This document shows positions 1 through 64,000 of a DNA stretch of 64,000 nucleotides, piece after piece; within the stretch, counting starts at the first letter, position 1, and each line of letters begins with the position of its first letter. Under the pieces are notes generated by a model that saw only the letters and a program-made list of their open reading frames with translations, did no database searches and was not told where the DNA came from. Location: positions 64,001-128,000 of IMG/VR virus record IMGVR_UViG_3300018432_000001. One strand, written 5' to 3'. The stretch is from a virus. The translations under genes were made by a program, and so were the position numbers.

Positions 1-71
1 CGGCGGCGGCGGGGTCGGTAAGGACGAGGCGGAAGAAGCGGACGACAGCCGGGTCGGGTGGGTGGTTCATG

Positions 72-153
72 TGGACCGGGCAGGATTTGAACCTGCGATG
101 CGTGATGCAGCTGGTTTACAGCCAGCCCCTTTTGGCCGCTCGGGCACCGATCC
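72..153 (-). tRNA. tRNA-Tyr(GTA)
   Basis: Reverse complement GGATCGG...CCGGTCC-A folds as a cloverleaf; anticodon loop CTGTAAA; long variable arm; T-loop TTCAAAT. Confidence 0.92.
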
Positions 154-390
154 TTGTCGCCCGACTCCCCCCCTGGTGAAGCCGGGCGCGCCCGCTCTGC
201 GGGGAGTCCTACAGGTGTCCAAAGGTCACGCACGGCCTTCCCCGACAAGAAGCGACGTGAGTCTAACACGCAGTGCGGGAACGCCGGTGGTGCGTTTGGG
301 GTGATCGGCGGCGCCTCGAACCGTGTGAAGAAGCAATGCGACGCCGCCGAAACCGTGCCGGGTGTTGCCTAATCTCACCCGCACTGCGGG

Positions 391-669
391 TCATTGGCAC
401 GGGGGTTGCTCACCCGGAGGTGAGTATACGTCATCCGCATCGTGAGCGCATGTCATGTCCGGGACCTCGCCGTTGATGGCGAGTTCCTCGACCTGCTCGG
501 CGATGCCGCGAATGAACTGGGCGAGTTCGACCGTGACGACGACCTGCCGGTCGTCGCCGTAGTGCGGGAGGATCGATGCCGAGAGCTGCCCGGCGGCGAT
601 GGGGTATTCATCGCCTTCGGGGCCGCGCATGACCATCGTCCATTCGCCCAGATTCATCGTGCTCGCCAT
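391..669 (-). CDS. hypothetical protein (~92 aa)
   Basis: ATG (MASTMNLGEW) with GGAG RBS just after the terL stop. Confidence 0.6.
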   Translation of the reverse strand: MASTMNLGEWTMVMRGPEGDEYPIAAGQLSASILPHYGDDRQVVVTVELAQFIRGIAEQVEELAINGEVPDMTCAHDADDVYSPPGEQPPCQ

Positions 670-677
670 TCGCGCTC

Positions 678-2192
678 CTAGAAGAGGTCCGTGGTGGCCC
701 AGTCGACCGGGTCGGCGTGGATGCTGATCCCGATCGGCGGTTCGATGACTTCGCCTCGTCCGTATCCAGATCCCTTGAGGAGTCCTTGTGCGAGGTAGAC
801 CGTGGCGTCGATGCGTCCGGGGCTCTCTCGGGAACCGGGCTGCCAGGTCGTCCACTGCTGGATGAGCTTGTCATGTTCGCCTACCAGGCGGATGTCGCCT
901 TGTACCCAGTATTGGGCAACGGGGTCCGCGCGAATGCGTTTTCCGTATCGGGCGCGAACTTCATCTATTCGGGGGATGGGGACATCAGGCGGAATGGCAC
1001 CGTCTTCTTCCAGATCGGACCATGCTGACTGGATCTGGAGCTTGCACATCTCGCCGCCGAAGTTCGTCTCCACGAAGATGACGTCGGCCATCAGCTCGTA
1101 GGACAGGAGGGCGACCTCGCGGGCCCATTCGGTGGGGCTGGCCTGGCGGGACTTGTCGTCGGTGATGTAGCAGCGGTTGTCGTCGCCGAGGAATCCGGCG
1201 ACGATCCCGGCTTCGTCGCCGCCTGCGGTGCCGGAGGGGTCGACGGCGACGGCGACGCGGAGCTTGTCGGGGAGTGGTTCCCCGGGGCGGTGGCGGGATG
1301 CTTCGATCTGTTCGAGGTTGAGCAGGGCGCCCTCAACGGGCTGGGGGTCGCACTGGAAGAGGGCGAACCAGTCGCGCTTGGACAGCGAGGACTGTAGGCC
1401 GCCCCAGTGGGCGAGGAGCGCGTTCTTGTCCTTGTGAGGGATTTTCGGGTGGCCGAGGGGTTCGCCGAGGGCGCGGCCGAGCGGATCGTTCGCGTCGACG
1501 GCGATCGCCGGGAGGCGGATGATGTCCCACTCGTCGCCTTCGCGTTGCAGGAGGCGACCGGCGATGTCGTCTTCATGCCAGCGGGTGAGGACGAGGACGA
1601 TGGGTGCGCCGGGGGAGCCTCGGGTGATGAACGTGGAGGTCCACCAGTGGTCGACGGCGTCGCGGAAGATCTTCGATTCCGCTTCATCGCGGTCTTTGTG
1701 AGGGTCGTCACAGATGAGTAGGTCGCCGTCATGGCCCGTGAGGCCCGAGCCCACGCCGACAGTTTTCATGCCGCCACCGGCAGTGAGTTTCCAGGCTTGG
1801 GCGGTCCGCTGCTCCGGGGAGATGGTCAAGCCGAGCTTGTGGCCGTGCTCGCGGACGGCCTTGCGGACGTCGCGGCCCCAGTTCTTGGCCAGGTCTGAGC
1901 CGTAAGCGGCGGCGACGACCTGGTGGTGGGGACGATGGGCGAGCCACCACAGCGGGAACTTCTTGGTGACCAGTTCGCTCTTGCCGGTGCGAGGCGGCGC
2001 GAAGATCATGAGCTTGCGCTTGCCGCCGGGCTGGCCCAGCCGCGCCAGGCGCTCGCCGATGAGGCGGTGGTGGGGGCAGATCTGATAGCGCGGTTCAAGC
2101 CACGCGCCGAGACTGGCGGGATCGTGAAGGGCCTGGACGCGCGCGGCGTAGGCGTACAGCTCCGCGTCAGACAACTTCGAAAGATCCGGCAT
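678..2192 (-). CDS. terL: terminase large subunit
   Basis: Walker A APPRTGKS, Walker B LLICDD, coupling motif LTRWHEDD, RNase H-like nuclease VAVDPS...DEAGI...IDA. Confidence 0.93.
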   Translation of the reverse strand: MPDLSKLSDAELYAYAARVQALHDPASLGAWLEPRYQICPHHRLIGERLARLGQPGGKRKLMIFAPPRTGKSELVTKKFPLWWLAHRPHHQVVAAAYGSDLAKNWGRDVRKAVREHGHKLGLTISPEQRTAQAWKLTAGGGMKTVGVGSGLTGHDGDLLICDDPHKDRDEAESKIFRDAVDHWWTSTFITRGSPGAPIVLVLTRWHEDDIAGRLLQREGDEWDIIRLPAIAVDANDPLGRALGEPLGHPKIPHKDKNALLAHWGGLQSSLSKRDWFALFQCDPQPVEGALLNLEQIEASRHRPGEPLPDKLRVAVAVDPSGTAGGDEAGIVAGFLGDDNRCYITDDKSRQASPTEWAREVALLSYELMADVIFVETNFGGEMCKLQIQSAWSDLEEDGAIPPDVPIPRIDEVRARYGKRIRADPVAQYWVQGDIRLVGEHDKLIQQWTTWQPGSRESPGRIDATVYLAQGLLKGSGYGRGEVIEPPIGISIHADPVDWATTDLF

Positions 2193-2238
2193 AACCCGAA
2201 TCTACCTGAATGTCCGTTTTATTCAGCTATGAGACGAG

Positions 2239-2547
2239 TGCGCCGCGCTGCCATCGAGGTTAGAGCCGTGAAGCAGCGCGGCGCGTAATCTCCCGCGCAG
2301 AAACCCCTGCGCAGCCTGCACGGCCGTGTCCGATGCACGCCGTGCACGGCAGGGTCCCACCCTGCGATCTGCGATTGCGCCGGGCGCCCCGCCTGAACGT
2401 CGGGACCATCGGAGCCTCCGATGCTACCTGGAGGTGTGGCCTCACTGGTGAGCGCGTCACTTCTCACCGCACCCAGCGTCTGGGCTAACGTCCGGCTCCC
2501 CCCTTGCGCGTAGGGGGCCGACTGGCGGCGAGACCACGGTATGCCAG
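2239..2547 (+). ncRNA. candidate structured non-coding RNA (hairpin train)
   Basis: About 11 back-to-back stems in a gap with no convincing ORF; G-U extensions favour the + strand. Confidence 0.4.
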
Positions 2548-2556
2548 CTACCTGGT

Positions 2557-2799
2557 TTATAGCATCTGGTCAGGGGCGTTGCTCAGCCACAAGCCGAACT
2601 CGGTGGTGCCTTCGGCGTGCACGCTGGAGTGGCTGACCATCCACATCAGCGCGGCTTGGCGCGTGTCGGCCGTGGCACAGGCACTGCACGAGCTGCGCCC
2701 CTGGCAGCAGATGATCACCGGATAGCAGTATCCGATGTCGTCGAGCAGCCGGTTGAACGACCACAGGGGACTGCCCACCAGCAGTGCGTCAGGGTTCAT
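2557..2799 (-). CDS. hypothetical protein (80 aa)
   Basis: TAGGAT -10-like hexamer 6 nt upstream of the ATG; Cys-rich. Confidence 0.55.
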   Translation of the reverse strand: MNPDALLVGSPLWSFNRLLDDIGYCYPVIICCQGRSSCSACATADTRQAALMWMVSHSSVHAEGTTEFGLWLSNAPDQML

Positions 2800-3148
2800 G
2801 CCCTGATCCTAAGCGCGGAGGTGGCGCGGTGAGGTCGTCTTCGCGGATGAAGTAGGCACGCGGCGCCGTCCACCACGCGATGGTCTGACCGCCGTCGCCG
2901 GTGAACGGCGCCTCGCCGTAGAGCACGAACACACCCGGGGCCACCGTGATGTACCCCTGGGGTGGATCGCTGCCATAGTCGTCCCGGTCGCGGCGACCCA
3001 CGTGGATCTGGATGCCCGGGTCGAGCTTGCCTTCCATGTCGGTGGCCCAGTCCGCCAGCCGCAGCATCAGCCGGGACTTCAGCGCGGGAGGACACACTAG
3101 GGTGATCGGCGGCTGGAACAGATAGGAATGGTCGACCTGCTCGCTCAC
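2789..3148 (-). CDS. hypothetical protein (~119 aa)
   Basis: GTG start (MSEQVDHSY) with GGAGG RBS, overlapping the upstream stop. Confidence 0.6.
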   Translation of the reverse strand: MSEQVDHSYLFQPPITLVCPPALKSRLMLRLADWATDMEGKLDPGIQIHVGRRDRDDYGSDPPQGYITVAPGVFVLYGEAPFTGDGGQTIAWWTAPRAYFIREDDLTAPPPRLGSGHEP

Positions 3149-3492
3149 ATGACCTCCGGATCTTTGAGGAGGTCGGCGGCCGTGATCGTGAATGATGGGC
3201 TGTGGAACAGCTCGTGCCACCAGCGCCAGCGGATCGTCTTGCCCCGCGAGGTGAACGGCAGCGGCCCGTACTGGTCGAGCATCGGTGCTTCCAGCGTCCA
3301 GTAGGCCATGCCACTGCAGCCGCAGGAGGAGCCGGTGCGGTAGTGCAGGCGCACATCCGTGCGGCCCTCGGAGGTGGCGCACCACGAGACCAGCGCCTGC
3401 GCGAGACGCTGTTTCACTGCTTTGTCCTGCGGCAGGAGTTCGATCAGGCGCGGATCGCGGCGCACCGATACGGACAGCACGGGATCTCTCAT
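3145..3492 (-). CDS. hypothetical protein (~115 aa)
   Basis: ATG (MRDPVLSV) in ATGA overlap with the HIT gene stop. Confidence 0.6.
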   Translation of the reverse strand: MRDPVLSVSVRRDPRLIELLPQDKAVKQRLAQALVSWCATSEGRTDVRLHYRTGSSCGCSGMAYWTLEAPMLDQYGPLPFTSRGKTIRWRWWHELFHSPSFTITAADLLKDPEVM

Positions 3493-3911
3493 GACTGCTC
3501 CACCTCGGCAGGCGTCGGTGTCCACGGGAGCACGATTCCGTCGCCTTTGCTTCTGGGCAGGTAGTGCAGATGGAGGTGGTCGACGGTCTGGGTCGCTTCG
3601 GCGCCGACGTTGATGATGAGGTTGAAAGGTCTGCGCTGGGCAAGGGCGTACTGCCAGGCGGCCATCCACATGTACGCGGTCGGCGAGTGGCTGACGGCGA
3701 CGCCGTGGTCTTTGGTGACGTGCAGGCGCGGGATGAACAGCACGTGGCCCTCGACGCGAGGGTTGAGGGGGACGATCGCGATGGCGTTGGTGAACTTGGC
3801 GACGACCTGGGCGGGCGCCTGACCGGTGATGATCTGGCAGAACGGGCACGGATCGCTGGAGCGGGCGTCCCCCTCGGTGGTGCTCGCTGCTTGACTGGAC
3901 GCCCGCGTCAT
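3489..3911 (-). CDS. HIT (histidine triad) family hydrolase
   Basis: CPFCQI, P..EGHVLFIP..H, N.G..A.QTV.HLHLH. Confidence 0.9.
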   Translation of the reverse strand: MTRASSQAASTTEGDARSSDPCPFCQIITGQAPAQVVAKFTNAIAIVPLNPRVEGHVLFIPRLHVTKDHGVAVSHSPTAYMWMAAWQYALAQRRPFNLIINVGAEATQTVDHLHLHYLPRSKGDGIVLPWTPTPAEVEQS

Positions 3912-4306
3912 GCTCCTGCTTCCACAGTGTATCCGATCGATTCTCGCGTCCACATCGAACATGGACCGGTCGTGTCGATGAGGTGATACTCACCGGATTC
4001 GACGATGCCGCCGGTGGCCAGCGGGTGGCGCTGGAGCCGCGCGCAGGCCGCGATGCCGATACGAGGCCGCGCGCCGGTACGTCGCTGGCGGGCAAGGTAC
4101 CGCTTCGCGCAGCGGCGCTCGGCCTTGGTCGTGCGCGGTTCGCACAGCAGCCCGGCAGCGCGGAGCTTCGGGCCGAGGACGTCGGTGAGGCAGGCGGACA
4201 GCTGCTCGAAAGAGTCCTGCAGGCCCTGAACGGCATCGCCCAGCGCCTGCCCCACGGTATGGAGGTACGCCCGCAGGGACGCGAACGGCATGTTTGAATC
4301 GCTCAT
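3908..4306 (-). CDS. hypothetical protein (132 aa)
   Basis: ORF coupled to the HIT gene. Confidence 0.55.
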   Translation of the reverse strand: MSDSNMPFASLRAYLHTVGQALGDAVQGLQDSFEQLSACLTDVLGPKLRAAGLLCEPRTTKAERRCAKRYLARQRRTGARPRIGIAACARLQRHPLATGGIVESGEYHLIDTTGPCSMWTRESIGYTVEAGA

Positions 4307-4337
4307 CTATCCATGTTCGCGCACACCGGCTGCGAAA

Positions 4338-4910
4338 TCAGGGATAGAACCGCTTCGCTGCGCGCATTGCGGCGCGCTTGCACTTCCGGGCCGCCTTCAC
4401 CTGGCGGGTATTGCGGGTCACCACGGCCTTGGTGAACGAGCCGTCAGGGTCGTAGTGCATCTCCATGACCTGCGCGTGGTCGGTGTCCTCGTCGAACAGC
4501 CAGAAGTCATGGCCCTTCTTGCGGACGCGGCTGACCCACTCTCCCGGTTCGACCCATGCGATGCGGATGTCTTCCCCGGCGGCTTTGTTCCGCTTGTACC
4601 ACTCGAACTCGAAGCGGAGGTAGTCGCCGAGGGTGAGCTTGCCGTCCTCGTCGGTGTGGCGCTCGATGATGTGGACGCGTCCGATGTCCCTACCCGCCTC
4701 CACCGCTGGGACGATCACCTCATCGATCCATGTGGTGGGACGGTCGTGAATGAGGCTCAGGTCGCCCTTGAGGAACGCCTCATAGGCCTCGTCCTCATAG
4801 GCGACGCTGTAGGAGTCCAGGGTCTCCAGGCGCCACGCCGAGTCGGTGAACGAGGTGAAGTACTTGTGGAACTGCGGATCGTCCAGGTCGAAGATCTCAG
4901 TAACGCGCAT
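4338..4910 (-). CDS. DUF6879-like protein (~190 aa)
   Basis: SAWRLETLDSY, GR.IGRVHI, DYLRFE, AGEDIRI, DFWLFD match this actinomycete family as I recall it; AGGAG RBS. Confidence 0.75.
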   Translation of the reverse strand: MRVTEIFDLDDPQFHKYFTSFTDSAWRLETLDSYSVAYEDEAYEAFLKGDLSLIHDRPTTWIDEVIVPAVEAGRDIGRVHIIERHTDEDGKLTLGDYLRFEFEWYKRNKAAGEDIRIAWVEPGEWVSRVRKKGHDFWLFDEDTDHAQVMEMHYDPDGSFTKAVVTRNTRQVKAARKCKRAAMRAAKRFYP

Positions 4911-5739
4911 GGTAGCTCCTGACGGCGTCGGCAACGATGGTCCAGAGGTCGTCCGCATTATCGTGCATGGGGAAATGGCCTGAGTTCTCGATGCCTTGGG
5001 CGATGACGCCGAGCTCCGCGAAGCGCTCGCGGTGGTGTTCGGGGAAGCCGCTGCGCTCGCCGTAGAGGTACACGGTGTCTCTGAGGTCGCTTTCGCGCGG
5101 GTGGTTGCGCTCGTTGTCGCACCAGCCGACGACCGAGGCGGCCAGATTGACGAGGAACTGGGGTTCGCAGGAGGCGAGGTCGGCGCCCCAGCGGCGCATC
5201 GCGGCGTCGTCGTCGGCGGCGACGTCGGTGATGAACTGCTCGACGGCGTCGGTGCCTTTCGCCAGGGACCGCGACGCCAGCGAGCAGTCCTCGCCGGTGA
5301 TGTTGCCTTCGATGGAGATGAAGCGGCCTCGCCGGTGCGTGGGGAGCCCATACCAGGCGCTCAAAGCGGGGAGCACCCCCATGGAGTGGGCGACGACGTG
5401 GACACGAGTTTCGTCGGTCATGTGCGCGACGAGTTCGAGCGCACCCTGCACGCATCCCGACAGCGTCGTGATGAGGCCGCCGGAGCGGTGGCTGCGGGCG
5501 AGATGGTTTTCAGGGGAGTCGCCTTGGCCGGGCAGATCGATGCTGATCAGGGCGTGGGTGCGCAGCGCTTCATGCCGGAAGGCGCTGTCGAACCAGTTGC
5601 GGTGGCAGCCGAGGCCGGGGACGAAGACGATCGGGTCGAGGAGGTTCATCTGGCCGTAAGCGATGCGGTCAGCTGCGGGCCGGAAGCTGAAGGTGAGAGG
5701 GAACACGGTCAGGTCATGGAGGTAGTGAACGATCTTCAC
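4897..5739 (-). CDS. alpha/beta fold hydrolase
   Basis: VFVPGLG, IDLPGQGDS, nucleophile elbow AHSMG, C-terminal SGHFPM; start uncertain. Confidence 0.85.
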   Translation of the reverse strand: MKIVHYLHDLTVFPLTFSFRPAADRIAYGQMNLLDPIVFVPGLGCHRNWFDSAFRHEALRTHALISIDLPGQGDSPENHLARSHRSGGLITTLSGCVQGALELVAHMTDETRVHVVAHSMGVLPALSAWYGLPTHRRGRFISIEGNITGEDCSLASRSLAKGTDAVEQFITDVAADDDAAMRRWGADLASCEPQFLVNLAASVVGWCDNERNHPRESDLRDTVYLYGERSGFPEHHRERFAELGVIAQGIENSGHFPMHDNADDLWTIVADAVRSYHARY

Positions 5740-5748
5740 GCAGACGTC

Positions 5749-6072
5749 CTATCGATGGCGCATTCGGTTGACGATCCGGGCGGGCACGCGCAGATGCCTG
5801 CCTGACCCAGGGCTGCTGCAGCAGTCCCGGTCGCTCCAGGTGCCCTTGAACAGCCGCTTGGAAGTGTTCCGGCCGCCTTTGGGGCACGGCTTCCACTTGC
5901 GGATCAGACCGTGAACGAACCAGACGATAACGAACGCGCTGACGCCGATGATGAGCGCGTTGCGCAGCTCGGGGTAGGTCGTGACAGCCCACCATAGGGC
6001 GCTCCCGAGGGCCTTGACGACCATCAGCAGAAGAGCGCCGAAGGCCCCGAGGGCATTAAGAAGGCCGTCCAT
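5749..6072 (-). CDS. small membrane protein with Cys-containing C-terminus (~107 aa)
   Basis: MDGLLNALGAF start overlapping the upstream stop; two hydrophobic segments. Confidence 0.6.
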   Translation of the reverse strand: MDGLLNALGAFGALLLMVVKALGSALWWAVTTYPELRNALIIGVSAFVIVWFVHGLIRKWKPCPKGGRNTSKRLFKGTWSDRDCCSSPGSGRHLRVPARIVNRMRHR

Positions 6073-6608
6073 CAGCTGGCGTTGAGGGCGCTGTTGATCT
6101 GGGTCTCGGCTTCGTTGAGGGCGCCCGCGAGCTGTGGGGCGCCTTCGGCGGCCTCGGTAACTTGGCCGAGGATGCCCATCACCATGCTCACGGCCTCGGT
6201 CTTGGCGTGCTCGGCGACGGCCTGCAGGTTCCCGAGGAACTCGGTGATGCCCTGTGCTTTCGCACTGGCGGTAACGCATTGCTCTTGAGCTTCCTGCGCA
6301 TAGGACAGGGCCTGCTGGGCGACGTCGGCGACGTGGCCGCCGACGGCTTCGGCAGTGGCCGCATGGGCCTGTGCGGCCGAAACGTGGGCTTCAGCGGCGG
6401 TGACGGTGTTGTTCGCGGCCGTGGTGACCGTGTCGCTTTGGACACCGACAGCCCCGAGGGTCTCGATGAGGGTGTTGATGGCGGCGGTGATGGTCGCGGC
6501 GGCATCGGTGAGGTGTTCAGGGATGCGGGCCATTTCCCCGGCGAGGGTCTCGGCTTCGGCTTTGGCGGTGGTGACGGTGGTGAGGTGATCGTTCGCGGCG
6601 CCGCTCAT
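6072..6608 (-). CDS. Ala/Thr-rich helical hypothetical protein (178 aa)
   Basis: GAAAGGA RBS; amphipathic helical composition. Confidence 0.7.
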   Translation of the reverse strand: MSGAANDHLTTVTTAKAEAETLAGEMARIPEHLTDAAATITAAINTLIETLGAVGVQSDTVTTAANNTVTAAEAHVSAAQAHAATAEAVGGHVADVAQQALSYAQEAQEQCVTASAKAQGITEFLGNLQAVAEHAKTEAVSMVMGILGQVTEAAEGAPQLAGALNEAETQINSALNAS

Positions 6609-6748
6609 GACGTCCTTTCAGGTACTGGGTGATTCGTGAGGATATCGCACACCAGCATGCGACCGGTTTTCGCCCGATACCAGAGACAAGTACGTTTTTG
6701 AACTAGTTCGTGGTGCATTTACTCTTTTGTCCGGTTTATGCTGTTGTG

Positions 6749-7228
6749 GTGGATGACTGGCTGACGATCGCGCTTGCCCTGGCCCTGACGGCCAGGATCA
6801 CGCGGCTGATCACGTTCGACACGATCACCCAGCCGATCCGCGATCGGCTGCCCGGACTACTCGGTGCCCTGGTGCAGTGCCCCTGGTGCTCGGGGTTCTG
6901 GGCCGCCGTCGCCGTCGCCTTCTCCTGGCACTGGTGGGCCGACCAGACCTGGTGGCAGATCAGCGCGCTCATCGGCGCGCTCTCCTGGTTCGCCGGAGCC
7001 GTCTCCAACGCCGCGATGCCCGGCCAGCATGAAGTGGCCATGGTCGGACCCGTCGCGCTGCTCAACGCCGACGAGCCGGTCCGCGAGACCGTCGAGCGCG
7101 TCGAGACGACCAACGAGATCCACATCGACACGCGCGAGGAAGCCGATCCCGAGGAGATCGCCCGGATCGTCGTCGATGCCTTGCAGCGCGCCAAGTGGGG
7201 CCCGAACAAGGCGGGCGGGTCTGACTGA
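6749..7228 (+). CDS. DUF1360-like membrane protein
   Basis: RITRLITFDTITQPIR...LVQCPWCSGFW; TATGCT -10-like hexamer 6 nt upstream of the GTG; start uncertain (6710 possible). Confidence 0.75.
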   Translation: MDDWLTIALALALTARITRLITFDTITQPIRDRLPGLLGALVQCPWCSGFWAAVAVAFSWHWWADQTWWQISALIGALSWFAGAVSNAAMPGQHEVAMVGPVALLNADEPVRETVERVETTNEIHIDTREEADPEEIARIVVDALQRAKWGPNKAGGSD

Positions 7229-8967
7229 TGGGGTTCGGCTCGCAGCTCAAAAGCCTGACCGCCGCTATGTTTCGCGGCCAACCGGCCGGTGTTCCCACCG
7301 GCCGCATCGGCATGGGCTCGTACGCGCTGCAGGGCGCCACCGCCGAATGGCAGGCCGAAGCCGCTGAGCTGTACAACGTCGTCCCCGAGCTGCGCTACGG
7401 CATCTACTGGATCGCTTCCTCGGCCTCCCGCGCGACGCTCACCGTCGCCAAGAAGCCTACCGGCGAGCAGACCACCCCCGAGACCGTTTCCCGTGACAAC
7501 CCGGCGTGGGAGCCGCTCAACGAACTCGCGCCTACCGCCCCCGAGCAGGCGATGCTCATCTACCGCATCGTCACGCTCATGAAGCTCCTCGGGCGGTGGC
7601 GGCTCGTGGGCTTCGATACCGACGAGGGCAAGCGCCAATGGGTCGTCACCTCCGAATACGACTACAACGAATCGGGCAACGGCGTCAGCGTCCACGACGC
7701 CTCCAGCGGCGTCAACTACACCCTCAGCCGCGACCAGGTGTGGTCGATCCCGATGCTCATGCCCCACCCCATCCGCTCCTCCGAGCCCGACGCCCCCACC
7801 CGCGCGCTCATCCCCACCCTCCACGAACTCATCGACCTGTCCGGACACGTCCAGACCGCTGCCAAATCGCGCCTGGCCGGTGCGGGCCTGCTCCTCATTC
7901 CCAACCAGGTCTCCACCGTCGCCCCCGGCCAGTCCAGCGGCGTCAACCCACCCGATGGCGACCCGGCGATGAACGCGCTCATGCGCACCGCCCAGGCCAG
8001 CCTGCGCTCCCCCACCGACGTTTCCCGCCACCTGCCGGTCATTTTCAAAGGCCAGCAGGAAGCCCTCAACGCCGTCCGACACCTCAGCCTCCAAACCCCC
8101 TTCGACGAACGCGTCGACTCCCTGCGCACGTCAGCGGTGCGGCGCATTGCGATCGGCCTCGACCTCCCTGCCGAGGTCCTCAGTGGACTTGGTGATCTGA
8201 ATCACTGGACAGCGTGGGCTGTGGAGGCCTCCGGCCAGCGCGTGAACATCGAGCCCACCCTCAACTTCGTGTGCAGGGAACTGACGACGAAGTTCCTGCA
8301 GCCCGCACTCAAGGCCATGGGCCTGCCCGACGCCGACCAGTACATGGTCTCGTTCGACCCGGCCGGGGCCCAGTCCGAGGCGAACAAGGGCGACTTGGCG
8401 CTGGCGGCCTATGAGCTAGGCGTCATCTCGGCCGACGCGGCGCGTAGCGCCTTGGGCTACGGCTCGGAGGACGCGCCGCAGCCCGGGTCGGTGCCGCCGG
8501 TGCAGATGGGCGTTCCCGGTGAGCGGGAAGGGGGCCTGGTCCCCAGTGCCATGGACCGCCTTGCCGACCGGCTGCGCGACCAGACCAACCGTGCCGGTCC
8601 TGCTTCGGGGACGCAGTCGCAGGTGGGTCTCGAATCGCTGGCAGCGGACGCCGGATGGGCGGCCTGCGCCGACATCGGGGCGAGGCGCGCGCTGCGCCGG
8701 TGCGGGCAGTACCTCCTGGGATCTTCGCGGGCGCTGCGCGGCCGGTACCGCGATACGCCCTTGGAGGCGATGCACACCCAGATCCGCGCTGAGCCCGACA
8801 CGGTCGCCTCTGCGCTGCGGGACGGGTTCGCCGAATTGGCCGAGGCCGCGCCGCAGTTGGTCGACCCCGTAGCCAGCTATGTCCGCTTTAGGATAGAAAC
8901 AGGTACTAAGCACGATAAGTCCGAAATGTGCAGGTATCTTCTAGAAGAGGCGACCACGAGGGGGTAG
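7228..8967 (+). CDS. portal protein
   Basis: 579 aa; YNVVPELRY..W.A...SR, SRLAGAGLLLIP, R.AIGLDLP.E.L.G....NHW.AW typical of cluster-B-type portals; first large head gene. Confidence 0.85.
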   Translation: MGFGSQLKSLTAAMFRGQPAGVPTGRIGMGSYALQGATAEWQAEAAELYNVVPELRYGIYWIASSASRATLTVAKKPTGEQTTPETVSRDNPAWEPLNELAPTAPEQAMLIYRIVTLMKLLGRWRLVGFDTDEGKRQWVVTSEYDYNESGNGVSVHDASSGVNYTLSRDQVWSIPMLMPHPIRSSEPDAPTRALIPTLHELIDLSGHVQTAAKSRLAGAGLLLIPNQVSTVAPGQSSGVNPPDGDPAMNALMRTAQASLRSPTDVSRHLPVIFKGQQEALNAVRHLSLQTPFDERVDSLRTSAVRRIAIGLDLPAEVLSGLGDLNHWTAWAVEASGQRVNIEPTLNFVCRELTTKFLQPALKAMGLPDADQYMVSFDPAGAQSEANKGDLALAAYELGVISADAARSALGYGSEDAPQPGSVPPVQMGVPGEREGGLVPSAMDRLADRLRDQTNRAGPASGTQSQVGLESLAADAGWAACADIGARRALRRCGQYLLGSSRALRGRYRDTPLEAMHTQIRAEPDTVASALRDGFAELAEAAPQLVDPVASYVRFRIETGTKHDKSEMCRYLLEEATTRG

Positions 8968-8973
8968 GGCGCG

Positions 8974-10692
8974 ATGCCAGTAACCGTGAACACTGACCTG
9001 CCGCTTCACCCTGAACGCGATACCGCCTGGGATGGCGATGCCGCTCGTGCGGCAATGGCGCGCCGCTGCTCCTCTGAAGACGGCGTCATGGCCGACTGCA
9101 TGGGGCCGGGATTCGTATGGCGCGACGGCGAGGCCGACGCCTCCACCATCGGCGCCTATTCGCTGCCGGTCGCCGACGTGTTCTCCGGCGACCTCCATCT
9201 GGTCCTTTCCGGTGTGCAGGCGGCGGCCAACGCCATCTCCCCGGCCCGGGAACCCGGCGGACCGCGCGCCATGAGCGGCTCCGAATCGGAGCTGTCTTCC
9301 ATGCGCAGCGCTGTGGAGACCATCCTGCGCCGTTTCGCACGCGAATTCGACGACGACACCATCCGCGCCCCCTGGGAAGAAGAGCCCGAGTCCGAACGCG
9401 CCTCGGCCGCCGCGCCGGTGGCCGCCGCCGGATGCTGCGGCGGCTGCGGGTGCTCCGACACCAAGACCACTGACAACACCGAGGCCGAGCGGCCCGAACC
9501 GAAGCAGGAGGGGGAGGCTGCCATGTCCGACATCGCCAGCGTCCAGAACATCGAGTTGGGGCGTCCCCGCAGCCGCGTCATTCGCGCCTCGGCCACCGGC
9601 GGTGAATGGCGTCCGCCCGTCGACCACTTCGCCAACCCGCACCTGAACGAACCGACCAAGTTGACCGTCACCGCCGACGGCCGGGTCTACGGCCACCTCG
9701 CCACCTGGGACCAGCCGCACATCGGCTACGACGGCAAACTGGTCTACCCGCCGCGCAACCGCGACGGCGCATACGGCTACTTCCGCCAGTCGCAGGTCGT
9801 CACCGCCGACGGCTCTGTCGTCCCGGTCGGCATCCTCACCATGAACACCGGTCACGCCGACGAGTCGCTCTCGGCTGACGCCGCCGCCGCGCACTACGAC
9901 AACACCGGCACGATGATGGCCGCCTGCAACGTCGGCGAGGACTCGATCGGCATCTGGCTGGCCGGATCGATGCTGCCCGACGTGTCCCCGGAACTGCGCA
10001 ACCGCTTCAGCCTGGCGCGCGTCTCCGGCGACTGGCGCCAGCCCAAGCCCGGTGCGCCGCTGGAGCTCATCGCCGCCTTGTCGGTGCCCAACCCGGGATT
10101 CCCCGTGCGGCAGAACGCCGAGCTTCTGGCCTCTGACCGGCTGACGCTGGCCGCTTCGGGCCTGGTCAAAGCCGAAGCGGGCGAGATCCGCACCTTCATC
10201 TGCGCGGGCGCCAGCGTCGTCGACGAGGCCCAGCAGGCCGCGCTCACCGACGCCGTCCGCACCGCGATCGGCCCCGACTTCATCGGGCAGGTCAAGGACG
10301 CCGTCATCGAAGCGCTCAAGTCGCAGGCCGACCTCGCTGCGAAGGCACCGGAGCCTGTGGTTTCGGGTCCTCCAGAAGCACCGGCGCCCGAAAGCCCTGC
10401 CGAGCCTGCGGCCGAAGCGGCCACCGAGGCCCCTGCCGACGAAGAACTGCCCGGCCAGGACCCGCTTCCCATGCCCGACCCCGCTCCCGCCGAGGCCGCT
10501 CCGGCGGCCACCGACGCGGGCGGTGCCGGTGCACTTCCTGCCGTGGACTCTGCCGCCGCACCGGCACCGCCCGTCCCAGTCGAAGCCGCACAGGTCGCCG
10601 CCAGCGCCCTGGCCAAGCACCTGCTGCAGTACCGGTCGACCACGGCCCGGCAGAAGCTGCTCGCCGCTGCGGGTCGCGGAAAAAAAGCCTGA
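8974..10692 (+). CDS. capsid maturation protease (with Ala/Pro-rich scaffold-like tail)
   Basis: GHLATW..PHIG, TGHA, AAHYDNT, GEDSIGIW, SGDWR, LELIA.L.V..PGFP; position between portal and capsid. Confidence 0.8.
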   Translation: MPVTVNTDLPLHPERDTAWDGDAARAAMARRCSSEDGVMADCMGPGFVWRDGEADASTIGAYSLPVADVFSGDLHLVLSGVQAAANAISPAREPGGPRAMSGSESELSSMRSAVETILRRFAREFDDDTIRAPWEEEPESERASAAAPVAAAGCCGGCGCSDTKTTDNTEAERPEPKQEGEAAMSDIASVQNIELGRPRSRVIRASATGGEWRPPVDHFANPHLNEPTKLTVTADGRVYGHLATWDQPHIGYDGKLVYPPRNRDGAYGYFRQSQVVTADGSVVPVGILTMNTGHADESLSADAAAAHYDNTGTMMAACNVGEDSIGIWLAGSMLPDVSPELRNRFSLARVSGDWRQPKPGAPLELIAALSVPNPGFPVRQNAELLASDRLTLAASGLVKAEAGEIRTFICAGASVVDEAQQAALTDAVRTAIGPDFIGQVKDAVIEALKSQADLAAKAPEPVVSGPPEAPAPESPAEPAAEAATEAPADEELPGQDPLPMPDPAPAEAAPAATDAGGAGALPAVDSAAAPAPPVPVEAAQVAASALAKHLLQYRSTTARQKLLAAAGRGKKA

Positions 10693-10715
10693 CCGCCGCC
10701 CCACCGCCCAGCGCG

Positions 10716-11018
10716 GTGGGGTGGGTCGATCTCCCCGGTGAACGCAACTGGGTTGACCGATCCGGCGGTACCCAGTCGGACCTCAAGGCCGTCGCCTTGC
10801 ACCTGATGGCGAAGGGCATGTCGCAGTCGCATGCGATCGCCGTGGCCACGAACGTCATCCGGCGCTGGTGCCGGGGCGGTGCTTCCGGCAACCCCGGCGA
10901 CAACCTCAACTGGCCCGGCAGGCAGCAGGCCACGTTGAAAACTCGGGTCAAAGGGTGCAAAGCGGTTCTCGAATACAACGCCAAGCGAGCGCTGGCCAAG
11001 GCGCGCTCGGCCGCCTAG
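10716..11018 (+). CDS. conserved phage hypothetical protein (100 aa)
   Basis: NWV...GG....A.HL...G.S.S.AIA.A pattern seen in actinophage head modules. Confidence 0.6.
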   Translation: MGWVDLPGERNWVDRSGGTQSDLKAVALHLMAKGMSQSHAIAVATNVIRRWCRGGASGNPGDNLNWPGRQQATLKTRVKGCKAVLEYNAKRALAKARSAA

Positions 11019-11042
11019 CGGCACGAAAGAGGGGACGAAGTC

Positions 11043-11228
11043 GTGGGGTGTGGCTGTCAGAAGAACGCCGCCGGTGGTTGGAAGTCGAACCGGACGCGGT
11101 GGCAGGTCGTGACCCCTTCGGGTGCACGGGTGACGTATGGACGTCGTGAGGATGCGGTGCGGCATGCGCAGATCCACAATGGCACCGTCGAAGAGATTCG
11201 TCCCGGTATGACCCTTAAGAAGGCTTAG
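11043..11228 (+). CDS. small head-module protein (MGCGC...)
   Basis: GAGGGG RBS; CGC N-terminus typical of the small gene before cluster-B-type capsids. Confidence 0.65.
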   Translation: MGCGCQKNAAGGWKSNRTRWQVVTPSGARVTYGRREDAVRHAQIHNGTVEEIRPGMTLKKA

Positions 11229-11384
11229 TACACTTTCGCGAGCTAAATGTCTGATTTACCGTTTGCTGTGGTAATGTCCGTTTTATCCAGTGTCTGGGGT
11301 GTGGGTGACCAGGCACTGAACGGACCGCTGGCGTGAGGGCCGGGGACGACAGCGACGCGCCCACTCCACATCCGGAGATACGAC

Positions 11385-13136
11385 ATGACGCTCGACGAAC
11401 TCATCGAGGCGCTGAACGGTCTCGATGCCGAGGAGCGGCTCGCGCGAATCGAGCAGCTCGTCGGCGAAGTCTCTGAAGACGACCTGGCCGCCATCCGCGA
11501 CGCCGCCATCGAAGCCGCGCAGGCCTACATCGACGAAGTTCCCAGCGACGAGGCATCGATCGCCCGCGCTGAGGCCCTCGCCGTGATCCTCGACGCGATC
11601 GACCGGCGCACCGGCGATGCCGAGACCGCAACCGAAGCCACCGAAGCCGAGGAAGCCGACCTCGAAGCCACAGCCGCTCGTGCGGCCTCGGCCGAAGAGG
11701 TGGCCGAGCCCGCCCGCGAAGGCGAACTCGTCGCCGCTGATGGAGCTCCGCAGACCCAGAAGGCGAGTAATCAGATGCCGATCCCGCTGGCCCAGGCTGC
11801 CTCCGTCGCCCCGACGCAGGTGACCGCAGGCGAACGCACCGACCGTGTGAAACACACCGTCGTGGCCGCAGGCGATCTTCCCGACTATCGCGGGGGCACC
11901 GAGCTGCCGGACACCAAGGCGATCGCCGCCGCTGTCCAGGCCGGTATGACCGTCGTCTCCCGCTCCCAGGCCCCGGGCGTGCGCCAGGGCCTGTGCTCCA
12001 TCAAGCGCGAGGCACCCGACCACCTCAACTACACCGGAGCCAGCGACTGGCTCAAGGTCGACGAGGTCACCAACCAGAAGAACCTCCCGGGCAAGTCGCT
12101 CGTCGCCGCTGGCGGATGGTGCGCCCCCTCCGAGGTGCTTTACGACGTTTGTCCAATTCCTGTCTCTAGGGACGGAATGGTCGATTTGCCGACCATCACC
12201 GCGACGCGCGGCGGCGTCAAGTACTCGCGTCGGCCCGACTTCGCCCCGTTCTGGTCCCTTGTGGGCTTCGAACAGACGGAAACGGACGCTATCGCCGGAG
12301 TTGAGAAGCCTTGCTTCGAAATTCCGTGTCCTGATGATTTGTCCGAATGCCGGATGGACATCGAGGGCATCTGCCTCATCCAGCCGCTGCTCACCGAGCG
12401 CGGCTGGCCGGAGAAAGTCGAGGAATTCGTCGAGTACGCGATGCTTGCGCACGCGCACCGCATCAACGCCCGGCGCATCGAGCGCATGGTCGACATGGCC
12501 ACCTGGGCCATCACCGTTCCCGGCCCCGTCCGCAGTCCCGCCGACAACACGCTGCCCTCCACGGGCTACACCGTCGATGACCACGGCCCGGGTGCGTTCG
12601 AATCGCTTCTGAGCGTGCTCGAACTGCAGGTCGAGTTCTTCCGCTACTCCATGCGCCTGAGCCGCACCGCGCTGCTCGAAGGCATGGCGCCGTACTGGTT
12701 GCGGGGCCTGCTCCGTGCCGACATCTCCAAGAAATTGGGGATCGACAACCGCTGGGGCATCGCCACCGACGAGATCCTCGACCGGTGGTTCGCCGACCGA
12801 GGTGTCCGAATTCAGTGGGTTTACGACTGGCAGGACAGTATGTCCGAGCAGGACCCCGCTGCGTTCGGTGGTACGCCTCCGACCAAATGGCCGGAAGAGG
12901 TGTCGATCCTCCTGTGGGAGCCGGGCACGTACTTTGCCCTGCAGCAGGACGTCATCAACCTCACTGGGGTGTATGACCGAATCGACCTGCAGCGCAACAT
13001 CTACACCCGTCTGTTCACCGAAGAGGGATTCGCGGTGTGTGCCCGTTGCGGGCGTTCCATGCTCATCACCATTCCTCTGTGCCCGAACGGACTTTCCGGC
13101 TCGCAGGAGCTCACCGTCTGCTCGACGACCGCGTAA
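11385..13136 (+). CDS. major capsid (hexamer) protein
   Basis: Acidic N-terminal scaffold region, then LVAAGGWCAPSEVLYD, DLP.I...RGG, QWVYDWQ, LFTEEG. Confidence 0.88.
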   Translation: MTLDELIEALNGLDAEERLARIEQLVGEVSEDDLAAIRDAAIEAAQAYIDEVPSDEASIARAEALAVILDAIDRRTGDAETATEATEAEEADLEATAARAASAEEVAEPAREGELVAADGAPQTQKASNQMPIPLAQAASVAPTQVTAGERTDRVKHTVVAAGDLPDYRGGTELPDTKAIAAAVQAGMTVVSRSQAPGVRQGLCSIKREAPDHLNYTGASDWLKVDEVTNQKNLPGKSLVAAGGWCAPSEVLYDVCPIPVSRDGMVDLPTITATRGGVKYSRRPDFAPFWSLVGFEQTETDAIAGVEKPCFEIPCPDDLSECRMDIEGICLIQPLLTERGWPEKVEEFVEYAMLAHAHRINARRIERMVDMATWAITVPGPVRSPADNTLPSTGYTVDDHGPGAFESLLSVLELQVEFFRYSMRLSRTALLEGMAPYWLRGLLRADISKKLGIDNRWGIATDEILDRWFADRGVRIQWVYDWQDSMSEQDPAAFGGTPPTKWPEEVSILLWEPGTYFALQQDVINLTGVYDRIDLQRNIYTRLFTEEGFAVCARCGRSMLITIPLCPNGLSGSQELTVCSTTA

Positions 13137-13151
13137 GGAAGCCGTAACTCG

Positions 13152-14588
13152 ATGCTCAGGTTCCGAGTCGATCCGCCAGCTGTACGGCGCGCGCCGTACG
13201 GCCTGCTCGACGTGGCCGAGGTCGTCGAGCGCGACGACGCGCACTGGCGCACGGGCATCGAGTACGACACGTTCGCCTGCTCGACGGCGAAGTTGTGGGG
13301 GGCCTGGTGTACCGCCGCCGGTACACCAGCGACCCTCCCCGATGCCCGCACCATCGCGATCGCGCTCACCGGCCAGCTGACCGACGGGCGCTACTCGATG
13401 CTGGGCGCCGCCGGAGACAACGAAGGCCCCCGGCAGCTGTCGTTCACCTACTACGACGACGGCGTCCCCACCGAGACGGTGTACACCACGGGCACCGCGC
13501 CGGTGGAGATCGCCGCCGACGACGAGCCACTCAACGGGCACCTCGTCGTCACCGACATCCTCACCGGGCTCCATGTCGAATGGAACATCGTCCAGGACGC
13601 CACTACCGGCGCGATCACGAACCCGGGCGAAGACGCGATCCTGTTCCGCGTACCGCAGATGGCCATCCCCGAGGGGTGCGACTCCATCACCACGACCTTC
13701 ACGGCCGTGGATGCCGACCCCGGGGAGGGCGTCGCTTTCACGGTCACGTCGGTCGGGACCGGCGACCTGGGCGAGCGCGTAGTGATCATCGCCGGTCACC
13801 AGCTCGTCATCGCCGCCGGGGACGCCGAGGGGGCGCTGGTCATCGAGACCGGCGTCGGCGTGGGCACCTGGCCGATCTCGATCCGCGACGCCCTGTCCGG
13901 GTCGTTCGTGTCCGGGTGGATCTACATCGATGCGGCCCTCGACGGGACCGCTGTGCTGATTCAGGCCACGTGCCCGGTCAAGGAGATCCGCAGCGCTCCG
14001 TGGTCGACCTTGTTCGCTCCTGCGTGGACGATCTACTCCGAGGTCGAGTGCCAGTCGATGGCGTTCGATGACGCCGCCGAGGCGGCCAGCGACGTACTGG
14101 AGCTGGCGCAGCACAAGGCCATCGAAGCAGCGTGGTGGGATCTCGCGTTCGCTCGCGCCCGTTTCATCGGTGCGGGCCTCATGGTGACTGAAGCGATCGC
14201 GGAGCTGGAGCACTACATCGCGACCAACTACTCGGGGCTGGGCATGATCCACATCCCGGTGTACATGGCCGCGTGGATGGGGCTGGGCACCGAGGGCGCG
14301 TGGATCACCGTCGGCGCCGAGCAGGCGGACGGCGGGGAGCTGCGGACGACGCGCGGCACGCCGATCGTCATCGGTTCGGGATACCCGCGCACAGCGGGCG
14401 AAACCGGCACGGGCACCGCCATCATGGCGACCGGCGCCGTCCGGCTCTACATGTCCGGTGTGGAGGCCATTGAGACCTTTGACCGGCGCACCAACCTGCG
14501 TTCGGCCGTGGCGGAACGGACTATCGCCGCCGCTGACGACTGCCTGGAACCGGCGGTCGTCTATGTCGATCCGGCGGCTTCCCCATGA
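13152..14588 (+). CDS. major capsid pentamer protein with beta-rich insertion
   Basis: APYGLL, HW..G..Y at the N-terminus; LE......Y.G.G.IH, T..GTP.V.G.GY, AER at the C-terminus; ~230-aa internal insertion. Confidence 0.7.
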   Translation: MLRFRVDPPAVRRAPYGLLDVAEVVERDDAHWRTGIEYDTFACSTAKLWGAWCTAAGTPATLPDARTIAIALTGQLTDGRYSMLGAAGDNEGPRQLSFTYYDDGVPTETVYTTGTAPVEIAADDEPLNGHLVVTDILTGLHVEWNIVQDATTGAITNPGEDAILFRVPQMAIPEGCDSITTTFTAVDADPGEGVAFTVTSVGTGDLGERVVIIAGHQLVIAAGDAEGALVIETGVGVGTWPISIRDALSGSFVSGWIYIDAALDGTAVLIQATCPVKEIRSAPWSTLFAPAWTIYSEVECQSMAFDDAAEAASDVLELAQHKAIEAAWWDLAFARARFIGAGLMVTEAIAELEHYIATNYSGLGMIHIPVYMAAWMGLGTEGAWITVGAEQADGGELRTTRGTPIVIGSGYPRTAGETGTGTAIMATGAVRLYMSGVEAIETFDRRTNLRSAVAERTIAAADDCLEPAVVYVDPAASP

Positions 14589-14651
14589 CCATCGATGTCC
14601 GATTTATCCATGTAAGCACCGCTTTGACGGTGTTCAGCGGGGAGGGCCGAC

Positions 14652-16181
14652 ATGGCTGAGACTTCTACCGTCCGAGGCCGGATGGCCCGGTTCACGCGCC
14701 TGGACGACATGGGTCGTCCGCTGTACGGACCGGGCAACCAGGCCGTCACCAAGGGCATCATTTCGGTCACCTACACCCCGAACGTCACCGAAGGCGAAGC
14801 CACCTCGGTCACGAACTTCGCGGGCGAACAGTGCATCTCGGCCCCCGCGCCGTGCGCGACCATCGACAACTGGACCGTCGGCGTCGAATTCTGCGCCGTC
14901 GACCCTTGTGTCGTCCTGATGATCTACCCGTCCTGGATTCCGATTTATGACGATTTCGGGTCGATCAAGGGTTTCCAGATCGTCGGCGGCCTGTCGTGCG
15001 ACGTCGGTTTCGCCCTGGAGATCTGGGGCCAGATCGGATCGGCAGGGTCGGCCATCCAGTGCGGACCGGGCGCCGTCTCGGGCTCCACGTACTGGCTCGC
15101 GCCGCGCCTCGTGGGCGCCGCTCCCGGCGAAATCACGATCAGTAACGAAGCGACTTCATTCACGTTCAACGGGACCACCACGAGCCCCGTGGGTTGGCGC
15201 CGTGGCCCGTACCTGGTCGACATCGTCAACGGCGTGCCCTCGGTCCTGCGCGACCCGGTCGACTCGGCCGCGCAGCTCGTGGAGTTCACCACGCAGGTGC
15301 GTCCGCCCGAGCCCACCAACGGCTGCGTGGAGCTGCCGCGACCGGTCCCGGAGGAAGCGAGCGTCATCATCGACCGCGTTCCCACCGACGACACCGGCAT
15401 GTGCGCGCGCTTGATCATCGACAACCATGGATTTGGCCCGGTGACGGTGAACTGGGGCGACGGTTCGGACCCCGAGACCAGCGGCGACTGCTCGACCATC
15501 ACCCACTGCTACGCCACGCCGGGCACCTACACGGTGTGCGTCGCCGACCAGCAGACTCCGGCAATCTCGACCTGCCGCGACATCGTCGTGCCGATGCCTG
15601 CCGACCAGCCGACCATGACGCTGGCCGTCGACCCGACCGACGACATGTGTGTCATCGCCACCATCGACATGCCGCCGCAGTCCGATGGACGCGTCGAAGT
15701 CACCTGGGGCGACGACACTGCCGCGTCCACGGTCGAAATCACGCCGGGCACGCCAGTGGAAGTGCGCCACTGCTACGCCACGCCGGGCGTCTACACCGTC
15801 CGTGCCGTGCGCGTGGAGCAGCCGGACTACTACACCACCGCAACCGTCGTGGTGCCGGTCATCGCCAACCCCATGGTGTCGGCCGCCGTCGACGGCCAGG
15901 TGGTCACGCTGACCGTTGACAACAACGGCAACGGGCTGACCACTGTGGAGTGGGGCGACGGCACCACGACCTCCGGTCCGAACACGGACGGAGGCAACGT
16001 CCAGCACACCTACGCCGCCGACGGCACCTACTCGATCACGGTCACTTCGGTGTCCAACCCACTCTCGACCACCACGGTGCAGGTCACCATCGGTGCCGCT
16101 CCAGGCCTCCAGGCCGGAGTCGATGCCGATGAAGGCGATGTGTCGGGCATGACGGTCGAAGTCACCTGGAACAACGCCTAG
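14652..16181 (+). CDS. major tail protein with three C-terminal PKD/Ig-like domains
   Basis: R.TRLD..G.P, FC.VDP, GFALEIW tube domain; three W-G-D...H.Y...G.Y.V repeats. Confidence 0.82.
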   Translation: MAETSTVRGRMARFTRLDDMGRPLYGPGNQAVTKGIISVTYTPNVTEGEATSVTNFAGEQCISAPAPCATIDNWTVGVEFCAVDPCVVLMIYPSWIPIYDDFGSIKGFQIVGGLSCDVGFALEIWGQIGSAGSAIQCGPGAVSGSTYWLAPRLVGAAPGEITISNEATSFTFNGTTTSPVGWRRGPYLVDIVNGVPSVLRDPVDSAAQLVEFTTQVRPPEPTNGCVELPRPVPEEASVIIDRVPTDDTGMCARLIIDNHGFGPVTVNWGDGSDPETSGDCSTITHCYATPGTYTVCVADQQTPAISTCRDIVVPMPADQPTMTLAVDPTDDMCVIATIDMPPQSDGRVEVTWGDDTAASTVEITPGTPVEVRHCYATPGVYTVRAVRVEQPDYYTTATVVVPVIANPMVSAAVDGQVVTLTVDNNGNGLTTVEWGDGTTTSGPNTDGGNVQHTYAADGTYSITVTSVSNPLSTTTVQVTIGAAPGLQAGVDADEGDVSGMTVEVTWNNA

Positions 16182-16191
16182 GAGGGCTGCC

Positions 16192-17493
16192 ATGACCGTC
16201 ACCATTCAATGGGACGCCGATGCTCCATTGACGGCCCAGCCCGACGCGGGCACCGCAACGAAGGTGTACACGACTGCAGGGCCCGGAACCGTGACCATCA
16301 CCGACGAGGCCATCGGCGGTGACAGCGTCACGCTGGACTACACCGTGCCGCTGGAAATGACCACAGTGGTGCCGACTCCGAACACGGCCGATTCGGCCGG
16401 GACCGCCGAAGAGCGCACCATCTCGGTCGCTGGCGAGGGCTTCCCGGCCAGCATGGCGGGCACCGTGGCCATCGCCACGGGCGTGCCCGGCGCGTTCGGG
16501 ACCACGCTGGTGTCGACCTCGGCCACCACCAACACCGCCGGGATCTTCACCGACGTCGACGTGGTGGTGCCAAGCGATGCTGCCGCCGGTGACTACCACC
16601 TGGAAGTCAGCTTCGGGGCCATCGTGGACCTGTCGGCTGCGATCACGCTCACCAACACCGAGCTCGCTGCGCCGACGTCGCTCGCGTCGCCGTCGCAGAC
16701 CTCGACCACGGTCACCCTGACCTGGGCGGCAGTGACCGACGCCGAAACGTATGTGGTCCGTTCCTCGCCTGCAGGCGCTGGTACTTGGGTCGAGCGTGCC
16801 CCGGTGGCGGTTCTGACCGACACGGTCTCGGCGCTCACCGCGTTGACGAGCTACGACTTCCAGGTCAAGGCGCAGGCCACGGGCTCGACCGATTCGCCGT
16901 GGTCGACCACGCTCACGCAGTCCACGACCGCGCAGCCGGTGCTGGACGCACCGGCGAACCCATCGGCGGGCACGCCGACGACCACGACCATCCCGTTCTC
17001 CTGGGATGCGGTCACCGACGCCGAAACGTACACCGTCGAATGGCGGATCAGCCCGGCCGGAGCCTGGACCGCAATCGACAGCATCGCCACCACCAACACC
17101 ACGGTCAGCGGCCTGGACCCGAATACGACGTACGACCTGCGGGTCAAGGCCGTCGCTGATGGATTCACGGACTCTCCGTTCTCTGCAGTCGTCACCGAGT
17201 CCACCGATTCGCTGGGCACGTTGGCCGCTCCGACCGGTATCGCCAGCCCGTCGCAGACGGCCACGACGATCGACCTCACGTGGGACGCGGTTCCCAATGC
17301 CACCAGCTACGGCATCGAACGGTCGCCTGCGGGGGCCGGGACGTGGGTCGAAGTGCAGACCGCTGGGACGAACGCTGCGACGGTGACCGGCATGGTCGCC
17401 AGCACTTCATATGACTTCCGGATTTCGGCTCGCGCCGCCGGATGGGTCGACTCGGACTGGTCGGCCACGTTCACCCAAGCCACCACCGCTTAA
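16192..17493 (+). CDS. Ig-like plus 3x fibronectin type III virion protein
   Basis: Three L.AP......T.....W......Y......W.......L.....Y...V.A repeats. Confidence 0.85.
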   Translation: MTVTIQWDADAPLTAQPDAGTATKVYTTAGPGTVTITDEAIGGDSVTLDYTVPLEMTTVVPTPNTADSAGTAEERTISVAGEGFPASMAGTVAIATGVPGAFGTTLVSTSATTNTAGIFTDVDVVVPSDAAAGDYHLEVSFGAIVDLSAAITLTNTELAAPTSLASPSQTSTTVTLTWAAVTDAETYVVRSSPAGAGTWVERAPVAVLTDTVSALTALTSYDFQVKAQATGSTDSPWSTTLTQSTTAQPVLDAPANPSAGTPTTTTIPFSWDAVTDAETYTVEWRISPAGAWTAIDSIATTNTTVSGLDPNTTYDLRVKAVADGFTDSPFSAVVTESTDSLGTLAAPTGIASPSQTATTIDLTWDAVPNATSYGIERSPAGAGTWVEVQTAGTNAATVTGMVASTSYDFRISARAAGWVDSDWSATFTQATTA

Positions 17494-17511
17494 GCAGAGA
17501 GGAGAGCCGCT

Positions 17512-19737
17512 GTGCCTATCGTGTTGCAGCCTGTCGACCAGCTCGCGCACAACGAGCTGGCGCAGCGGCTCGCCTGCTGGGCCAAAGCCGAAGACGGCTT
17601 CACCGACAATGCCCTGATCTACCAGTCCTGCTGTGTCTCCCCCACCGGGCAGACGCTGGGCCGGTGGGTCGTTGACGAAGCGCTGTGCGCCGAGTACGGG
17701 CCGTTCGACTTCACCGCCAACGAAGGCGACGTTATTGTCTGCCCGACGCCGGGTTCGGCCGAGTACACCAACTACTACATCTACGACGACGACGTCCACG
17801 CTATCGACCCGAACACCTGCATCGAGCAGCTGCTCGCGGCGCCGACAGGCCTGAACTCGCCCACGCAGGGACCCACCACCGTGGACCTGGCGTGGGACGC
17901 CGTCCCTGACGCTCAGCGGTACGTCGTCCGCTGGTCTTTGGCTGGTCAGGACGACTGGACGGAGCTGGCGCCCACGTTCCTGCTGACCGCCGAGGTCACG
18001 GGCCTGACCGACGAAACGAGCTACGACTTCCAGGTGCAGGCGATCGCCGTGGGCTTCGTCGACTCGCCGTGGTCGGCCACGCTCACGCAGGCCACCACCT
18101 CGCTGGGGACGCTCGCAGCGCCTACGGGGCTCGCGACCCCATCGGCCACCGGTACCACCATCGACGTCACCTGGAACGCCGTCGACAACGCCACCGGGTA
18201 CACCGTGGAATGGTCGCCCACCGGCGCTGGAACGTGGACTCCGGCGACCACGGCCACGAACTCGTACACGATCACCGGTCTGACCTTGGACACGTCCTAC
18301 GACATCCGCGTCAAGGCGACCGCACCGGGCTGGACCGACTCGCCGTATTCGGCCCAGATCATCGGCTCTACCGAGGCGCAGCTCGCCACTCCGGCGGGGC
18401 TCGCGTCGCCCTCGCAGACCGGCCTGACCGTGAACCTCACGTGGTCGGCGGTCACCGACGCCAACGAGTACGTCGTGCGCTGGTCTCCGGCCGGTGCGGG
18501 CACCTGGACTGAACTGGCGCCAGTAGGCATCACTAGCGCGACGGTGTCCGGTTTGACCGCCTCTACCAGTTACGACTTCCAGGTCAAGGCCCAGGCCGAG
18601 GACTTCGTCGACTCCGCGTGGAGCACCACGCTGACCCAGTCCACGGCGGCTGTCCTGGCGACGCCGGTACTGACGAGCCCATCGCAGACGGACACCACGG
18701 TCGCTTTGACCTGGGGTGCAGTGCCGAATGCGACGTCGTACACCGTGCAGTGGTCGCTGGCGCCGTCCGGTTCCTGGAACGCCATGCCGGACGTGTCGGG
18801 TACCGGGCAGACCGTCACGGGCCTGACCGCTGCCACGTCCTACCGGTTCCGGGTGCTGGCGCACGCTGCCGGTTGGACCGACTCCGCGTGGTCGGCCGAG
18901 CTGACTCAGGCGACCGATGCCGCCCTGGCAGCGCCGACCGGGGTGAACAGCCCATCGCAGACCGCCTCGACGATTGACGTCGCATGGACTGCCGTGGCGG
19001 GCGCGGACGGGTACACCGTCGAATGGTCCCCGGCGGGTGCGGGCACGTGGACGCCTGCGACGAACGCGGACACCACATACACGATCATCGGGCTCGCGGC
19101 CGACACCGCCTACGACATCCGCATCAAGGCCACCGCGACCGGGTTTGCCGACTCGGCGTACTCGACGGTGCTCACGCAGTCGACGCTGGAAGTGCAGCTC
19201 GCTGCACCGACCGGGTTCGCGAGCCCCTCGCAGACCGACACGAGCATCAACACGTCCTGGGACGCCGTTGACGACGCCGAGTCCTACGTCGTGGAGTGGT
19301 CCCCGGCGGGTGCAGGCACGTGGACCCCGGTCCCCGCTGCCACGACTACCCAGGAGATCACGGGTCTCTCAGCCGCCACCAACTACGACCTTCGGGTCAA
19401 GGCGATCGCAGACGACCACATCGACTCGACCTACGCAACGCTCACGCAGGAAACGCATGGGCCGCTGCTCGCGCCGACCGGTCTCGCCAGTCCCTCCCAG
19501 ACGTCGACCACGGTCGACCTCACCTGGAACGCGGCCATCAACGCCGATTTCTACGTCGTGCGCTGGTCGCCTGCGGGGGCCGGGACCTGGACTGAGGAAC
19601 CGCAGGTGTCGGGGACCTCGGACACCGTCTCGGGGTTGACGGCCTCGACTTCATATGACTTCCAAGTCAAAACCATTGCGGACGGTTTCGCCGACTCTGG
19701 CTGGTCCGGCTCGCTTACCCAGTCAACTACCGCCTAG
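17512..19737 (+). CDS. 7x fibronectin type III virion protein
   Basis: ~100-aa Cys-containing N-domain followed by seven FN3 repeats. Confidence 0.85.
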   Translation: MPIVLQPVDQLAHNELAQRLACWAKAEDGFTDNALIYQSCCVSPTGQTLGRWVVDEALCAEYGPFDFTANEGDVIVCPTPGSAEYTNYYIYDDDVHAIDPNTCIEQLLAAPTGLNSPTQGPTTVDLAWDAVPDAQRYVVRWSLAGQDDWTELAPTFLLTAEVTGLTDETSYDFQVQAIAVGFVDSPWSATLTQATTSLGTLAAPTGLATPSATGTTIDVTWNAVDNATGYTVEWSPTGAGTWTPATTATNSYTITGLTLDTSYDIRVKATAPGWTDSPYSAQIIGSTEAQLATPAGLASPSQTGLTVNLTWSAVTDANEYVVRWSPAGAGTWTELAPVGITSATVSGLTASTSYDFQVKAQAEDFVDSAWSTTLTQSTAAVLATPVLTSPSQTDTTVALTWGAVPNATSYTVQWSLAPSGSWNAMPDVSGTGQTVTGLTAATSYRFRVLAHAAGWTDSAWSAELTQATDAALAAPTGVNSPSQTASTIDVAWTAVAGADGYTVEWSPAGAGTWTPATNADTTYTIIGLAADTAYDIRIKATATGFADSAYSTVLTQSTLEVQLAAPTGFASPSQTDTSINTSWDAVDDAESYVVEWSPAGAGTWTPVPAATTTQEITGLSAATNYDLRVKAIADDHIDSTYATLTQETHGPLLAPTGLASPSQTSTTVDLTWNAAINADFYVVRWSPAGAGTWTEEPQVSGTSDTVSGLTASTSYDFQVKTIADGFADSGWSGSLTQSTTA

Positions 19738-19750
19738 TTAGGAGATAGCC

Positions 19751-20638
19751 ATGCCTATCGTGCTCCAGCCGATCGATCAGATCGCTAAAAAGGAGTTGGC
19801 TCAGCAGCTGGCCTGCTGGGCGCGGGCCGCCAACGGCCTGACCGACGTCGCCGTCCAGTACGGTACCTGCTGCGTCTCGCCGACCGGCGAGACGTTGGGG
19901 CGTTGGACGATCCCCAACGACCTCTGCACCACGTACGGTGAGCTTCCGTTCACCGGAAATAACGGGGAGACGATCGTCTGCCCGCCCGTCGGGTCGGCCG
20001 AGTACGTCTCGTACTACATCTACGACGAAGACGTCGACCCGATCGACGTGGACACCTGCACGCCGCTGGTGGCGCTCGATGCGCCGACTGCGCTCGCGGC
20101 CGGGACCCCGACCGACACCACCATCCCGCTGACCTGGGTCGCCTCGGCGAACGCCAACGGATACACGGTGTCGTACTCCTCGGACTCGGGCACGACCTGG
20201 CTGGAGGTACAGGCCACCGGCAGCCCGTTCACGCTGACGGGGCTGACGCCGGAGACGACGTACACCATCCGCATCCGCGCGACCGACTCGACGAATACGT
20301 TCGCGAAGTCGCCGTGGACGAGCACGGTCACCGCCACCACGGAGTCTTCGCTGCCTGAGCTGGACGTCCCAGAGAACCTGGCGACCGGTACTCCAGCGGC
20401 GACCGAGATGCCGCTGACCTGGGATGCGGTCACGAACGCCGTGTCGTACCACGTCCAGTACAAGACGACGGCATCGTCGACGTGGCTGGACTTCGCGACC
20501 GAGCCGGTCACGCCGTCGACCACGGTCACGGGCCTGGTGACCGCAACCAGCTACGACTTCCGGGTGCGCGCCAACGCCGACGACATCTCGTTCTCGGACT
20601 CGGACTACAGCGCGCCGGTCACCGAGACCACCGCGTAA
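19751..20638 (+). CDS. 2x fibronectin type III virion protein (paralogue of the previous gene)
   Basis: N-domain MPIVLQP.DQ....ELAQ.LACWA...CCVSPTG.TLGRW shared with 17512; two FN3 repeats. Confidence 0.85.
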   Translation: MPIVLQPIDQIAKKELAQQLACWARAANGLTDVAVQYGTCCVSPTGETLGRWTIPNDLCTTYGELPFTGNNGETIVCPPVGSAEYVSYYIYDEDVDPIDVDTCTPLVALDAPTALAAGTPTDTTIPLTWVASANANGYTVSYSSDSGTTWLEVQATGSPFTLTGLTPETTYTIRIRATDSTNTFAKSPWTSTVTATTESSLPELDVPENLATGTPAATEMPLTWDAVTNAVSYHVQYKTTASSTWLDFATEPVTPSTTVTGLVTATSYDFRVRANADDISFSDSDYSAPVTETTA

Positions 20639-20644
20639 GCGACA

Positions 20645-20689
20645 TGGAGGTGCCCGGCTCTCCTCGAAAGAGAGAGCCGGGCACCTCCA
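20645..20689 (+). terminator. terminator-like hairpin
   Basis: 18-bp inverted repeat TGGAGGTGCCCGGCTCTC / GAGAGCCGGGCACCTCCA after the FN3 genes. Confidence 0.7.
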
Positions 20690-20721
20690 GTTCCAACTTA
20701 TCGTCCCTTTTGGAGGGGTAT

Positions 20722-21474
20722 ATGCCGAGTATCAAGTGGTACCCGGACCGTACGGTACCGCGCAAGGGCAAGGCCCGCGTCATCGATGTGCCGCAGGCGT
20801 ACACGCTGTCCTTCGGGGATGGCAACACGATCGCGAAGGACGCCGACGACGTCTACCCGTACACCTATGCGGCGGCAGGCCCGTACGCGTTGAACGTGAC
20901 GCTGGTCGGCGAGACCGAACCGGCGGCGTCGCTGCTGCTGAACGTGCTGGACGCAACGGTCCCGAACGTGACTATCTCGGCTCCGGCCAACACGCAGAAG
21001 ATCCGGGTGGCGTTCAACGACCCCGAGATGCCCGTCGTGGGCCGCTACACGGTGGACTGGACGTCGACGGAGAGCGAAGATGTGCTCGCCGAGCCGGACA
21101 AGTACGTGGAGCGGCTCTTCGCGCCGGGCACGTATCCGATCCGGGTCACCGACCACTGGTCGGGACTGTCGGTGGTGCAAGACGTGGTGGTGGCGGCGGT
21201 GGCTGACGATCCGGGTTTTAGCCTCGCCGAGGACACGTCCGATGTCTCGCGGATGACAGCAGAGCTCGAAGTGCTCGCGGTTCCCTCGGCAGAACCCGAA
21301 GAGACTCTCACCGTCGACTGGGGCGATGGCCAAACCGAGACGCTCGCCGCCATCGTGGGCACAACGGCCTCACATGCTTACGCCTATGACGATGAGTACA
21401 TGGTGGAGCTCGCGTACACCGCTGAGCCCGCGAAGAACACCACGCAGTTCGTGTGGCTGCCGTTCACGGATTAG
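20722..21474 (+). CDS. PKD/Ig-like domain virion protein (250 aa)
   Basis: GGAGG RBS; YTLSFGDG...YTYAAAGPY, YTVDW...PGTY, VDWGDG...HAYAYD. Confidence 0.8.
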   Translation: MPSIKWYPDRTVPRKGKARVIDVPQAYTLSFGDGNTIAKDADDVYPYTYAAAGPYALNVTLVGETEPAASLLLNVLDATVPNVTISAPANTQKIRVAFNDPEMPVVGRYTVDWTSTESEDVLAEPDKYVERLFAPGTYPIRVTDHWSGLSVVQDVVVAAVADDPGFSLAEDTSDVSRMTAELEVLAVPSAEPEETLTVDWGDGQTETLAAIVGTTASHAYAYDDEYMVELAYTAEPAKNTTQFVWLPFTD

Positions 21475-21488
21475 TCCCGGAAGCAAGG

Positions 21489-21521
21489 AGCGGCCCTGAC
21501 GTTGCGCACGTCAGGGCCGCT
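21489..21521. terminator. hairpin between convergent PKD gene and tRNA-Met
   Basis: 13-bp inverted repeat AGCGGCCCTGACG / CGTCAGGGCCGCT. Confidence 0.7.
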
Positions 21522-21524
21522 TTG

Positions 21525-21598
21525 TCGCGGGGAGCGGATTTGAACCGCCGACCTTCAGGTTATGAGCCTGTTGAGCTACCGAACTGCTCCACCCCGCT
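21525..21598 (-). tRNA. tRNA-Met(CAT), initiator-type
   Basis: AGCGGGGTGGAGCAGTTCGGTAGCTC...CTCATAA...GGTTCAAATCC; 1-72 mismatch (A:G); D-arm like bacterial tRNA-fMet. Confidence 0.88.
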
Positions 21599-21792
21599 GC
21601 GCGTCTCTGAGTGTAGCTGGTGTGCGGTGACGTCCTTTTCGAGTTGGTCCATGAGGGCGACCGACGAGGTCGTGCCCACGTACAGGCACGCCATCCGAGA
21701 ATTCGGCAAAGAGTATACACAACACCCTCATGTCCGTTTTGTCGTCTATAGTATGAATGACGTGGGTTTTTATTGCTAAGGAGGTCAGGCTG

Positions 21793-23361
21793 ATGGCGAT
21801 CGCCCAGTACTCCGACCTGTTCTGGTATCCCTCAGGCACGCTGGCCACCGGCATCCAGGTACGCATCTTCGAACTCAACGACAACGTGTTCGCCCCGCTC
21901 TTCTCCGACCCCGCCGGAACCATTCCCCTTGCCAACCCGATGACCACCAGCGCCACCGGCACCATCTCGTTCTACGCCGAGCAGGGCGAGTACTGGATGC
22001 ACGCCGACTCCGAGAGTTTCCGGATCGGCGTCGGCCTGTCCCCGGTGACCCCGGAGACGATCGCCGCCATCGAAGCGGACGTGGCTGCGCTGCAAACCGA
22101 CATGACAGCGGTCGAAGGCGACGTCACGGGCCTGCAAACCGCCGTAGCTACTGCGCAGGGCGACATCACGGCACTTCAGGGTGATGTAACGGCAGCGCAA
22201 GGGGACATTACTGCCTTGGAAGGGAACGTCGGAACCCTCCAGACCGACATGACCACCGCGCAGGGCGACATCACCGCGCTGCAGACCGGTTTGGGCACCG
22301 CGCAGGGCGACATCACCGCGCTGGAAGGCGACATGGCTACCGCGCAGGGCGACATCACCGCGCTGGAAGGCGACATGGCTACCGCGCAGGGAGACATCAC
22401 CGCGCTGGAAGCGGCCATCGAGGTCACGGAAAAGGCGGCAGCATCCACACTGTCGACAGGCGTCTCTGCCGGTGGTGAGTTGAACGTCAACGGTGTGAGT
22501 TCTTCGGCGATTGATATCGCTCCGCTGGTCGGGTACATCACGTCGTTCGACATCGATCCGTTCAATCCTGCCATCACCCGCATCGAATACCCCGGCGGGA
22601 CTGTGGAGATGGACGCGGGCGCGCTCTCGCGGACCGCAACGGCGTGGTTGATGGACGTCAACCAGGTGATTACGCAGCAGGCGACGCCGCCCACGAATTC
22701 GCAGCGTCGCACCCACATCTTCTTGGGTATCACCGCGCAAGTCGGCGGCGTCATCATCGTCGACCAGACGTTGCAGACCATTCTGCAACAACCCGCCAAC
22801 CAACTGTCCGACCTGCTGAACTCGCTCGGCGCGTTCAACATCTCGGGGAACATCATCTCTGCCAACGGCGCGAACCTCATGATCAACCAAACGGCTGGAA
22901 CGATGTTCGCCCAGTCGTTCAACCACTTCATGGGCCCCGTGCAGACCAACGACCCGCATGTGAACACGACGATGGCGCAGACCCCGGCGAACTTCCGGTA
23001 CGCCACCCGCGACCCGAACACGCCGTTCGGGCTGCTTCGCAACACCATCGACGTCGCGAACTACGACAACGCAGGCGTCATCACGCCGATCGGCGGCGGC
23101 GCGAACTCCGCGACGATTCACCGCGTGTACCTGTTCGCGAACAACACCGCGAACGAGCAGATCGCCATCCAGTACGGGCAGAGCGTCTATGCGTCGCTGT
23201 CCGCAGCCGTCAACGCCATCGGTTCGGGCACGTTCGTGCAGAACCCGCTCATGAACGCCGCTGCCCTGCTGGGGCACATCTGCGTCATCCGGACCGCAAC
23301 CAGCCTCGCCGACCCCGCGCAAGCCATCTTCGAAACCGCCGGAAAGTTCGACACCCCGTAA
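21793..23361 (+). CDS. coiled-coil fibre / minor structural protein (522 aa)
   Basis: AAGGAGG RBS; N-terminal anchor (LFSDPAG...ANP......G...FYA); heptad repeats QGDITAL; beta-rich C-terminus. Confidence 0.75.
   Translation: MAIAQYSDLFWYPSGTLATGIQVRIFELNDNVFAPLFSDPAGTIPLANPMTTSATGTISFYAEQGEYWMHADSESFRIGVGLSPVTPETIAAIEADVAALQTDMTAVEGDVTGLQTAVATAQGDITALQGDVTAAQGDITALEGNVGTLQTDMTTAQGDITALQTGLGTAQGDITALEGDMATAQGDITALEGDMATAQGDITALEAAIEVTEKAAASTLSTGVSAGGELNVNGVSSSAIDIAPLVGYITSFDIDPFNPAITRIEYPGGTVEMDAGALSRTATAWLMDVNQVITQQATPPTNSQRRTHIFLGITAQVGGVIIVDQTLQTILQQPANQLSDLLNSLGAFNISGNIISANGANLMINQTAGTMFAQSFNHFMGPVQTNDPHVNTTMAQTPANFRYATRDPNTPFGLLRNTIDVANYDNAGVITPIGGGANSATIHRVYLFANNTANEQIAIQYGQSVYASLSAAVNAIGSGTFVQNPLMNAAALLGHICVIRTATSLADPAQAIFETAGKFDTP
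22297..22410 (+). repeat. 42-bp tandem repeat (14 aa, TAQGDITALEGDMA)
   Basis: ACCGCGCAGGGCGACATCACCGCGCTGGAAGGCGACATGGCT twice plus a partial copy; degenerate copies upstream. Confidence 0.9.
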
Positions 23362-23372
23362 GGAGATAGGTC

Positions 23373-24212
23373 ATGCCGGTCATCAACGTCGCGCCGACCG
23401 TCGCGGACGGTGAGGGAAACGCGCTGTACCCGTGCGAGCCGTGGCCGATCAACCCTGTGTGCTGCCCAGGGTGGCCTGCCGACCCGGCCGAGTGGGACCC
23501 CGCGCATTATGACGCTCAGTGGCTGGCCACGGTCGAGCTCTGGCGCGCGGTCGCCGGAGTCATCGGGCTGTGCCGGACCACTGAGCTGCCGTGTCTGGAC
23601 CAGTGCGTGGCGCGCCCGCTGGAGGCGTACTGGATGCGTCCCTACCGGGACGTCAACGGCGCCTGGTTCAACTCCAAGTGCGGATGCCGCGATACGTGCT
23701 CGTGCTCGCAGCTGTGCACGGTAACCCTCCAGGGGCCGGTGTACTCGATTGAGTCGGTCACCGTCGACGGCGTCGCCCTGGAGAGCGATGAGTGGAAGCT
23801 GCTCACCAACAACCGGCTCGCCCGCTGCGGCGGATGCTGGCCCGCCTGCCAGGACTACTGCACCGAGGACGGTCTCGTCGTCACCTACCTGCGCGGCATT
23901 CCGCCAGGCCTGGACGCCATCCGCGCCGTCAGCATCCTCGCCTGCCGCCGACTCCAAGAATGCCCACCAAGTGGCGGCGACTGCGGCACACTGCCCTCCG
24001 GCGTCACCAGCATCAACCGTGAAGGGCTGAACATGCAGCTGGACTCGACCATCGGGGCCGGGGAAGACGGCGTCATCCACTTCACCGGCATCGCCCGGGT
24101 TGATCGATGGATCGCTTCGATCAACCCCTACGGCGTCACCTCGAACCCATCCGTGTGGTCGCCCGACGTCGACACCTCGCAGGTCTGGCGCACCGGCACG
24201 GTGACGCCATGA
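23373..24212 (+). CDS. head-to-tail adaptor
   Basis: A...LW.....G.C, W.N..CGC...CSC, GPV..I..V.VDG, WP.CQD, LP..VTS, VD.WI...NP, SPD. Confidence 0.78.
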   Translation: MPVINVAPTVADGEGNALYPCEPWPINPVCCPGWPADPAEWDPAHYDAQWLATVELWRAVAGVIGLCRTTELPCLDQCVARPLEAYWMRPYRDVNGAWFNSKCGCRDTCSCSQLCTVTLQGPVYSIESVTVDGVALESDEWKLLTNNRLARCGGCWPACQDYCTEDGLVVTYLRGIPPGLDAIRAVSILACRRLQECPPSGGDCGTLPSGVTSINREGLNMQLDSTIGAGEDGVIHFTGIARVDRWIASINPYGVTSNPSVWSPDVDTSQVWRTGTVTP

Positions 24213-24433
24213 TCCCGTTGATCGTGAGTCTGGTCTACACCGTTGCCATGCTGTTCACCGCACGCATGCTCTACCGCAACGCCGTCACCAGCGGCTTCGA
24301 CGTCACCACTCCCGCGCGCCTATTCATGGGCGTCGGCTTCGCCCTGATCTATGCGCTGGCATGGCCGCTGCTGCTGCTGGGCATCGGGGCGGTGCGTTTC
24401 ATCGTGCACCGCGCCAAGGGAGACGTCGCGTGA
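24209..24433 (+). CDS. small two-TM membrane protein (74 aa)
   Basis: ATGA and GTGA overlaps with both neighbours; two hydrophobic helices; holin possible but unsupported. Confidence 0.65.
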   Translation: MIPLIVSLVYTVAMLFTARMLYRNAVTSGFDVTTPARLFMGVGFALIYALAWPLLLLGIGAVRFIVHRAKGDVA

Positions 24434-25095
24434 ACGTCCTGGACTACCTCGAAGACGAGCTGCTGTCGTGCCTGTGCTCGATGCTGCGCACCGAAGGGCG
24501 TCCAGCTTGCGAGTGCCATCACTTCGGCGGTGACGTGCCGCCAGTCGGGGACCGCTGCCAAGCCAACACTGCCGGAGAGAACGGTCAAGTCTGGGTTCGC
24601 CGCATCTCGCAGGCGATCGAGGTCGATCCCGAAGACATCACGTTCGGTGGCCTCCCGTGCGCGAGTTCCTGGCAGGCGCAGATCGAGCTGGGCATCTACC
24701 GGTGCATCACCGCCATCCCCGACGACAACGGGAATGCACCATCACCGGCGGCCTACGACGCCGACCGGGATCTGCTCGTCGCTGATCGGGCGACCCTCGC
24801 GCAGGTGCTGTGCTGCTGGCCACTGGTCGGTGAGGCGCCCACTCCGGTGCCCTTCGACCTGCCTATCTCGGTGATCGCGGCGCAGATCCTGCCACTGGGG
24901 CCCACCGGAGGGTGTGCCGGTTCGATCTTGACGCTCGTTGTCAACGCGCCGCTCATCGTCGAAGAGCCCGTGGCGCAGCTGGTCGCCGGTGTCGATGCCG
25001 ATCCTGCCGACCCGAGTGGTCAGACCGCCGTGGTCACCTGGCGAAACGAACCTGCGGAGGAGGTCTTCATTTCGCGTCCAGCCGGAGGTGGTTAA
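24430..25095 (+). CDS. putative tail terminator / connector (221 aa)
   Basis: GQVWVR, IELGIYRC, GPTGGC.G motifs; position after the adaptor. Confidence 0.6.
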   Translation: MNVLDYLEDELLSCLCSMLRTEGRPACECHHFGGDVPPVGDRCQANTAGENGQVWVRRISQAIEVDPEDITFGGLPCASSWQAQIELGIYRCITAIPDDNGNAPSPAAYDADRDLLVADRATLAQVLCCWPLVGEAPTPVPFDLPISVIAAQILPLGPTGGCAGSILTLVVNAPLIVEEPVAQLVAGVDADPADPSGQTAVVTWRNEPAEEVFISRPAGGG

Positions 25096-25577
25096 TGGTC
25101 ATCCGGTTGCGCGTAACGCGCGTCGACATCAACATGGCCGAAGCCAACCGGTTGCTGAACTCTCCGCAGGGCGAAGTGGCGTCGTTGGTGGTGCTGACGT
25201 CGCAGCGGGTGCGGGCGATGTGCGTGCAGCAGACCCCTGTGCAGGACGGCGACATGAAGGCCAGCTACGGGTTCGCGCTGCGTGTGCGGCCCTTCCGGTA
25301 CATCATGGGCCGCGTTATGAACTTCGACGAGGCGGCGCTGTGGGTGCAGATCGGCACCGGGATCTATGGCAAACGGGGACGACCGATCACGCCGAACACG
25401 AAGCGGTTCCTGCGGTTCGAAGGCAAACGAGATGGTGCGCTGCTGTATCGGCGGTCGGTGAAAGGACAACCGGCAAACCCGTTCATGTTGCGTGGCCTGA
25501 TCAGGGGGACGTCGGGGCGCCAGCGGTGGGTGATCACGCCCGGTTCGGGGGTGCGGAACATCGGGTCGGGACCGTGA
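25095..25577 (+). CDS. HK97 gp10-like neck/tail completion protein (160 aa)
   Basis: PV.DG.M..S, A.WV..GTGIYG, I.P......LRF, V.G....PF. Confidence 0.7.
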   Translation: MVIRLRVTRVDINMAEANRLLNSPQGEVASLVVLTSQRVRAMCVQQTPVQDGDMKASYGFALRVRPFRYIMGRVMNFDEAALWVQIGTGIYGKRGRPITPNTKRFLRFEGKRDGALLYRRSVKGQPANPFMLRGLIRGTSGRQRWVITPGSGVRNIGSGP

Positions 25578-25632
25578 CACACCGGAACCCAAATGTCTGA
25601 TTTAGTCGCATTAGTAGGGTTAGATCCTTTAT

Positions 25633-26145
25633 GTGACTGATGATCTGTTTACCTCGCGTCCGCTGGCCGATGCCCAGAAGCAGTACGCCAAGACCAGCCC
25701 CGCCGCGCAGCCGCAGAACGGGGCCCAGCCGCAGCGGGCCATCCGGCCGCAGCCCATTCTCGACATCAACCTCGACGATGTTCCCGAGACTTCCTACGCC
25801 GAATTCGTGTTCCAGCTCAAAGGCAACATCTACACCCTCGGCATCGACGACGACACCGTGCTGTTCGACATCGCCGAGATGAGCATGGACGAGGTCAGCC
25901 CCACCGACCTCTTCGAGTACTTCTTCGAACGCACTTTCCGGCGCGCCGTCGACGAGAACGGCGACGAGATCGACGACGGCCTCGGCGTGCTCCTGCGGGC
26001 CACCGCCGCCCGCCCGCGCGACAACTCCCGTCCGGTGCCCAGGCAGCAGCTGCTGCGGATCATGAACACGGCCGTCGAGGACTGGATGGGCGAGCTCACC
26101 GACACGAACATGCGGCCTAAGCGCCGTTCGGGTCGCCGTCGTTGA
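25633..26145 (+). CDS. putative tail assembly chaperone
   Basis: Acidic 170-aa ORF upstream of the tape measure gene (positional). Confidence 0.55.
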   Translation: MTDDLFTSRPLADAQKQYAKTSPAAQPQNGAQPQRAIRPQPILDINLDDVPETSYAEFVFQLKGNIYTLGIDDDTVLFDIAEMSMDEVSPTDLFEYFFERTFRRAVDENGDEIDDGLGVLLRATAARPRDNSRPVPRQQLLRIMNTAVEDWMGELTDTNMRPKRRSGRRR

Positions 26146-26672
26146 TCTCCTCGTTCGCCACCACTGTCCACATGCCTGGGATCTCGCCCGACCGCGTGCT
26201 GCTGCGCATCGACGACGAGGACTTCGAGTTGCCGGTTCCAGGCGCGCAGCGCCTCCTGGACATCGGTGCCTCCTACGGATGGCGCCATCTCATGCCCGAC
26301 GGCCTGGTCACGGTGGACAAGGAGCGCATGTACGAGCGCCTGAAAGACCCCGAGGACTTGATGAGCTGGAAGCGGCTGCACGTGATCGCGCAGCCGCTGG
26401 GGCTCTATCTCTACGGGTTCCCGTTCTTCGTGGCCTCGCGCGCGCTGGGAACGCTGCGGCACTACCTCACGTCGTTTCGCATGTGGTCGGTATGCAACCT
26501 GCGGATCGATCTGGCCACGGCGAGCGCGGCCGACTGGTGCGCGGCGGCGGTGACGTGGCTGGTGCAGACCGGTGACAAGGAGGAGAAGCGGCTGGAGATG
26601 TGGGCGCAGCTGACGACGCCGGGGGTGTTGCCCATGGAAGCGCCGGGGGTGAGCCCCGATTGGATGGCTTAA
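26142..26672 (+). CDS. putative tail assembly chaperone 2
   Basis: Immediately before the tape measure gene; G.PFF.A.R motif; start 26142 (TTG) or 26172. Confidence 0.55.
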   Translation: MISSFATTVHMPGISPDRVLLRIDDEDFELPVPGAQRLLDIGASYGWRHLMPDGLVTVDKERMYERLKDPEDLMSWKRLHVIAQPLGLYLYGFPFFVASRALGTLRHYLTSFRMWSVCNLRIDLATASAADWCAAAVTWLVQTGDKEEKRLEMWAQLTTPGVLPMEAPGVSPDWMA

Positions 26673-26739
26673 CTAACCACAAGACGTACCATAATACCCG
26701 TATGCCCGATTTGTGATCTAATGAGAACTTGGGGGGGTT

Positions 26740-29700
26740 ATGGCAGTAATTGCGACTGCAGAAGTTCGCGTTGTCGCCGACACCTCCCGGTTCCTCTCCA
26801 ACCTGCGGCGCCAACTGCGCGGTGCCTTCAGCCAAATCGGCGCCCAAGCTGCCCAGCAGTTCACCAACGCCTTCAACCAGAACATCGGCAACCAGTTCAC
26901 CGGCGGTCTTCGCCGCGCAGGCCAGCAAGGTGGCGTCTCCTTCACCGACGGATTGCGCACCGCCCTGCGCCGAGGGCTGCGCGGCATCCAGATCCTCGGC
27001 TTCCTCAACCTCGCCATCGTCCAAGGCCTCCAAGGGGCTGCGCAGCTGGTCTCCAGGGGGTTGCGCGTTGCCTTCGTGGAGGGTGGCCGTGGCATCGTCA
27101 CCGCGTTCCAGAACGCCGTGGTCAACCCCCTACGCACCTTGATCGGGAACCTCTTCGGCCGGGCGCTGAACGCCACGCTGTCGCGTCTGGCACCCCTGTT
27201 CGCCGCTGCCGGAGCCGCAGCCCGCAACGCCTTCTTCAGCCAGATGGCCGGAATCGGCGCGGCCATCACGAATTTCATCAACAGCCCCGTCGGCCAGGCA
27301 CTGGGTCGCATCCCGGCGCTGTTCCGCGCCGCAGGCGACCTCGCTCGTGAGGCGTTCTTCCAGCGTATGGCCGGAATCGGCGCGGGCATCATGAACATCA
27401 TCGAAGGGCCGATCGGGCGCGCCGCCACCCGCATCGGGCAGCTCTTCGGCGCGGCCGGTGACCTGGCGCGCGAGTCGTTCTTCCGCAGTATGGCGGGCAT
27501 TGGCGCCGGGATCACGAACTTCATCGAGAGCCCGGTCGGCCGGGCACTGGGCAGGCTTCCCGCGCTGTTCCGCGCCGCAGGCGACCTGGCCCGCGAGGCG
27601 TTCTTCCAGCGCATGGCGGGCATCGGTGCGCTCATCACCAATGTTCTGGAAAGTCCGATCGGACGTGCCCTGGGTCGCCTCCCGGCGCTGTTCCAGGCGT
27701 TCGGCACCCGTGCCAGTGATGCGTTCGGGCGCGGTCTGCTGCGGTTGCGCACAGCGGGTACGACGGCCGTCAACAACATCACGCAGGCGATCAACCGTGC
27801 AGGTCCACGTATTCAGGCAGCGGCCACCCGTGCGTTCGGTCCCGCTGCGCAGAGCGTCCAGCGGGCCTTCAACCTCATCCCCTGGGCACGCATCGGCCAG
27901 GGCATCGGCCAGTTGTTCGGCCGGGGTGTCGGCGATGGAGCTGAGGAGGAGACGCAGCGGCGCGGCCAGAGCATCGGCGCGCGCTTCGGATCGGCCATGA
28001 CCCGAGGCCTCACCGCCGGGCTGCGCGGCCTCAGCACCGCACTTGCGTCCATCTCGCTGCGGCCCTTGCAAGCCTTGGCCGGAATCTTGGGCAACGCCAC
28101 CAGCGAGATGATCTCCATGGCGGCTCAGGCCCTGGTCGTGGTCGGCCTCCTGGAGTCGCTCTCAGGCGCCCTGTTCGCACTCCCCGCCGTGCTCAACGTC
28201 GTAGGCGCCGGTGTCGCCACCGTCGCCATCGCCTTCAACGGCTTCGGCGCCGCTATCGGCGCGGCCTTCGAAGACACCGCCGCCTTCGAAGAGGCGCTTG
28301 AAGGCCTCGCTCCAGCGGCCCAGAGCGTCGCCCGCGAGTTCCAGGCCATCGCCCCCGCGCTCACCGACATGCGCCTGGGCGCGCAGGAGGCACTGTTCTC
28401 CCAGCTCGCAGGCACCATCACTGCCGTTGCCGATAACCTGCTCGGCCCCCTCAGCGAGGGCCTGAACCTCGCTGCCGCGTCTTTCGGGGGGATCGTCGCC
28501 GGGATCGGCGAGTTCCTCGCCCAGAGCGCCACCGCTGGCACCGTTACCGCCACGTTCGCGACGCTTTCCGCCATCTTCGACGCGCTCGCGGTGTCCACAG
28601 TGCCATTCCTGGAGGCGATGCGCCTCCTGGCCGACACCTTCCTGCCTCGAATCGCCGAAGCAGCCGGTCCCCTCGCCGGGCTCGGCGCCCAGTTCCAGGC
28701 CTGGACTGAGCAGGTCGTCGCCTCCGGCGACGCCATGGCCGCCTTCGACTTCGCCATTCAGGTGTTTCAGCAGCTCGCCGGGGTAGTCGGCAGTCTCGCC
28801 GGGATCTTCCAGGCAGTCTTCTCAGCTGCCGAGCTCGCCGGTGTCGACGCGCTGGGCGCCATCGGCGAAGGACTCGAAGTCGTCCGCACCACCTTCGAAT
28901 CGTTCGAGGGGCAAGCGGCCCTGGCAAACGTGTTCGCGGCCATCGGCACCACCGTGCAGGCCCTAGCGCCCGTCTTCGCCACCCTGGTGACCCAGCTCGG
29001 CCTCGTCTTCCCGATCGTCGGGCTGATCGCCGAGGCGCTGGGCCCCAGCTTGTCGGTCGTCCTCGAAGGACTCGGGCAGGCCCTGCTCGCCCTCGGCCCC
29101 GGCGTCGTCGAGGTCTTCGCCGGGATCGCCGCCGCCGCTGAAGCCATTGCCCCCTCCCTCGCCCCCCTTGGCGCGGCCATCGGCGCCGTACTGACAGCGA
29201 TCGCACCGATACTCCCTGTGATCGGCGAGCTGATCGGGATCGTCGTCACCCTCGGTGCGCAGATCCTCTCAGTGTTGGCAAGCGCGATCATGCCGATCGT
29301 GCAGGCGCTCGCAGGCGCCCTAGCTCCAGTTTTGCCCCTTATTGCCGATTTGTTCACCAGGCTGGTCACGGCGCTCGCGCCCGTGATCGAGGCTCTGGGC
29401 GCCGGGCTGGCAAGCGTTATCGCGACCCTGCTGCCGCCGATTCTGCAGCTCGTCGCCGCGCTCGCGGAGGCCTTGATGCCGATCATCGAGGCGCTTTTGC
29501 CCGTTTTGACCCCAATTATTGAGATTTTCTTCCAACTGGTCAATGTGATCGGTTCGTTGCTCGTTCCCATCATTTCCCTGCTTTTGCCCATTATTGAGGC
29601 ACTTAGTCCGGTTTTGCAGCTGGTCGGGCTCGTCCTCGCTCCCCTGCTGGAGCTCTTCTCGGCGATCCTGGAGCCGATCACCACGCTGATCACGCTGATC

Positions 29701-30528
29701 GCGGGCCTGCTCACGCCCGTGATCGAGTTCCTGGCCGAGATCATCGGCGCGATCATCGGTGCCGCGCTGACGCCGCTGACCGCCGCCTTCGGGTTCCTGG
29801 CCGACATCCTCGCTGACCACGTCATTCCGTGGTTCGAGGAGAGCACCGCGATCCTGAAGCTGTTCTGGGAGACCGCGATTGAGCCGCTGATCGAGTGGAT
29901 CGGTCGGCTCAGCAGCGGGGTCACCGAGCGATTCGGCACTATCCGTGACGCAGTGACCACTCTCTGGAATCTGTGGAAAAACCGGTTCGACCTCATGGAG
30001 AGCCTGATCGAGACCGTGGTCGACGTGGTCTCCGACGCGGCAGGCAACATCGGTGACTTCTTCAGTAACATGGGCGACACGATCAGTGACGTCTTTGACA
30101 ACATGCTGGACGGCCTGCGCAGCGCCCGCGACACCATCTCCGGCATCGTCGACTCGATCGTCGGATTCGTCCAGGACGCCATCAACACCGCCCAGAACCT
30201 CGGCGACATCGACCTCAACCCGTTCGCCAACGGCGGCATCGTCAACGGACCCACCGCCGCGCTCATCGGCGAAGCGGGACGCGAGGTCGTCATCCCCCTC
30301 ACCCGGCCCCAGCGCGCCGCCGAACTCGCCCAGCAGTCGGGACTCATCGATCTGCTCGCTGCCCAAGGCGCTCTTGGTGGAGCTTCCATCAGCGGCACAC
30401 CAGCCGGTCCTGTCGTCGGTGAGATGCACGTCCACTCCCAAAACGCCGATCCCGAGCAGGTCGCTCGCAAGGCGCTGCGAATCATCGAGCGCCGCATGGG
30501 CGGCCGGGGATTGGAGCGACTCTCATGA
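26740..30528 (+). CDS. tape measure protein
   Basis: 1262 aa, Ala/Gly/Leu helical; N-term IATAEVRVVADTSRF; C-term FANGGIV.GPT.ALIGEAG.EVVIPL. Confidence 0.92.
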   Translation: MAVIATAEVRVVADTSRFLSNLRRQLRGAFSQIGAQAAQQFTNAFNQNIGNQFTGGLRRAGQQGGVSFTDGLRTALRRGLRGIQILGFLNLAIVQGLQGAAQLVSRGLRVAFVEGGRGIVTAFQNAVVNPLRTLIGNLFGRALNATLSRLAPLFAAAGAAARNAFFSQMAGIGAAITNFINSPVGQALGRIPALFRAAGDLAREAFFQRMAGIGAGIMNIIEGPIGRAATRIGQLFGAAGDLARESFFRSMAGIGAGITNFIESPVGRALGRLPALFRAAGDLAREAFFQRMAGIGALITNVLESPIGRALGRLPALFQAFGTRASDAFGRGLLRLRTAGTTAVNNITQAINRAGPRIQAAATRAFGPAAQSVQRAFNLIPWARIGQGIGQLFGRGVGDGAEEETQRRGQSIGARFGSAMTRGLTAGLRGLSTALASISLRPLQALAGILGNATSEMISMAAQALVVVGLLESLSGALFALPAVLNVVGAGVATVAIAFNGFGAAIGAAFEDTAAFEEALEGLAPAAQSVAREFQAIAPALTDMRLGAQEALFSQLAGTITAVADNLLGPLSEGLNLAAASFGGIVAGIGEFLAQSATAGTVTATFATLSAIFDALAVSTVPFLEAMRLLADTFLPRIAEAAGPLAGLGAQFQAWTEQVVASGDAMAAFDFAIQVFQQLAGVVGSLAGIFQAVFSAAELAGVDALGAIGEGLEVVRTTFESFEGQAALANVFAAIGTTVQALAPVFATLVTQLGLVFPIVGLIAEALGPSLSVVLEGLGQALLALGPGVVEVFAGIAAAAEAIAPSLAPLGAAIGAVLTAIAPILPVIGELIGIVVTLGAQILSVLASAIMPIVQALAGALAPVLPLIADLFTRLVTALAPVIEALGAGLASVIATLLPPILQLVAALAEALMPIIEALLPVLTPIIEIFFQLVNVIGSLLVPIISLLLPIIEALSPVLQLVGLVLAPLLELFSAILEPITTLITLIAGLLTPVIEFLAEIIGAIIGAALTPLTAAFGFLADILADHVIPWFEESTAILKLFWETAIEPLIEWIGRLSSGVTERFGTIRDAVTTLWNLWKNRFDLMESLIETVVDVVSDAAGNIGDFFSNMGDTISDVFDNMLDGLRSARDTISGIVDSIVGFVQDAINTAQNLGDIDLNPFANGGIVNGPTAALIGEAGREVVIPLTRPQRAAELAQQSGLIDLLAAQGALGGASISGTPAGPVVGEMHVHSQNADPEQVARKALRIIERRMGGRGLERLS
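27196..27690 (+). repeat. four 123-bp (41-aa) tandem repeats in the tape measure gene
   Basis: LF.AAG..AR..FF..MAGIGA.I.N....P.G.A..R repeated four times. Confidence 0.85.
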
Positions 30529-31736
30529 TAACCGACCGCGCCGGATGGATGAGCTTCGACGGCACCGAGGTCATCAACTCCGCACGTCTGGCCGCCTACC
30601 TCGCGCACAGCCCGTGCGACCCCGGGGCGGTCACCATCTGCGTGCCGTGCCCCGAGCTCGTCGCCGAAGTCTCTGACCCCCCGTTCATCTCCCCCCAGGC
30701 CGATGTCGCCCCCTGGTACGACCTGGCAGTACCGGTGTCGGCCGAATTCCTCGGCATCGGCGGCGTCGACATCGAGGGCCTGTGGATGCATCCTTCCGAG
30801 GTCGTCGACGGCGTCATCGTCCGCGACATGACCATCCGCGTCATCCTCGCCGGACTGTCCGAAGCCGCCGTGTCGTACGGCTTGGCGTGGCTGTCGATGG
30901 CACTCACCGGCTCCTACTGCCCCACAGGCTCGTGCATCGGCGGCCAGATGTGCGTCGCTGTGGCATGCCCGACTGCGACCGCACCCGACCCGGTTCGCAC
31001 GCTCGTGGACGTCTCAGCGCTGGAGCGCCCGCAAGTCCTGTCGATCTGGCGCTCAGGACTGGTGACGTTCTGGGAGGTCGAGTTCGTCATGCGAAGCCGC
31101 AATGTCGGATTGTTCCAGGACGCGGACATCAACCTGGTGTTCAACGCGGCGAGCGCGGAGCGGACCACCGTCAACCTGCTGGACGCCTACGAGAACTGCG
31201 CGATTGTCACGCCGTGCGCGACTGATCCCGAATGCCCGCGCCCGATCATCCCTGAAGTGCCCGAGGCGCCCCTGGACGCCTGCTACCCGGTCGAAGACTT
31301 CGAGGCCTACCACCAGATCGCGTCTGTGGAGGGCACGAGTGTCCCCTCCTGGCTGGAGCTGGTGCCGGTGATCCGCATCCGCGCCGGAGACGCGGACCTG
31401 CGCAACGTGACCATCCGGTTCTACCAGAACCCGCTCGGTCTGGACTGCACCGATCTGATCGCGGTCGATCCGTGTATGGCCTGCACCGACATCACGGTCT
31501 TGTTCGTTCCTTCCGGGGGCGAGACGGTCATCGACGGACGCGTCTCACGCGCCCAAACCGTATGCCTCGGCGGCGATGTCGACGTCCCGGCACTCTACGG
31601 ACCCGGCGGTCGCACGTTCTCCTGGCCGACGTTCTCCTGCGGCTACGGACTCTGCGTCGAAGTACTCGCCGCCGTCGGCGCCGACATCGAAGCGCAAGTC
31701 GACGTCGCCCTCTACACCCGATGGGAAGCCGCCTGA
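30525..31736 (+). CDS. minor tail protein (distal-tail-like)
   Basis: Follows the tape measure; GTEVINSAR..AY, APWYD...P.S.EFLG, IDGR. Confidence 0.75.
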   Translation: MITDRAGWMSFDGTEVINSARLAAYLAHSPCDPGAVTICVPCPELVAEVSDPPFISPQADVAPWYDLAVPVSAEFLGIGGVDIEGLWMHPSEVVDGVIVRDMTIRVILAGLSEAAVSYGLAWLSMALTGSYCPTGSCIGGQMCVAVACPTATAPDPVRTLVDVSALERPQVLSIWRSGLVTFWEVEFVMRSRNVGLFQDADINLVFNAASAERTTVNLLDAYENCAIVTPCATDPECPRPIIPEVPEAPLDACYPVEDFEAYHQIASVEGTSVPSWLELVPVIRIRAGDADLRNVTIRFYQNPLGLDCTDLIAVDPCMACTDITVLFVPSGGETVIDGRVSRAQTVCLGGDVDVPALYGPGGRTFSWPTFSCGYGLCVEVLAAVGADIEAQVDVALYTRWEAA

Positions 31737-32953
31737 TGGTGTCGCTATCGCCGCTGCTGGGATGCGCCGGGCAGTACCGTGTGGAGGTCTACCTCCTGCA
31801 ACGCACTGACAACAACGACAACCCGCTGCCGGTACCGGAGATGCGGTTCATCGGCGTCCTTGAAGGCATCACCCAGGTCACCTGGACCCGGCGGCTTCGC
31901 GCCTTCTCCGAAGCGATCATCACGCTCGACTTCAACCAAGCGTCACCGGAGTGCTGCCGCCTGTTCGACATCGTCGCCAACTCGGTGCGCGTGGCGCAGC
32001 TGCGCATCTGGCGTGACGACGTCCAAGTGTGGGAGGGCGAGGTGATGCAGGCGATCGAGACCACGGGTTCCACCGTGAAAGAGATCAACGCCCGCGACGT
32101 CATCCAGCGCTTGGAAGACACCGTCAACAACTTCGACCTCGAATACCTGGAGATGCCCGTCACCGACATCGCGTTCGACATTATCGAACGAAATCTGCTC
32201 AACCCAGCGTTCTCCGACCCGCTCGACGACACCCTCATCCTGCCGCAGATCGTGGTCGAAACCGTCACAGACCCCGACGACACCATCAACTACCGTCCGG
32301 GCGCCAAGGTCGCTACTGTCGGGGAGCTGCTGCGTGCCCTGGGACAGTCGTACGGATTGGACTTCACCGTCATCAACCGGTCCCTCCGTCTGCAGCGGCG
32401 ACGAACCACCCAGGACCAGACCTACGCCAGACTGAACACCCATCACCTCATCGGCGAGGCCGAAGCCCGCTCGAATGGCAACGAAGCCGCCACCAGAGGC
32501 TGGGCCACCACCCAGAAAGAAGACGACACTGAACCACGGGGCCTGGAAACCAACGAGTACTGGCCTGGCATCACACAGAACTTCGGCGTCACCGGCACAC
32601 GGTACGGACGCATTGACGTGCTTAACCGGGTCCAGGACAACAACGCAGACGTAGGCGACGTCCTGTCCTCGGCGAAACGTGCCGTCTGGGGACGCAACCC
32701 GCCGCCGTCGGAGATCCTGCTGCCGACCACGGCCCAGCTCTCCCCATCCGCACCGCTGACAATGCCCGAACTCGTTCCGGGCCTGAGATTCGACTTCTTC
32801 GCCGAGGAAGGCCTGTGTAGGCCCATCCGACAGGGCATGCGGCTCCTGGGGGTGGAGGTCACGTGGACACCGTCAGGTGCCAACACCGAGGAAGGCGAAG
32901 AAGTTGCCGTGGAACTGTCGACGCTGTCGGACGTTACCGGGGTAGAGCCATAG
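31736..32953 (+). CDS. minor tail protein (baseplate hub-like, 405 aa)
   Basis: W.R.L...SEA, L.IWRD...VWEG.V, GLDFTV, L.PG motifs; TGATG coupling. Confidence 0.75.
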   Translation: MVSLSPLLGCAGQYRVEVYLLQRTDNNDNPLPVPEMRFIGVLEGITQVTWTRRLRAFSEAIITLDFNQASPECCRLFDIVANSVRVAQLRIWRDDVQVWEGEVMQAIETTGSTVKEINARDVIQRLEDTVNNFDLEYLEMPVTDIAFDIIERNLLNPAFSDPLDDTLILPQIVVETVTDPDDTINYRPGAKVATVGELLRALGQSYGLDFTVINRSLRLQRRRTTQDQTYARLNTHHLIGEAEARSNGNEAATRGWATTQKEDDTEPRGLETNEYWPGITQNFGVTGTRYGRIDVLNRVQDNNADVGDVLSSAKRAVWGRNPPPSEILLPTTAQLSPSAPLTMPELVPGLRFDFFAEEGLCRPIRQGMRLLGVEVTWTPSGANTEEGEEVAVELSTLSDVTGVEP

Positions 32954-32956
32954 CAA

Positions 32957-32992
32957 GAACGGACCCACCCGCTTTCGCGGATGGGTCCGTTC
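32957..32992. terminator. bidirectional terminator-like hairpin
   Basis: GAACGGACCCA-C-CCGC / GCGG-A-TGGGTCCGTTC between convergent tail and par genes. Confidence 0.75.
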
Positions 32993-33002
32993 GAAGGTCT
33001 TG

Positions 33003-33149
33003 CTATGGGTTCTTTTCTTGACGCTTCGACTTCACGAACACGTCTAGCGCTTCGACCATCAGGGCGTTCATCGGGCGCTTTGTCTCAGCCGCCATCACCT
33101 TGAGATCCGTGTGGAGTTGATCGGGGAGCTCAATCGTCGTTCTCTTCAC
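33003..33149 (-). CDS. ribbon-helix-helix protein (ParG/CopG-like, 48 aa)
   Basis: KRTTIELPDQLHTDLKVMAAETKRPMNALMVEAL; GGGGA RBS before the GTG. Confidence 0.75.
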   Translation of the reverse strand: MKRTTIELPDQLHTDLKVMAAETKRPMNALMVEALDVFVKSKRQEKNP

Positions 33150-33630
33150 CAGATCCCCAATCGTTCTCCCTGGCGTTGACACGCTCACAAGCTTCACCGT
33201 AGTAGTACTCGGCGTAGGGATCTCCCGCGAGACCGCGCTTGAACGTTTCCGCGATGATGTCGGCAGCCGGGCGCTTCTCCACCTGCGACTTCTTACCGAT
33301 GGTCTCGATGACCCACACAGGCCACCGGTGGCTGACGCTCGAACGTTCCAGCTGAGGGTGACCGTGGTGTGCACGCACGCTGTCAAGCATGCCGATGATC
33401 TCAGCGGCAGTGTTCTTAGCAGCGTTTTCTGACGTTTGTCCGTTCGTGCGTGCACGCGTGCGTGCACTACTGGACGAACCGGACTTCTTATCCCTCTTCA
33501 GCTGCTCGCTTGCCTGCGGTTCCTCGGTTCGAACCTCGACAGTTGGGGGTTCGGCGCTGTCGGTCGGTTCCGACATGGGGGGGATCTGCGGGGGAGGGGG
33601 GGCCGGGACGTTCATGTTGTCACGCGCCAT
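33130..33630 (-). CDS. putative partition partner protein (166 aa)
   Basis: Overlaps the parA stop; disordered N-terminus and short beta-helix-helix-like C-terminus. Confidence 0.6.
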   Translation of the reverse strand: MARDNMNVPAPPPPQIPPMSEPTDSAEPPTVEVRTEEPQASEQLKRDKKSGSSSSARTRARTNGQTSENAAKNTAAEIIGMLDSVRAHHGHPQLERSSVSHRWPVWVIETIGKKSQVEKRPAADIIAETFKRGLAGDPYAEYYYGEACERVNARENDWGSGEENDD

Positions 33631-34495
33631 TGGGGCTTTCCTCCTGCTCTTCCATGCCACGGGAGATGACCACGTCAGTCAGCGCGTCGATGGACTCGAT
33701 GACACCTTCGCGCTCGGACGGACGGAATGAGGTGATCGGCAGGCTCTCCGATTGGGTCTCGGCCAGTCTGGCGCGGAAGGGGATGACGTGGGGGAGTACC
33801 GGCACGGGTGCGCCCTGGTCGATCGCCTTGAATGAGATGGGCATCTCTTCGATGTACCGGTTGTGGAGCTTCAGGCGGATGTCCGCCTTGTTGATGATGA
33901 CCCCGCCGAACTTCAGGTTCGGCACCATCAGGTGCTGACGGAAGTTGGAGACGAAGGTGGCCATGCGCAGGCCCCCCTTGATCTCGTTCCGTTCGGGGAT
34001 GACGGTGATCCAGACGCGGTCCTCCTCGCCGTCGAGCGCGGCGATGCAGTTCTGCACGAGGTGTCCCAGGCTCGGGTCGGCGTTCAGCAGGACGTGGTCG
34101 TACATGTCGGCGGGAAGGGCGTCGAGGGCGCGGCGCAGACGGAACTGGGCACCGGCCTTGTCGGTTTCGTGAAGCCGGTCTTCGAGCATGTAGCCACCCT
34201 GGGCGACGTGGATGTAAGAGGCTTCGGGGACATCCCATCCGCAAGCGGTGATGGCGTCGGTGATGGGGCGCGGGTTGTGGTGGTCGAGCACTTCGGCCAT
34301 GGTCAGGCGCGTGGGGTCTCCGGCGTCGAAGCGGTCGGCGGTGTCGTCCTGCGGGTCGACCTCGACGACGAGCACGCGCTTGTTGCGTCGGGCGAGGGCG
34401 TGTGCGATCTGGACGACGCCGAACGTCTTGCCCGAGCCGCCCTTGCCGTTGAGGAAGGCATCCCGAGGGGGGCGCACAAAGAGGTTAGAGGACAT
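33620..34495 (-). CDS. parA: ParA family partitioning ATPase
   Basis: Deviant Walker A KGGSGKT, A-prime VLVVEVDPQ, YDHVLLN..PSLG, GVIINK, IP.R..L.E. Confidence 0.9.
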   Translation of the reverse strand: MSSNLFVRPPRDAFLNGKGGSGKTFGVVQIAHALARRNKRVLVVEVDPQDDTADRFDAGDPTRLTMAEVLDHHNPRPITDAITACGWDVPEASYIHVAQGGYMLEDRLHETDKAGAQFRLRRALDALPADMYDHVLLNADPSLGHLVQNCIAALDGEEDRVWITVIPERNEIKGGLRMATFVSNFRQHLMVPNLKFGGVIINKADIRLKLHNRYIEEMPISFKAIDQGAPVPVLPHVIPFRARLAETQSESLPITSFRPSEREGVIESIDALTDVVISRGMEEQEESPNGA

Positions 34496-34667
34496 GCTGA
34501 ACCTTTCCGATCATGTGAATACATGAGCAAATAAATATTGATGCGAACATGAGGAATCTACACCCTACGAACCAGTCAGGGTTTTGGGCTATTTCGTGCC
34601 GGGCATGGATGATTTGCGCTACTGATGAGAGGATGTATTTGTTCTAGTTGACCGTTTTGGGGGAATC

Positions 34668-36527
34668 GTGGCGAGATGTGGTTGCAACGCCGCTAGTGCG
34701 ACAACGTGCGACGCGATCGTGCTGTGCGTGGCGGCGAATCTCGGTCCGGGTCTGCGGTACGACAGCATCACCGGCCTGTTGTCGGTGCGGATCTCTGGCG
34801 ACGTGGGCAACGCGGCCAGCTTCGGTTCCGACAGCGGCATCTATGTTCCCGGCGGCGACACCGTTCCCGATCCGGCCTCGGGTCGCCGGACGATCGCCGG
34901 GCTTCCCGTTCGTGCGGCCGGTGGTGCTGCTACCGGGGGCGGCTCGATGACCCCGTTCGGTTCCCCCGAGGGCATAGATTACGCGGTAGCCAACCGGCTC
35001 GACATCATCAACATCTCCAACTTCGCCCTTGCTGACGGCGTCTCCATCGCCCGCTGGGATGGCCCGGGGGCGGACCTGGAGAACCGGACCGACAACCCCG
35101 CGACTATCGACACCCAGTTGATCAGTTCGGTGCAGCTGCCCAGCCTGCTGGTCGACGCGGGCGCGCGTGACACGCCGACCGGCCGCGACTCGGGGGCTCC
35201 GGCAGTGTTGTTGAGCCCGGACGGGGGGTGGTTCGGGTTCTACGCGAACAACTTCACCCCCATGACGCTCACTGATGCCCTGTTCAAAGTCGCTGCTCGG
35301 GCCGTCGTGTACCTGCCGGTCATCGGAAGTCAGATCGAGTCCGATACGGAACGGCACCTGGCCGGTGCCGCTCGGGCGATCCTCCAGGCGCAGTCGCAAG
35401 CCTGGACCCTGTGCGGCGTCCCGGGCTATATCGACGACGGCGCGGGAAACATCATCCCGAGTCCGATCAGCACCTGGGTCGGCGATATCGCCGCCGCCGG
35501 GATCACCCCGGTCGTCGACTTGTTCGACGACAGCGCTGGAGGCTTCGTCGTGACCCCGGCCGAAGTCGTGGCAACCGGCGCCGAATGGGTTCGCCTCGCT
35601 CAAGCCGAAGGCGGTACCGGTGGTACCTCGCGCGCACGAATTCAGACGTTCCTTGACGCGGGCCTTCAGGTGTATGTGCAACCCCGCAGCTCACGGCAGT
35701 GGGATGCCGAACAGCTGTGGGACATGGGTGTCCGCGCGGTCTCGTCGGACTCCCCGGTCTACACCCGGGGTGCCCGTGGTGAAGCGGGCGATCTGGACTA
35801 CCGCAAAGAAATCGTCATCCCCGGGCTCATCACCCGCACCATGATGGAAGGGTCGCTGACGCGCCGTACAAACCTCGGTATGGACCCCTCCGATATCGGC
35901 TGGGCACGCCAGTCGGACGTTGGCCGGAACTTCAGCGCCCAGTTCGGTTGGGAAGGCGGCATCGGTGCGCACCTGCACTCGCAGCTACTCGGCGAGCTGT
36001 GCCCGTACGAGGTCACCGCGAACTACCGGCTGCGCCTCCGGTTCCGCGTCGACCCCACCCAGGCCAGCGCACCCGCCGGGGCGCTACCCAAGCTGGGCAT
36101 CTTCTTCAACTCACCCGACGACCGGGACATCACCTACTTCGAACCCGATGACGGACCAGAACACGTCAATGGGTACTGGTTCAACATCCGCGTCGGCACC
36201 TCCAACCCCGGCCTGGTCACGATGGGCAAGTTCAACAACGGGAACTTCACCGTCTTGGACACTTCGATGGACTTCCCCACCATCACCATCGGCAGTTGGA
36301 TCAACTTCAATATCACCGTGACGCCAACCACCGTCTCGCTCGGCGTCGGTGTCAGCGGCACGGAGTTGTCGGCCACGATCAACGACAGTGACCACCGGGG
36401 ACCCTACGCGTTCTACGCGTGGGAGGACGACTACATCGCGCCTGCCGACAACGCCGGATTCGCGCACGGGTACAGCGCCTACGAACTGTTCGCGACGACG
36501 TCGCCGATGTACGAGGACCAGTCCTGA
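34668..36527 (+). CDS. minor tail / receptor-binding protein with degenerate GDPD-like barrel (619 aa)
   Basis: MARCGC anchor; AGLQVYV...GVRAVSSDSPVY resembles the GDPD C-terminal motif; beta-sandwich C-terminus. Confidence 0.65.
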   Translation: MARCGCNAASATTCDAIVLCVAANLGPGLRYDSITGLLSVRISGDVGNAASFGSDSGIYVPGGDTVPDPASGRRTIAGLPVRAAGGAATGGGSMTPFGSPEGIDYAVANRLDIINISNFALADGVSIARWDGPGADLENRTDNPATIDTQLISSVQLPSLLVDAGARDTPTGRDSGAPAVLLSPDGGWFGFYANNFTPMTLTDALFKVAARAVVYLPVIGSQIESDTERHLAGAARAILQAQSQAWTLCGVPGYIDDGAGNIIPSPISTWVGDIAAAGITPVVDLFDDSAGGFVVTPAEVVATGAEWVRLAQAEGGTGGTSRARIQTFLDAGLQVYVQPRSSRQWDAEQLWDMGVRAVSSDSPVYTRGARGEAGDLDYRKEIVIPGLITRTMMEGSLTRRTNLGMDPSDIGWARQSDVGRNFSAQFGWEGGIGAHLHSQLLGELCPYEVTANYRLRLRFRVDPTQASAPAGALPKLGIFFNSPDDRDITYFEPDDGPEHVNGYWFNIRVGTSNPGLVTMGKFNNGNFTVLDTSMDFPTITIGSWINFNITVTPTTVSLGVGVSGTELSATINDSDHRGPYAFYAWEDDYIAPADNAGFAHGYSAYELFATTSPMYEDQS

Positions 36528-38350
36528 TGGCCCGCTGCGGATGCAACACGGCCATGTCGACCACGTGCGACGCGATCATGACGTGCATTGCCGACAACCT
36601 CGGTCCTGGCCTGGACTTCAACGAGTCGACCGGGCAGATCGACTTGGAGATTTCCACCGACGCCGGAAACACTGCGACCATTGGGACCGACGGCGGATTC
36701 TACGCCCCCGCTTCCACCGGGCCTGGTGAGATCGTCTGGCCTGTCACTGTGGCGACGCTGCCCGAGCAGGCCATCGGTGCGACCGGCGGCGGTATCGGTG
36801 TCGGCCCTTCAACGTCGCCGTACCTCATCGAGTACTGCATCGCCAACGGCATCGACATGTATTCCACCACCGTGCTGCTCGGGTCCGACGGCGTCGCGCT
36901 GGAAACCATTCAAGGCGCTGGCAGCTCGATCACCGCCTTCACCGACAACCCCGGGTCGATCACATGGGGCCAGTCGTCGTCGTTGACGATGACCGCGATC
37001 AATTACGACGCCGGGACCCGCGATAACCCCACCGGCGACAACTCCAATGCGCCCGCAGCGCTGCAGATCCCGTACGGGGGCTGGGCCGGGTTCTATCAGA
37101 ACCAGTACACCGGGCGTCAACTGGCAGAAATGCTGCGGCTCGTCCGGGGCCGGATGGTTGTGGACCTGCGCGTCAACCGCAATGGGGTGACACCCGATGA
37201 GATCGAGGCAGCGATCGTCACTACCGTGCAGACAGTGGTAGATGCGGGCGCCCAGGACTGGTGCATCATCAATGTTCCCGGATACCTCGATGACGACTCG
37301 CCTTCCCCGATAGGAACGTGGGTTCCTCTTGTAACCGCAGCGGGGATCACGGCGGCGGTCAACCTGATCACGGAGGCGAGCGCGACGGGCATTCAGCCGG
37401 TCGCCACCATCGTCGCGTCGGGGGCGACCTGGGTCTCGGCCATCCGCGACGACGGCATGGACGGCACCTTGAACGATGCGCGGATCACCGAGCTTGTCGC
37501 CGCCGGACTTCAGGTGATGGCACGTACGACCTCGCGGCAGTACTGGACGACCCACAATTTCACTACGTTGGGTGTTCGGGCCGTCGAAGGCCAGGACGCG
37601 GTCTACGCCCGAGGCTCCCGTGGGGAGACCGGGGACCTCAACTACCGTCAGACGCTCATTCCCGGTTTGGGTACGCGAACTGCCATCATCGGCGCGTTGA
37701 CGCACGTCACCGATGACCAGCGTTCGCTGTGGCACGGCGGTTTCGCCCGGCTGGACCTGTCGGGTCGCTGGTTCCCGATGCGGTATGCGTGGAACGGGCT
37801 ACTCATTCCTACTGAGGCCAATCAGCTGCTGGGCACCATCTGCCCGATCCCGAACGCCACCGACTACGAGATCCGACTACGGGTACGCCGCGATCCGGCC
37901 GCTGTTATGAGCTCCAGCCAAGAGGTCGGCATCTTCTTCGCGATCCCCGATGACCGCGACATCACCACCCCCAGCGGCACTACGAACCCGGTCAAGGACG
38001 GGTACATGGCCCGGTTGACGTCCCAGAGCACGGGAACGTCGTTCCGGCAGCTGTCCATCCGCCGGTTCACGAACGGTGGCTTCACCACCATCGCTACCGA
38101 GAGCAACACCGTCGCGTTGCCCACTGACTCGTGGGCCGATCTGACCGTGCGCGTGGAGGGGTCCCAGCTGACGTTCATCGTGACCGTGGCAGGGGTGACA
38201 CGGACACTGTCGGTCGCCGATGCCACTTGGCGGGGGCCCTACGCGGCCTACGCCTGGCGCGATGAACCATCGGCGGCGTCGGGGGCGTACCCGGGATTCG
38301 TCCACGGTTACACCAATCCGGAAGACCTGGTGATGTACGCGCCGCTCTAA
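36527..38350 (+). CDS. paralogous minor tail protein with degenerate GDPD-like barrel (607 aa)
   Basis: Collinear similarity to 34668 (MARCGCN, GGW.GFY, Y.RG.RGE.GDL.YR, RGPYA..AW, HGY). Confidence 0.65.
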   Translation: MARCGCNTAMSTTCDAIMTCIADNLGPGLDFNESTGQIDLEISTDAGNTATIGTDGGFYAPASTGPGEIVWPVTVATLPEQAIGATGGGIGVGPSTSPYLIEYCIANGIDMYSTTVLLGSDGVALETIQGAGSSITAFTDNPGSITWGQSSSLTMTAINYDAGTRDNPTGDNSNAPAALQIPYGGWAGFYQNQYTGRQLAEMLRLVRGRMVVDLRVNRNGVTPDEIEAAIVTTVQTVVDAGAQDWCIINVPGYLDDDSPSPIGTWVPLVTAAGITAAVNLITEASATGIQPVATIVASGATWVSAIRDDGMDGTLNDARITELVAAGLQVMARTTSRQYWTTHNFTTLGVRAVEGQDAVYARGSRGETGDLNYRQTLIPGLGTRTAIIGALTHVTDDQRSLWHGGFARLDLSGRWFPMRYAWNGLLIPTEANQLLGTICPIPNATDYEIRLRVRRDPAAVMSSSQEVGIFFAIPDDRDITTPSGTTNPVKDGYMARLTSQSTGTSFRQLSIRRFTNGGFTTIATESNTVALPTDSWADLTVRVEGSQLTFIVTVAGVTRTLSVADATWRGPYAAYAWRDEPSAASGAYPGFVHGYTNPEDLVMYAPL

Positions 38351-38407
38351 CGGTTGAGGAGGGGTCCGGAGCCTGCCGCCGGGAGTGATCGACTCCGGAA
38401 CCCTCGG

Positions 38408-38674
38408 TCAGGGAAGGTCGTTGTGGATGATGCCGTATCGGGTGATCCCGAATTTCGTGCCTTCGATGGTGATGTTCTCGCCGACGTCAGCGCCGACCGC
38501 GTCGTAGAACTCGGTCGTGTCGCATTCGGTCAGCTCCCCCGTGACGTTGTTGTAGATACCGATCGATGACACGGTGTAGTGAGAGGGGATGGCGACGTCG
38601 CAACCCAGGGCGGCAGCGAGAAAGTCCCTGATGAAGCTCGCGCGGATCAGGGCCGGGGTGGTTGTCGGCGTCAT
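38408..38674 (-). CDS. hypothetical protein (88 aa)
   Basis: ORF convergent on the tail genes. Confidence 0.55.
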   Translation of the reverse strand: MTPTTTPALIRASFIRDFLAAALGCDVAIPSHYTVSSIGIYNNVTGELTECDTTEFYDAVGADVGENITIEGTKFGITRYGIIHNDLP

Positions 38675-38742
38675 GGCCCTATTGTGACTGATGATCACAG
38701 CCTGACGCAATCCGCATTCGTGTCACGTTTTCGCGGCGCGGC

Positions 38743-39282
38743 TCACTTTACGCGTGGCATCCGCTCGCGGCGCACGACCGCGTGCTGGGGCCACTCATCG
38801 CCCGAGTCGTCCCATGTCCACAGAATCCCCTGGTAGTCGTTGCCGGTGAACCAGTTCCGGGCCAGCGCCCACAGGCTCGTGGTGGGCACGTGCTTGAAGT
38901 CGTCGCGCTCGTCGGCGCGGACGAGTCCGTGGCGGATGATCGTGGGCCGTTCCAGGCCGTGGGGGTTCTTGGCGAACTTGGGGCCGATGAGTTCGTAGTA
39001 GGCGGCGCGGTCGGGTTGGAAGCCTTCACCCATGGTGGGGAGGTCGTCGGGGCTGCCCATGGCGGCTCGCAGGGTTTTCGGGGCGTCGTCGAGTGGTTTC
39101 CAGACGGCTTTGGCGTCGGCGCTGGCGGGTCCGAACTCCCAGCCGCGCTCGGGGGAGAAGCGGAGGGTGCGGCCGAGGTACAGCGGGCTCGGGGTCCCGT
39201 GTCGGCCGATCCAGTCGACGGTGACATCGGAGGTGTAGGTGCCCTCGGTGTCAGTGGCGAAAACGTCAGGCGCAGCAATCAT
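38743..39282 (-). CDS. hypothetical protein, possibly DUF5565/RNA-ligase-like
   Basis: YELIGPK...NP..L....I.RHG and .GI.W recall that family; KxDG lysine not seen. Confidence 0.4.
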   Translation of the reverse strand: MIAAPDVFATDTEGTYTSDVTVDWIGRHGTPSPLYLGRTLRFSPERGWEFGPASADAKAVWKPLDDAPKTLRAAMGSPDDLPTMGEGFQPDRAAYYELIGPKFAKNPHGLERPTIIRHGLVRADERDDFKHVPTTSLWALARNWFTGNDYQGILWTWDDSGDEWPQHAVVRRERMPRVK

Positions 39283-39335
39283 GCCCTCACTATATCGCTT
39301 TGTCGCGTTTTGTCAGTGACGGTGCGGCACCGAAC

Positions 39336-39782
39336 CTATTGGGGAGGCAGCCCCGCACCGTCTCTTTCACCGTATAGGGGTTCGCCGAGGAGGTGCACAT
39401 CGTGTGCGATGATCTCGTTTATCTGCTCGGCCATCGATGCATGGGCACCTTCCGAGATCCATTCGAGCGTGGAGCACAGATCGAACCAGGTGGTGAGGAG
39501 CAGACTGGTCGGCGGCGGCAGCGTGTCCGGATCAGTGCCGCGTATGCCCCTGAAGGCAAATGCGTTCATGGCGATGTAACCGGTTTCCAGGTGCGTGAGG
39601 GTCAGGCGGCTGAATCCGTCGCGGGGGCGCCAGTCATAGGACAGCTCATCATTCTCAACATGCTTGCGGTGCATGTAAGGAGGATGATGGATGTGGATGT
39701 CGTTGATGTACCAGTTGAAGAACCCGATGGTCTTGGAGCGGATCTCGTCGGGAAGTCGCAAGCGCTTGGCGGGGCTGTCCAT
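39336..39782 (-). CDS. hypothetical protein (148 aa)
   Basis: TATGAT hexamer 6 nt before the ATG (MDSPAKRL). Confidence 0.55.
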   Translation of the reverse strand: MDSPAKRLRLPDEIRSKTIGFFNWYINDIHIHHPPYMHRKHVENDELSYDWRPRDGFSRLTLTHLETGYIAMNAFAFRGIRGTDPDTLPPPTSLLLTTWFDLCSTLEWISEGAHASMAEQINEIIAHDVHLLGEPLYGERDGAGLPPQ

Positions 39783-39820
39783 ACGCGCATCATATGAGTG
39801 GTTTGCGTCTGATCGTCGGA

Positions 39821-40186
39821 TTACTCGCCGGTGATCGCGGCTTGCCGAGCGGCGCTGATCTGGTCGCGCATACCCGTAAGTCGGTCGATTTCGGCGTCGA
39901 GGTCGTCCATGAGCTCGTCGAGGACGGCTGAACGGTAGGTCAGGAGCCATACGGCGACGTCACCGATGACGTAGTAGCGCGTGGGACCGGGACCGGCGAT
40001 GACCTCTTTGACCGGCCTGGGGAAGTGGGGATGGGTGCGCGCCCACACGTTGACGGTGCTGGTGTCGCGGCGCGCCATCTCGGCGATCTCGGGGACAGAG
40101 ACGAGTTCAGCCTCACGCCCCCGGTAGGTCTCGTCGAGCCAGCGCGTTTCGAAGCTCTTGGCGGGGCGGGGGCGGGGGCGGGGCAT
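39821..40186 (-). CDS. excisionase/AlpA-like HTH DNA-binding protein
   Basis: LVSVPEIAEMARRDTSTVNVW.....FPRP......Y....V..W. Confidence 0.7.
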   Translation of the reverse strand: MPRPRPRPAKSFETRWLDETYRGREAELVSVPEIAEMARRDTSTVNVWARTHPHFPRPVKEVIAGPGPTRYYVIGDVAVWLLTYRSAVLDELMDDLDAEIDRLTGMRDQISAARQAAITGE

Positions 40187-40198
40187 GGTGCTCCTTCG

Positions 40199-41269
40199 TC
40201 ATTCGATGCGGTAGTGCCCGTCGACGCGGGTCTGCGGGACGTATTTTCCGAGTGATCGTAGTATTTTCGCTGATGCGGGTCCGTCGTCTTTGTCGTACCC
40301 CGGCCGGTACTTCAACTGGTGGACGGCGCCGTTCGCGTCGTAGGGTCCCTCTTCGAGCCCGAGGTGGTTGATCACCTCCATGACGTGGGCTTTGCTGCGT
40401 TTCGGTTTGTCGACGTTCGCGCGCAGGCGAAGGAACTCCATGAGGTCGTCTTCGGCGGCGCGCAGCTGCTTACCGAAGTGTGCTCCGGCTTCGACCAGTT
40501 CGGTTGCCGCCTCGTCCCGGAGGGGGTCGGCGTTGTCTTTTCCCAGGCAGCCGGATTTGAATTCGCAGGAGATGCACGGGGAGTAGGGCGCGAACGCGTC
40601 GGAGGTGTGCTTGCCGAACCAGCGCGGTGCGACCTCGTCCCCGGCGAGGGACAGCCCGTGCTCGAAGCGGGCGGTGGCCGCTTGGACTTCCGCGTCGGTC
40701 CAGGCGCGGGTGGTCATCTCCCAGTTGTGCTCGGGGTCTTCGATGTCGATGTAGTAGATCCAGTAGCCGCGCATGGGCGCGCCCGTGTGGTATTCGGCCA
40801 GGAGGCCGCCGACGCGGCACTGGTCGAGGTGGGAGCGTTTCGGTTCGCCGCTCTTGGCGGCTTTCACGATGTACTTCGCGCCGGTTTTGAGTTCGAGAAT
40901 GGCGAAGGAGCCGTCGGTGAAGATGACGACCATGTCGGGATGGGCGACCAGGGGCCCGGCGCTCACTTCGGTGCTGTGGGCTTCGTCGTCGATGAGGACT
41001 TCCTCGACCTCGGGGTCGGCCGCCCACTGCTCGGCTAGCAGCCGCAGGTAGTAGTTGTGGATGGCGGTCCCGATTTGGGCGCGGAGGTTCAGGCGCACGG
41101 TGATTTCGTCGGTTGCCGGGGTGCGCCGGTACCGCAGCTGCACTTGGCGCGGGCATTCGTGCAGGGCCGAGGCGTGGATCTTGCCGTCGTTGAAGTGCTC
41201 GCGGTTGCGGCGCGAGGCGGTGCGCCACGCCTCCGTGGCGTGGCGCACCGCGTGCTCTCGGCTGATCAT
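40199..41269 (-). CDS. Cas4/RecB-like PD-(D/E)XK exonuclease
   Basis: HAS.L..CPRQ, GTAIH, HPD, ELKT, Q, terminal C..C....C Fe-S-like cluster. Confidence 0.82.
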   Translation of the reverse strand: MISREHAVRHATEAWRTASRRNREHFNDGKIHASALHECPRQVQLRYRRTPATDEITVRLNLRAQIGTAIHNYYLRLLAEQWAADPEVEEVLIDDEAHSTEVSAGPLVAHPDMVVIFTDGSFAILELKTGAKYIVKAAKSGEPKRSHLDQCRVGGLLAEYHTGAPMRGYWIYYIDIEDPEHNWEMTTRAWTDAEVQAATARFEHGLSLAGDEVAPRWFGKHTSDAFAPYSPCISCEFKSGCLGKDNADPLRDEAATELVEAGAHFGKQLRAAEDDLMEFLRLRANVDKPKRSKAHVMEVINHLGLEEGPYDANGAVHQLKYRPGYDKDDGPASAKILRSLGKYVPQTRVDGHYRIE

Positions 41270-42540
41270 TCAGGGTCCTGGTGTGGTTGGCCGCTGCCGG
41301 AGACACTGTCCGTGGCGTTGAGCTCTTCCTTGCGGTTGTTGACGTACCCGATGACGTCGTCGAGACGCTCGTGGAGGGCGGCGTGAGCCTCGAACTTCTC
41401 CAGTTCGTCGTGTTCGGCGTCGAGGATCTTTTCGGCCGCGTCCATCCATTCTTCGACACGGGAATTGATGGTGAGGGAGCCCCACGCGTACGGCACCTCA
41501 TCCGCCGCAGCGGCCGGTGCGGGGGCGGGGGTACCGGTGGCGAGGGCGTTGATGGCGGTCTTTACCGTGTCCTTGACTTCTTCGGGCCACCAGGCGCCGT
41601 CGCGGACCCACAGCCACGCTTCGCGCAGCACGTGCTGGTCGGCGGTCTGCAGCTGCTCCAGGTAGGCGCTGGTTTCGGCTTCGAGGGTGTTGTCGATGCC
41701 GTCCAGCTCGGTGAGCATGAGGTCGGCCAGTTCGGGGCCTGGGTCGATAAACACGGTACCGGTCGGCATCGGGTATTTGAAGTCGACCATGCCGTCGTCC
41801 TTGGGGCGCAGTTTCACCAGCGCGGTCTTTTCGACGATGGCGCGGTGGACGTCGGTAGCGCCCTGTTTCACGTTCGCCTTGTGCTCGATGTCGGCCTGGG
41901 CGAGGTGGCGGTCCATGCGGAAGATGAAGTCGGCTTCGTGGGTGATGCCTTTGCGGGCGTCCACCTTGACACCGATCTGCTCCTGCTGCTTGTTGAAGGA
42001 GTTGGCCTGTTCGAGGCAGCAGATGACATGCGCGTGCTGGCGCAGTCGCAGGAGATTCATGAACAGGGCCTTCTCCTCGGCCTTGACCGGGCCCCAGCCG
42101 CGCAGCTTGGCTTTGCCGTCGGTGGTGGTGCCGCCGTACTCCTCGGCGCGGTCCTTGAAACCGTGCGGGTCGTTCCAGAAGCGGGTCATGCCGTCGATGA
42201 TGACCACGATCGGAACCGTGGCCACGGCGGCGGCGTCGGCCAGCTCCCCGACGATCTTGGTGAGCCGGTCAGGGTTGGCAGTGGGGAACTTGATCGGCCG
42301 CCAGGTGAAGCCGGTGCCGTCGGGGCGGCGGGCGTGGTGGCGCATGCGGTCGCCGTCGGCTTCGATGGCGACGATGTGGCCCCCGTGAGGGGCGGTCAGG
42401 CGGTGGGCAATGCGCAGGGCGAGCTGCCCTTTGCCGGTGCCGCCTTCGCCGTAGATGAGAGCGTAGATGTTCAGGCGGGGGCACTGCTGGATCGGCAGTG
42501 CGGTCAAGTCCATGGGGACTTCACGGGTGATGGTGGCCAC
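41266..42540 (-). CDS. AAA ATPase, Sak4-like recombinase
   Basis: IYGEGGTGK, VVIIDG.T.FW, HVI, E.D, EKT; between ssb and an exonuclease. Confidence 0.75.
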   Translation of the reverse strand: MATITREVPMDLTALPIQQCPRLNIYALIYGEGGTGKGQLALRIAHRLTAPHGGHIVAIEADGDRMRHHARRPDGTGFTWRPIKFPTANPDRLTKIVGELADAAAVATVPIVVIIDGMTRFWNDPHGFKDRAEEYGGTTTDGKAKLRGWGPVKAEEKALFMNLLRLRQHAHVICCLEQANSFNKQQEQIGVKVDARKGITHEADFIFRMDRHLAQADIEHKANVKQGATDVHRAIVEKTALVKLRPKDDGMVDFKYPMPTGTVFIDPGPELADLMLTELDGIDNTLEAETSAYLEQLQTADQHVLREAWLWVRDGAWWPEEVKDTVKTAINALATGTPAPAPAAAADEVPYAWGSLTINSRVEEWMDAAEKILDAEHDELEKFEAHAALHERLDDVIGYVNNRKEELNATDSVSGSGQPHQDPE

Positions 42541-42551
42541 GGGGGCTCCTT

Positions 42552-42812
42552 TCAGAAGGTGAGCGGTGCGACGGTGACGGTGGTGCCATCGGCGCAGTGA
42601 CTGACGAGAGGCTGCCCGCCGATCAGGCGCGCGAGGGCGTTCTCGTCGTTCACGTCATCGGGGTCGGCCGGGCCGTGAAGCGCGAGCTTCCAGCGGGCTT
42701 CGCTCAAGGCTCGGTCGGGTTCGACCTGGCGGCCGTAGTAGGTGCGTTCGCCGCTGACGATGATGACCTCGAAGGAGCGCCAGCGGGTGGTGCGGTGGTG
42801 GTAGGCGTCCAT
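42552..42812 (-). CDS. hypothetical protein (86 aa)
   Basis: ATG 2 nt after the ssb stop. Confidence 0.55.
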   Translation of the reverse strand: MDAYHHRTTRWRSFEVIIVSGERTYYGRQVEPDRALSEARWKLALHGPADPDDVNDENALARLIGGQPLVSHCADGTTVTVAPLTF

Positions 42813-42814
42813 GG

Positions 42815-43264
42815 CTAGAACGGTGCGCCGAAGTTGTCGCCCGCGCCGGGGACGGGCGGTGGTGCTGGAACGTAGGTGGATCGGGTGTCGCCGCCCCCGG
42901 TGCGGGGGGTGTCGGTGATGGTCGCGGTGGCGTAGCGCAGGGCCGGGCCGGTTTCGTCGATGTCGACTTTCCAGCGGCGGATGGTCTGGCCGTCTCGTTC
43001 GTAGGAGTCGTCGACCAGTCGGCCGCGCACCCACACGTGCATGCCCTTGGTAAAGGTGTGCGCGATGTTCTCGGCGTAGGCGCGCCAGGCGGCGCAGTCG
43101 AAGAAGAGGGTGGTGCCGTCCTCCCAGGCGTCGGTGTGCTGGTTTTTCAGCCGTGGGGTGACGGCGACGGAGAAGTTGACGACGGGAATGCCGGAGGGGA
43201 TGTGGGCCAGTTCAGGGTCGCGGACGACGCGTCCGACGAATTCGACGATGGGTTCGCCAGCCAT
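42815..43264 (-). CDS. ssb: single-stranded DNA-binding protein
   Basis: VG....DPEL...PSG..V.NF.VA.TPR, W.DG..LF..C.AWR..AEN, GPALRYATA, C-terminal APF. Confidence 0.95.
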   Translation of the reverse strand: MAGEPIVEFVGRVVRDPELAHIPSGIPVVNFSVAVTPRLKNQHTDAWEDGTTLFFDCAAWRAYAENIAHTFTKGMHVWVRGRLVDDSYERDGQTIRRWKVDIDETGPALRYATATITDTPRTGGGDTRSTYVPAPPPVPGAGDNFGAPF

Positions 43265-43371
43265 GTGACTTCCTTGGGTAGTTTCGGACATGCATGATGC
43301 GCATGTCCGATGAGACTACCTTTGGGAGCTGACATCGGGTTTGTCCGAGTTTTGCTCGGCGTGGTGTGCGG

Positions 43372-43665
43372 TTACGGCAGTAGCGCAGCGACGAACAGCT
43401 TTCGGCATGCCGCCAGCGGTCCCTCCTCGACGGTGTCAACGGGATGACGCAGGTCGACAGTGCGGAAGACGCTGGCGTTGGTGGGGATGAGGTACCCCTG
43501 CACGCGGGTGCCGATGGTGTGCAGCGGCGAGGGTACTGCCGAGGCGTAAGCGTCCGATACGGCGATGTGCACGGCGATGACATAACCGGGCACCACCTCG
43601 CGAGAGATGACGGCAACGAAAGCTCCTGGCCGGTCAGCGCGCTCGGCAACGTCCCCGGGACTCAT
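43372..43665 (-). CDS. putative PemK/MazF/CcdB-fold toxin (97 aa)
   Basis: M.PGDV...V.VIS......V..V.I pattern with terminal helix; ATGA-coupled to an RHH gene. Confidence 0.55.
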   Translation of the reverse strand: MSPGDVAERADRPGAFVAVISREVVPGYVIAVHIAVSDAYASAVPSPLHTIGTRVQGYLIPTNASVFRTVDLRHPVDTVEEGPLAACRKLFVAALLP

Positions 43666-43874
43666 GCGGCGTCCTGTCCACGCAAGGCCGCATCGGATCG
43701 CCACTGCGGACCGTCACCTGTGGCTTCACTGATGTCAGCCAGTCGCGCCGCCTCCACGCGGAGCCGAGCCAGATCATGCGTGAGGACGGCTTCGCTGATG
43801 TATTTGGAGGCGTTCCCCGAGGCCATGGCGATAGCCCACACGTCATCGTCAATACTGATCGTACGTCGTTTCAT
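43662..43874 (-). CDS. putative RHH antitoxin (70 aa)
   Basis: MKRRTISIDDDV......GNASKYISEAV. Confidence 0.7.
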   Translation of the reverse strand: MKRRTISIDDDVWAIAMASGNASKYISEAVLTHDLARLRVEAARLADISEATGDGPQWRSDAALRGQDAA

Positions 43875-43880
43875 ATCATG

Positions 43881-43903
43881 ATTGTACATCAAGTCTGATG
43901 TAC
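43881..43903 (-). promoter_or_regulatory. TA promoter -10 with overlapping operator palindrome
   Basis: TACAAT 6 nt upstream of the ATG; inverted repeat GTACATCA-N4-TGATGTAC at 43884-43903. Confidence 0.65.
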
Positions 43904-43930
43904 TCTGCTGTGGGGGTGTTCCCGGGCAGC

Positions 43931-43966
43931 AAAAAGGGGGCTGGGGTGATCCAGTCCCCAGCCCCC
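43931..43966 (-). terminator. intrinsic terminator
   Basis: 11-bp GC stem followed by T5 on the minus strand. Confidence 0.8.
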
Positions 43967-43976
43967 AACCCCAGAG

Positions 43977-44882
43977 TTAAGTTGATGCGATCTCGACGTT
44001 CGTCCAGATCGGAGCCGGGTTGGGCATGATGCCGTCCTCCGGCTTGAGCTCGTATCCCTTGTGCAGGTGGTAGTACGCGGCGAAGCCTTTCGCGGCCACA
44101 TCGTCGACCGCTTCGAAGCACGGAACCACGCCGTTATCCCACCCGAACGCGGGCATCAGCCACCGGTAAGAGAGGTAGCCCACCTCCCGCCAGTGCAGAT
44201 CCACGCACCCCATGAAGGAATGGGGAACGGGCCCGGGGGCGACGGCGACGTCCAGAAGCACCTCAGTGGCCATGCCGGTTGCTTCGCCTGCGCTGACCCG
44301 GATGACTAGGTCCCCGTGCGGGAAGTAGGCCACAGTGCACCCGGCCGCGAGGGCAGTGCGCCCCCGGCGCTGGCGTCTGCGCCGCAGTTCAATGATGCCT
44401 TGGTCGAGTACACCGGGGCCTTTGCTGCGGTGTCGGCCTTGCGTAGAGTGTGGGGACATCAGAACCTGAGCCTTTCGCGTAGAGGTGGTTCTGGTGGGCC
44501 GCTGCCGGATGTCGCGCCCGGCGGCGGCCATGCAATGTGATTGTCGCTCATGGCAAAACGGTAACGGTCCCGAGTGGATCACCCAGTCAGGTAGGTCACC
44601 TGATTCCAGCCAGCGGTTCATCTCTCCTTCGACTTCGCGCACGTCGATGCCGGTGTGCATCCAGAAGTTGAAGTTGGCGATGTGGAACTTCGCGAGGAAG
44701 TGGCCTTCGCCGAAGCTGATGGGGGCGTGCGTGCCGTCGCATTCACAGCAGTGCGGCCAATGCAGGCCGTAGACCCACATCGTCTGCAGGCCGCTGTGCG
44801 ACCGGACGGTGGTCATGGCCTCGAATTGGCCGCCACCGATGGTGAACGTGCCGCCGGGTCCCCGGTGTAGTTCATCGAACAT
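43977..44882 (-). CDS. hypothetical protein (301 aa; may be two fused modules)
   Basis: GGAGG RBS before MFDELHRG; basic linker mid-protein. Confidence 0.55.
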   Translation of the reverse strand: MFDELHRGPGGTFTIGGGQFEAMTTVRSHSGLQTMWVYGLHWPHCCECDGTHAPISFGEGHFLAKFHIANFNFWMHTGIDVREVEGEMNRWLESGDLPDWVIHSGPLPFCHERQSHCMAAAGRDIRQRPTRTTSTRKAQVLMSPHSTQGRHRSKGPGVLDQGIIELRRRRQRRGRTALAAGCTVAYFPHGDLVIRVSAGEATGMATEVLLDVAVAPGPVPHSFMGCVDLHWREVGYLSYRWLMPAFGWDNGVVPCFEAVDDVAAKGFAAYYHLHKGYELKPEDGIMPNPAPIWTNVEIAST

Positions 44883-44979
44883 GCATCCTCCGACTCGGTG
44901 CCGTAAGCGTCTGGGCACCGACGGTCATCGTACGACAGGGGCAAGCAGATGTGTACCTCGTTCACCAATGCGATCTACA

Positions 44980-45708
44980 TCAGCGCGGGCCCAGGGGGGA
45001 GAGGTCGATGATGCGCATCCATACGATGCCGTCGAGCGGTCCTTTGTACTCCTCGTCGAACCAGTCCAGGAACGCACCGCCTGCGGCCATGTGGCTGGGG
45101 TCGTCCCCCACATAGACCCCCAGGCCCGGCTCGTGCACCCACTTGCCTTTCACCTGGTAGGTCCGGGAGGGACCGAATGCGTCGACGATCGGCTTCGCCG
45201 TGGGACCGAGGTTCGCGTTGTCGCGCAGCCCATAGGTCTTGACCTGGAACTGCAGGTCGACCTTGACATACTCCAGACCCTGAGGGAGCCGCTTGCGCTC
45301 CCCGAGCGCGATCGCATAAACGTGCTGGCGCCATTGGGACCGCAGCCGGGAGGCGACGTTGCGGTCGAGGCTCTTGTTGGAATTCAGCCACCCGCACGGG
45401 GCAGCGGGGATCTTGATCTGCCACTCACCCGGCCGCAGACTCCCCTCGACCTCACGAGGAGTCCCTCGGGTAACCAGGGCCGCCAGCCGCGTCTTGATCT
45501 TCGCCCACAGCCACCGGCGGTGATTGGGAGCCAGCTTGCGGCACAGCCTCCGGACCGGCACCTCCAGACGCTGGTCGCGGACGATGCCGTAGAACGGCTC
45601 AGCGCGCATCTCGGCATTTAGCTCAGCATCAGACTTCACCGTGAGCGCCCACGTGGCCTCCCAGGCCTCGATCTGAGCAACCAGGTCCAGGAACGCCGCC
45701 CCGTTCAC
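44980..45708 (-). CDS. RusA-like Holliday junction resolvase with N-terminal extension
   Basis: LNSN......R....WR, RD.ANL.PT.K..VD, GDD; GTGA overlap at start. Confidence 0.72.
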   Translation of the reverse strand: MNGAAFLDLVAQIEAWEATWALTVKSDAELNAEMRAEPFYGIVRDQRLEVPVRRLCRKLAPNHRRWLWAKIKTRLAALVTRGTPREVEGSLRPGEWQIKIPAAPCGWLNSNKSLDRNVASRLRSQWRQHVYAIALGERKRLPQGLEYVKVDLQFQVKTYGLRDNANLGPTAKPIVDAFGPSRTYQVKGKWVHEPGLGVYVGDDPSHMAAGGAFLDWFDEEYKGPLDGIVWMRIIDLSPLGPR

Positions 45709-46079
45709 GGGCCCGGGACCGTGAAGCTCAGCTCGGAGACGGCCGAGAACGAGCCGTCGGCCGCGCTGATCTCGGTACGCCGTCCCATGATCGTGCGGGG
45801 GATGTCGCACCGGTACATGAGGCCGCCAGCGAACTTGAACATGAGGTCGCACGCCACGGTGACGTAGTAGCGGGGCCAGTCGTCTTCGCGTCGGTCGATG
45901 AAGCCGTGGAAGGACAGCTGTTGTTTCCCCAGACAAGCGCCCATGTCGAGGTCGCCAATCTGATCGGCCAACGTCGCGTACTCCTTGAGCGTGCCCTCGA
46001 AGTCGTCGAAGCCCCGCTGGATATCCTCCCTCGTCGCCTCAGGGAAGGTGTAGCAGTCGTCGATGTAGATGCGCAGCAT
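45705..46079 (-). CDS. hypothetical protein (124 aa)
   Basis: AAGGA RBS; coupled to the next gene. Confidence 0.65.
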   Translation of the reverse strand: MLRIYIDDCYTFPEATREDIQRGFDDFEGTLKEYATLADQIGDLDMGACLGKQQLSFHGFIDRREDDWPRYYVTVACDLMFKFAGGLMYRCDIPRTIMGRRTEISAADGSFSAVSELSFTVPGP

Positions 46080-46095
46080 CGCGTATCGCTTTCCT

Positions 46096-46515
46096 TCAGG
46101 ACGCAGCCGGAGCGGGGTGCTCGGGCGCCGGTGGGGTTACAGCGACCAGCACCTTGAGCGACCGGTGGTTGGTGGCGACGACCTCGTTGTGGTCATCGCG
46201 GAACTCAGTGACCACCTTCATCGTCATCCCACCCAGGTCGGTGCCGTTGAAGAAGGTCATCGGCAGCAGCTGCAGCAGCGCGTGCGCGGAGTCGACACAG
46301 GCAGCGAGGGAGGGGTAGGGGAACGTATCGACCCGCACCCGGAACGTCAGGGCGCACCGGCCCGGGTCGGGCTCCAGCACCAGATCGCGCAGACCCCCGC
46401 GCTGCAGCGCCGGACCGCGCAGGGCCGTGACGTCGTTGACGGTCGCGTAGAACGCTTCAAGCACCCGGCGCCCCTCGGGGACGAACAGGTACGTGTGGTT
46501 GATGTGCAGTTGCAT
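46096..46515 (-). CDS. hypothetical protein (139 aa)
   Basis: GAGAGG RBS before MQLHINH. Confidence 0.6.
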   Translation of the reverse strand: MQLHINHTYLFVPEGRRVLEAFYATVNDVTALRGPALQRGGLRDLVLEPDPGRCALTFRVRVDTFPYPSLAACVDSAHALLQLLPMTFFNGTDLGGMTMKVVTEFRDDHNEVVATNHRSLKVLVAVTPPAPEHPAPAAS

Positions 46516-46790
46516 CGGTGTGCCTCTCAATCAGGGCAGCGTCGATCTCGCGCCGGACGGCACGGGCCTCAACGCGCTTCGTGCGTCGCTTGCGGGTGGA
46601 CCGGCGGCTGTCACTGCCGCCTTCACAGCAGATGCCCGCGCACAGGCGCCACCAGGCGCGGCGTCCGGGCAACGGTGCATGATCGGCCATAGCGTTTATG
46701 ATGCTGCGCCGAGCCCCTGCAGGGCGTTAGGCTGCTGCGCGTATCGGTCATCGGCCGGGCCGCAGCAGCCGAACGGGCTGCCCCGGCCGA

Positions 46791-47258
46791 TCAATCCTGC
46801 AACCACCCCAGCTGACGTGCCGTATTCTCCAGCACCCCCATCAGCTCATCGCCGATGGCGAATCGGTCCTGCTGGATGACCAGGCTCTTAGCCAGGTCAC
46901 CGTCGTCGTGACGCTGGCTGGCGGCGTACCAGTCGGCGAGCATCTCGCACAGATCCAGCAGCGTCATGCCGCGCACGCCGTCCTCGAAGTGTTCGGGGTG
47001 GTGCCGGTTGTGCGCATAGTGGTGTTCCAGGGCCGGGCCCAGTTCCGCGAGGCTGGCCTTGTACTCCTCGCTGCCGTACGTCATGGTGCGCAGCCGTTCG
47101 GTGCAGCGATCGAACGCCGCTTTCTCCGGTTCAGCCAGCTTCGAGGCGTCGTGCGTGTAGGAGCGTTCCAGCAGATCGGCGATCATGGTCCCGAGGTAGC
47201 TTCCTACCTTCTGGCTGTGGGCCAGGGTGTCGGCGGCGCTGTCGTAGTCCTCAGGCAT
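46791..47258 (-). CDS. DUF5662-like HD-domain protein
   Basis: H...V, HDASKL..E, HHY..N.HHPEHF, EM.ADW. Confidence 0.8.
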   Translation of the reverse strand: MPEDYDSAADTLAHSQKVGSYLGTMIADLLERSYTHDASKLAEPEKAAFDRCTERLRTMTYGSEEYKASLAELGPALEHHYAHNRHHPEHFEDGVRGMTLLDLCEMLADWYAASQRHDDGDLAKSLVIQQDRFAIGDELMGVLENTARQLGWLQD

Positions 47259-47457
47259 CCGCTGCCGCCTCCAGCCGGGCGGCGGCTTCTTGGGCTTGTT
47301 GCACCAGTTCGGTGACCGGTGAATAGCGTACGGGCGCCAGGTGCACCACAGCGTTCATCCGGTCGCGCTGCGCGAAGTACTGTTCGGAGGCGTCCAGCGC
47401 GCGGGCGATGGCCCTCCGATCCTGGTCGCTGCCGGAGGGCTGCTCGGGTGTGTTCAC
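47251..47457 (-). CDS. hypothetical protein (68 aa)
   Basis: Overlaps both neighbours in a tight operon. Confidence 0.55.
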   Translation of the reverse strand: MNTPEQPSGSDQDRRAIARALDASEQYFAQRDRMNAVVHLAPVRYSPVTELVQQAQEAAARLEAAADA

Positions 47458-47741
47458 GTTAGGTCCCTTTCCCCGTCGAGGTAGTAACCGGGGAAGTATA
47501 GGACTGATTCGACGGTGCCTGGGTCAGGCTTGGCGAGGAGCGCTCGCACGCTGCCGTCAGTGCCGATGCGATCGGCCACGAACCGGTCGAGGAAGACCTC
47601 CAGGCGGTCGTAGTCGCCGACGACGGCGGTTCCGGAGGCCGCTTCGCGGCCGGGGAGGTCGTTTTCGATCCACTCGAACGGGCTGAGCCGCAGGCCTTCG
47701 GCGGCGGCCGAGGCGCCCAGGTGCGGCGGGAAGATGGCCAT
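47454..47741 (-). CDS. hypothetical protein (95 aa)
   Basis: GAGAGG RBS; operon packing. Confidence 0.6.
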   Translation of the reverse strand: MAIFPPHLGASAAAEGLRLSPFEWIENDLPGREAASGTAVVGDYDRLEVFLDRFVADRIGTDGSVRALLAKPDPGTVESVLYFPGYYLDGERDLT

Positions 47742-47753
47742 GGTGACTGCCTC

Positions 47754-48053
47754 TCAGGACTGCAGCATCTCCTCGCGGAGCTGCTCGACTTCGGCTTCGG
47801 TGTAACCAGTGCAGGCGAGATGCGCGGCAACGCAGCCAGCGTTGCTCCAACCCGAGTCCTTGCGGTCGTCGGGGCTGATGCCGATCGGGACAAGCACGAT
47901 GCGTCCGTCAACGGCCAGCGGTTCATCGCAGACCGGGCAGTAGTGCTCGGCGAGCGGATGCATCTTCCCGGTGTCGGGATCAGGGTCAGCGATGTTGAAC
48001 AGTCGCGGTGCGATGTGGGGCCTGAAAGCGGCTGGGATGCGGACGAACAGCAT
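47754..48053 (-). CDS. hypothetical Zn-binding protein (99 aa)
   Basis: GGAGG RBS; CPVC...H..C. Confidence 0.6.
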   Translation of the reverse strand: MLFVRIPAAFRPHIAPRLFNIADPDPDTGKMHPLAEHYCPVCDEPLAVDGRIVLVPIGISPDDRKDSGWSNAGCVAAHLACTGYTEAEVEQLREEMLQS

Positions 48054-48102
48054 GTGCCTCCGTTCGGGCCGGGCCCCCGAGTGGGGGCCCGGCGTCTGGT
48101 TC

Positions 48103-48489
48103 TCAGTATTCGAGGCAGGCCAGGTCGACCTGCAGGCGCGCGGTGGCGTCGGCGGCGAGGCTTTCGAGGGCCATCACCTTGCTGTCGCGGTCGGTCTTGT
48201 TGTTCGACCAGTGCTTCGCCCCGAGTCGGGCGCTGTGCAGCGCGCGCTCGAACGCGATCAGCGCGACCGCCGAGGAGCTCGCCGCAGCGAGCTGCAGGAT
48301 CTCGTCGGCGATCTGGCCGCCGCGTTCGTCGCTGAGCGTACCGGTGCGGGCCGCCTCCGTCAGCGCCGCACGGTACTTCTCGACCTGGACGGCCGTGCCG
48401 TCGTGGATCGATGCCATCATGGCCTCCCGCTCGGCGTGTATCGCCAGCGGCAGACCGGTGTAAGCCTGAGCATCCGTCTCCATGCTCAT
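48103..48489 (-). CDS. hypothetical helical protein (128 aa)
   Basis: GAGGGAG RBS. Confidence 0.6.
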   Translation of the reverse strand: MSMETDAQAYTGLPLAIHAEREAMMASIHDGTAVQVEKYRAALTEAARTGTLSDERGGQIADEILQLAAASSSAVALIAFERALHSARLGAKHWSNNKTDRDSKVMALESLAADATARLQVDLACLEY

Positions 48490-48622
48490 GCTCCCTCCTC
48501 TGTTGTGTTGTTTTACCTGGACAATAGGGTCTTCCCCCGCTTGTCACTCATGAAGATCCTACACATGCGGATCGGGCCCGTCATCGCAGTAACAGGCCCG
48601 ATCCGTGCCGGGAGCGTCCCGC

Positions 48623-49156
48623 TCACCTCATGGCGTTGCGGTGGGCTTGGCGGTTGATCCAGCGCAGGGCTGACTCAGCGTCGAGGAAGAGGATGCGGTC
48701 CTCTGTGGGGTGCAGGACCGCTTCGAGGTCGCCTTCGTTGACCTGGTGGAGGACTTGGGTGGCGTTCATGCCGGTCATGGCGGCGAGTTGGTCGGCGGTG
48801 GGGTCACCGATGAAGCGGATCTCTCGGCGGGCTCGCCGCCTCGGGCCTGGTGGTGAGCCGTCCATCCCGTGTTTGAGAAATCTCTTGATGCGCCATTTCG
48901 GGTACTCGTAGATGATCTGCTCGCGACCGGCGACGATCTTGCGGCCCCGTTCGCGCCGGGCGTCCTTGAGCCCGCAGGCGTTGGCGTTGGCCCCCTTCTG
49001 CAGGGTGTCGCGGCTGTACCAGCCGAGGCTGCGGTCGGCGGCGAACTCCTGAGGAGTCAGCCACTCCTCTTCGAGGAGGTCGCGCGCGGCGGCGACCTCG
49101 GGTGGAATTTCGATGCGGGTCTCCGGTCGCTGGGAAGCGGTAACAGTGCTGCTCAT
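48623..49156 (-). CDS. double HTH (excisionase-like) DNA-binding protein (177 aa)
   Basis: WLTPQEFA...SRDTL and TADQLAAMTGMNATQV......G.L; TAGACT hexamer before the ATG. Confidence 0.6.
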   Translation of the reverse strand: MSSTVTASQRPETRIEIPPEVAAARDLLEEEWLTPQEFAADRSLGWYSRDTLQKGANANACGLKDARRERGRKIVAGREQIIYEYPKWRIKRFLKHGMDGSPPGPRRRARREIRFIGDPTADQLAAMTGMNATQVLHQVNEGDLEAVLHPTEDRILFLDAESALRWINRQAHRNAMR

Positions 49157-49231
49157 ATCGGCGAGTCTAGCCCGCGCAGATGGCAACGGCCCCTTCACAA
49201 AAGGAGACAAAACACCCACGAAGGCTGTGAC

Positions 49232-49378
49232 ATGATGAGATCTATGAACCGTATTGGGCTGTTTTGCAGGATAGCGTGGTCGCTCATCGGCGCCATGGTC
49301 GGCATCCTCACCGTCACCGTTATCATCGGCCTCGCCCTGGCGTTCGCAACTGCCGCTTTGGCCACCATGCTTGGTTAA
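49232..49378 (+). CDS. small hydrophobic peptide (48 aa)
   Basis: Basic N-terminus and a long hydrophobic stretch; divergent from the HTH gene. Confidence 0.4.
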   Translation: MMRSMNRIGLFCRIAWSLIGAMVGILTVTVIIGLALAFATAALATMLG

Positions 49379-49522
49379 ACTCCGCGCGTGGGACAACACA
49401 GCCAGAAACCGTCACCGTATCCAATCAGCGACCGGCTTCGCCTTCGCCACCGGCTGCGCCTGCGCATCCCCAGCGGCACCGAAGTACCCCTGGGCATCTT
49501 GGTCCTCACCTCGGTGATCGGC

Positions 49523-49930
49523 CTACTGCTGGGCTTCCTGCTGGGCCTGCTGATATGACCACCGCCGCGCCCACCAGTCGACGGCCGCGCCCACCCCCAG
49601 CACCGACCCGATGTAGGTGGCGCCGACAGCGCCCACGCCCCACCAGAAGGGCAGCAGCGGCGGCGCTACTACATCGACCAGGAGCACCGGCGGTGCGACG
49701 ATCATCGCGCCCCAGGTGCCCACGCGCCACTGCAGCCACCCGTCCACGACCGGGTTCGGTTCCCGGAACGCCAGCGGCGTGCACGCCATGGCCACCAACA
49801 CGGGAGCCGACCACGTCGGGAATCCCGCTGCCGCCAGCAGATGGGCGGCGCACGAGGTGCCCAGGCTGATGGCGAACAGCACCATCAGCATGATCAGAAA
49901 CCAGTTGTGCGCCTTCGTCTTTTTCGCCAC
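49523..49930 (-). CDS. multi-pass membrane protein (135 aa)
   Basis: AGGAAGAGG RBS; four hydrophobic segments. Confidence 0.7.
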   Translation of the reverse strand: MAKKTKAHNWFLIMLMVLFAISLGTSCAAHLLAAAGFPTWSAPVLVAMACTPLAFREPNPVVDGWLQWRVGTWGAMIVAPPVLLVDVVAPPLLPFWWGVGAVGATYIGSVLGVGAAVDWWARRWSYQQAQQEAQQ

Positions 49931-49946
49931 GGTGTTCCTCTTCCTC

Positions 49947-51200
49947 TTAGGCGTTGAACGTGCGCACCATGCCCATGTAGTCACCGAACGCACGGTCGAT
50001 CTGCTGGTCGTCGATGCCGTAGCGGGCGTGCCCGTATTCGTGTCGGCGTCCCTTGCCGTCCCTGGGGCGCTCCAAGGCCGTGTTCAACCGGTCGGCCTCG
50101 GCGTCGTCCCATTCGAGCCCGAGCCGCCGGTACAGCGCGGCCACCTCCTCGTGCGGGTCGGCCATGAGGCGGGCGTAGGGCAGATCGACGAACGCCGCCG
50201 CCCCGTGCTTCGCCCGGGGCCGCTCGCCGCCGGTCAGCGCCGCGCGGTCGTTGCGCGCCTTCTCGATACCGTACGACAGCACCTGCAGCCACGACTGGCC
50301 GATGTCGCGGGGCTGAACCTTGTGGGCGAACATGTGGAGGTGGTGCAGACTCTCGGCCATCGAACACATCGACCCGAACACGGTCACCGGGTCCCGGTGA
50401 GTCCACACCACCTGCGCATCCGGGAAGACCTCGAAGATCTCCGGGAGATGGTAGAGGTTGCCGGGGTGCTTGAGCACCCACCGCCGCTGCGGCTGACCGT
50501 ACGAGAGCACCTGCAGCGCCTGCTTGACGAACCGCCAGTCCGCTCCGGCGTCGTAGTCGCCGGTGAGGTAGCGCCAATAGCCCGGCATCGGCGCCGTCCC
50601 CAGGTCCATGATCGAGTGGTCGAGGAGGAACGCGTTCTCCTCCACCGCCAGGGGGTCGTCGATGCGGTGGATGAGGTCCCAGTCGGGCGAGAACTTCAGA
50701 TGGGCCCGCAGGGTGCGCCGCACCCGCCGCTGCACCTTCGCCTCCTCCGCGCGCGTGCGCGAGCCCGGCACCGCCATGTCGAACATCTCCCACAGCTCTG
50801 GCCCCCGGCAGCCCTTCGCCCAGGACAGGACGTTGTGCGACAGCGTCGTCCCCGTGCGCGGCAGCCCCACGACGATGATCGGCGCCTGGACGAGCACATC
50901 GACGAGCTCGGGATGGGCGGCGTGGAGCTTGGCCACGCGCTTGCGGTTGCCCATCCGGTGGGCGGTGGTCTCCAGTGCGATCCGCCAGCCCAGCCCAGAC
51001 AGGCCGTCGGTGGCGGCGTAGGCCCGCAGACGCCGCCGGTAGCCCTCGGCCACCGGTTCCTCCAGGAAGGCGAAGCCGTCCATCTCCCGGCGCATCTTCG
51101 TGTACATGCGCTCGAAGGCGCGGTCGGGGTCGCTGCGTTGGAGCAGGAGGGGGGCGGTGGCGATCTGGCCTGCATAGAGCAGGGCAGAGGTGCGTTGCAT
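49947..51200 (-). CDS. PAPS-dependent sulfotransferase (actinobacterial Stf-like)
   Basis: PII.VGLPRTGTT (5'-PSB loop), RWVLKHP, FPDA..VWTHRDP....S (3'-PB motif); AAGGAG RBS. Confidence 0.9.
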   Translation of the reverse strand: MQRTSALLYAGQIATAPLLLQRSDPDRAFERMYTKMRREMDGFAFLEEPVAEGYRRRLRAYAATDGLSGLGWRIALETTAHRMGNRKRVAKLHAAHPELVDVLVQAPIIVVGLPRTGTTLSHNVLSWAKGCRGPELWEMFDMAVPGSRTRAEEAKVQRRVRRTLRAHLKFSPDWDLIHRIDDPLAVEENAFLLDHSIMDLGTAPMPGYWRYLTGDYDAGADWRFVKQALQVLSYGQPQRRWVLKHPGNLYHLPEIFEVFPDAQVVWTHRDPVTVFGSMCSMAESLHHLHMFAHKVQPRDIGQSWLQVLSYGIEKARNDRAALTGGERPRAKHGAAAFVDLPYARLMADPHEEVAALYRRLGLEWDDAEADRLNTALERPRDGKGRRHEYGHARYGIDDQQIDRAFGDYMGMVRTFNA

Positions 51201-51356
51201 CAAGGGGGTCTCCTTCGGGTGATAGGCCGGGGAAGCGGCCGGTGAGGTGGGGAAATGACAGTGGCCGGAGGTCCCCCTCCGGCCACTTATCCCCATCTGA
51301 CACCAGGTCAGATCCTTCCTCCTTGCGGACTCAGCGTAGCAGAGCGCGTGGAGTGT

Positions 51357-51818
51357 TCACTTTGTGTGCCAACGGTTCAGCTGGCCGCACCAGCATGGCT
51401 GCAACTTGGCGACGAGGCGCCCGGTGTTGCGGCGGTGGATGGAGGCGGCGACGTGCGTGCCGTGCTCGTCGATGACGGCCGACGCCAGGTGCTCGGTGCC
51501 CACCGCTGACTTCCGAGCCCAGATGCGCAACGCCTGCATGGTCGCGTCGCCGAGCATGACCGTCATCTCCACTGGCTGGCGCTCGTAGGTCTGGGGGTGG
51601 TGGAAGGTGGCGACGCCCTCCATGCGGGGGACGGTGTCGGCTTCAGAGCGCGGCCACGTCGCCGGATTGCGGCTCCACCGCTCGATCCAGACCACCGCCA
51701 TCTCCTCGCGGGTGTCGGCGTACCCCAGATTGCACATCTCGTCGAGGGCGATGGCGGCATCGTTGCCCACGCGCAGTGGCACGGGCGGGAGATGCTGTTC
51801 AGCCGGTGTAGGTTCCAC
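51357..51818 (-). CDS. hypothetical protein with possible duplicated RHH-like modules (153 aa)
   Basis: GGGAGG RBS; V.LRVGNDA..AL and MTVMLGDAT..AL repeats. Confidence 0.55.
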   Translation of the reverse strand: MEPTPAEQHLPPVPLRVGNDAAIALDEMCNLGYADTREEMAVVWIERWSRNPATWPRSEADTVPRMEGVATFHHPQTYERQPVEMTVMLGDATMQALRIWARKSAVGTEHLASAVIDEHGTHVAASIHRRNTGRLVAKLQPCWCGQLNRWHTK

Positions 51819-51968
51819 GGCGCGCCTCCCTTCGGTACCGCAGCGGGAAGGGGCGGATGTCGGTGCCGAGCAATGCATATGACATGGCAACCCGTTCTCA
51901 TCGCATGACGGATACGTTGCGAGCCGGACTCGGCTTTTCGCTGCTGGGCGTGTAGGCTGATCGCAAGC

Positions 51969-52000
51969 AAAAAGAAAGCCGGGGACGGTACTCCCCGGCT
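51969..52000 (-). terminator. intrinsic terminator
   Basis: AGCCGGGGA / TCCCCGGCT stem with a T-rich tail on the minus strand. Confidence 0.75.
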
Positions 52001-52102
52001 GGTTGGTTGTAGCAAACAAACCGGAGCCGACTCTACCGGAAACGAGAGTACCTCGTCAAATCCGTAGGGCGTGTCCGGTGTCACCGAAAGGACATGATGC
52101 CC

Positions 52103-52573
52103 TCACGCCGCCTCCGGGCCGCCGATCCCCATCGCCTCGCACCACTCGCGGTGGCGCTGCACCACGGTGAAGTCCAGGACGTACCAGCCCTTCCCTGCGC
52201 GGCGCACCATCTCCTCGGGCGCGACCGCCTCCTTACCCCCGCACAGGGCCTTGAACAGGATCTGGTCCCACGTGCCCTCGATGTCGACGGCATTCGGGTC
52301 GTGGCGCGCTGCGCAGCCGGGGATGGTGCCGATGACCGGGTGGAAGCACGAGGCGTCGACCTTGATGACCGCCCCACCGGGCGGGCGTCCGTTGAACGTC
52401 AGCAGCAGATGCGCTCCCGGCTCCAGCTTCGGCAGCCAGTTGCGCAGTATCCCCGGCACCACCATCGACGTCTTCTCGCCTTTGCAGACCGCGACGGCCG
52501 ACCGGCGTCCCATGGCCATGCCCCGCAACTGCGGATTACTCCATACCGGCGGCGGGTGCTGAACGGTACCCAT
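52103..52573 (-). CDS. hypothetical protein (~156 aa)
   Basis: Divergent from the replication initiator; start uncertain. Confidence 0.55.
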   Translation of the reverse strand: MGTVQHPPPVWSNPQLRGMAMGRRSAVAVCKGEKTSMVVPGILRNWLPKLEPGAHLLLTFNGRPPGGAVIKVDASCFHPVIGTIPGCAARHDPNAVDIEGTWDQILFKALCGGKEAVAPEEMVRRAGKGWYVLDFTVVQRHREWCEAMGIGGPEAA

Positions 52574-52854
52574 GTGTTGCAAGCTCACTTTCCCATAGTA
52601 GCGTCTAGTCACTGCTGTACTACTCATCGAAACAGACGAGGAGTCGTTATGTTCTACTAACGTGTACTGTGTCCGTATTAGACCGATTTCAAGCAAAACT
52701 AAAGGCCGGGAACTCCTACATTCCCGGCCCTGAAACTCACCGCGCAAGGACCAACACACACGGGTAGCTAATGCTGTACGGCTCCCAGGGTACCGGAGGC
52801 GAGCAATGCTCGTCAACCGGATCAGGTCGTTGGCGCGGTGGAAAGGACCACACC

Positions 52855-54084
52855 GTGACCACCGCTGGTTTCACCATCGGTCTCCACGACTCCTGGGGCA
52901 CATTCGCGGAACTCTTCGTCCGCTACCCCCGGCCCTTCGCGCGGATGAAGCTCACCGCCGATGAGACCGCCATCATCATCCAGATGCTCTCGCACAAACG
53001 CGACCACCGCGTCAACGTCGAGTACCTCCGCGCCAACATCGAGGGCCTCTCACGCGACAAGTGCTACGCCGCCCTCAAGCGCCTCGCCGAACGCGGCATC
53101 CTCGACCGCAAACGCCTCCAGGACGACAAGGGCGTCTTCACCGGCATGCACTACGAACTGCTGCCCCCACCGGAATACCTCACCATCGCCAAGGCCCTCG
53201 CCGCCGGTGAAGACACCGCAGACGCGAACCCACTTCCTGAAACCCAGGAAATGGACAAACCTCCCGTTTCTCCTCCACTTCCTGAAATCAAGGAAGTGGA
53301 CGCCACCTGCGAAAACACCCCTGAAGTCGAACAAAACCCCAGCTCAGATCCACTTCCTGACCATCCAGATATGGCTCATCCAGATATGGCTGAGCCGACA
53401 CAAAGAGAGAGTATTAAGAAGGAGATTAAAAAAGAAGAAGAACAAGATCTCTCTCTCTCAGACCGTGACGCGCGCGCGCCCGAGACAGAGAACGAGGAAC
53501 CGGACAACAGCGGCACCCCCCCGCACGGCGGCCACCTCCTCACCGCCCGCCAAATTCTCAACGCCGTCGTCGACCGCGCCGTCGCCGCCAAGCTCGGTAC
53601 CGAACAACGCGAGCACGTCATCGGCCTCGTCGCCGACCTGCTTTCGGCCGGATGGACCAGCGCGGCCCTGCGCGTCCGCTTGGACGGCAAGGTCACCACC
53701 GGCGCTTATGACCCCTACGCCATCTTCTGCCAGTACCTCAAGTCACTCGCCGCTCAGACCCCGCAGGACATCACCGCTCCAGCGAGGGACCCCTGGGGCA
53801 CCGGCAGTGCGCAAACGCCCTCCCAGGACGACGCTGGGGGCGCTCCTGGTACCCGCCTGCTGCCCGACGGCAGCAGGGATATCCGTTACTCCTCCTGCGG
53901 CGGACGTGACTGCACCGGCGGCTCTGGAGCCGGGCGCGGCATCGGCACCTACCGCCGCCGCATCGACCCCGAAGACGGCTCCACCAAGCAGTACTGCGAC
54001 ACCCTCGTGCCCCTGAGGAGCGGCGGCGGCACCACCACATGCCACCCCGACGCGCGCCGGAGGCACGGTGACGCCGCTGCCTGA
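52855..54084 (+). CDS. phage replication initiator (winged HTH) protein (409 aa)
   Basis: L.......I.MLSH...RV....L......RD....ALK.L.E.G.L.R.R.....G......Y; low-complexity linker with DNA repeats; GAAAGGA RBS. Confidence 0.75.
   Translation: MTTAGFTIGLHDSWGTFAELFVRYPRPFARMKLTADETAIIIQMLSHKRDHRVNVEYLRANIEGLSRDKCYAALKRLAERGILDRKRLQDDKGVFTGMHYELLPPPEYLTIAKALAAGEDTADANPLPETQEMDKPPVSPPLPEIKEVDATCENTPEVEQNPSSDPLPDHPDMAHPDMAEPTQRESIKKEIKKEEEQDLSLSDRDARAPETENEEPDNSGTPPHGGHLLTARQILNAVVDRAVAAKLGTEQREHVIGLVADLLSAGWTSAALRVRLDGKVTTGAYDPYAIFCQYLKSLAAQTPQDITAPARDPWGTGSAQTPSQDDAGGAPGTRLLPDGSRDIRYSSCGGRDCTGGSGAGRGIGTYRRRIDPEDGSTKQYCDTLVPLRSGGGTTTCHPDARRRHGDAAA
53230..53450. repeat. putative origin: iterons plus A-rich tract inside the initiator gene
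   Basis: CCACTTCCTGA at 53230, 53275, 53350; CATCCAGATATGGCT twice at 53362-53391; A-rich 53400-53450. Confidence 0.65.
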
Positions 54085-54213
54085 TTGCTGCCAGCCGCGA
54101 AGCGGCGCTCCTTGACCGGAGCGCCGCAAAATGAATCCGCCTACCTTTCATATGCTGTACCCTCGCGTAAAGGTATTCGTGTTTGTGTGAGCGGTGAAAG
54201 GAAGGCGGCGAAG

Positions 54214-54477
54214 GTGAAGTTCTATCTGTGCACCAGCAGTACGGGGCGGTATCAGTCGCACGTGTCGGTGGGGCCTGATCCGTTGGGGCAGTACTGGCCT
54301 GTGTGTTGTGTGGAGCGTCCGTTGAATGTGGTGTTGGGGGAGGGGTCGTTTGCTGCGTTGCGGGTGGATGCGGAGTGCAATCAGTGTCGGTCGGTGATGC
54401 GTGAGTATGGGAACTGGCGGTGGCGATGGGAGTCGAATATGCGGAAGTGGGGGCAAACGTGGCAGGCCCGGCGCTGA
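54214..54477 (+). CDS. hypothetical Cys-containing protein (87 aa)
   Basis: AAGGAAGG RBS before the GTG; followed by a 16-bp inverted repeat (54462-54496). Confidence 0.5.
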   Translation: MKFYLCTSSTGRYQSHVSVGPDPLGQYWPVCCVERPLNVVLGEGSFAALRVDAECNQCRSVMREYGNWRWRWESNMRKWGQTWQARR

Positions 54478-54593
54478 ACATCAGCGCCGGGCCTGCTGTG
54501 GGTGGTTAGGCTGTGGGGGCATCTGTCTGATGCCACACGGTCCCCTGTGTGGAAGGCCCGGCGTTCTGGGGTAGGCGCCGGGCCTTCGTTGTG

Positions 54594-55802
54594 TCAGGCG
54601 GCTTGGGCGATGTGGGTGTGAGCGGTGGCTTTGAGTTTGGCGATGCGGTGGGAGTTGATGCCTTCGAGGTGGGGGAGGACGCGCTGCCAGGTGGCGATGG
54701 CGTCGGTGAGTCGTCCTTGGTCGTATTGGGCTTGGGCGACGCGGGCGAGGGTGATGGCCCAGATGCGGGGGTTGGTGTCGCGGTTCCACAGTTCGAGGCC
54801 GTCGCGTGCTTTTTCTTCGGCTCCGGCGTGGTCGCCGAGGGCTTTGAGGGTGACGCCGATCTGGTTGTGGACGCGGGCGAGGAGGGGTCCTCCGGCGGGC
54901 CCGTTGGGGGCGGCCCAGCGGGGTGGGGTGTCGGGGGTGCGGTTGATGTGTTGTTCGGTGATGGTGATGGCGGTTTGGGCTTGGCGGTGGTTGCCTGCGG
55001 CGGCGTGGGCTCGGGCGGCGGTGATGGTGAAGAGGGCTTCGGTGTAGGGGTCGACGCGGCCTTTAGCGAGTCGGCAGGCTTCTTCGGCGAGGTCGATGTG
55101 TTCGGCGCCGTGGCCGAGGGCGAAGGCTTGGTGGCATTTGATGCGCATGACCCAGGCGGTGTGGGCGTGTGGGTCGGCGATGCGGGCGAGGTTGAGGGCG
55201 TTGTCGAAGTAGTGCTGGGCGGCGCCGTCGCGGCCGACGTCGTGGGATTTCCATCCGGCGAGGTAGACGGCTTCGGCGGCGGCGCCGAACATGTTGCGGC
55301 GGATGGTGTCGTTGGTGAAGGTGCCTTCCAGGAGTGGGGGGAGTTCGGTGGCGCAGAATTCGGCGACGGTGCTGCGGCCGAAGTTGCCGCCGAAGCGTTC
55401 GTCGAGGTCGGCGAGGGAGGTGACCCATTGGCGGACGCTGTCGACGTCGGTGGTGCCGACGTGGAGGTGTTTGGCGATGGGGGTGGTGGCGGCGGGGATG
55501 GTGATTCCGGCGGCGATGTAGGCGGCGTTTCTGAAGAAGCCTCGGCGGTCCACGTCAGACCTTCCTAGTGTGGCGAGTAGGGCTACGGGGTCGCCTGTGG
55601 TGTCAAGCGTGATGAGGGTTTCGGCGACGCTCTCATATTTCTCTATCAGGCCTGGGGGCGGTGGGGTGCGGCCGGTCTCGTAGTAGGAGAGGGCGACGTG
55701 GCTGTAGGGGGCGTCGCGTTTGGCCAGCTCGTTGGCCATGGCGCGGAGGCTGAGTTGGGCCGACGCGCGGATACGACGAAGGATGGCGGGGGAATCTTCC
55801 AT
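54594..55802 (-). CDS. XRE-family HTH regulator with TPR C-terminus
   Basis: LRRIR....LSLRAMA......S...LSYYETGR; VDRRGF, D..FGG, AGW...D.G...AQ.YF..AL.LA typical of the actinomycete family. Confidence 0.85.
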   Translation of the reverse strand: MEDSPAILRRIRASAQLSLRAMANELAKRDAPYSHVALSYYETGRTPPPPGLIEKYESVAETLITLDTTGDPVALLATLGRSDVDRRGFFRNAAYIAAGITIPAATTPIAKHLHVGTTDVDSVRQWVTSLADLDERFGGNFGRSTVAEFCATELPPLLEGTFTNDTIRRNMFGAAAEAVYLAGWKSHDVGRDGAAQHYFDNALNLARIADPHAHTAWVMRIKCHQAFALGHGAEHIDLAEEACRLAKGRVDPYTEALFTITAARAHAAAGNHRQAQTAITITEQHINRTPDTPPRWAAPNGPAGGPLLARVHNQIGVTLKALGDHAGAEEKARDGLELWNRDTNPRIWAITLARVAQAQYDQGRLTDAIATWQRVLPHLEGINSHRIAKLKATAHTHIAQAA

Positions 55803-56017
55803 GGGCTGTGAACACCTTGTTAACGGGGAAGGGCTTCCGCTGGGGAAAGGGTGTGATCCAGACTAACACTCACGACTGGCTGTTCCGGCCTGGTCGCTTT
55901 AAGCCAATGGTGCTGCTCACCGTTGGGCCGGGCCGTGCGTCTCCCCCGTGAAAGGCACGGCCCGGCTGTCCGCCCGACCCAGTCTCATCCGTTTCCCGTG
56001 GAGAGGAAGGCCCCGGC

Positions 56018-56638
56018 ATGGCCAGTGTAGAGCCCGTGATGGTGTCGGCGTTGGAGCCGCACGCGTTCGCGCAGTGGTCGTTGGTGTTCAACCAGCAGAC
56101 CGAGGATCGCGGGGAGATGTCGATGCTGTCGACGTGCCATGAGGGGACGCATGGGATCTGGATGTTGAATGCTCAGGTGGGGCGGGCGTGGCCGGTGGCG
56201 TGGCCGTCCGTTCGGGGGAGTTTGCTGGCCGACATGAAGTTCATCGTCCCTCCTGGGGGTACTGGCGGTTACTCTGCGTTTTGGAGGAGCTATGTGCGTG
56301 CGATGTTCTATCCGCGTCTGCTGGATCATCTGCCCGCCTGCAGGGCACGAGGAGTGAAGGAGAATGCGATGCCGAGTATTTCGACGGTGGGGACGTTCGA
56401 GTTCGGCGGCCATGTGTATGCGGTGGAGTGGCATCCAGATGAGATCCGGGTGACCGATGCCGACGGCCAGGACGTGGCGTTCATGTCACTGAGTCGGGAT
56501 CTGCAGGTGGGGGAGGCGGTGCCAGCGCGGTCGGCGCCGTCGACGTTGCTGGACCGGCTGCGTCAGGGTGCGGTCGAGGTGTTGCGGTCGGCGGCGGGGC
56601 ACGATCGTGGGCCTTGGAGGCTGTCGAAGACGGCGTGA
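56018..56638 (+). CDS. hypothetical protein (true start may be 56369)
   Basis: Divergent from the XRE-TPR gene; AAGGAG RBS before the internal ATG at 56369. Confidence 0.45.
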   Translation: MASVEPVMVSALEPHAFAQWSLVFNQQTEDRGEMSMLSTCHEGTHGIWMLNAQVGRAWPVAWPSVRGSLLADMKFIVPPGGTGGYSAFWRSYVRAMFYPRLLDHLPACRARGVKENAMPSISTVGTFEFGGHVYAVEWHPDEIRVTDADGQDVAFMSLSRDLQVGEAVPARSAPSTLLDRLRQGAVEVLRSAAGHDRGPWRLSKTA

Positions 56639-56689
56639 GGTGACGAGTGGGTTCCTCATTTCGGGGGTGCTGCCGGGTAGGCTCACGCC

Positions 56690-57622
56690 ATGAATACGCA
56701 CAAATGCGAAATTAACGCCCAAATGGTGCATTCATGTCGGGTGCTGCTCGGTGCCCGCGCCGCCGGGTACCCCGACACCCCTGACAACTTCGACGCCCAG
56801 CACCTGGCCCACGGCCGCCGCATCAAACGCAGCCTCGACCTCGCCCACGCCTTCGCCACCCCCCGCCAGCTTCCCTTCGAGGACCGGCACGTGCACCTGT
56901 GGGCCCGGGGCCACCGTGCCGGGCGCGTGGTCCACAACTGGAAGCCCGTGGTCCGCTGGAAAGACGCCGAGACGCCCGCCGCCCGCGAGCGCTTCCGTCT
57001 CGCCGCCCGGCGCGTGCACCTCCTCGACCGCCAGGTGGCGATCATCCTCCACCACGAACCGGAGAACGACCTGGGCCAGCGCGGGGTCCGCAAGATCGCG
57101 GCCGGGACTCCCGAGGAGTACCGGCGCATGTGGGCCATCGTCCGGGAGGTGTTCGCCCAGGAGGGGGCCGACGACGTTGCCTGGGGCATGGCGTACATGA
57201 ACTACCCGAAGTGGGACTACGCCGTCGCGGACCTCTACCCCGGTGACGAGCTGGTCGACTGGGTCTGGTGCAACGCGTACGGGTCCCCCGAGCGGCCGGA
57301 TCTGGCCGAGAACCTCGCGCACTTCGCGAATCTGATGCGCGCCTTCGGCATCGGTGAGGGAAAGCCGTGGGGGGTTGCGGAGTGGAGCACTCCGGGGTTG
57401 CCCCTCGACCTGGCGGCCGACTACTTCGAGCAGGCGCGAGCGTTCCTCGACACGCCCGACGCCGATGCGTTCAAGGCGTGGATGGTGTTCGACTCGCCTG
57501 GAGCGGAAAACCGGTCGGACCTGCGGTTGGGTTTCGACGCTCAGGGGGACCGGGTGGAGGACAAGCTGGAGGCCTATCAGCGGTTCACGCGCCACCGGCG
57601 GTTCCAGTGCGCCGGGCGGTAA
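56690..57622 (+). CDS. glycoside hydrolase family 26-like protein (clan A)
   Basis: HHEPE acid/base, Y..MW.....F, YPGD..VDW....Y, GKPWGVAEW nucleophile; no signal peptide; TAGGCT hexamer 6 nt upstream. Confidence 0.8.
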   Translation: MNTHKCEINAQMVHSCRVLLGARAAGYPDTPDNFDAQHLAHGRRIKRSLDLAHAFATPRQLPFEDRHVHLWARGHRAGRVVHNWKPVVRWKDAETPAARERFRLAARRVHLLDRQVAIILHHEPENDLGQRGVRKIAAGTPEEYRRMWAIVREVFAQEGADDVAWGMAYMNYPKWDYAVADLYPGDELVDWVWCNAYGSPERPDLAENLAHFANLMRAFGIGEGKPWGVAEWSTPGLPLDLAADYFEQARAFLDTPDADAFKAWMVFDSPGAENRSDLRLGFDAQGDRVEDKLEAYQRFTRHRRFQCAGR

Positions 57623-57752
57623 CATCAACACACATCCGATTCACTGAAGTTGCAGGGAATGGGGTTACCGAAGAAGCTCTGCAGGCGTTGAACTGTCGAG
57701 TGTTGCAAGATCGCTCCGGGGCCGCCACTGCCGCTGGCGGCCCCATCAACGT

Positions 57753-58157
57753 CTACCGCGTGCCGCCCAGCTCGCCGAGTTCACCGAGGATGTCACCGGT
57801 GATTCCCGGGCTCGGGCCGACGTAGTTCAGGCACACGCAGAGCACGGTGTGGTATCCGGTGATCGTTCCTTCGTCGTTCCACTGGTTGGGCTGCTGGAGC
57901 GGTTTGATGCAGGCGCCGCTGCGGTCGTGGAAGTTCGCGCCGTGCCCGCACTCGCAGATCGGCCGCTTCGCGTTCAGCCGGGCCTGTTCGAGTTCGAGCT
58001 TCTTCTTCTCCAACTCGAAGGCGCGCTTGAGCTGCGCCGCTTTGAGCTCGTGGCGGCCTTTGAACCGGGCGCCGGTGGAGGGACCCAGGATCATGGCCAG
58101 CACGACGATAGTTCAGAAGAAGCCTTCGGAGAAGATCGCGTCGATCAGCGGTTCCAC
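57753..58157 (-). pseudogene. membrane-anchored coiled-coil protein interrupted by an in-frame TGA at codon 15
   Basis: GGAGG RBS and GTG at 58157: MEPLIDAIFSEGFF*TIVVLAMILG...; C-terminal CECGH...H. Confidence 0.6.
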
Positions 58158-58247
58158 GGTCGGCCTCCGGGGGAGTGAGGTGTCATAATCATCTTTCTCG
58201 GGAGGGTGAGGGCCGCGCGGGTGAGGACACGGCCGCGCGGCCCGACA

Positions 58248-58781
58248 TCAGGATTCGACGCTGGCCGCTTCAGCAGCTTCCAGCTCCGCGATCTTAGCCT
58301 TGGCAAGCTTCTCGTTCTCCACCATGGCGTCCCACGCGGACAGCAGCTTCTCGCCGTCCAGCGCCTTCGGCTCGTAGGTGCGCAGATTGAAGCCGGTCAG
58401 GACGACCGGCCCGAACACCGGGGTGCCGTGCTGGAAGGGGGTGCGCGTCTCGTTCGCGATCAGCATGGCCGCGACCGCGTTGAACCGCTCGGGGTCGGCG
58501 CGGTGGTAGTCGGCGGTGTTGCAGAAGTACGCGTGCCCGCTGGCGCGGAACTTGAAGACCGTGTCGGCGTCGCCGCCGGTGACCTTGTCGAAGAACGCGA
58601 ACCAGTCCCGGTGGTCGTCGCCCAGGCCGACCTTGTCGCAGTCGTAGAGGGTGACGTGCCGTTCCAAGTCGATGACCATGATCGGGCGCGCAACGACCGC
58701 GAGGGTGTCGCGGAAGACGGGGTCGTCGATGGCCACCTGGCGCGTCGGCTCGGTCGCGGGGATTTCGGGGGTCTCAGACAT
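58248..58781 (-). CDS. DUF3846-like hypothetical protein (177 aa)
   Basis: N.VA..L.......VFGPVVLTG; overlaps the helicase stop. Confidence 0.55.
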   Translation of the reverse strand: MSETPEIPATEPTRQVAIDDPVFRDTLAVVARPIMVIDLERHVTLYDCDKVGLGDDHRDWFAFFDKVTGGDADTVFKFRASGHAYFCNTADYHRADPERFNAVAAMLIANETRTPFQHGTPVFGPVVLTGFNLRTYEPKALDGEKLLSAWDAMVENEKLAKAKIAELEAAEAASVES

Positions 58782-60294
58782 GGTCGCCTGCTTTCTTGAG
58801 TTCACGTTGGTACCAGCGTTGCAGCTGGTCTTCGGTCGCCTCACCGGCGAGGTAGTCGTCGATCCAGGCGATGGCCTGGTCGTCGAGGTGCTGCTGGGCG
58901 CGGGTGACCGCGACGTAGCACAGCTGCAGCAAGGCGGGGTCCATCGGACGCAGCTTCCCTTCGCCGTCCAGTGACGGTTCGGGGAAGTCGGCGCCGATCT
59001 TGACCCGAGGGTACTGCAGGCCCTTGGCGCCGTGCCCGGTCATGACCGTCAGATCGACCGGTCCCTTGTCGGTGTCCTTGAACTGCTTGGCGATCTTCAG
59101 CAGCTGGGCGGCACCCCACTTCTCGACCAGGCGCACGAACACGGCCAGTTCACCGGCGGTCGGGTCGGACTCGACGTAGTGCAGCACCTCCCGCCAGGAG
59201 CCGAACGTCGCCAGCTCGGGGTAGTCGCATTGCAGTCCGGCCTGCAGGTCCAGGGCCGCTTTGCACATCTTCTTGATGTTGTCCGACACCCGCTTGGCCA
59301 TGCCGACACGCCGCCCGGCCACCAGCGCCGTGTGGGCGGCCTCGACGGCACCGGAGTTGGTGCGGCACAGGATGACGTCGGGCTCATGCAGGGGGCCGAC
59401 CGTTCCACCGTCGCCTCGGCCCCTCAGGCGCAGGTCGCAGTCGAGGGCGGCCAGCCACTGGTTGGCGCGGTCGGCGATGGCCGGACCGAACCGGAACGAT
59501 TCGGTGAGGCTCAGGCGCTGGTCGGCGGGCCACTTCGCGAGCGCGTCCTGGGCACCGCGCCAGGCGTACAGGGTCTGGTTGACGTCGCCGACGGCGATGA
59601 GTTGGCACTGCTGGCGGGTGAGGACGTCGAGCATGAGCGCGTCGATGTCCTGCCCTTCGTCGAGCATGATGAAGTTGACCTTGAGCTTGGGGTTCTTCAG
59701 TGCCCACATCTTCCGGTAGTGATCGTGGGTGAATTCGGCGCGGTCGGAGTGGGGGTCTTGCAGGTCGGTCCACATGGCTTTCGCGAACGGCAGCACGTGC
59801 GCTTTCAGCGCCTTGTGGGCGTCGGGGTCGATGCCCTCGACGGGGCCCACGTGCCAGGCGGTCAGCTCGCGGTCGGCCGAGCGCGCGAAGCGCTGCACCG
59901 CGAGCTTGGCGAGGATGGCGACGCCGATGGAGGTGATGGTGCGGTCGGGGGCCGGGGCGAACGGTTTCGTGCCGAACGCGTCGGCCAGCTGTGCGCCGTT
60001 GCGCCCGGTGTCCCGGCCGCTCCAGCGGCGCGCGTAGTGGCGGCCGACGTCCATGGCCACGCTGTGGCTGGTGTGGCATTCGACGGTGCCGGGGAAGTGT
60101 TGCTTCGCGTCGGCGCGGTTGTTCTTGCCGAACGCGATGTACAGGCCCATCTTCAGGCGCCGCTCTTTGGCTTGGGCGCCCAGCAGCAGTGTCGCGGTTT
60201 TACCGGTTCCGGCCAGGGCCTGCACGGCGACGTTCTTGCCTTCCTCGATCGCGGTGACGATCCGGTCCTGCTCATCGGTGGGCGTGAAGGTCAT
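58774..60294 (-). CDS. UvrD/Rep-like superfamily 1 helicase
   Basis: ALAGTGKT, LDEGQD, VGD.NQ.LY.WRGA, LTESFRFG, LCRTN, T.H.AKGL.Y, YVAVTRA. Confidence 0.92.
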   Translation of the reverse strand: MTFTPTDEQDRIVTAIEEGKNVAVQALAGTGKTATLLLGAQAKERRLKMGLYIAFGKNNRADAKQHFPGTVECHTSHSVAMDVGRHYARRWSGRDTGRNGAQLADAFGTKPFAPAPDRTITSIGVAILAKLAVQRFARSADRELTAWHVGPVEGIDPDAHKALKAHVLPFAKAMWTDLQDPHSDRAEFTHDHYRKMWALKNPKLKVNFIMLDEGQDIDALMLDVLTRQQCQLIAVGDVNQTLYAWRGAQDALAKWPADQRLSLTESFRFGPAIADRANQWLAALDCDLRLRGRGDGGTVGPLHEPDVILCRTNSGAVEAAHTALVAGRRVGMAKRVSDNIKKMCKAALDLQAGLQCDYPELATFGSWREVLHYVESDPTAGELAVFVRLVEKWGAAQLLKIAKQFKDTDKGPVDLTVMTGHGAKGLQYPRVKIGADFPEPSLDGEGKLRPMDPALLQLCYVAVTRAQQHLDDQAIAWIDDYLAGEATEDQLQRWYQRELKKAGDHV

Positions 60295-60715
60295 CGGCTC
60301 CCTTTCTGCGGGCGGCGCGGCGCATTGACTGCTGCTGACATTGCAGCCGGTAGCGCAGCACCTGCAAGTCGGTGTAGGCCAGCTGGAGACGGTGCGTCGA
60401 GGGCGCCCACGCGCACCAGCGTTCAGCGCGCAGGTGCACGTGGGTGGCGTCGTGACGCGCGGACAGGCCCGAGCTGATACCGAAGAGGTAGCCGTTCTCG
60501 GGGCTGAACTGCCACACGCTGCAGAACCAGCGGGTGGCGTCGCGCAGGACGGCCAGGATCGGTGCGACCTCGGCGCGTTCGATCGACCAGGCGGCGCCGG
60601 TGCGCCGGAAGCGGTGCTCGGGCGTGCCGTCGGCCCCCAGGGGGGCGTGCAGAATGAAACTGGCGGGGCGCATTTCGGCGCTCCAGCCGCCCATGTCCGG
60701 CTTCGGGTCGATCAT
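60272..60715 (-). CDS. hypothetical protein (~147 aa)
   Basis: AAGGA RBS; upstream of the helicase. Confidence 0.5.
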   Translation of the reverse strand: MIDPKPDMGGWSAEMRPASFILHAPLGADGTPEHRFRRTGAAWSIERAEVAPILAVLRDATRWFCSVWQFSPENGYLFGISSGLSARHDATHVHLRAERWCAWAPSTHRLQLAYTDLQVLRYRLQCQQQSMRRAARRKGADDLHAHR

Positions 60716-60878
60716 GGTTCCTTGTCGTGGCCTCATGTGAATAGTTCAGCGTAGACCTACCCGGCAGCGAATGCGCGTTCGACTCGCTACCGAATGTGAG
60801 GATCGTTAGCGGCCAGCATAGCGGCCCACGGGGGACAAGGAAAGGGCCCCGGAGACACCCCCACCTCCGAGGCCCACG

Positions 60879-60952
60879 TCGGGCTGACAGGATTCGAACC
60901 TGCGACCCCCCGCTCCCAAAGCGGGTGCGCTACCAAACTGCGCCACAGCCCG
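60879..60952 (-). tRNA. tRNA-Pro(TGG)
   Basis: CGGGCTG...CAGCCCG-A; anticodon arm CCCGC-TTTGGGA-GCGGG. Confidence 0.95.
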
Positions 60953-60993
60953 GAAGGCGCCAGCGTGCGGGCGCTGGCGCCGGTCCCTGCGAG

Positions 60994-61064
60994 AGCCCTC
61001 GCGGGGAATCGAACTCCGGTCGCTCGCTTACGAGGCGAGTGCTCTGCCACTGAGCTACAAGGGC
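60994..61064 (-). tRNA. tRNA-Thr(CGT)
   Basis: GCCCTTG...CGAGGGC-T; arm CTCGC-CTCGTAA-GCGAG. Confidence 0.92.
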
Positions 61065-61065
61065 G

Positions 61066-61138
61066 AGCGGCAACCGGGGATCGAACCCGAGACCTTCTGG
61101 TTGGAAGCCAGACGCTCTACCAGCTGAGCTACTGCCGC
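61066..61138 (-). tRNA. tRNA-Gly(TCC)
   Basis: GCGGCAG...TTGCCGC-T; arm TCTGG-CTTCCAA-CCAGA. Confidence 0.94.
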
Positions 61139-61139
61139 G

Positions 61140-61212
61140 TGCCCAAGGCAGGATTCGAACCTGCAACCTTCCGGTCCGGAACCGGATGCTCTGTCCGTTG
61201 AGCTACCTGGGC
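61140..61212 (-). tRNA. tRNA-Arg(CCG)
   Basis: GCCCAGG...CTTGGGC-A; arm TCCGG-TTCCGGA-CCGGA. Confidence 0.93.
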
Positions 61213-61315
61213 ATTGTGTACAGCAGTTCCGGCTGCTGCACTGCTTCCCTTTCACGCCCTACCGCCGGAGCAGCTTTGCGGCAGTACCGCTGTGCGAGCC
61301 CAAGGAGCCGGGCCG

Positions 61316-61389
61316 TACCCAGGGTGGGACTTGAACCCACACTGTGCGGTGTTTGAAGCCGCTGCCTCTGCCGATTGGGCTACCCGGGC
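61316..61389 (-). tRNA. tRNA-Leu(CAA), atypical anticodon arm
   Basis: Leu-type D-arm GCCCAATCGGCAGAGGC; arm GCGGC-TTCAAAC-ACCGC with a C31:A39 mismatch. Confidence 0.8.
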
Positions 61390-61435
61390 GTGTTCCTCTA
61401 CTGTCACCGTCACCCTACGCGATGCGGCGGTGGTG

Positions 61436-61507
61436 TGCTCAGGGAGGGATTTGAACCCCCAACCCTCGGTATGTGACACCGATGCGCTGCCATTGCGCCA
61501 CCCGAGC
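61436..61507 (-). tRNA. tRNA-Val(CAC), atypical loop
   Basis: GCTCGGG...CCTGAGC-A; arm TCGGT-GTCACAT-ACCGA (G32/U38). Confidence 0.82.
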
Positions 61508-61649
61508 CGGTCGCGGCCGGTCGCGCGCCGCCTGCTCACCATACCGCTCGTGGGTGCCAGCACCAACAGGTTTTTGGTGGGGCGCAACGGGTCGAAGGTT
61601 GCGCCCCGGATAGAGAAAGGCGATCCCACTGTAGCAGCAGGAAGCGCCG

Positions 61650-61931
61650 CTACAGCCGCTGCTGTTGCTGCTGTTGCTGCGCGATGAGCGCGGTGTTCGC
61701 GGCGGTGTTCTTCAGGTTGATGTCCTGGTTGGCCTCGCGCACCAGGCGGCTCATGCGGAACATGTCGACGAACCACAGGATGAACAGGCCGCCGAAGGAG
61801 ACGCTGTACTTCACGCCGCGCGACGTGTCGCCCAGGTAGTAGTGGTGGGCGCCGACCCAGCCGAGAGTCCAGTACCACAGGTAGGCGCGGCCAAGGGTCT
61901 TGTTCTTCTGGTAGCCGTGAACGGGGGGCAT
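61650..61931 (-). CDS. TM2 (NINE) domain membrane protein
   Basis: AYL....LG..GAH.YYLG....G......GG....W..D. Confidence 0.85.
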   Translation of the reverse strand: MPPVHGYQKNKTLGRAYLWYWTLGWVGAHHYYLGDTSRGVKYSVSFGGLFILWFVDMFRMSRLVREANQDINLKNTAANTALIAQQQQQQQRL

Positions 61932-62454
61932 AAGAGCTCCTTCAGAGGGGCGCCGGGGCGCGGTGAGATTGTTTCACCCATGGTACGACCGAGGGCCGCC
62001 AGCGCGGTGCTGGCGGCCCTAACGGGTCCATGGGTGGGGTGCAGCAGGTTTCGACTACTGCACCCCGTTTCGAGCGGACACCCATGATCAAGGCGTTTCT
62101 CGTCGCGCCCCGGGAGAGGCACGAGTAGGTGACCCGGGGGCGGCGGTTCGAACGCCGCTCCCGGGGGGAGCCCATCCTGTGTGCACCAGGGCGGTCTCCA
62201 TTCGCTACTGCCAGGAGAAGGCTACGTAGCAGGGGCGGCGGTTGCAGTCGCCGCGCCTTTTTGCGAGTGATACCCAAGGTCAAGGCATCCATTCGGCCCC
62301 GCGTCCCGTGAGAGACGCAAGTAGTGGTGCGCCTGTGAAAAGACCGCGTCAATCCCATGAACCAGTCTTCCTTCGCACAACGGGGGTCGTGCGTGCGCCA
62401 GGCGCGACGCAGCACCGACTGTACCGCACCCGTTGCAGATCAGGCGAACAACCC

Positions 62455-62691
62455 TCACGAGTGACGAGTCGAGCGGCGACGGGCCGCATCGTCGAGGCGC
62501 TCGGCCGATCGTTCCTGGGGCGCGTGCGCGCCTTCATGGGCGTCCTCGCGCAGGCACCCCTGCGGGTAGCGGGCCCGGAAGGCGCGGGCAGTGAGCGCAC
62601 CGCACCGGCCCGCCTCGGCGGCGTCGCTGCGCCCCCGGGGGACGGTCTCGGTGAACTCCTCGATGGCGATCCGGTCAAGCCACGCAGTCAT
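62455..62691 (-). CDS. hypothetical protein (78 aa)
   Basis: GGAGG RBS; ATGA overlap. Confidence 0.5.
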   Translation of the reverse strand: MTAWLDRIAIEEFTETVPRGRSDAAEAGRCGALTARAFRARYPQGCLREDAHEGAHAPQERSAERLDDAARRRSTRHS

Positions 62692-63197
62692 GCTTCCTCC
62701 AGCGGTGTCGGCGGCTCCCAGACCCAGTCGGTCGCGCAGACCGTGGCGGGAGGCTCGTAGGCCAACGGAGGACCGGGCATCGTGTAGGCATCGATGCTGG
62801 TACCGCTGGCGGTGAAGGCAAGGACGTAGTCCTCGGGGTCGAGACCCATCTGCTCCAGCTGCGGGCGCAGCAGGTCGCGGTAGAGCTCGTCGAGTCTCCC
62901 CGACATGGCCGTGGCAATCGGGTCCGGAAGCGGCTCGTTGTAGGGCGCGTCGAAGACCTCGCCGGTGGCAGGCACGTACTGGCCACGGAACGGCGCGTGA
63001 TCCATCCAGTGGTTGCCGACGCGCATAGGAGCAATGAGCTCGGGCGGCATCGCCACCATCAGTGCCAGCGGCAGCCGCTGCAGGTCGGGGTCGTCGCGCA
63101 TGAGCCGCGCGGTGCGGGCGGTTCCCCACTCCCAGCACCCGCGCACGAAGCGGGCCCGCGCGCCTCGCCGTTCGGCCTTGGTCGTGCGCTGGCCCAT
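62688..63197 (-). CDS. hypothetical protein (169 aa)
   Basis: TGATG coupling to the upstream gene. Confidence 0.6.
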   Translation of the reverse strand: MGQRTTKAERRGARARFVRGCWEWGTARTARLMRDDPDLQRLPLALMVAMPPELIAPMRVGNHWMDHAPFRGQYVPATGEVFDAPYNEPLPDPIATAMSGRLDELYRDLLRPQLEQMGLDPEDYVLAFTASGTSIDAYTMPGPPLAYEPPATVCATDWVWEPPTPLEEA

Positions 63198-63433
63198 CAC
63201 AGGGCCTCGTCGATCAGCAGCCGCTCGGTGGGCACGAAGAGGCCCGCGTCCCACCGCCAGACCACCCATTCGGGGGCGCTTCCTTCGGCGACGGCCGCTT
63301 TGATGGCGTCGTACAGCTGCGGCGGGACGATGGTGGGGCGCGGCTGCAGGCTGGCCGCGTACGCGCGACGGCAGTCCTCGGCGTAGGCCTCGATGGCGGC
63401 GAGCACGTCGCCCGTGCTCTGCGGCATGCTCAT
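63197..63433 (-). CDS. hypothetical protein (78 aa)
   Basis: Overlaps both neighbours. Confidence 0.6.
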   Translation of the reverse strand: MSMPQSTGDVLAAIEAYAEDCRRAYAASLQPRPTIVPPQLYDAIKAAVAEGSAPEWVVWRWDAGLFVPTERLLIDEAL

Positions 63434-63885
63434 GGCCCGGTCACGTCCTTGGTGATGAGCTTGACGTGGGGTCCGATGGCCGGGTCCGAGATGCGGTACA
63501 TGTCGCCGCCGTAGTAGCCGTTGGAGGCGTTGCGGAAGGAGACGGCCGCCGAGACCGGGCCGAAGGCGACGCTGGTGGTGGTGAGGCGGTACCCGTAGAC
63601 CTTGACCTCGTCGTAGTCGACGTTGCCCACGCCCTCCTCCCAGGTCTCGGGCCGGTAGCCCGGATCGCCGGGGGAGAGGTCGACTGCCTCGAAGCCGGTG
63701 ACGAGTTCACGGGCGAGCAGGTTCTTGACACCGTAAAAATCATGGAAGTAGGAGCGGGAGCAGCAGTCACCTTCGACGCAGTAGCCGACCAAGCCCCGGT
63801 CGGTGTCGAAGATGAGCTGCTCCTCGCCCATGTAGATCGCATAGATCCGTGCGCCGATGAGCGCGTCGTAGTCGCGGGGATACAT
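63430..63885 (-). CDS. conserved phage hypothetical protein (151 aa)
   Basis: GAGAGG RBS; EGDCCS, YGY, FRN.SNGYYGG motifs common in phage proteins. Confidence 0.7.
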   Translation of the reverse strand: MYPRDYDALIGARIYAIYMGEEQLIFDTDRGLVGYCVEGDCCSRSYFHDFYGVKNLLARELVTGFEAVDLSPGDPGYRPETWEEGVGNVDYDEVKVYGYRLTTTSVAFGPVSAAVSFRNASNGYYGGDMYRISDPAIGPHVKLITKDVTGP

Positions 63886-64000
63886 GCCCGGCCTCTCACT
63901 GGAAGAAAACTCAAGACGCCACGAAAGCGGCGATGTCTCTCATTATCGGACATTCCAGTGTGATTGGGGTATTGCTTTAGCGGTGTGCCGCGAGCCTTTC

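Follow-up and report, generated by a model that had tools for sequence, protein, structure and literature searches.

A hairpin-rich element beside the large terminase gene of a putative actinophage is a candidate structured non-coding RNA

The gap upstream of the large terminase gene (terL) of the phage analysed here holds a train of hairpins. In our reading, to which we give a probability of about 0.58, it would encode a discrete structured non-coding RNA (ncRNA) of ~310 nt, transcribed separately from the minus strand, in the sense of terL. Transcription would start a few bases past an extended -10-like box, TGCTATAAA (2556-2564), which overlaps the stop codon of an 80-aa gene. A 5' domain specific to the window type (2436-2550) would come next and would be followed by a conserved module of ~115 nt (2308-2413), in which a 5' tail (UCCGA) leads into helix A, the linker CCCGGCGCAAUCGC, helix B (loop GGG), and helix C. 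The helix C loop would pair back onto the 5' tail as a pseudoknot. The RNA would end at a strong hairpin, H1 (2239-2285), which may also block read-through from the upstream operon; if H1 stops this read-through, expression of terL would depend on the terL promoter alone and yield a leaderless mRNA. The RNA presumably acts in trans, binding a protein or ligand partner via its invariant linker and its loops.

Results

Genomic context of the element

The window, that is, the whole stretch of 64,000 nucleotides that was analysed, comprises bases 64001-128000 of a 142,477-base virus record (G+C 65.8%; end overlap 123 bases). The genes from ~6600 down to the start of the window are all on the minus strand, and the plus-strand portal, capsid, and tail genes begin at 7228. 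The preliminary description had noted that the neighbouring genes lie on the minus strand, and indeed all flanking genes do, so that the minus strand is expected to be transcribed here at least as the tail of the upstream operon. The hairpins occupy an intergenic gap of 364 nt (2193-2556) between terL and a conserved 80-aa gene (Table 1). The terL product also matched Terminase_6C (E 2.8e-04) at 21.3 bits, under the 22.6-bit cut-off. Its best phage relatives were Saccharomonospora phage PIS 136 (41.6%) and Gordonia phages (38-42%), and because these are its nearest named relatives, the host is presumed to be an actinobacterium. The 80-aa protein had no Pfam or PHROG match; its homologue in L005 showed 81% identity (65/80 residues), and another homologue is present in L003.

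Scans based on terL gave eight viral and six metagenome loci, with some contigs occurring more than once. Contig start points vary among these relatives, and the gene upstream of the element changes as well (the 80-aa gene, DUF6011, HIT, and others). In L007, the element and terL are separated by two other genes. In the L008 fragment, terL and its promoter are present and the element was not found, the only matches being 13-bit noise inside coding sequence. Contigs of two other runs carry relatives of the element; it is whole in X5, and in X2 the stretch 2231-2320 is replaced by 84 other letters.

Table 1. Coordinates of the features in and around the element, numbered along the window
Feature	Position	Strand	Remarks
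terL, large terminase, 504 aa	678..2192	-	Pfam Terminase_6N, E 2.9e-09
terL promoter region	2199..2226	-	-10 box TAGATT 2199-2204, 6 nt before ATG; motif AAAACGGACAT 2210-2220
H1, 12-14-bp G+C stem	2239..2285	-	Loop 2253-2271; occupies the place of the T-tailed hairpins of relatives
H1 stem	2240-2251 / 2273-2284		Read from sequence
H2, variable hairpin GCGCAG/CTGCGC	2296..2314	-	Deleted in L005; other sequence in L003, L004, L006
Stem GCGCAG/CTGCGC (H2)	2296-2301 / 2309-2314		Read from sequence
Core module	2308..2385	-	Linker CCCGGCGCAAUCGCAGA, helices B and C; model R1 94.6 bits
Helix C	2318-2328 / 2336-2345	-	Loop CAUCGGA
Stem TGCACGGC/GCCGTGCA	2318-2325 / 2339-2346		Read from sequence
Helix B	2349-2355 / 2359-2365	-	Loop GGG
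Stem GCAGGGT/ACCCTGC	2349-2355 / 2359-2365		Read from sequence
Helix A	2386..2406	-	7 pairs, 1 compensatory; 3 mismatches, all G:U on minus
Junction region	2407..2435	-	UCCGAUG (sense, 2407-2413), candidate pseudoknot partner
Stem CATCGGA/TCCGATG	2407-2413 / 2417-2423		Read from sequence
5' domain, window type only	2436..2550	-	Long-range helix 2436-2445 / 2528-2537
Stem GGTGAG/CTCACC	2447-2452 / 2463-2468		Read from sequence
Stem CCCAG/CTGGG	2472-2476 / 2480-2484		Read from sequence
Stem CCCCCT/AGGGGG	2497-2502 / 2511-2516		Read from sequence
Stem CTGGC/GCCAG	2522-2526 / 2543-2547		Read from sequence
Extended -10-like box TGCTATAAA	2556..2564	-	Kept in window, L003, L004, L005; TGCTATAAC in L006
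80-aa gene, last of upstream minus-strand operon	2557..2799	-	GC3 0.85; TAA stop inside -10-like box

Non-coding character

The element showed no third-position G+C (GC3) periodicity. Its substitutions per codon phase were 27/21/22 against L003, 13/14/10 against L005, and 27/27/23 against L006, and those of terL were 21/7/108, 20/10/91, and 51/39/164, respectively. Moreover, indels of 1 and 2 nt in the element disrupt every reading frame, and three of its short ORFs had no Pfam match. The even phase counts and the frame-breaking indels rule out a conserved small ORF, and the comparison with relatives indicates that the region is non-coding.

Folding strength and covariation of the full element

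The nine stems quoted in the preliminary description were all found at their positions. In a comparison with dinucleotide shuffles, which had been proposed there as a check, the gap 2193-2556 folded better than its shuffles on both strands, with an MFE of -175.7 (z -5.30) on the plus strand and -179.5 (z -3.24) on the minus strand; none of 100 shuffles was as low on either. In a composition-adjusted scan of the genome (474 windows of 300 nt, step 300), the element ranked 5th on the plus strand and 57th on the minus strand. The element is well folded, yet it is not the extreme of the genome.

The comparison of relatives provides stronger evidence for the stems than the folding energy. The whole element is present in L003, L004, L005, and L006, the terL genes of which are 86-96% identical to that of the window, and the stems are kept in them via compensatory changes. 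Because L003 and L004 are nearly identical, four distinct full-length sequences were counted. RNAalifold on five sequences gave -154.2 on the minus strand, with a covariation term of -4.9 and 19 compensatory pairs, and -149.7 on the plus strand, with a covariation term of -1.3 and 17 compensatory pairs. For the 80 pairs that were predicted on both strands, 293 of the 319 two-letter cells were Watson-Crick, and there was one gap cell; the non-Watson-Crick cells were 6 G:T on the plus strand, 15 A:C on the plus strand (which are G:U on the minus strand), and 5 others. At least one compensatory pair was found in every helix of the element except 2380-2382/2410-2412. Two each were found in H1, in helix C (2318-2328/2336-2345), in the hairpins 2447-2452/2463-2468, 2472-2476/2480-2484, and 2494-2501/2512-2519, and in the long-range helix 2436-2445/2528-2537. 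Covariation across the regions upstream of terL in relatives, another check that had been suggested beforehand, was found in all of these helices but one, and the fold of the element is shown here, by these sequence comparisons, to be under selection. The preliminary description had cautioned that a high G+C content inflates hairpin counts; what was found is a non-coding, selectively maintained fold and not a G+C-driven count of hairpins.

In the 5' domain, the long-range helix encloses the hairpins 2447-2452/2463-2468, 2472-2476/2480-2484, and 2494-2501/2512-2519, and the domain also includes an invariant stem, 2522-2526/2543-2547. In the junction region, two alternative partners are available to UCCGAUG, namely the adjoining CAUCGGA (2417-2423) and the loop of helix C (2329-2335), which has the same sequence; in the alignment, the local hairpin 2407-2413/2417-2423 has mismatches in L003 and L005. 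At the site of helix A, a hairpin of quite different sequence was seen by eye in every distant relative. Given its deletion and replacement among relatives, H2 looks dispensable.

It was also considered that the element acts at the level of DNA, as a pac or cos recognition region or a single-strand DNA initiation signal beside terL. Its place directly upstream of terL is consistent with this, and so is the lack of a recognised small terminase. The preliminary description had already remarked on this lack, and none of the 19 proteins scanned, which cover part of the window only, matched one. Two features of relatives point the same way: the linker is repeated in L007, and the loop of H1 is inverted in some of them, which implies that this inverted repeat recombined or folded as DNA at least once. 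However, a duplex protein-binding site would not be expected to have a long-range helix, positions that tolerate G:U, or compensatory changes spread over many helices of unrelated sequence, and a multi-branch fold with a long-range helix speaks for a single-stranded nucleic acid. Moreover, the element is apart from terL in L007 and absent from the L008 fragment. The contig of the source sample is unbroken through the region, which weighs little since all four runs are represented by contigs only. A replication origin at the element (~66 kb) is not indicated either, as the cumulative GC skew has its sharpest switch at 55-58 kb, ~10 kb away. The covarying long-range helix and the promoter and terminator geometry seem to fit an RNA better than a pac site, and we regard an element of the DNA as very unlikely.

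The core module and its loop-tail complementarity

A covariance model of the core module, R1 (78 positions, 17 pairs), was built from the window, L003, L005, L006, L034, and the first copy in L007, which carries the module twice, in tandem. R1 recovered two modules outside its building set, L007 3180-3258 (40.5 bits) and L009 3624-3702 (32.6 bits), and the L033 homologue reached only 13.1 bits. In the eight significant modules, 88.9% of the cells were paired and 11 of the 17 pairs showed a compensatory change; six of these eight served to build R1, and their alignment leans towards the structure because it was fitted to R1. Of 500 shuffles of the module, none matched the observed value for four of the five measures; for the fifth, 'further pair types', 45 did. 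In slid controls, 34.6-58.6% of the cells paired.

The 17-nt linker and the loop sequences are almost invariant in relatives with terL only 71-76% identical, and the architecture of the module is maintained with differing helix sequences. All modules carry a hairpin of unrelated sequence upstream of the linker, and this hairpin is in turn preceded by a 5-nt tail that is complementary to the loop of helix C. This complementarity is present in nine of nine modules, with the two partners 80-86 nt apart, and two compensatory changes separate its types, which are UCGGA:UCCGA in the window type and CUGGA:UCCAG in the others. Taken singly the matches are weak, as 14 to 218 of 1000 shuffled loops did as well in the eight cases scored. 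Judged by sequence, the pairing between the helix C loop and the 5' tail can form within one molecule, as a pseudoknot, or between molecules; the RNA is probably pseudoknotted.

Such conservation also bears on the simplest account of the region, according to which it is a mere 3' untranslated tail, whose stacked hairpins end the upstream operon and shield its mRNA from 3' exonucleases, and which has no function beyond this. The position at the 3' end of a minus-strand operon agrees with this account, and so does the varying hairpin content, as H2 comes and goes and the 5' domain exists only in the window type. In addition, the overall divergence of the element is close to that of synonymous sites (22%, against 21% at the third codon positions of terL, both compared with L003). 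A tail of this kind would not lead one to expect a nearly invariant linker and loops across relatives at this distance, nor a module whose architecture is kept while its helices change in sequence, and the geometry of the -10 box suggests a start of its own. We therefore consider this account distinctly improbable. If the element were only a 3' tail, it would be an ordinary terminator region with unusually good covariation.

The terL promoter and the strand of the element

The copy of a recurring motif that had been described at 2210-2220 was confirmed. TGTCCGTTTT has six copies on the plus strand of the genome and none on the minus strand, and the copy at 2210-2220 sits within the palindrome CTGAAT/ATTCAG. 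In the window and in ten of ten relatives with terL at least 70% identical, including L003-L009, L033, and L034, the motif is followed, reading towards terL, by TAGATT or TATATT 6-7 nt before the ATG of terL, and no Shine-Dalgarno sequence was seen by eye before terL. In actinobacteria, TANNNT 6-7 nt before a start codon without a Shine-Dalgarno sequence marks a leaderless mRNA. From these observations, terL most likely has a promoter of its own, to which the recurring motif belongs, and is leaderless.

The preliminary description had instead proposed an ncRNA on the plus strand, starting at ~2240, divergent from terL and driven by the 2210-2220 motif. The motif keeps to the plus strand whatever the direction of the gene; two copies lie 25-27 nt before plus-strand ORFs with good -10 boxes, TATAGT (window 21747) and TAAACT (genome 26173), and another copy in the plus orientation precedes the capsid gene. 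The copy at 2210 has the same orientation as these, which is in line with such a promoter. However, the hairpin side of the motif shows no conserved TANNNT box among relatives at the right spacing, and nothing is conserved there in distant relatives. On the side facing away from terL, the motif borders on a coding gene in L007 and on a terminator hairpin in L008, L009, and L033. The motif thus does not appear to be the promoter of a plus-strand RNA, as it precedes a conserved -10 box towards terL instead; the caveat given at the time, that it may serve the terL promoter, holds, with one of these two boxes in all ten relatives.

A further argument for the plus strand had been that most imperfect positions are G-U on that strand. 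This was not confirmed, since the helices predicted on both strands hold 6 wobble cells for plus and 15 for minus. In the core, the wobble cells were 5 for minus and 2 for plus, and in the long-range helix four of the four mismatched cells are A:C on the plus strand and G:U on the minus strand; in the hairpin 2494-2519 the counts were tied at 4 to 4. All these counts are small and were drawn from 4-8 related sequences. The covariation term of the consensus fold was stronger for minus as well (-4.9, against -1.3 for plus). In helix extensions that are specific to one strand, 37 G:T were found for plus only and 25 for minus only, which indicates that the predictor for each strand finds its own wobbles.

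On the other hand, the thermodynamics within the window lean to the plus strand, both in the z-scores (-5.3 vs. -3.2) and in the ranks (5 vs. 57 of 474), and the per-sequence z-scores of eight relatives did not separate the strands. A terminal stem, 2226-2235/2554-2563, forms only on the plus strand, using G:U pairs; only one of its ten pairs is compensatory, and it is broken in L005 and L006. No terminator for a plus-strand RNA was seen by eye at 2550. The evidence on the strand is, overall, indirect and mixed. Since the signals at the edges and the wobble counts favour minus, the assignment to the plus strand was not upheld; an RNA from that strand is unlikely, and the element most likely reads best on the minus strand, in the sense of terL.

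The edges of the element

Boundary signals in the sense of terL, namely promoter-like and terminator features, are shown here to exist at the two ends of the element, several of them read from the sequence by eye. At the 5' end, the box of the window type is TATAAA or TATAAC, without the final T of TANNNT, and it overlaps a stop codon in four of the five window-type sequences. In L006 another gene (DUF6011) lies upstream and stops at an earlier TGA, which leaves the box in non-coding sequence. In the four distant relatives, all of which have a TANNNT box, it ends 6 nt (L007, L009, and L033) or 8 nt (L034) before the tail UCCAG. In L033, a promoter scan called TAGACA-17-TATTCT, with 0.1 expected by chance, and TAGACA-17-TACTCT was seen by eye in L009; the mechanical scan called no sigma-70-type promoter in the window on either strand, nor in L009 or L034. 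We infer that TGCTATAAA serves as the promoter of the RNA, which would start near 2549.

At the other end, H1 has 12 perfect pairs, or 14 by the consensus fold, and is invariant but for its two compensatory pairs. It is a G+C-rich stem-loop such as intrinsic terminators have, and like them it stands at the end of an operon, but the U tract is missing in the window type; the window has ACUCGUCUCAU directly after the stem. Just before the terL promoter of L009, L033, and L034, the element closes with a long hairpin and a T-rich tail (TTTTTTCT, TTTTCTCT, or GTTTCGTT). A mechanical terminator scan, with a loop limit of 8 nt, found no terminator in the window, L009, L033, or L034; it probably missed the hairpins of these three relatives because their loops of 9-14 nt exceed this limit. 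These features led us to regard H1 as the putative terminator of both the RNA and the upstream operon. Its loop (2253-2271) has been flipped between relatives; in 1996, Kelchner and Wendel reportedly described minute loop inversions of this kind at hairpins in non-coding chloroplast DNA.

The order of these features raises the question of whether the element is a cis-acting leader of terL, similar to a riboswitch or a protein-dependent attenuator, in which the fold decides on read-through past H1 into terL. A promoter-like box, a pseudoknotted module, and a terminator hairpin within 40-50 nt of the terL start form the classical order of such a leader, and the element stays beside terL while the upstream gene changes. 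However, terL has an invariant -10 box of its own at leaderless distance and, by eye, no ribosome-binding site, so that a read-through RNA should translate it poorly. In addition, no alternative pairing with H1 is evident, because a variable, dispensable hairpin separates the module from the terminator. The two genes between element and terL in L007, and the presence of terL with its promoter and without the element in L008, would also be difficult to explain for a leader. Such a role is rather unlikely.

Searches for homologues and known families

With Rfam 15 at gathering thresholds, the window yielded only 8 tRNAs. When the region 2100-2700 was searched with E up to 10, three matches of 11-18 bits were obtained, against cut-offs of 46-110, and five relatives searched with E up to 5 gave nothing consistent. 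The 6S, Ms1, and Y RNAs, which had been named earlier as families to compare, were not among the Rfam matches, so that none of them is matched in so far as Rfam includes them; a pRNA model was absent from these matches as well. In viral contigs, five DNA patterns found the known relatives and chance matches only, and nhmmer found no further homologue. In bacterial genomes, the promoter pattern had no match, and the core pattern had 46 matches in many phyla, none of them homologous by nhmmer (best E 0.03).

Two further ideas were rejected. The element is not a repeat or mobile element, since it is in single copy in the genome by blastn and by the covariance model. An antisense target of the invariant linker was not found either, as the phage genome gives only 10-11-mers at chance frequency, none of them at a gene start.

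Fremin et al. (2023; PMC10690425) surveyed the intergenic regions of IMG/VR and reported 8,495 novel candidate RNAs of 29-151 nt, of which 14 candidates were consistently upstream of a putative large terminase domain. Their candidates and our element come from the same data source and have the same kind of evidence. The contig numbers of five relatives were not found in the searchable files of that study.

Discussion

The prohead RNA (pRNA) of phi29-like phages is a structured phage ncRNA tied to DNA packaging, 174 nt long in phi29. Like pRNA, the element described here would be a structured phage RNA of at most a few hundred nt; its gene would lie beside terL, and a loop-to-tail complementarity of 5-7 nt covaries in it. 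Unlike pRNA, it has no Rfam match, its phage has a classical large terminase, and the complementarity may be within one molecule. Moreover, the L008 fragment has terL without the RNA, and the likeness to pRNA is by position only. The self-association of pRNA is described as Watson-Crick pairing between two loops (PMC5066667).

It could be speculated that the element represents a new class of RNA tied to packaging, a cofactor or scaffold of the terminase motor that replaces the small terminase and assembles by loop-tail pairing as phi29 pRNA does, or else a ligand-sensing or self-cleaving fold. We regard this as quite unlikely. Only the position suggests a role in packaging, and this has to be set against the occurrence of terL without the element in the L008 fragment. 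If it were true, no RNA of this type would have been described from actinobacterial phages before.

The put RNA of phage HK022, a cis-acting antiterminator, is made of two stem-loops over ~70 nt. It is a folded element of the nascent RNA that acts on pausing and termination (PMC9378689). Like put, our element lies between a promoter-like box and a terminator hairpin. Our element differs in that it measures 200-380 nt and has a terminator directly behind it, with an independent promoter after that, and nothing suggests read-through. The phage structured RNAs with known roles are few and include pRNA, put, antisense RNAs, and anti-defence RNAs.

Taken together, the data present the element as a candidate new structured phage ncRNA that may also insulate the terL promoter; its novelty refers to the lack of an Rfam match and to a comparison with PMC10690425 by contig numbers only. 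The RNA would occur in a few soil actinophages, a small clade with genomes of roughly 140 kb. The finding also corrects the map of the locus, in which terL is most likely leaderless, with a promoter of its own that includes the recurring motif. What the analysis puts forward is a modular RNA beside the DNA-packaging enzyme, apparently with its own promoter and terminator and with no Rfam relative. If it is expressed, its partner could be sought with the help of a defined 80-115-nt fold that keeps invariant residues in its single-stranded parts.

Loop Inversion and Possible Alternative Pairings in the Proposed RNA Element

The strong hairpin H1 at the terL-side end of the RNA element, an inferred terminator, carries a loop of 19–21 nt flanked by perfect 12-bp arms. 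The loop (window 2253–2271) was found to be flipped in the related loci L005 and L006 compared with the window and L003. L006 positions 2865–2910 and the hairpin of the window matched at 95.7%, but in reverse orientation relative to the remaining alignment. Judged from these alignments, the flip of the H1 loop is a minute inversion at the hairpin.

Two copies of the 7-mer CAUCGGA are present on the minus strand: one forms the loop of helix C of the conserved core module (2329–2335), and the other lies in the arm of a local hairpin (2417–2423). Its complement UCCGAUG has a single occurrence (window 2407–2413). As one complement serves two copies, two mutually exclusive pairings are possible, and these could constitute a switch.

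Neighbouring Genes and tRNAs

In the related locus L007, an insertion of two small overlapping genes (3298–3851) separates the RNA element from the terL promoter. The first encodes 76 aa and showed a weak, sub-threshold match to DUF6290, and the second (108 aa) gave no match; their 4-nt overlap produces a toxin–antitoxin-like layout. A TACAGT sequence lies 6 nt ahead of the ATG of the first gene.

A tRNA gene follows terL and one small gene in the window, and tRNAs of equal length were located by Rfam in the same relative place in three related loci; the tRNA-Tyr type, assigned by ARAGORN, applies to the window copy only. At the other end of the window, positions 61931–62230, which adjoin a six-gene tRNA cluster, ranked first in fold stability among the 474 scanned 300-nt windows on each strand (z −3.8 and −4.6), and the inverted repeats found there were short ones only.

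Positions of the tRNAs and of the exact motif copies
Feature	Sequence	Position	Strand	Window position
tRNA-Tyr	window	71–153		71–153
tRNA	L006	4910–4992		
tRNA	L009	6013–6095		
tRNA	L033	5025–5107		
Motif	G000	26158	+	
Motif	G000	55927	+	
Motif	G000	57196	+	
Motif	G000	66212	+	2212
Motif	G000	75276	+	11276
Motif	G000	85732	+	21732

The Recurring Motif and a Candidate Origin

The whole genome of the record (G000) contains six exact copies of the recurring motif, TGTCCGTTTT, all on the same strand. The adjoining genes run in both directions, so the strand bias of the motif is independent of gene direction. One copy precedes the capsid gene, and another precedes a tail-fibre-like gene. In the 366-nt gap ahead of the major capsid gene (window 11019–11384), the motif is followed or preceded in tandem by a second, degenerate copy, and a good −10 box was absent from this gap in both directions.

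Three copies or near-copies fall in a 3.7-kb stretch of low G+C (0.59–0.61) at G000 55,500–59,250, about 4.7–8.5 kb ahead of the window start, where the GC3-based caller returned zero ORFs. The sharpest GC-skew switch in the genome (−0.25 to +0.26) lies in the same stretch. This stretch is a candidate for an origin or a control region.

Follow-up and report, generated by a model that had tools for sequence, protein, structure and literature searches.

Genes at the locus

The window (the whole stretch of DNA analyzed, 64,000 nucleotides, from an uncultured actinophage) encodes a major tail protein, a second gene directly downstream that we refer to as ORF2, and a neck or connector protein of the family phrog_810 (Table 1). 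The genes around the split domain described below are phage structural genes only. No match to the window DNA was found among cultured phages, and a prophage and host search of 185,579 genomes found no relatives.

Residues 1-367 of the tail protein match phrog_792 ('major tail protein', E 3e-55), and homologous tube domains were identified in 793 actinophage records. Three complete PKD repeats are located at about aa 236-481, the last full one scoring 50.9 bits against Pfam PKD (cut-off 23.5). The protein then ends with a 23-aa segment (16107-16175), an Ala and the TAG stop codon (16179-16181). A preliminary description of this DNA had reported three complete PKD-like repeats followed by an orphan segment, and this is confirmed. 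ORF2 contains three stretches that match Pfam fn3 and begins with a half-domain, as does no other gene of the 142-kb genome. The ORF2 product, folded alone (AF2), has a mean pLDDT of 93.

The phrog_810 match (E 2.9e-14) spans residues 25-172 of the neck protein, the gene for which stands after that of the head-tail adaptor phrog_783. The longest open reading frame begins at 24361; judged by the homologues, the GTG at 24430 is the more likely start. The earlier label of tail terminator (24361-25095) was not confirmed; only phrog_810, a family of unknown function, matches. Pfam gave no match to this protein, a PDB profile search with the phrog_810 alignment gave nothing relevant, and tblastn of the protein against cultured phages found nothing. 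Its protein-atlas neighbours with a terminator family (score 0.85) are a lead only.

Table 1. Coordinates of the features discussed in the text (positions within the window).
Feature	Position	Strand	Remarks
Major tail protein gene, 509 aa	14652..16181	+	phrog_792 match; tube domain, 3 PKD repeats and orphan hairpin
Tag 1, 24-aa beta-hairpin, putative strands A and B of a fourth PKD-like domain	16107..16178	+	C-terminus of the tail protein
TAG stop overlapping the AGGAGG ribosome-binding site, plus spacer to the ORF2 start	16179..16191	+	
ORF2, 433 aa	16192..17493	+	half PKD-like domain, 1 Ig-like domain (aa 56-155), 3 FN3 domains
Putative socket, first 53 aa of ORF2	16192..16350	+	strands C to G of the split PKD-like domain
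Neck or connector protein, phrog_810, 221 aa from GTG	24430..25095	+	longest ORF from 24361
Tag 2, hairpin in a cassette of about 28 aa	24979..25047	+	near the phrog_810 C-terminus

Two parts of one domain

A profile of 72 positions, made from the PKD repeats of the tail protein itself, is matched from position 21 to 72 by the start of ORF2 (z 6.8 against those repeats), and the proposal that the next gene begins with the part missing from the tail protein is upheld. The same start residue is common to 31 of 31 ORF2 homologues (59-100% identity) and to further representatives at 50% identity. Pfam PKD models (PF00801 and PF18911) do not match ORF2 residues 1-57 even at E 5, and Pfam PKD likewise fails to match, at the same E, the intact counterpart described below. 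We call the split domain PKD-like because it has no Pfam PKD match yet is similar to the tail protein's repeats. A PDB profile search with ORF2 residues 1-155 returned nothing relevant.

The orphan segment had been equated with the first two strands of the tail protein's own PKD repeats. Direct comparison with these three repeats does not support this (z 0.8, no significant similarity), and the top local match among them is the strand-C motif of repeat 2. A weak 12-residue match to the open reading frame at 20722-21474 is about 2 sd above shuffles. The identification as the first two strands stands instead on an intact domain in a relative, L033. In the fourth domain of the L033 tail protein, a hairpin like the tags runs on without a break into a remainder resembling the ORF2 start. 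Tag 1 and ORF2 residues 1-56 together cover this domain over its whole length, apart from a gap of 2 residues where they meet, with a score of 153 (shuffles 33.7 +/- 6.8; z 17.6). Taken separately, the first hairpin of L033 is similar to tag 1 (z 5.8) and to tag 2 (z 11.9), and the part after the hairpin to the ORF2 start (z 14.1). On these alignments, the hairpin and the ORF2 start are one domain divided between two genes.

Tag 1 is kept in 15 loci. Over 14 tail proteins, with identity down to 65%, the hairpin retains 7 invariant residues, and its acidic D-x-D-x-x-D turn is conserved. In every locus a tagged tail protein is followed directly by a half-domain gene. The co-occurrence in other phages that the preliminary description had suggested looking for was therefore found in the homologue comparison, the two parts being always together and adjacent. 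The cultured relatives SilentRX and Fregley have neither tag nor half-domain gene. Independent splits were identified in two other lineages (L035 and L036). In these actinophage lineages the same principle may be at work with other cut points and in daisy chains; one L036 protein has a half-domain at its start and, at its end, a hairpin that would serve the next protein.

Tag 2 is identical to tag 1 at 15 of 23 amino acids and 44 of 69 nucleotides (BLASTP E 5e-5), in agreement with the earlier observation of the same segment near the C-terminus of a second protein. A search for the tag motif in all six frames of the 142,477-bp genome returned only these two sites, and relatives with tail proteins as little as 66% identical retain both tags. 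Of 39 phrog_810 homologues, 16 carry the tag, 22 lack it through a clean 28-aa indel, and 1 has it in another loop. In this last case (P0116) the tag lies some 45 residues farther upstream, with a second strand that matches the window's tail-protein tag at every residue. The gene downstream of tagged phrog_810 has no half-domain. Tandem double tags occur on the tail proteins of five loci (L005, L006, L033, L034 and L035). For these orphan tags, in tandem or on phrog_810, completion in cis is not possible. The clean indel, the second loop and the tandem doubling also support the earlier view of the segment as a reusable module. The range of cassettes observed is 0 or 1 on the neck protein, in two alternative loops, and 1 or 2 orphan copies on the tail-tube protein.

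The same distribution bears on another account of the divided domain, in which a stop and a start arose inside the fourth PKD domain, the hairpin is a decaying remnant of neutral gene fission, and ORF2 is no longer part of the virion. The unsplit, ancestor-like domain in L033 indicates that fission did occur. Decay, though, would hardly leave 7 invariant residues in 14 tail proteins, nor does a decaying hairpin become doubled in tandem or turn up as a copy at two sites of a second protein; the independent splits in L035 and L036 also argue against it. We regard this account as scarcely credible.

The junction and separate translation

A 10-nt spacer bearing AGGAGG separates the tail gene from the ATG of ORF2 at 16192, which is in frame +1 relative to the tail gene. 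The sequence thus confirms the ribosome-binding site, the 10-nt gap and the lack of a common frame reported for the gene at 16192. Throughout the 15 loci the two are separate genes, each junction consisting of a stop codon, a gap of 9-16 nt with a GGAGG-type motif (GGAG or a G-rich stretch being the minimum), and an ATG. All 15 clade loci use TAG as the stop, which is explained by its being part of TAGGAGG. The overlap of stop and ribosome-binding site suggests that ORF2 may be translationally coupled to the tail gene. Promoter-like or terminator-like sites were not found on the plus strand at the junction. The gap is 2 nt in L033, and the stop is TAA in L034.

An alternative to separate translation is that a frameshift, stop readthrough or short ribosomal hop fuses the tail protein and ORF2 in cis, in the style of SPP1 gp17.1*. 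In that case a single chain would contain the whole domain, and the split would serve only to fix how much short and how much long tail protein is made. Several observations are in keeping with this: the constant TAG, the four loci at which ORF2 is in frame with the tail gene, the normal B-C loop length that fusion would restore, and the recurrence of GCC, the last sense codon, just before the ATG both in the clade to which the window belongs and in L035, an unrelated family (GCC precedes about 4% of likely starts genome-wide). However, ORF2 is in frame 0, +1 or +2 at 4, 7 and 4 of the 15 loci, respectively, and no one event fits all three. This variation excludes a conserved frameshift or readthrough. 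In addition, the L005 junction has TAG directly followed by TAA, that of L030 has two stops, and L033, L034 and L021 are without a matching codon before the ATG. Everywhere, a GGAGG-type site and an ATG mark precisely the boundary of the domain, and the tandem tags and that of the neck protein lack a half further downstream to be joined to. The fixed frame, shift site and lack of initiation signals that characterize SPP1 gp17.1*-type products are not found here. No fused tail protein-ORF2 forms were found among longer proteins, which is weak evidence. We consider recoding very unlikely as the explanation for the split; a recoding product would be at most a minor by-product in some lineages.

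Proposed docking of the hairpin in trans

We consider it probable, from the sequence comparisons, that the hairpin serves as a portable plug, that ORF2 completes it in trans, and that Ig/FN3 arms are thereby attached to the tail tube and the neck. As we envisage it, a PKD-like beta-sandwich has been cut in its B-C loop. The hairpin of strands A and B, about 24 aa long, would be left as the C-terminal tag of the major tail protein, with the plug cassette also copied into the phrog_810 neck protein. Strands C to G would form a socket at the N-terminus of ORF2, separately translated from its own ribosome-binding site. The ORF2 half-domain would have one full four-strand sheet, the other sheet being short of two of its three strands, and these missing strands would be supplied in trans by the hairpin. 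About eight Ig-like domains would then make up the arm on each tail-tube subunit, and the neck would bear this arm as well. By analogy with other phages, such arms would probably give weak adhesion to cell-surface glycans. Counted against this reading is that one type of ORF2 must accept two tags differing at 8 of 23 positions.

The preliminary description had staked docking on the ORF2 N-terminus being incomplete by itself. The number of strands agrees with this, as residues 1-55 alone form only 4 (AF2), yet they do so with fairly high confidence (block-mean pLDDT 73-89), and AlphaFold therefore gives no sign of unfolding without the tag. As a surrogate for the complex, the natural in-frame L002 junction was modelled with AF2 as a single chain, with TAG read as Q and an alignment of unpaired rows from both proteins. 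In this model the tag and ORF2 start comprise 7 strands in the order of the neighbouring intact PKD repeat, and the ORF2 half contributes 5, including a strand at residues 19-26 that is absent in ORF2 alone. The pLDDT is 52-58 for the tag (two strands) and falls to 60-80 in the ORF2 half. Given the low tag values, the surrogate provides a topology without a confident interface and is not counted as evidence of binding. The adjacent intact PKD repeat in the model superimposes on solved PKD domains (6aem: Z 10.8, 75 aligned, rmsd 1.9 A), and model residues 1-157 on the two tandem FN3 domains of 6mfa (Z 9.4, 145 aligned, rmsd 4.8 A). Foldseek with the surrogate model returned only generic strings of Ig-like domains.

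The confidence values would also suit a different role for the hairpin, such as cross-linking arms by hairpin-hairpin contacts, binding calcium or host glycans, or docking another partner such as the cysteine-containing anchor domain of the FN3 proteins encoded at 17512 and 19751. The ORF2 N-terminal unit would in that case be a stable four-strand domain that attaches elsewhere or nowhere. The pLDDT of residues 1-55 without the tag, the low tag confidence in the single-chain model and the conserved D-x-D-x-x-D turn are consistent with this, and tandem tags could pair with each other. Against it, the hairpin and the ORF2 start have their homologous parts side by side in one intact domain, the cut is at the identical loop in every homologue, and tagged tail proteins and half-domain genes are always together and adjacent. 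Orphan tags also retain the residues conserved in the cis hairpin, as expected if they enter the same fold. Further, judging from beta-sandwiches in general, a sheet of four strands whose core is exposed is unlikely to be stable as a domain by itself. We judge a different role unlikely, and completion of the half-domain in trans remains our preferred reading.

Chaperone-usher pili (Fim, Pap) are assembled by a donated strand that completes an incomplete Ig-like fold, giving very stable non-covalent joints. There, one G strand is donated from an N-terminal extension, and a periplasmic chaperone and an usher are involved; here, the two N-terminal strands of the domain would be supplied by a C-terminal or internal hairpin, assembly would be cytoplasmic, and chaperone and usher genes are lacking. 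The relation is a functional analogy, the defining features of the pilus systems being absent. The preliminary description named these pili as a known case of strand complementation; a closer precedent is a hairpin in the baseplate of phage Tuc2009 (PMC4742702).

In the Tuc2009 crystal structure (mBio 2016), a 25-residue C-terminal hairpin of BppU completes the sheet of BppA domain 2, and the composite, which resembles an Ig (titin-like) domain, attaches a probably glycan-binding accessory protein (PMC4742702). Shared with Tuc2009 are a C-terminal hairpin on a tail protein and an incomplete beta-sandwich on a separate accessory protein. Two features of such docking, a terminal hairpin of about 25 residues (24 aa here) and a partner with a strand-deficient sandwich, are found. 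Unlike Tuc2009, where the baseplate is involved and the acceptor half is at the BppA C-terminus, the proteins here belong to the tail tube and neck and the acceptor is at the ORF2 N-terminus. No sequence relation to the split domain was detected, and the tag described here occurs on two proteins and in tandem, changes its loop, and has a traceable origin in an intact domain. Strand-level complementation of a tail domain split over two genes has also been observed by cryo-EM in the nozzle of the Pseudomonas podophage A1002 (PMC13730344, PLoS Biol 2026), although that system involves beta-propeller and platform folds in the structural core rather than a decoration, and has no portable tag.

Ig/FN3 extensions of the tail tube are known from lambda gpV, T5 pb6 and SPP1 gp17.1*; they are dispensable for tube assembly and are suspected to confer weak adhesion (PMC8718954). 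The arms predicted here resemble them as Ig-like or FN3 domains projecting from the tube. Those proteins are single polypeptides, made by fusion or a shift into a fixed frame, whereas two genes in a variable frame are found here. As known Ig-like tail decorations are direct fusions or frameshift products, non-covalent docking of a split domain would be a third route. If correct, it would allow the number and position of adhesion arms to vary without touching the core of the tube protein, and tail tubes and necks would join the Tuc2009 baseplate, so far the one solved example.

In the SpyTag/SpyCatcher system, an engineered tag completes a split Ig-like CnaB domain and works when grafted on other proteins (PMC5487036). 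That pair is man-made and locked by an isopeptide bond; the split here is natural, with no sign of a covalent bond. A SpyTag-like lock between the invariant K24 of ORF2 and the tag aspartates was considered and dropped because K24 occupies the conserved His position of the PKD H-x-Y motif, and nothing else supports such a bond. At somewhat less than an even chance, we suggest that the hairpin is a natural tag and the ORF2 N-terminus its catcher, with cassette insertion, duplication and deletion setting the site and number of arms. Were this so, virion decoration would follow a general assembly code written in split PKD domains, which would also yield orthogonal tag/catcher pairs of natural origin. 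Small pairs of this kind could be used for protein display on phage particles. Annotators should be aware that a short 'extra' segment at a C-terminus and an Ig domain that looks 'N-terminally truncated' can be halves of one interface.

Genomic setting of the tag

The virus record (142,477 bp, with direct terminal repeats; the window is bases 64001-128000) carries the tag region in its structural operon, which is listed below from the major capsid protein to the tape measure. Homologues of the tube domain, 30-36% identical, occur in 793 actinophage records. The gene order of the window recurs in two of them, Arthrobacter phage SilentRX and Microbacterium phage Fregley. Their tail proteins (~300 aa) have one complete PKD-like domain as the C-terminal end, and the protein following the adaptor is ~165 aa long. 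A tRNA-Met gene (anticodon CAT, identified by ARAGORN) lies antisense inside the operon, with the gene for the PKD protein on one side and that for the fibre-like protein on the other.

Features of the structural operon around the tag, in window coordinates
Feature	Position	Family or match	Place in gene order
Major capsid protein	11385-13136	phrog_777	First in listed order
phrog_779 protein		phrog_779	Between major capsid protein and major tail protein
Major tail protein	14652-16181	phrog_792, E 3e-55	
Tag 1	16107-16178		Final 24 residues of major tail protein, then TAG
Three FN3 proteins	Starts 16192 (ORF2), 17512, 19751		Downstream of major tail protein
PKD protein	20722-21474	Weak Pfam PKD_4 match	After FN3 proteins
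tRNA-Met	21524-21598, minus strand		Between PKD and fibre-like protein genes
Fibre-like protein	Start 21757		After PKD protein
Head-tail adaptor	Start 23373	phrog_783	
phrog_810 protein		phrog_810	After head-tail adaptor
Tag 2	24979-25047		On phrog_810 protein
Further neck and chaperone genes			Between phrog_810 protein and tape measure gene
Tape measure gene	Start 26740		Last of listed genes

A PKD-like domain divided between two genes

The major tail protein has three complete PKD repeats, the third of which scores above the Pfam PKD threshold, and ends in an orphan hairpin (tag 1). ORF2 (433 aa) starts 10 bases past the TAG stop in the +1 frame, and its AGGAGG site overlaps the stop codon. 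The copy on the phrog_810 protein, tag 2, is identical to tag 1 at 15/23 positions (BLASTP E 5e-5). A motif scan of the whole genome in six frames identified the tag motif at two places only, and ORF2 alone among all genes of the genome has a W-D-x-D type strand directly after the start codon. The apparent split domain reported in the preliminary description, with an orphan segment behind three repeats, the same segment on a second protein, and an out-of-frame neighbor with its own ribosome-binding site, is confirmed.

That ORF2 begins with the part missing from the orphan segment's domain, as had been proposed, is borne out. In a profile of 72 positions made from the tail proteins' own PKD repeats, ORF2 residues 3-53 correspond to positions 21-72, and the first two strands alone are missing (z 6.8 for the ORF2 start against the tail-protein PKD repeats). 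The tag alone scores z 0.8 against these repeats, with the strand-C motif of repeat 2 as its best local match; its assignment to strands A and B is thus weak when judged from the window alone. We consider decisive an intact domain in L033, a related locus found by a search of homologue representatives, which argues for one domain cut in two. The L033 tail protein (629 aa) has an intact fourth domain made up of a tag-like hairpin, four residues, and a remainder resembling the ORF2 start. Tag 1 plus ORF2 residues 1-56 align to it over their full length, with a gap of two residues where the pieces meet (score 153, shuffles 33.7 +/- 6.8, z 17.6), and the pieces also match separately (tag 1 z 5.8, tag 2 z 11.9, ORF2 start z 14.1). 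Two further loci, L035 and L036, encode intact domains whose first hairpins resemble the tag.

The L033 tail protein (4109-5998) consists of three PKD repeats, the intact tag-plus-socket fourth domain, and then two orphan tags, and the tail-gene stop is 2 nt from the ORF2 start. It is possible that this protein gives a picture of the ancestral state, with later duplication of the tag.

We gathered 15 loci from IMG/VR, JGI metagenomes and Logan assemblies (13 to 14 distinct, as L023 repeats L005), across which tail-protein identity reaches down to 66%. The split is conserved in all 15: every tail gene is closed by a stop codon, ORF2 opens with an ATG at the same residue, and the 9-16 nt in between carry a GGAGG-type site (GGAG or a G-rich stretch at the least). 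The relative frame of ORF2 is 0 in four loci, +1 in seven and +2 in four, and L005 has a double stop (TAG then TAA). The stop is always TAG due to its overlap with the ribosome-binding site. The start residue is the same in 31/31 ORF2 homologues (59-100% identity) and in more distant representatives (342-668 aa), although the gene call of one representative is short by a few residues. No promoter-like or terminator-like site was found on the + strand at the junction of the tail gene and ORF2. Given the variable frames, the double stop and the fixed ATG, these comparisons exclude a conserved frameshift or readthrough joining the tail protein to ORF2, in agreement with the earlier claim that simple readthrough could not fuse them. 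The two genes are separate in each of the 15 loci, and a search among longer proteins, which is weak evidence, identified no fused longer form of ORF2.

A low-level ribosomal hop over the stop may nonetheless occur in some lineages. GCC, the final sense codon of the tail gene before TAG (window 16176-16194), recurs just before the ORF2 ATG both in the window's clade and in L035 (529-546), which belongs to an unrelated family, though it directly precedes only ~4% of likely starts in this genome. The recurrence could reflect a rare hop or chance. L021, L033 and L034 lack the GCC repeat. Hopping would be neither general nor needed, and we retain the reading of two separate proteins.

Comparable splits are found in other lineages, in contexts that are single contigs. 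In L035, which belongs to a different family, a PKD protein ends in two hairpins and the next gene begins at the canonical strand-C motif. In L036 (1495-3737), another actinophage lineage, a PKD domain is cut directly after strand C, where the tail protein ends (GTGA overlap), and the gene that follows encodes the rest; this first junction may be an assembly error. A further 50%-identity cluster (P0057) has the same start. L036 also encodes (7257-8987) a 252-aa protein with a half-domain at its start and a hairpin at its end, followed after 9 nt by another gene starting at strand C (a half-domain).

Distribution of the tag

Comparison of relatives shows that the tag behaves as a portable module. 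Two tandem orphan tags are present on the tail proteins of five loci (L005, L006, L033, L034 and L035), and the phrog_810 tag is kept in 9/9 of the relatives examined first. Among 39 phrog_810 homologues (50-97% identity; a 40th match with an unaligned C-terminus was left out), the tag is at the window's site in 16 and absent as a clean 28-aa indel in 22. In the one other, P0116, the window's site is empty and a tag occupies another loop ~45 residues upstream (residues ~140-165). The P0116 tag and the window's tail-protein tag are identical in their second strand, which suggests that the P0116 tag was copied independently from the tail gene. Within the DNA analyzed, the tag-bearing proteins are the tail protein and the phrog_810 protein only. 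The tandem and phrog_810 tags mean that several tags have no half-domain to which they could be joined in cis (on one polypeptide chain). If functional, these would have to be completed in trans.

Ahead of its tag, the phrog_810 protein (24832-24930) has weak similarity (14/33, E 1.0) to 15330-15419, the opening hairpin of PKD repeat 1 in the tail protein. This may be chance, or a conserved phrog_810 core that ends in a similar hairpin. The PKD protein (250 aa, three PKD-like domains) is missing in L005 and L006, which are shorter relatives. In its third domain, the first hairpin has a short D-V-S-x-M-T-x-E motif in common with the tag.

Predicted structures and a possible docking mechanism

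ORF2 alone is predicted with a mean pLDDT of 93 (AF2). Folded alone, residues 1-55 form four strands (2-7, 13-17, 30-38 and 45-52; block mean pLDDT 73-89). As a surrogate for the complex we modeled a single chain from L002, a related locus in which the junction is naturally in frame. The chain joins the third PKD repeat, the tag, Q in place of the TAG stop, three spacer residues and ORF2 residues 1-155. In the composite region, seven strands follow the pattern of the adjacent intact repeat, with low confidence on the tag (pLDDT 52-58). A strand at ORF2 residues 19-26 is present in this model and absent in ORF2 folded alone, as expected if it pairs with the second strand of the tag. The intact repeat resembles solved PKD domains (6aem; Z 10.8, 75 aligned, rmsd 1.9 A), and model residues 1-157 match two tandem FN3 domains (6mfa; Z 9.4, 145 aligned, rmsd 4.8 A). 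The predicted topology is compatible with a composite domain, and the model carries no weight for binding.

We consider docking by trans-completion of the split PKD-like domain to be probable, and the sequence comparisons support the earlier interpretation of the hairpin as a docking tag completed by the FN3 protein. The tail protein and ORF2 would be made from one transcript, probably with translational coupling. The tail-protein hairpin, and the neck-protein hairpin where present, would complete the N-terminal half-sandwich of ORF2. The resulting arm (the composite PKD-like domain, one Ig-like and three FN3 domains) would be added to the three PKD repeats on each tube subunit and be carried by the neck as well, and valency may be set by tag copy number.

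In the Tuc2009 baseplate, BppA domain 2 has a sheet that is completed by a 25-residue hairpin at the C-terminus of BppU, and the composite domain is titin-like (PMC4742702). This is the closest solved case to the proposed hairpin-ORF2 docking. Strand-level complementation also occurs between two nozzle genes of podophage A1002 (PMC13730344). Other Ig/FN3 extensions of tail tubes arise by direct fusion or by frameshifting (PMC8718954). The resemblance to chaperone-usher pili and to engineered tag/catcher pairs is a functional analogy only. A literature search of incomplete coverage returned no account of a tail-tube protein joined to a decoration protein through a split PKD domain.

The other two FN3 proteins (741 and 295 aa) have in common an N-terminal domain of ~105 aa with cysteines (17512-17850 and 19751-20090; 61% identity, E 2e-50), which is present in all relatives. 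This looks like another anchor module, of a different type, for FN3 stalks that vary in length.
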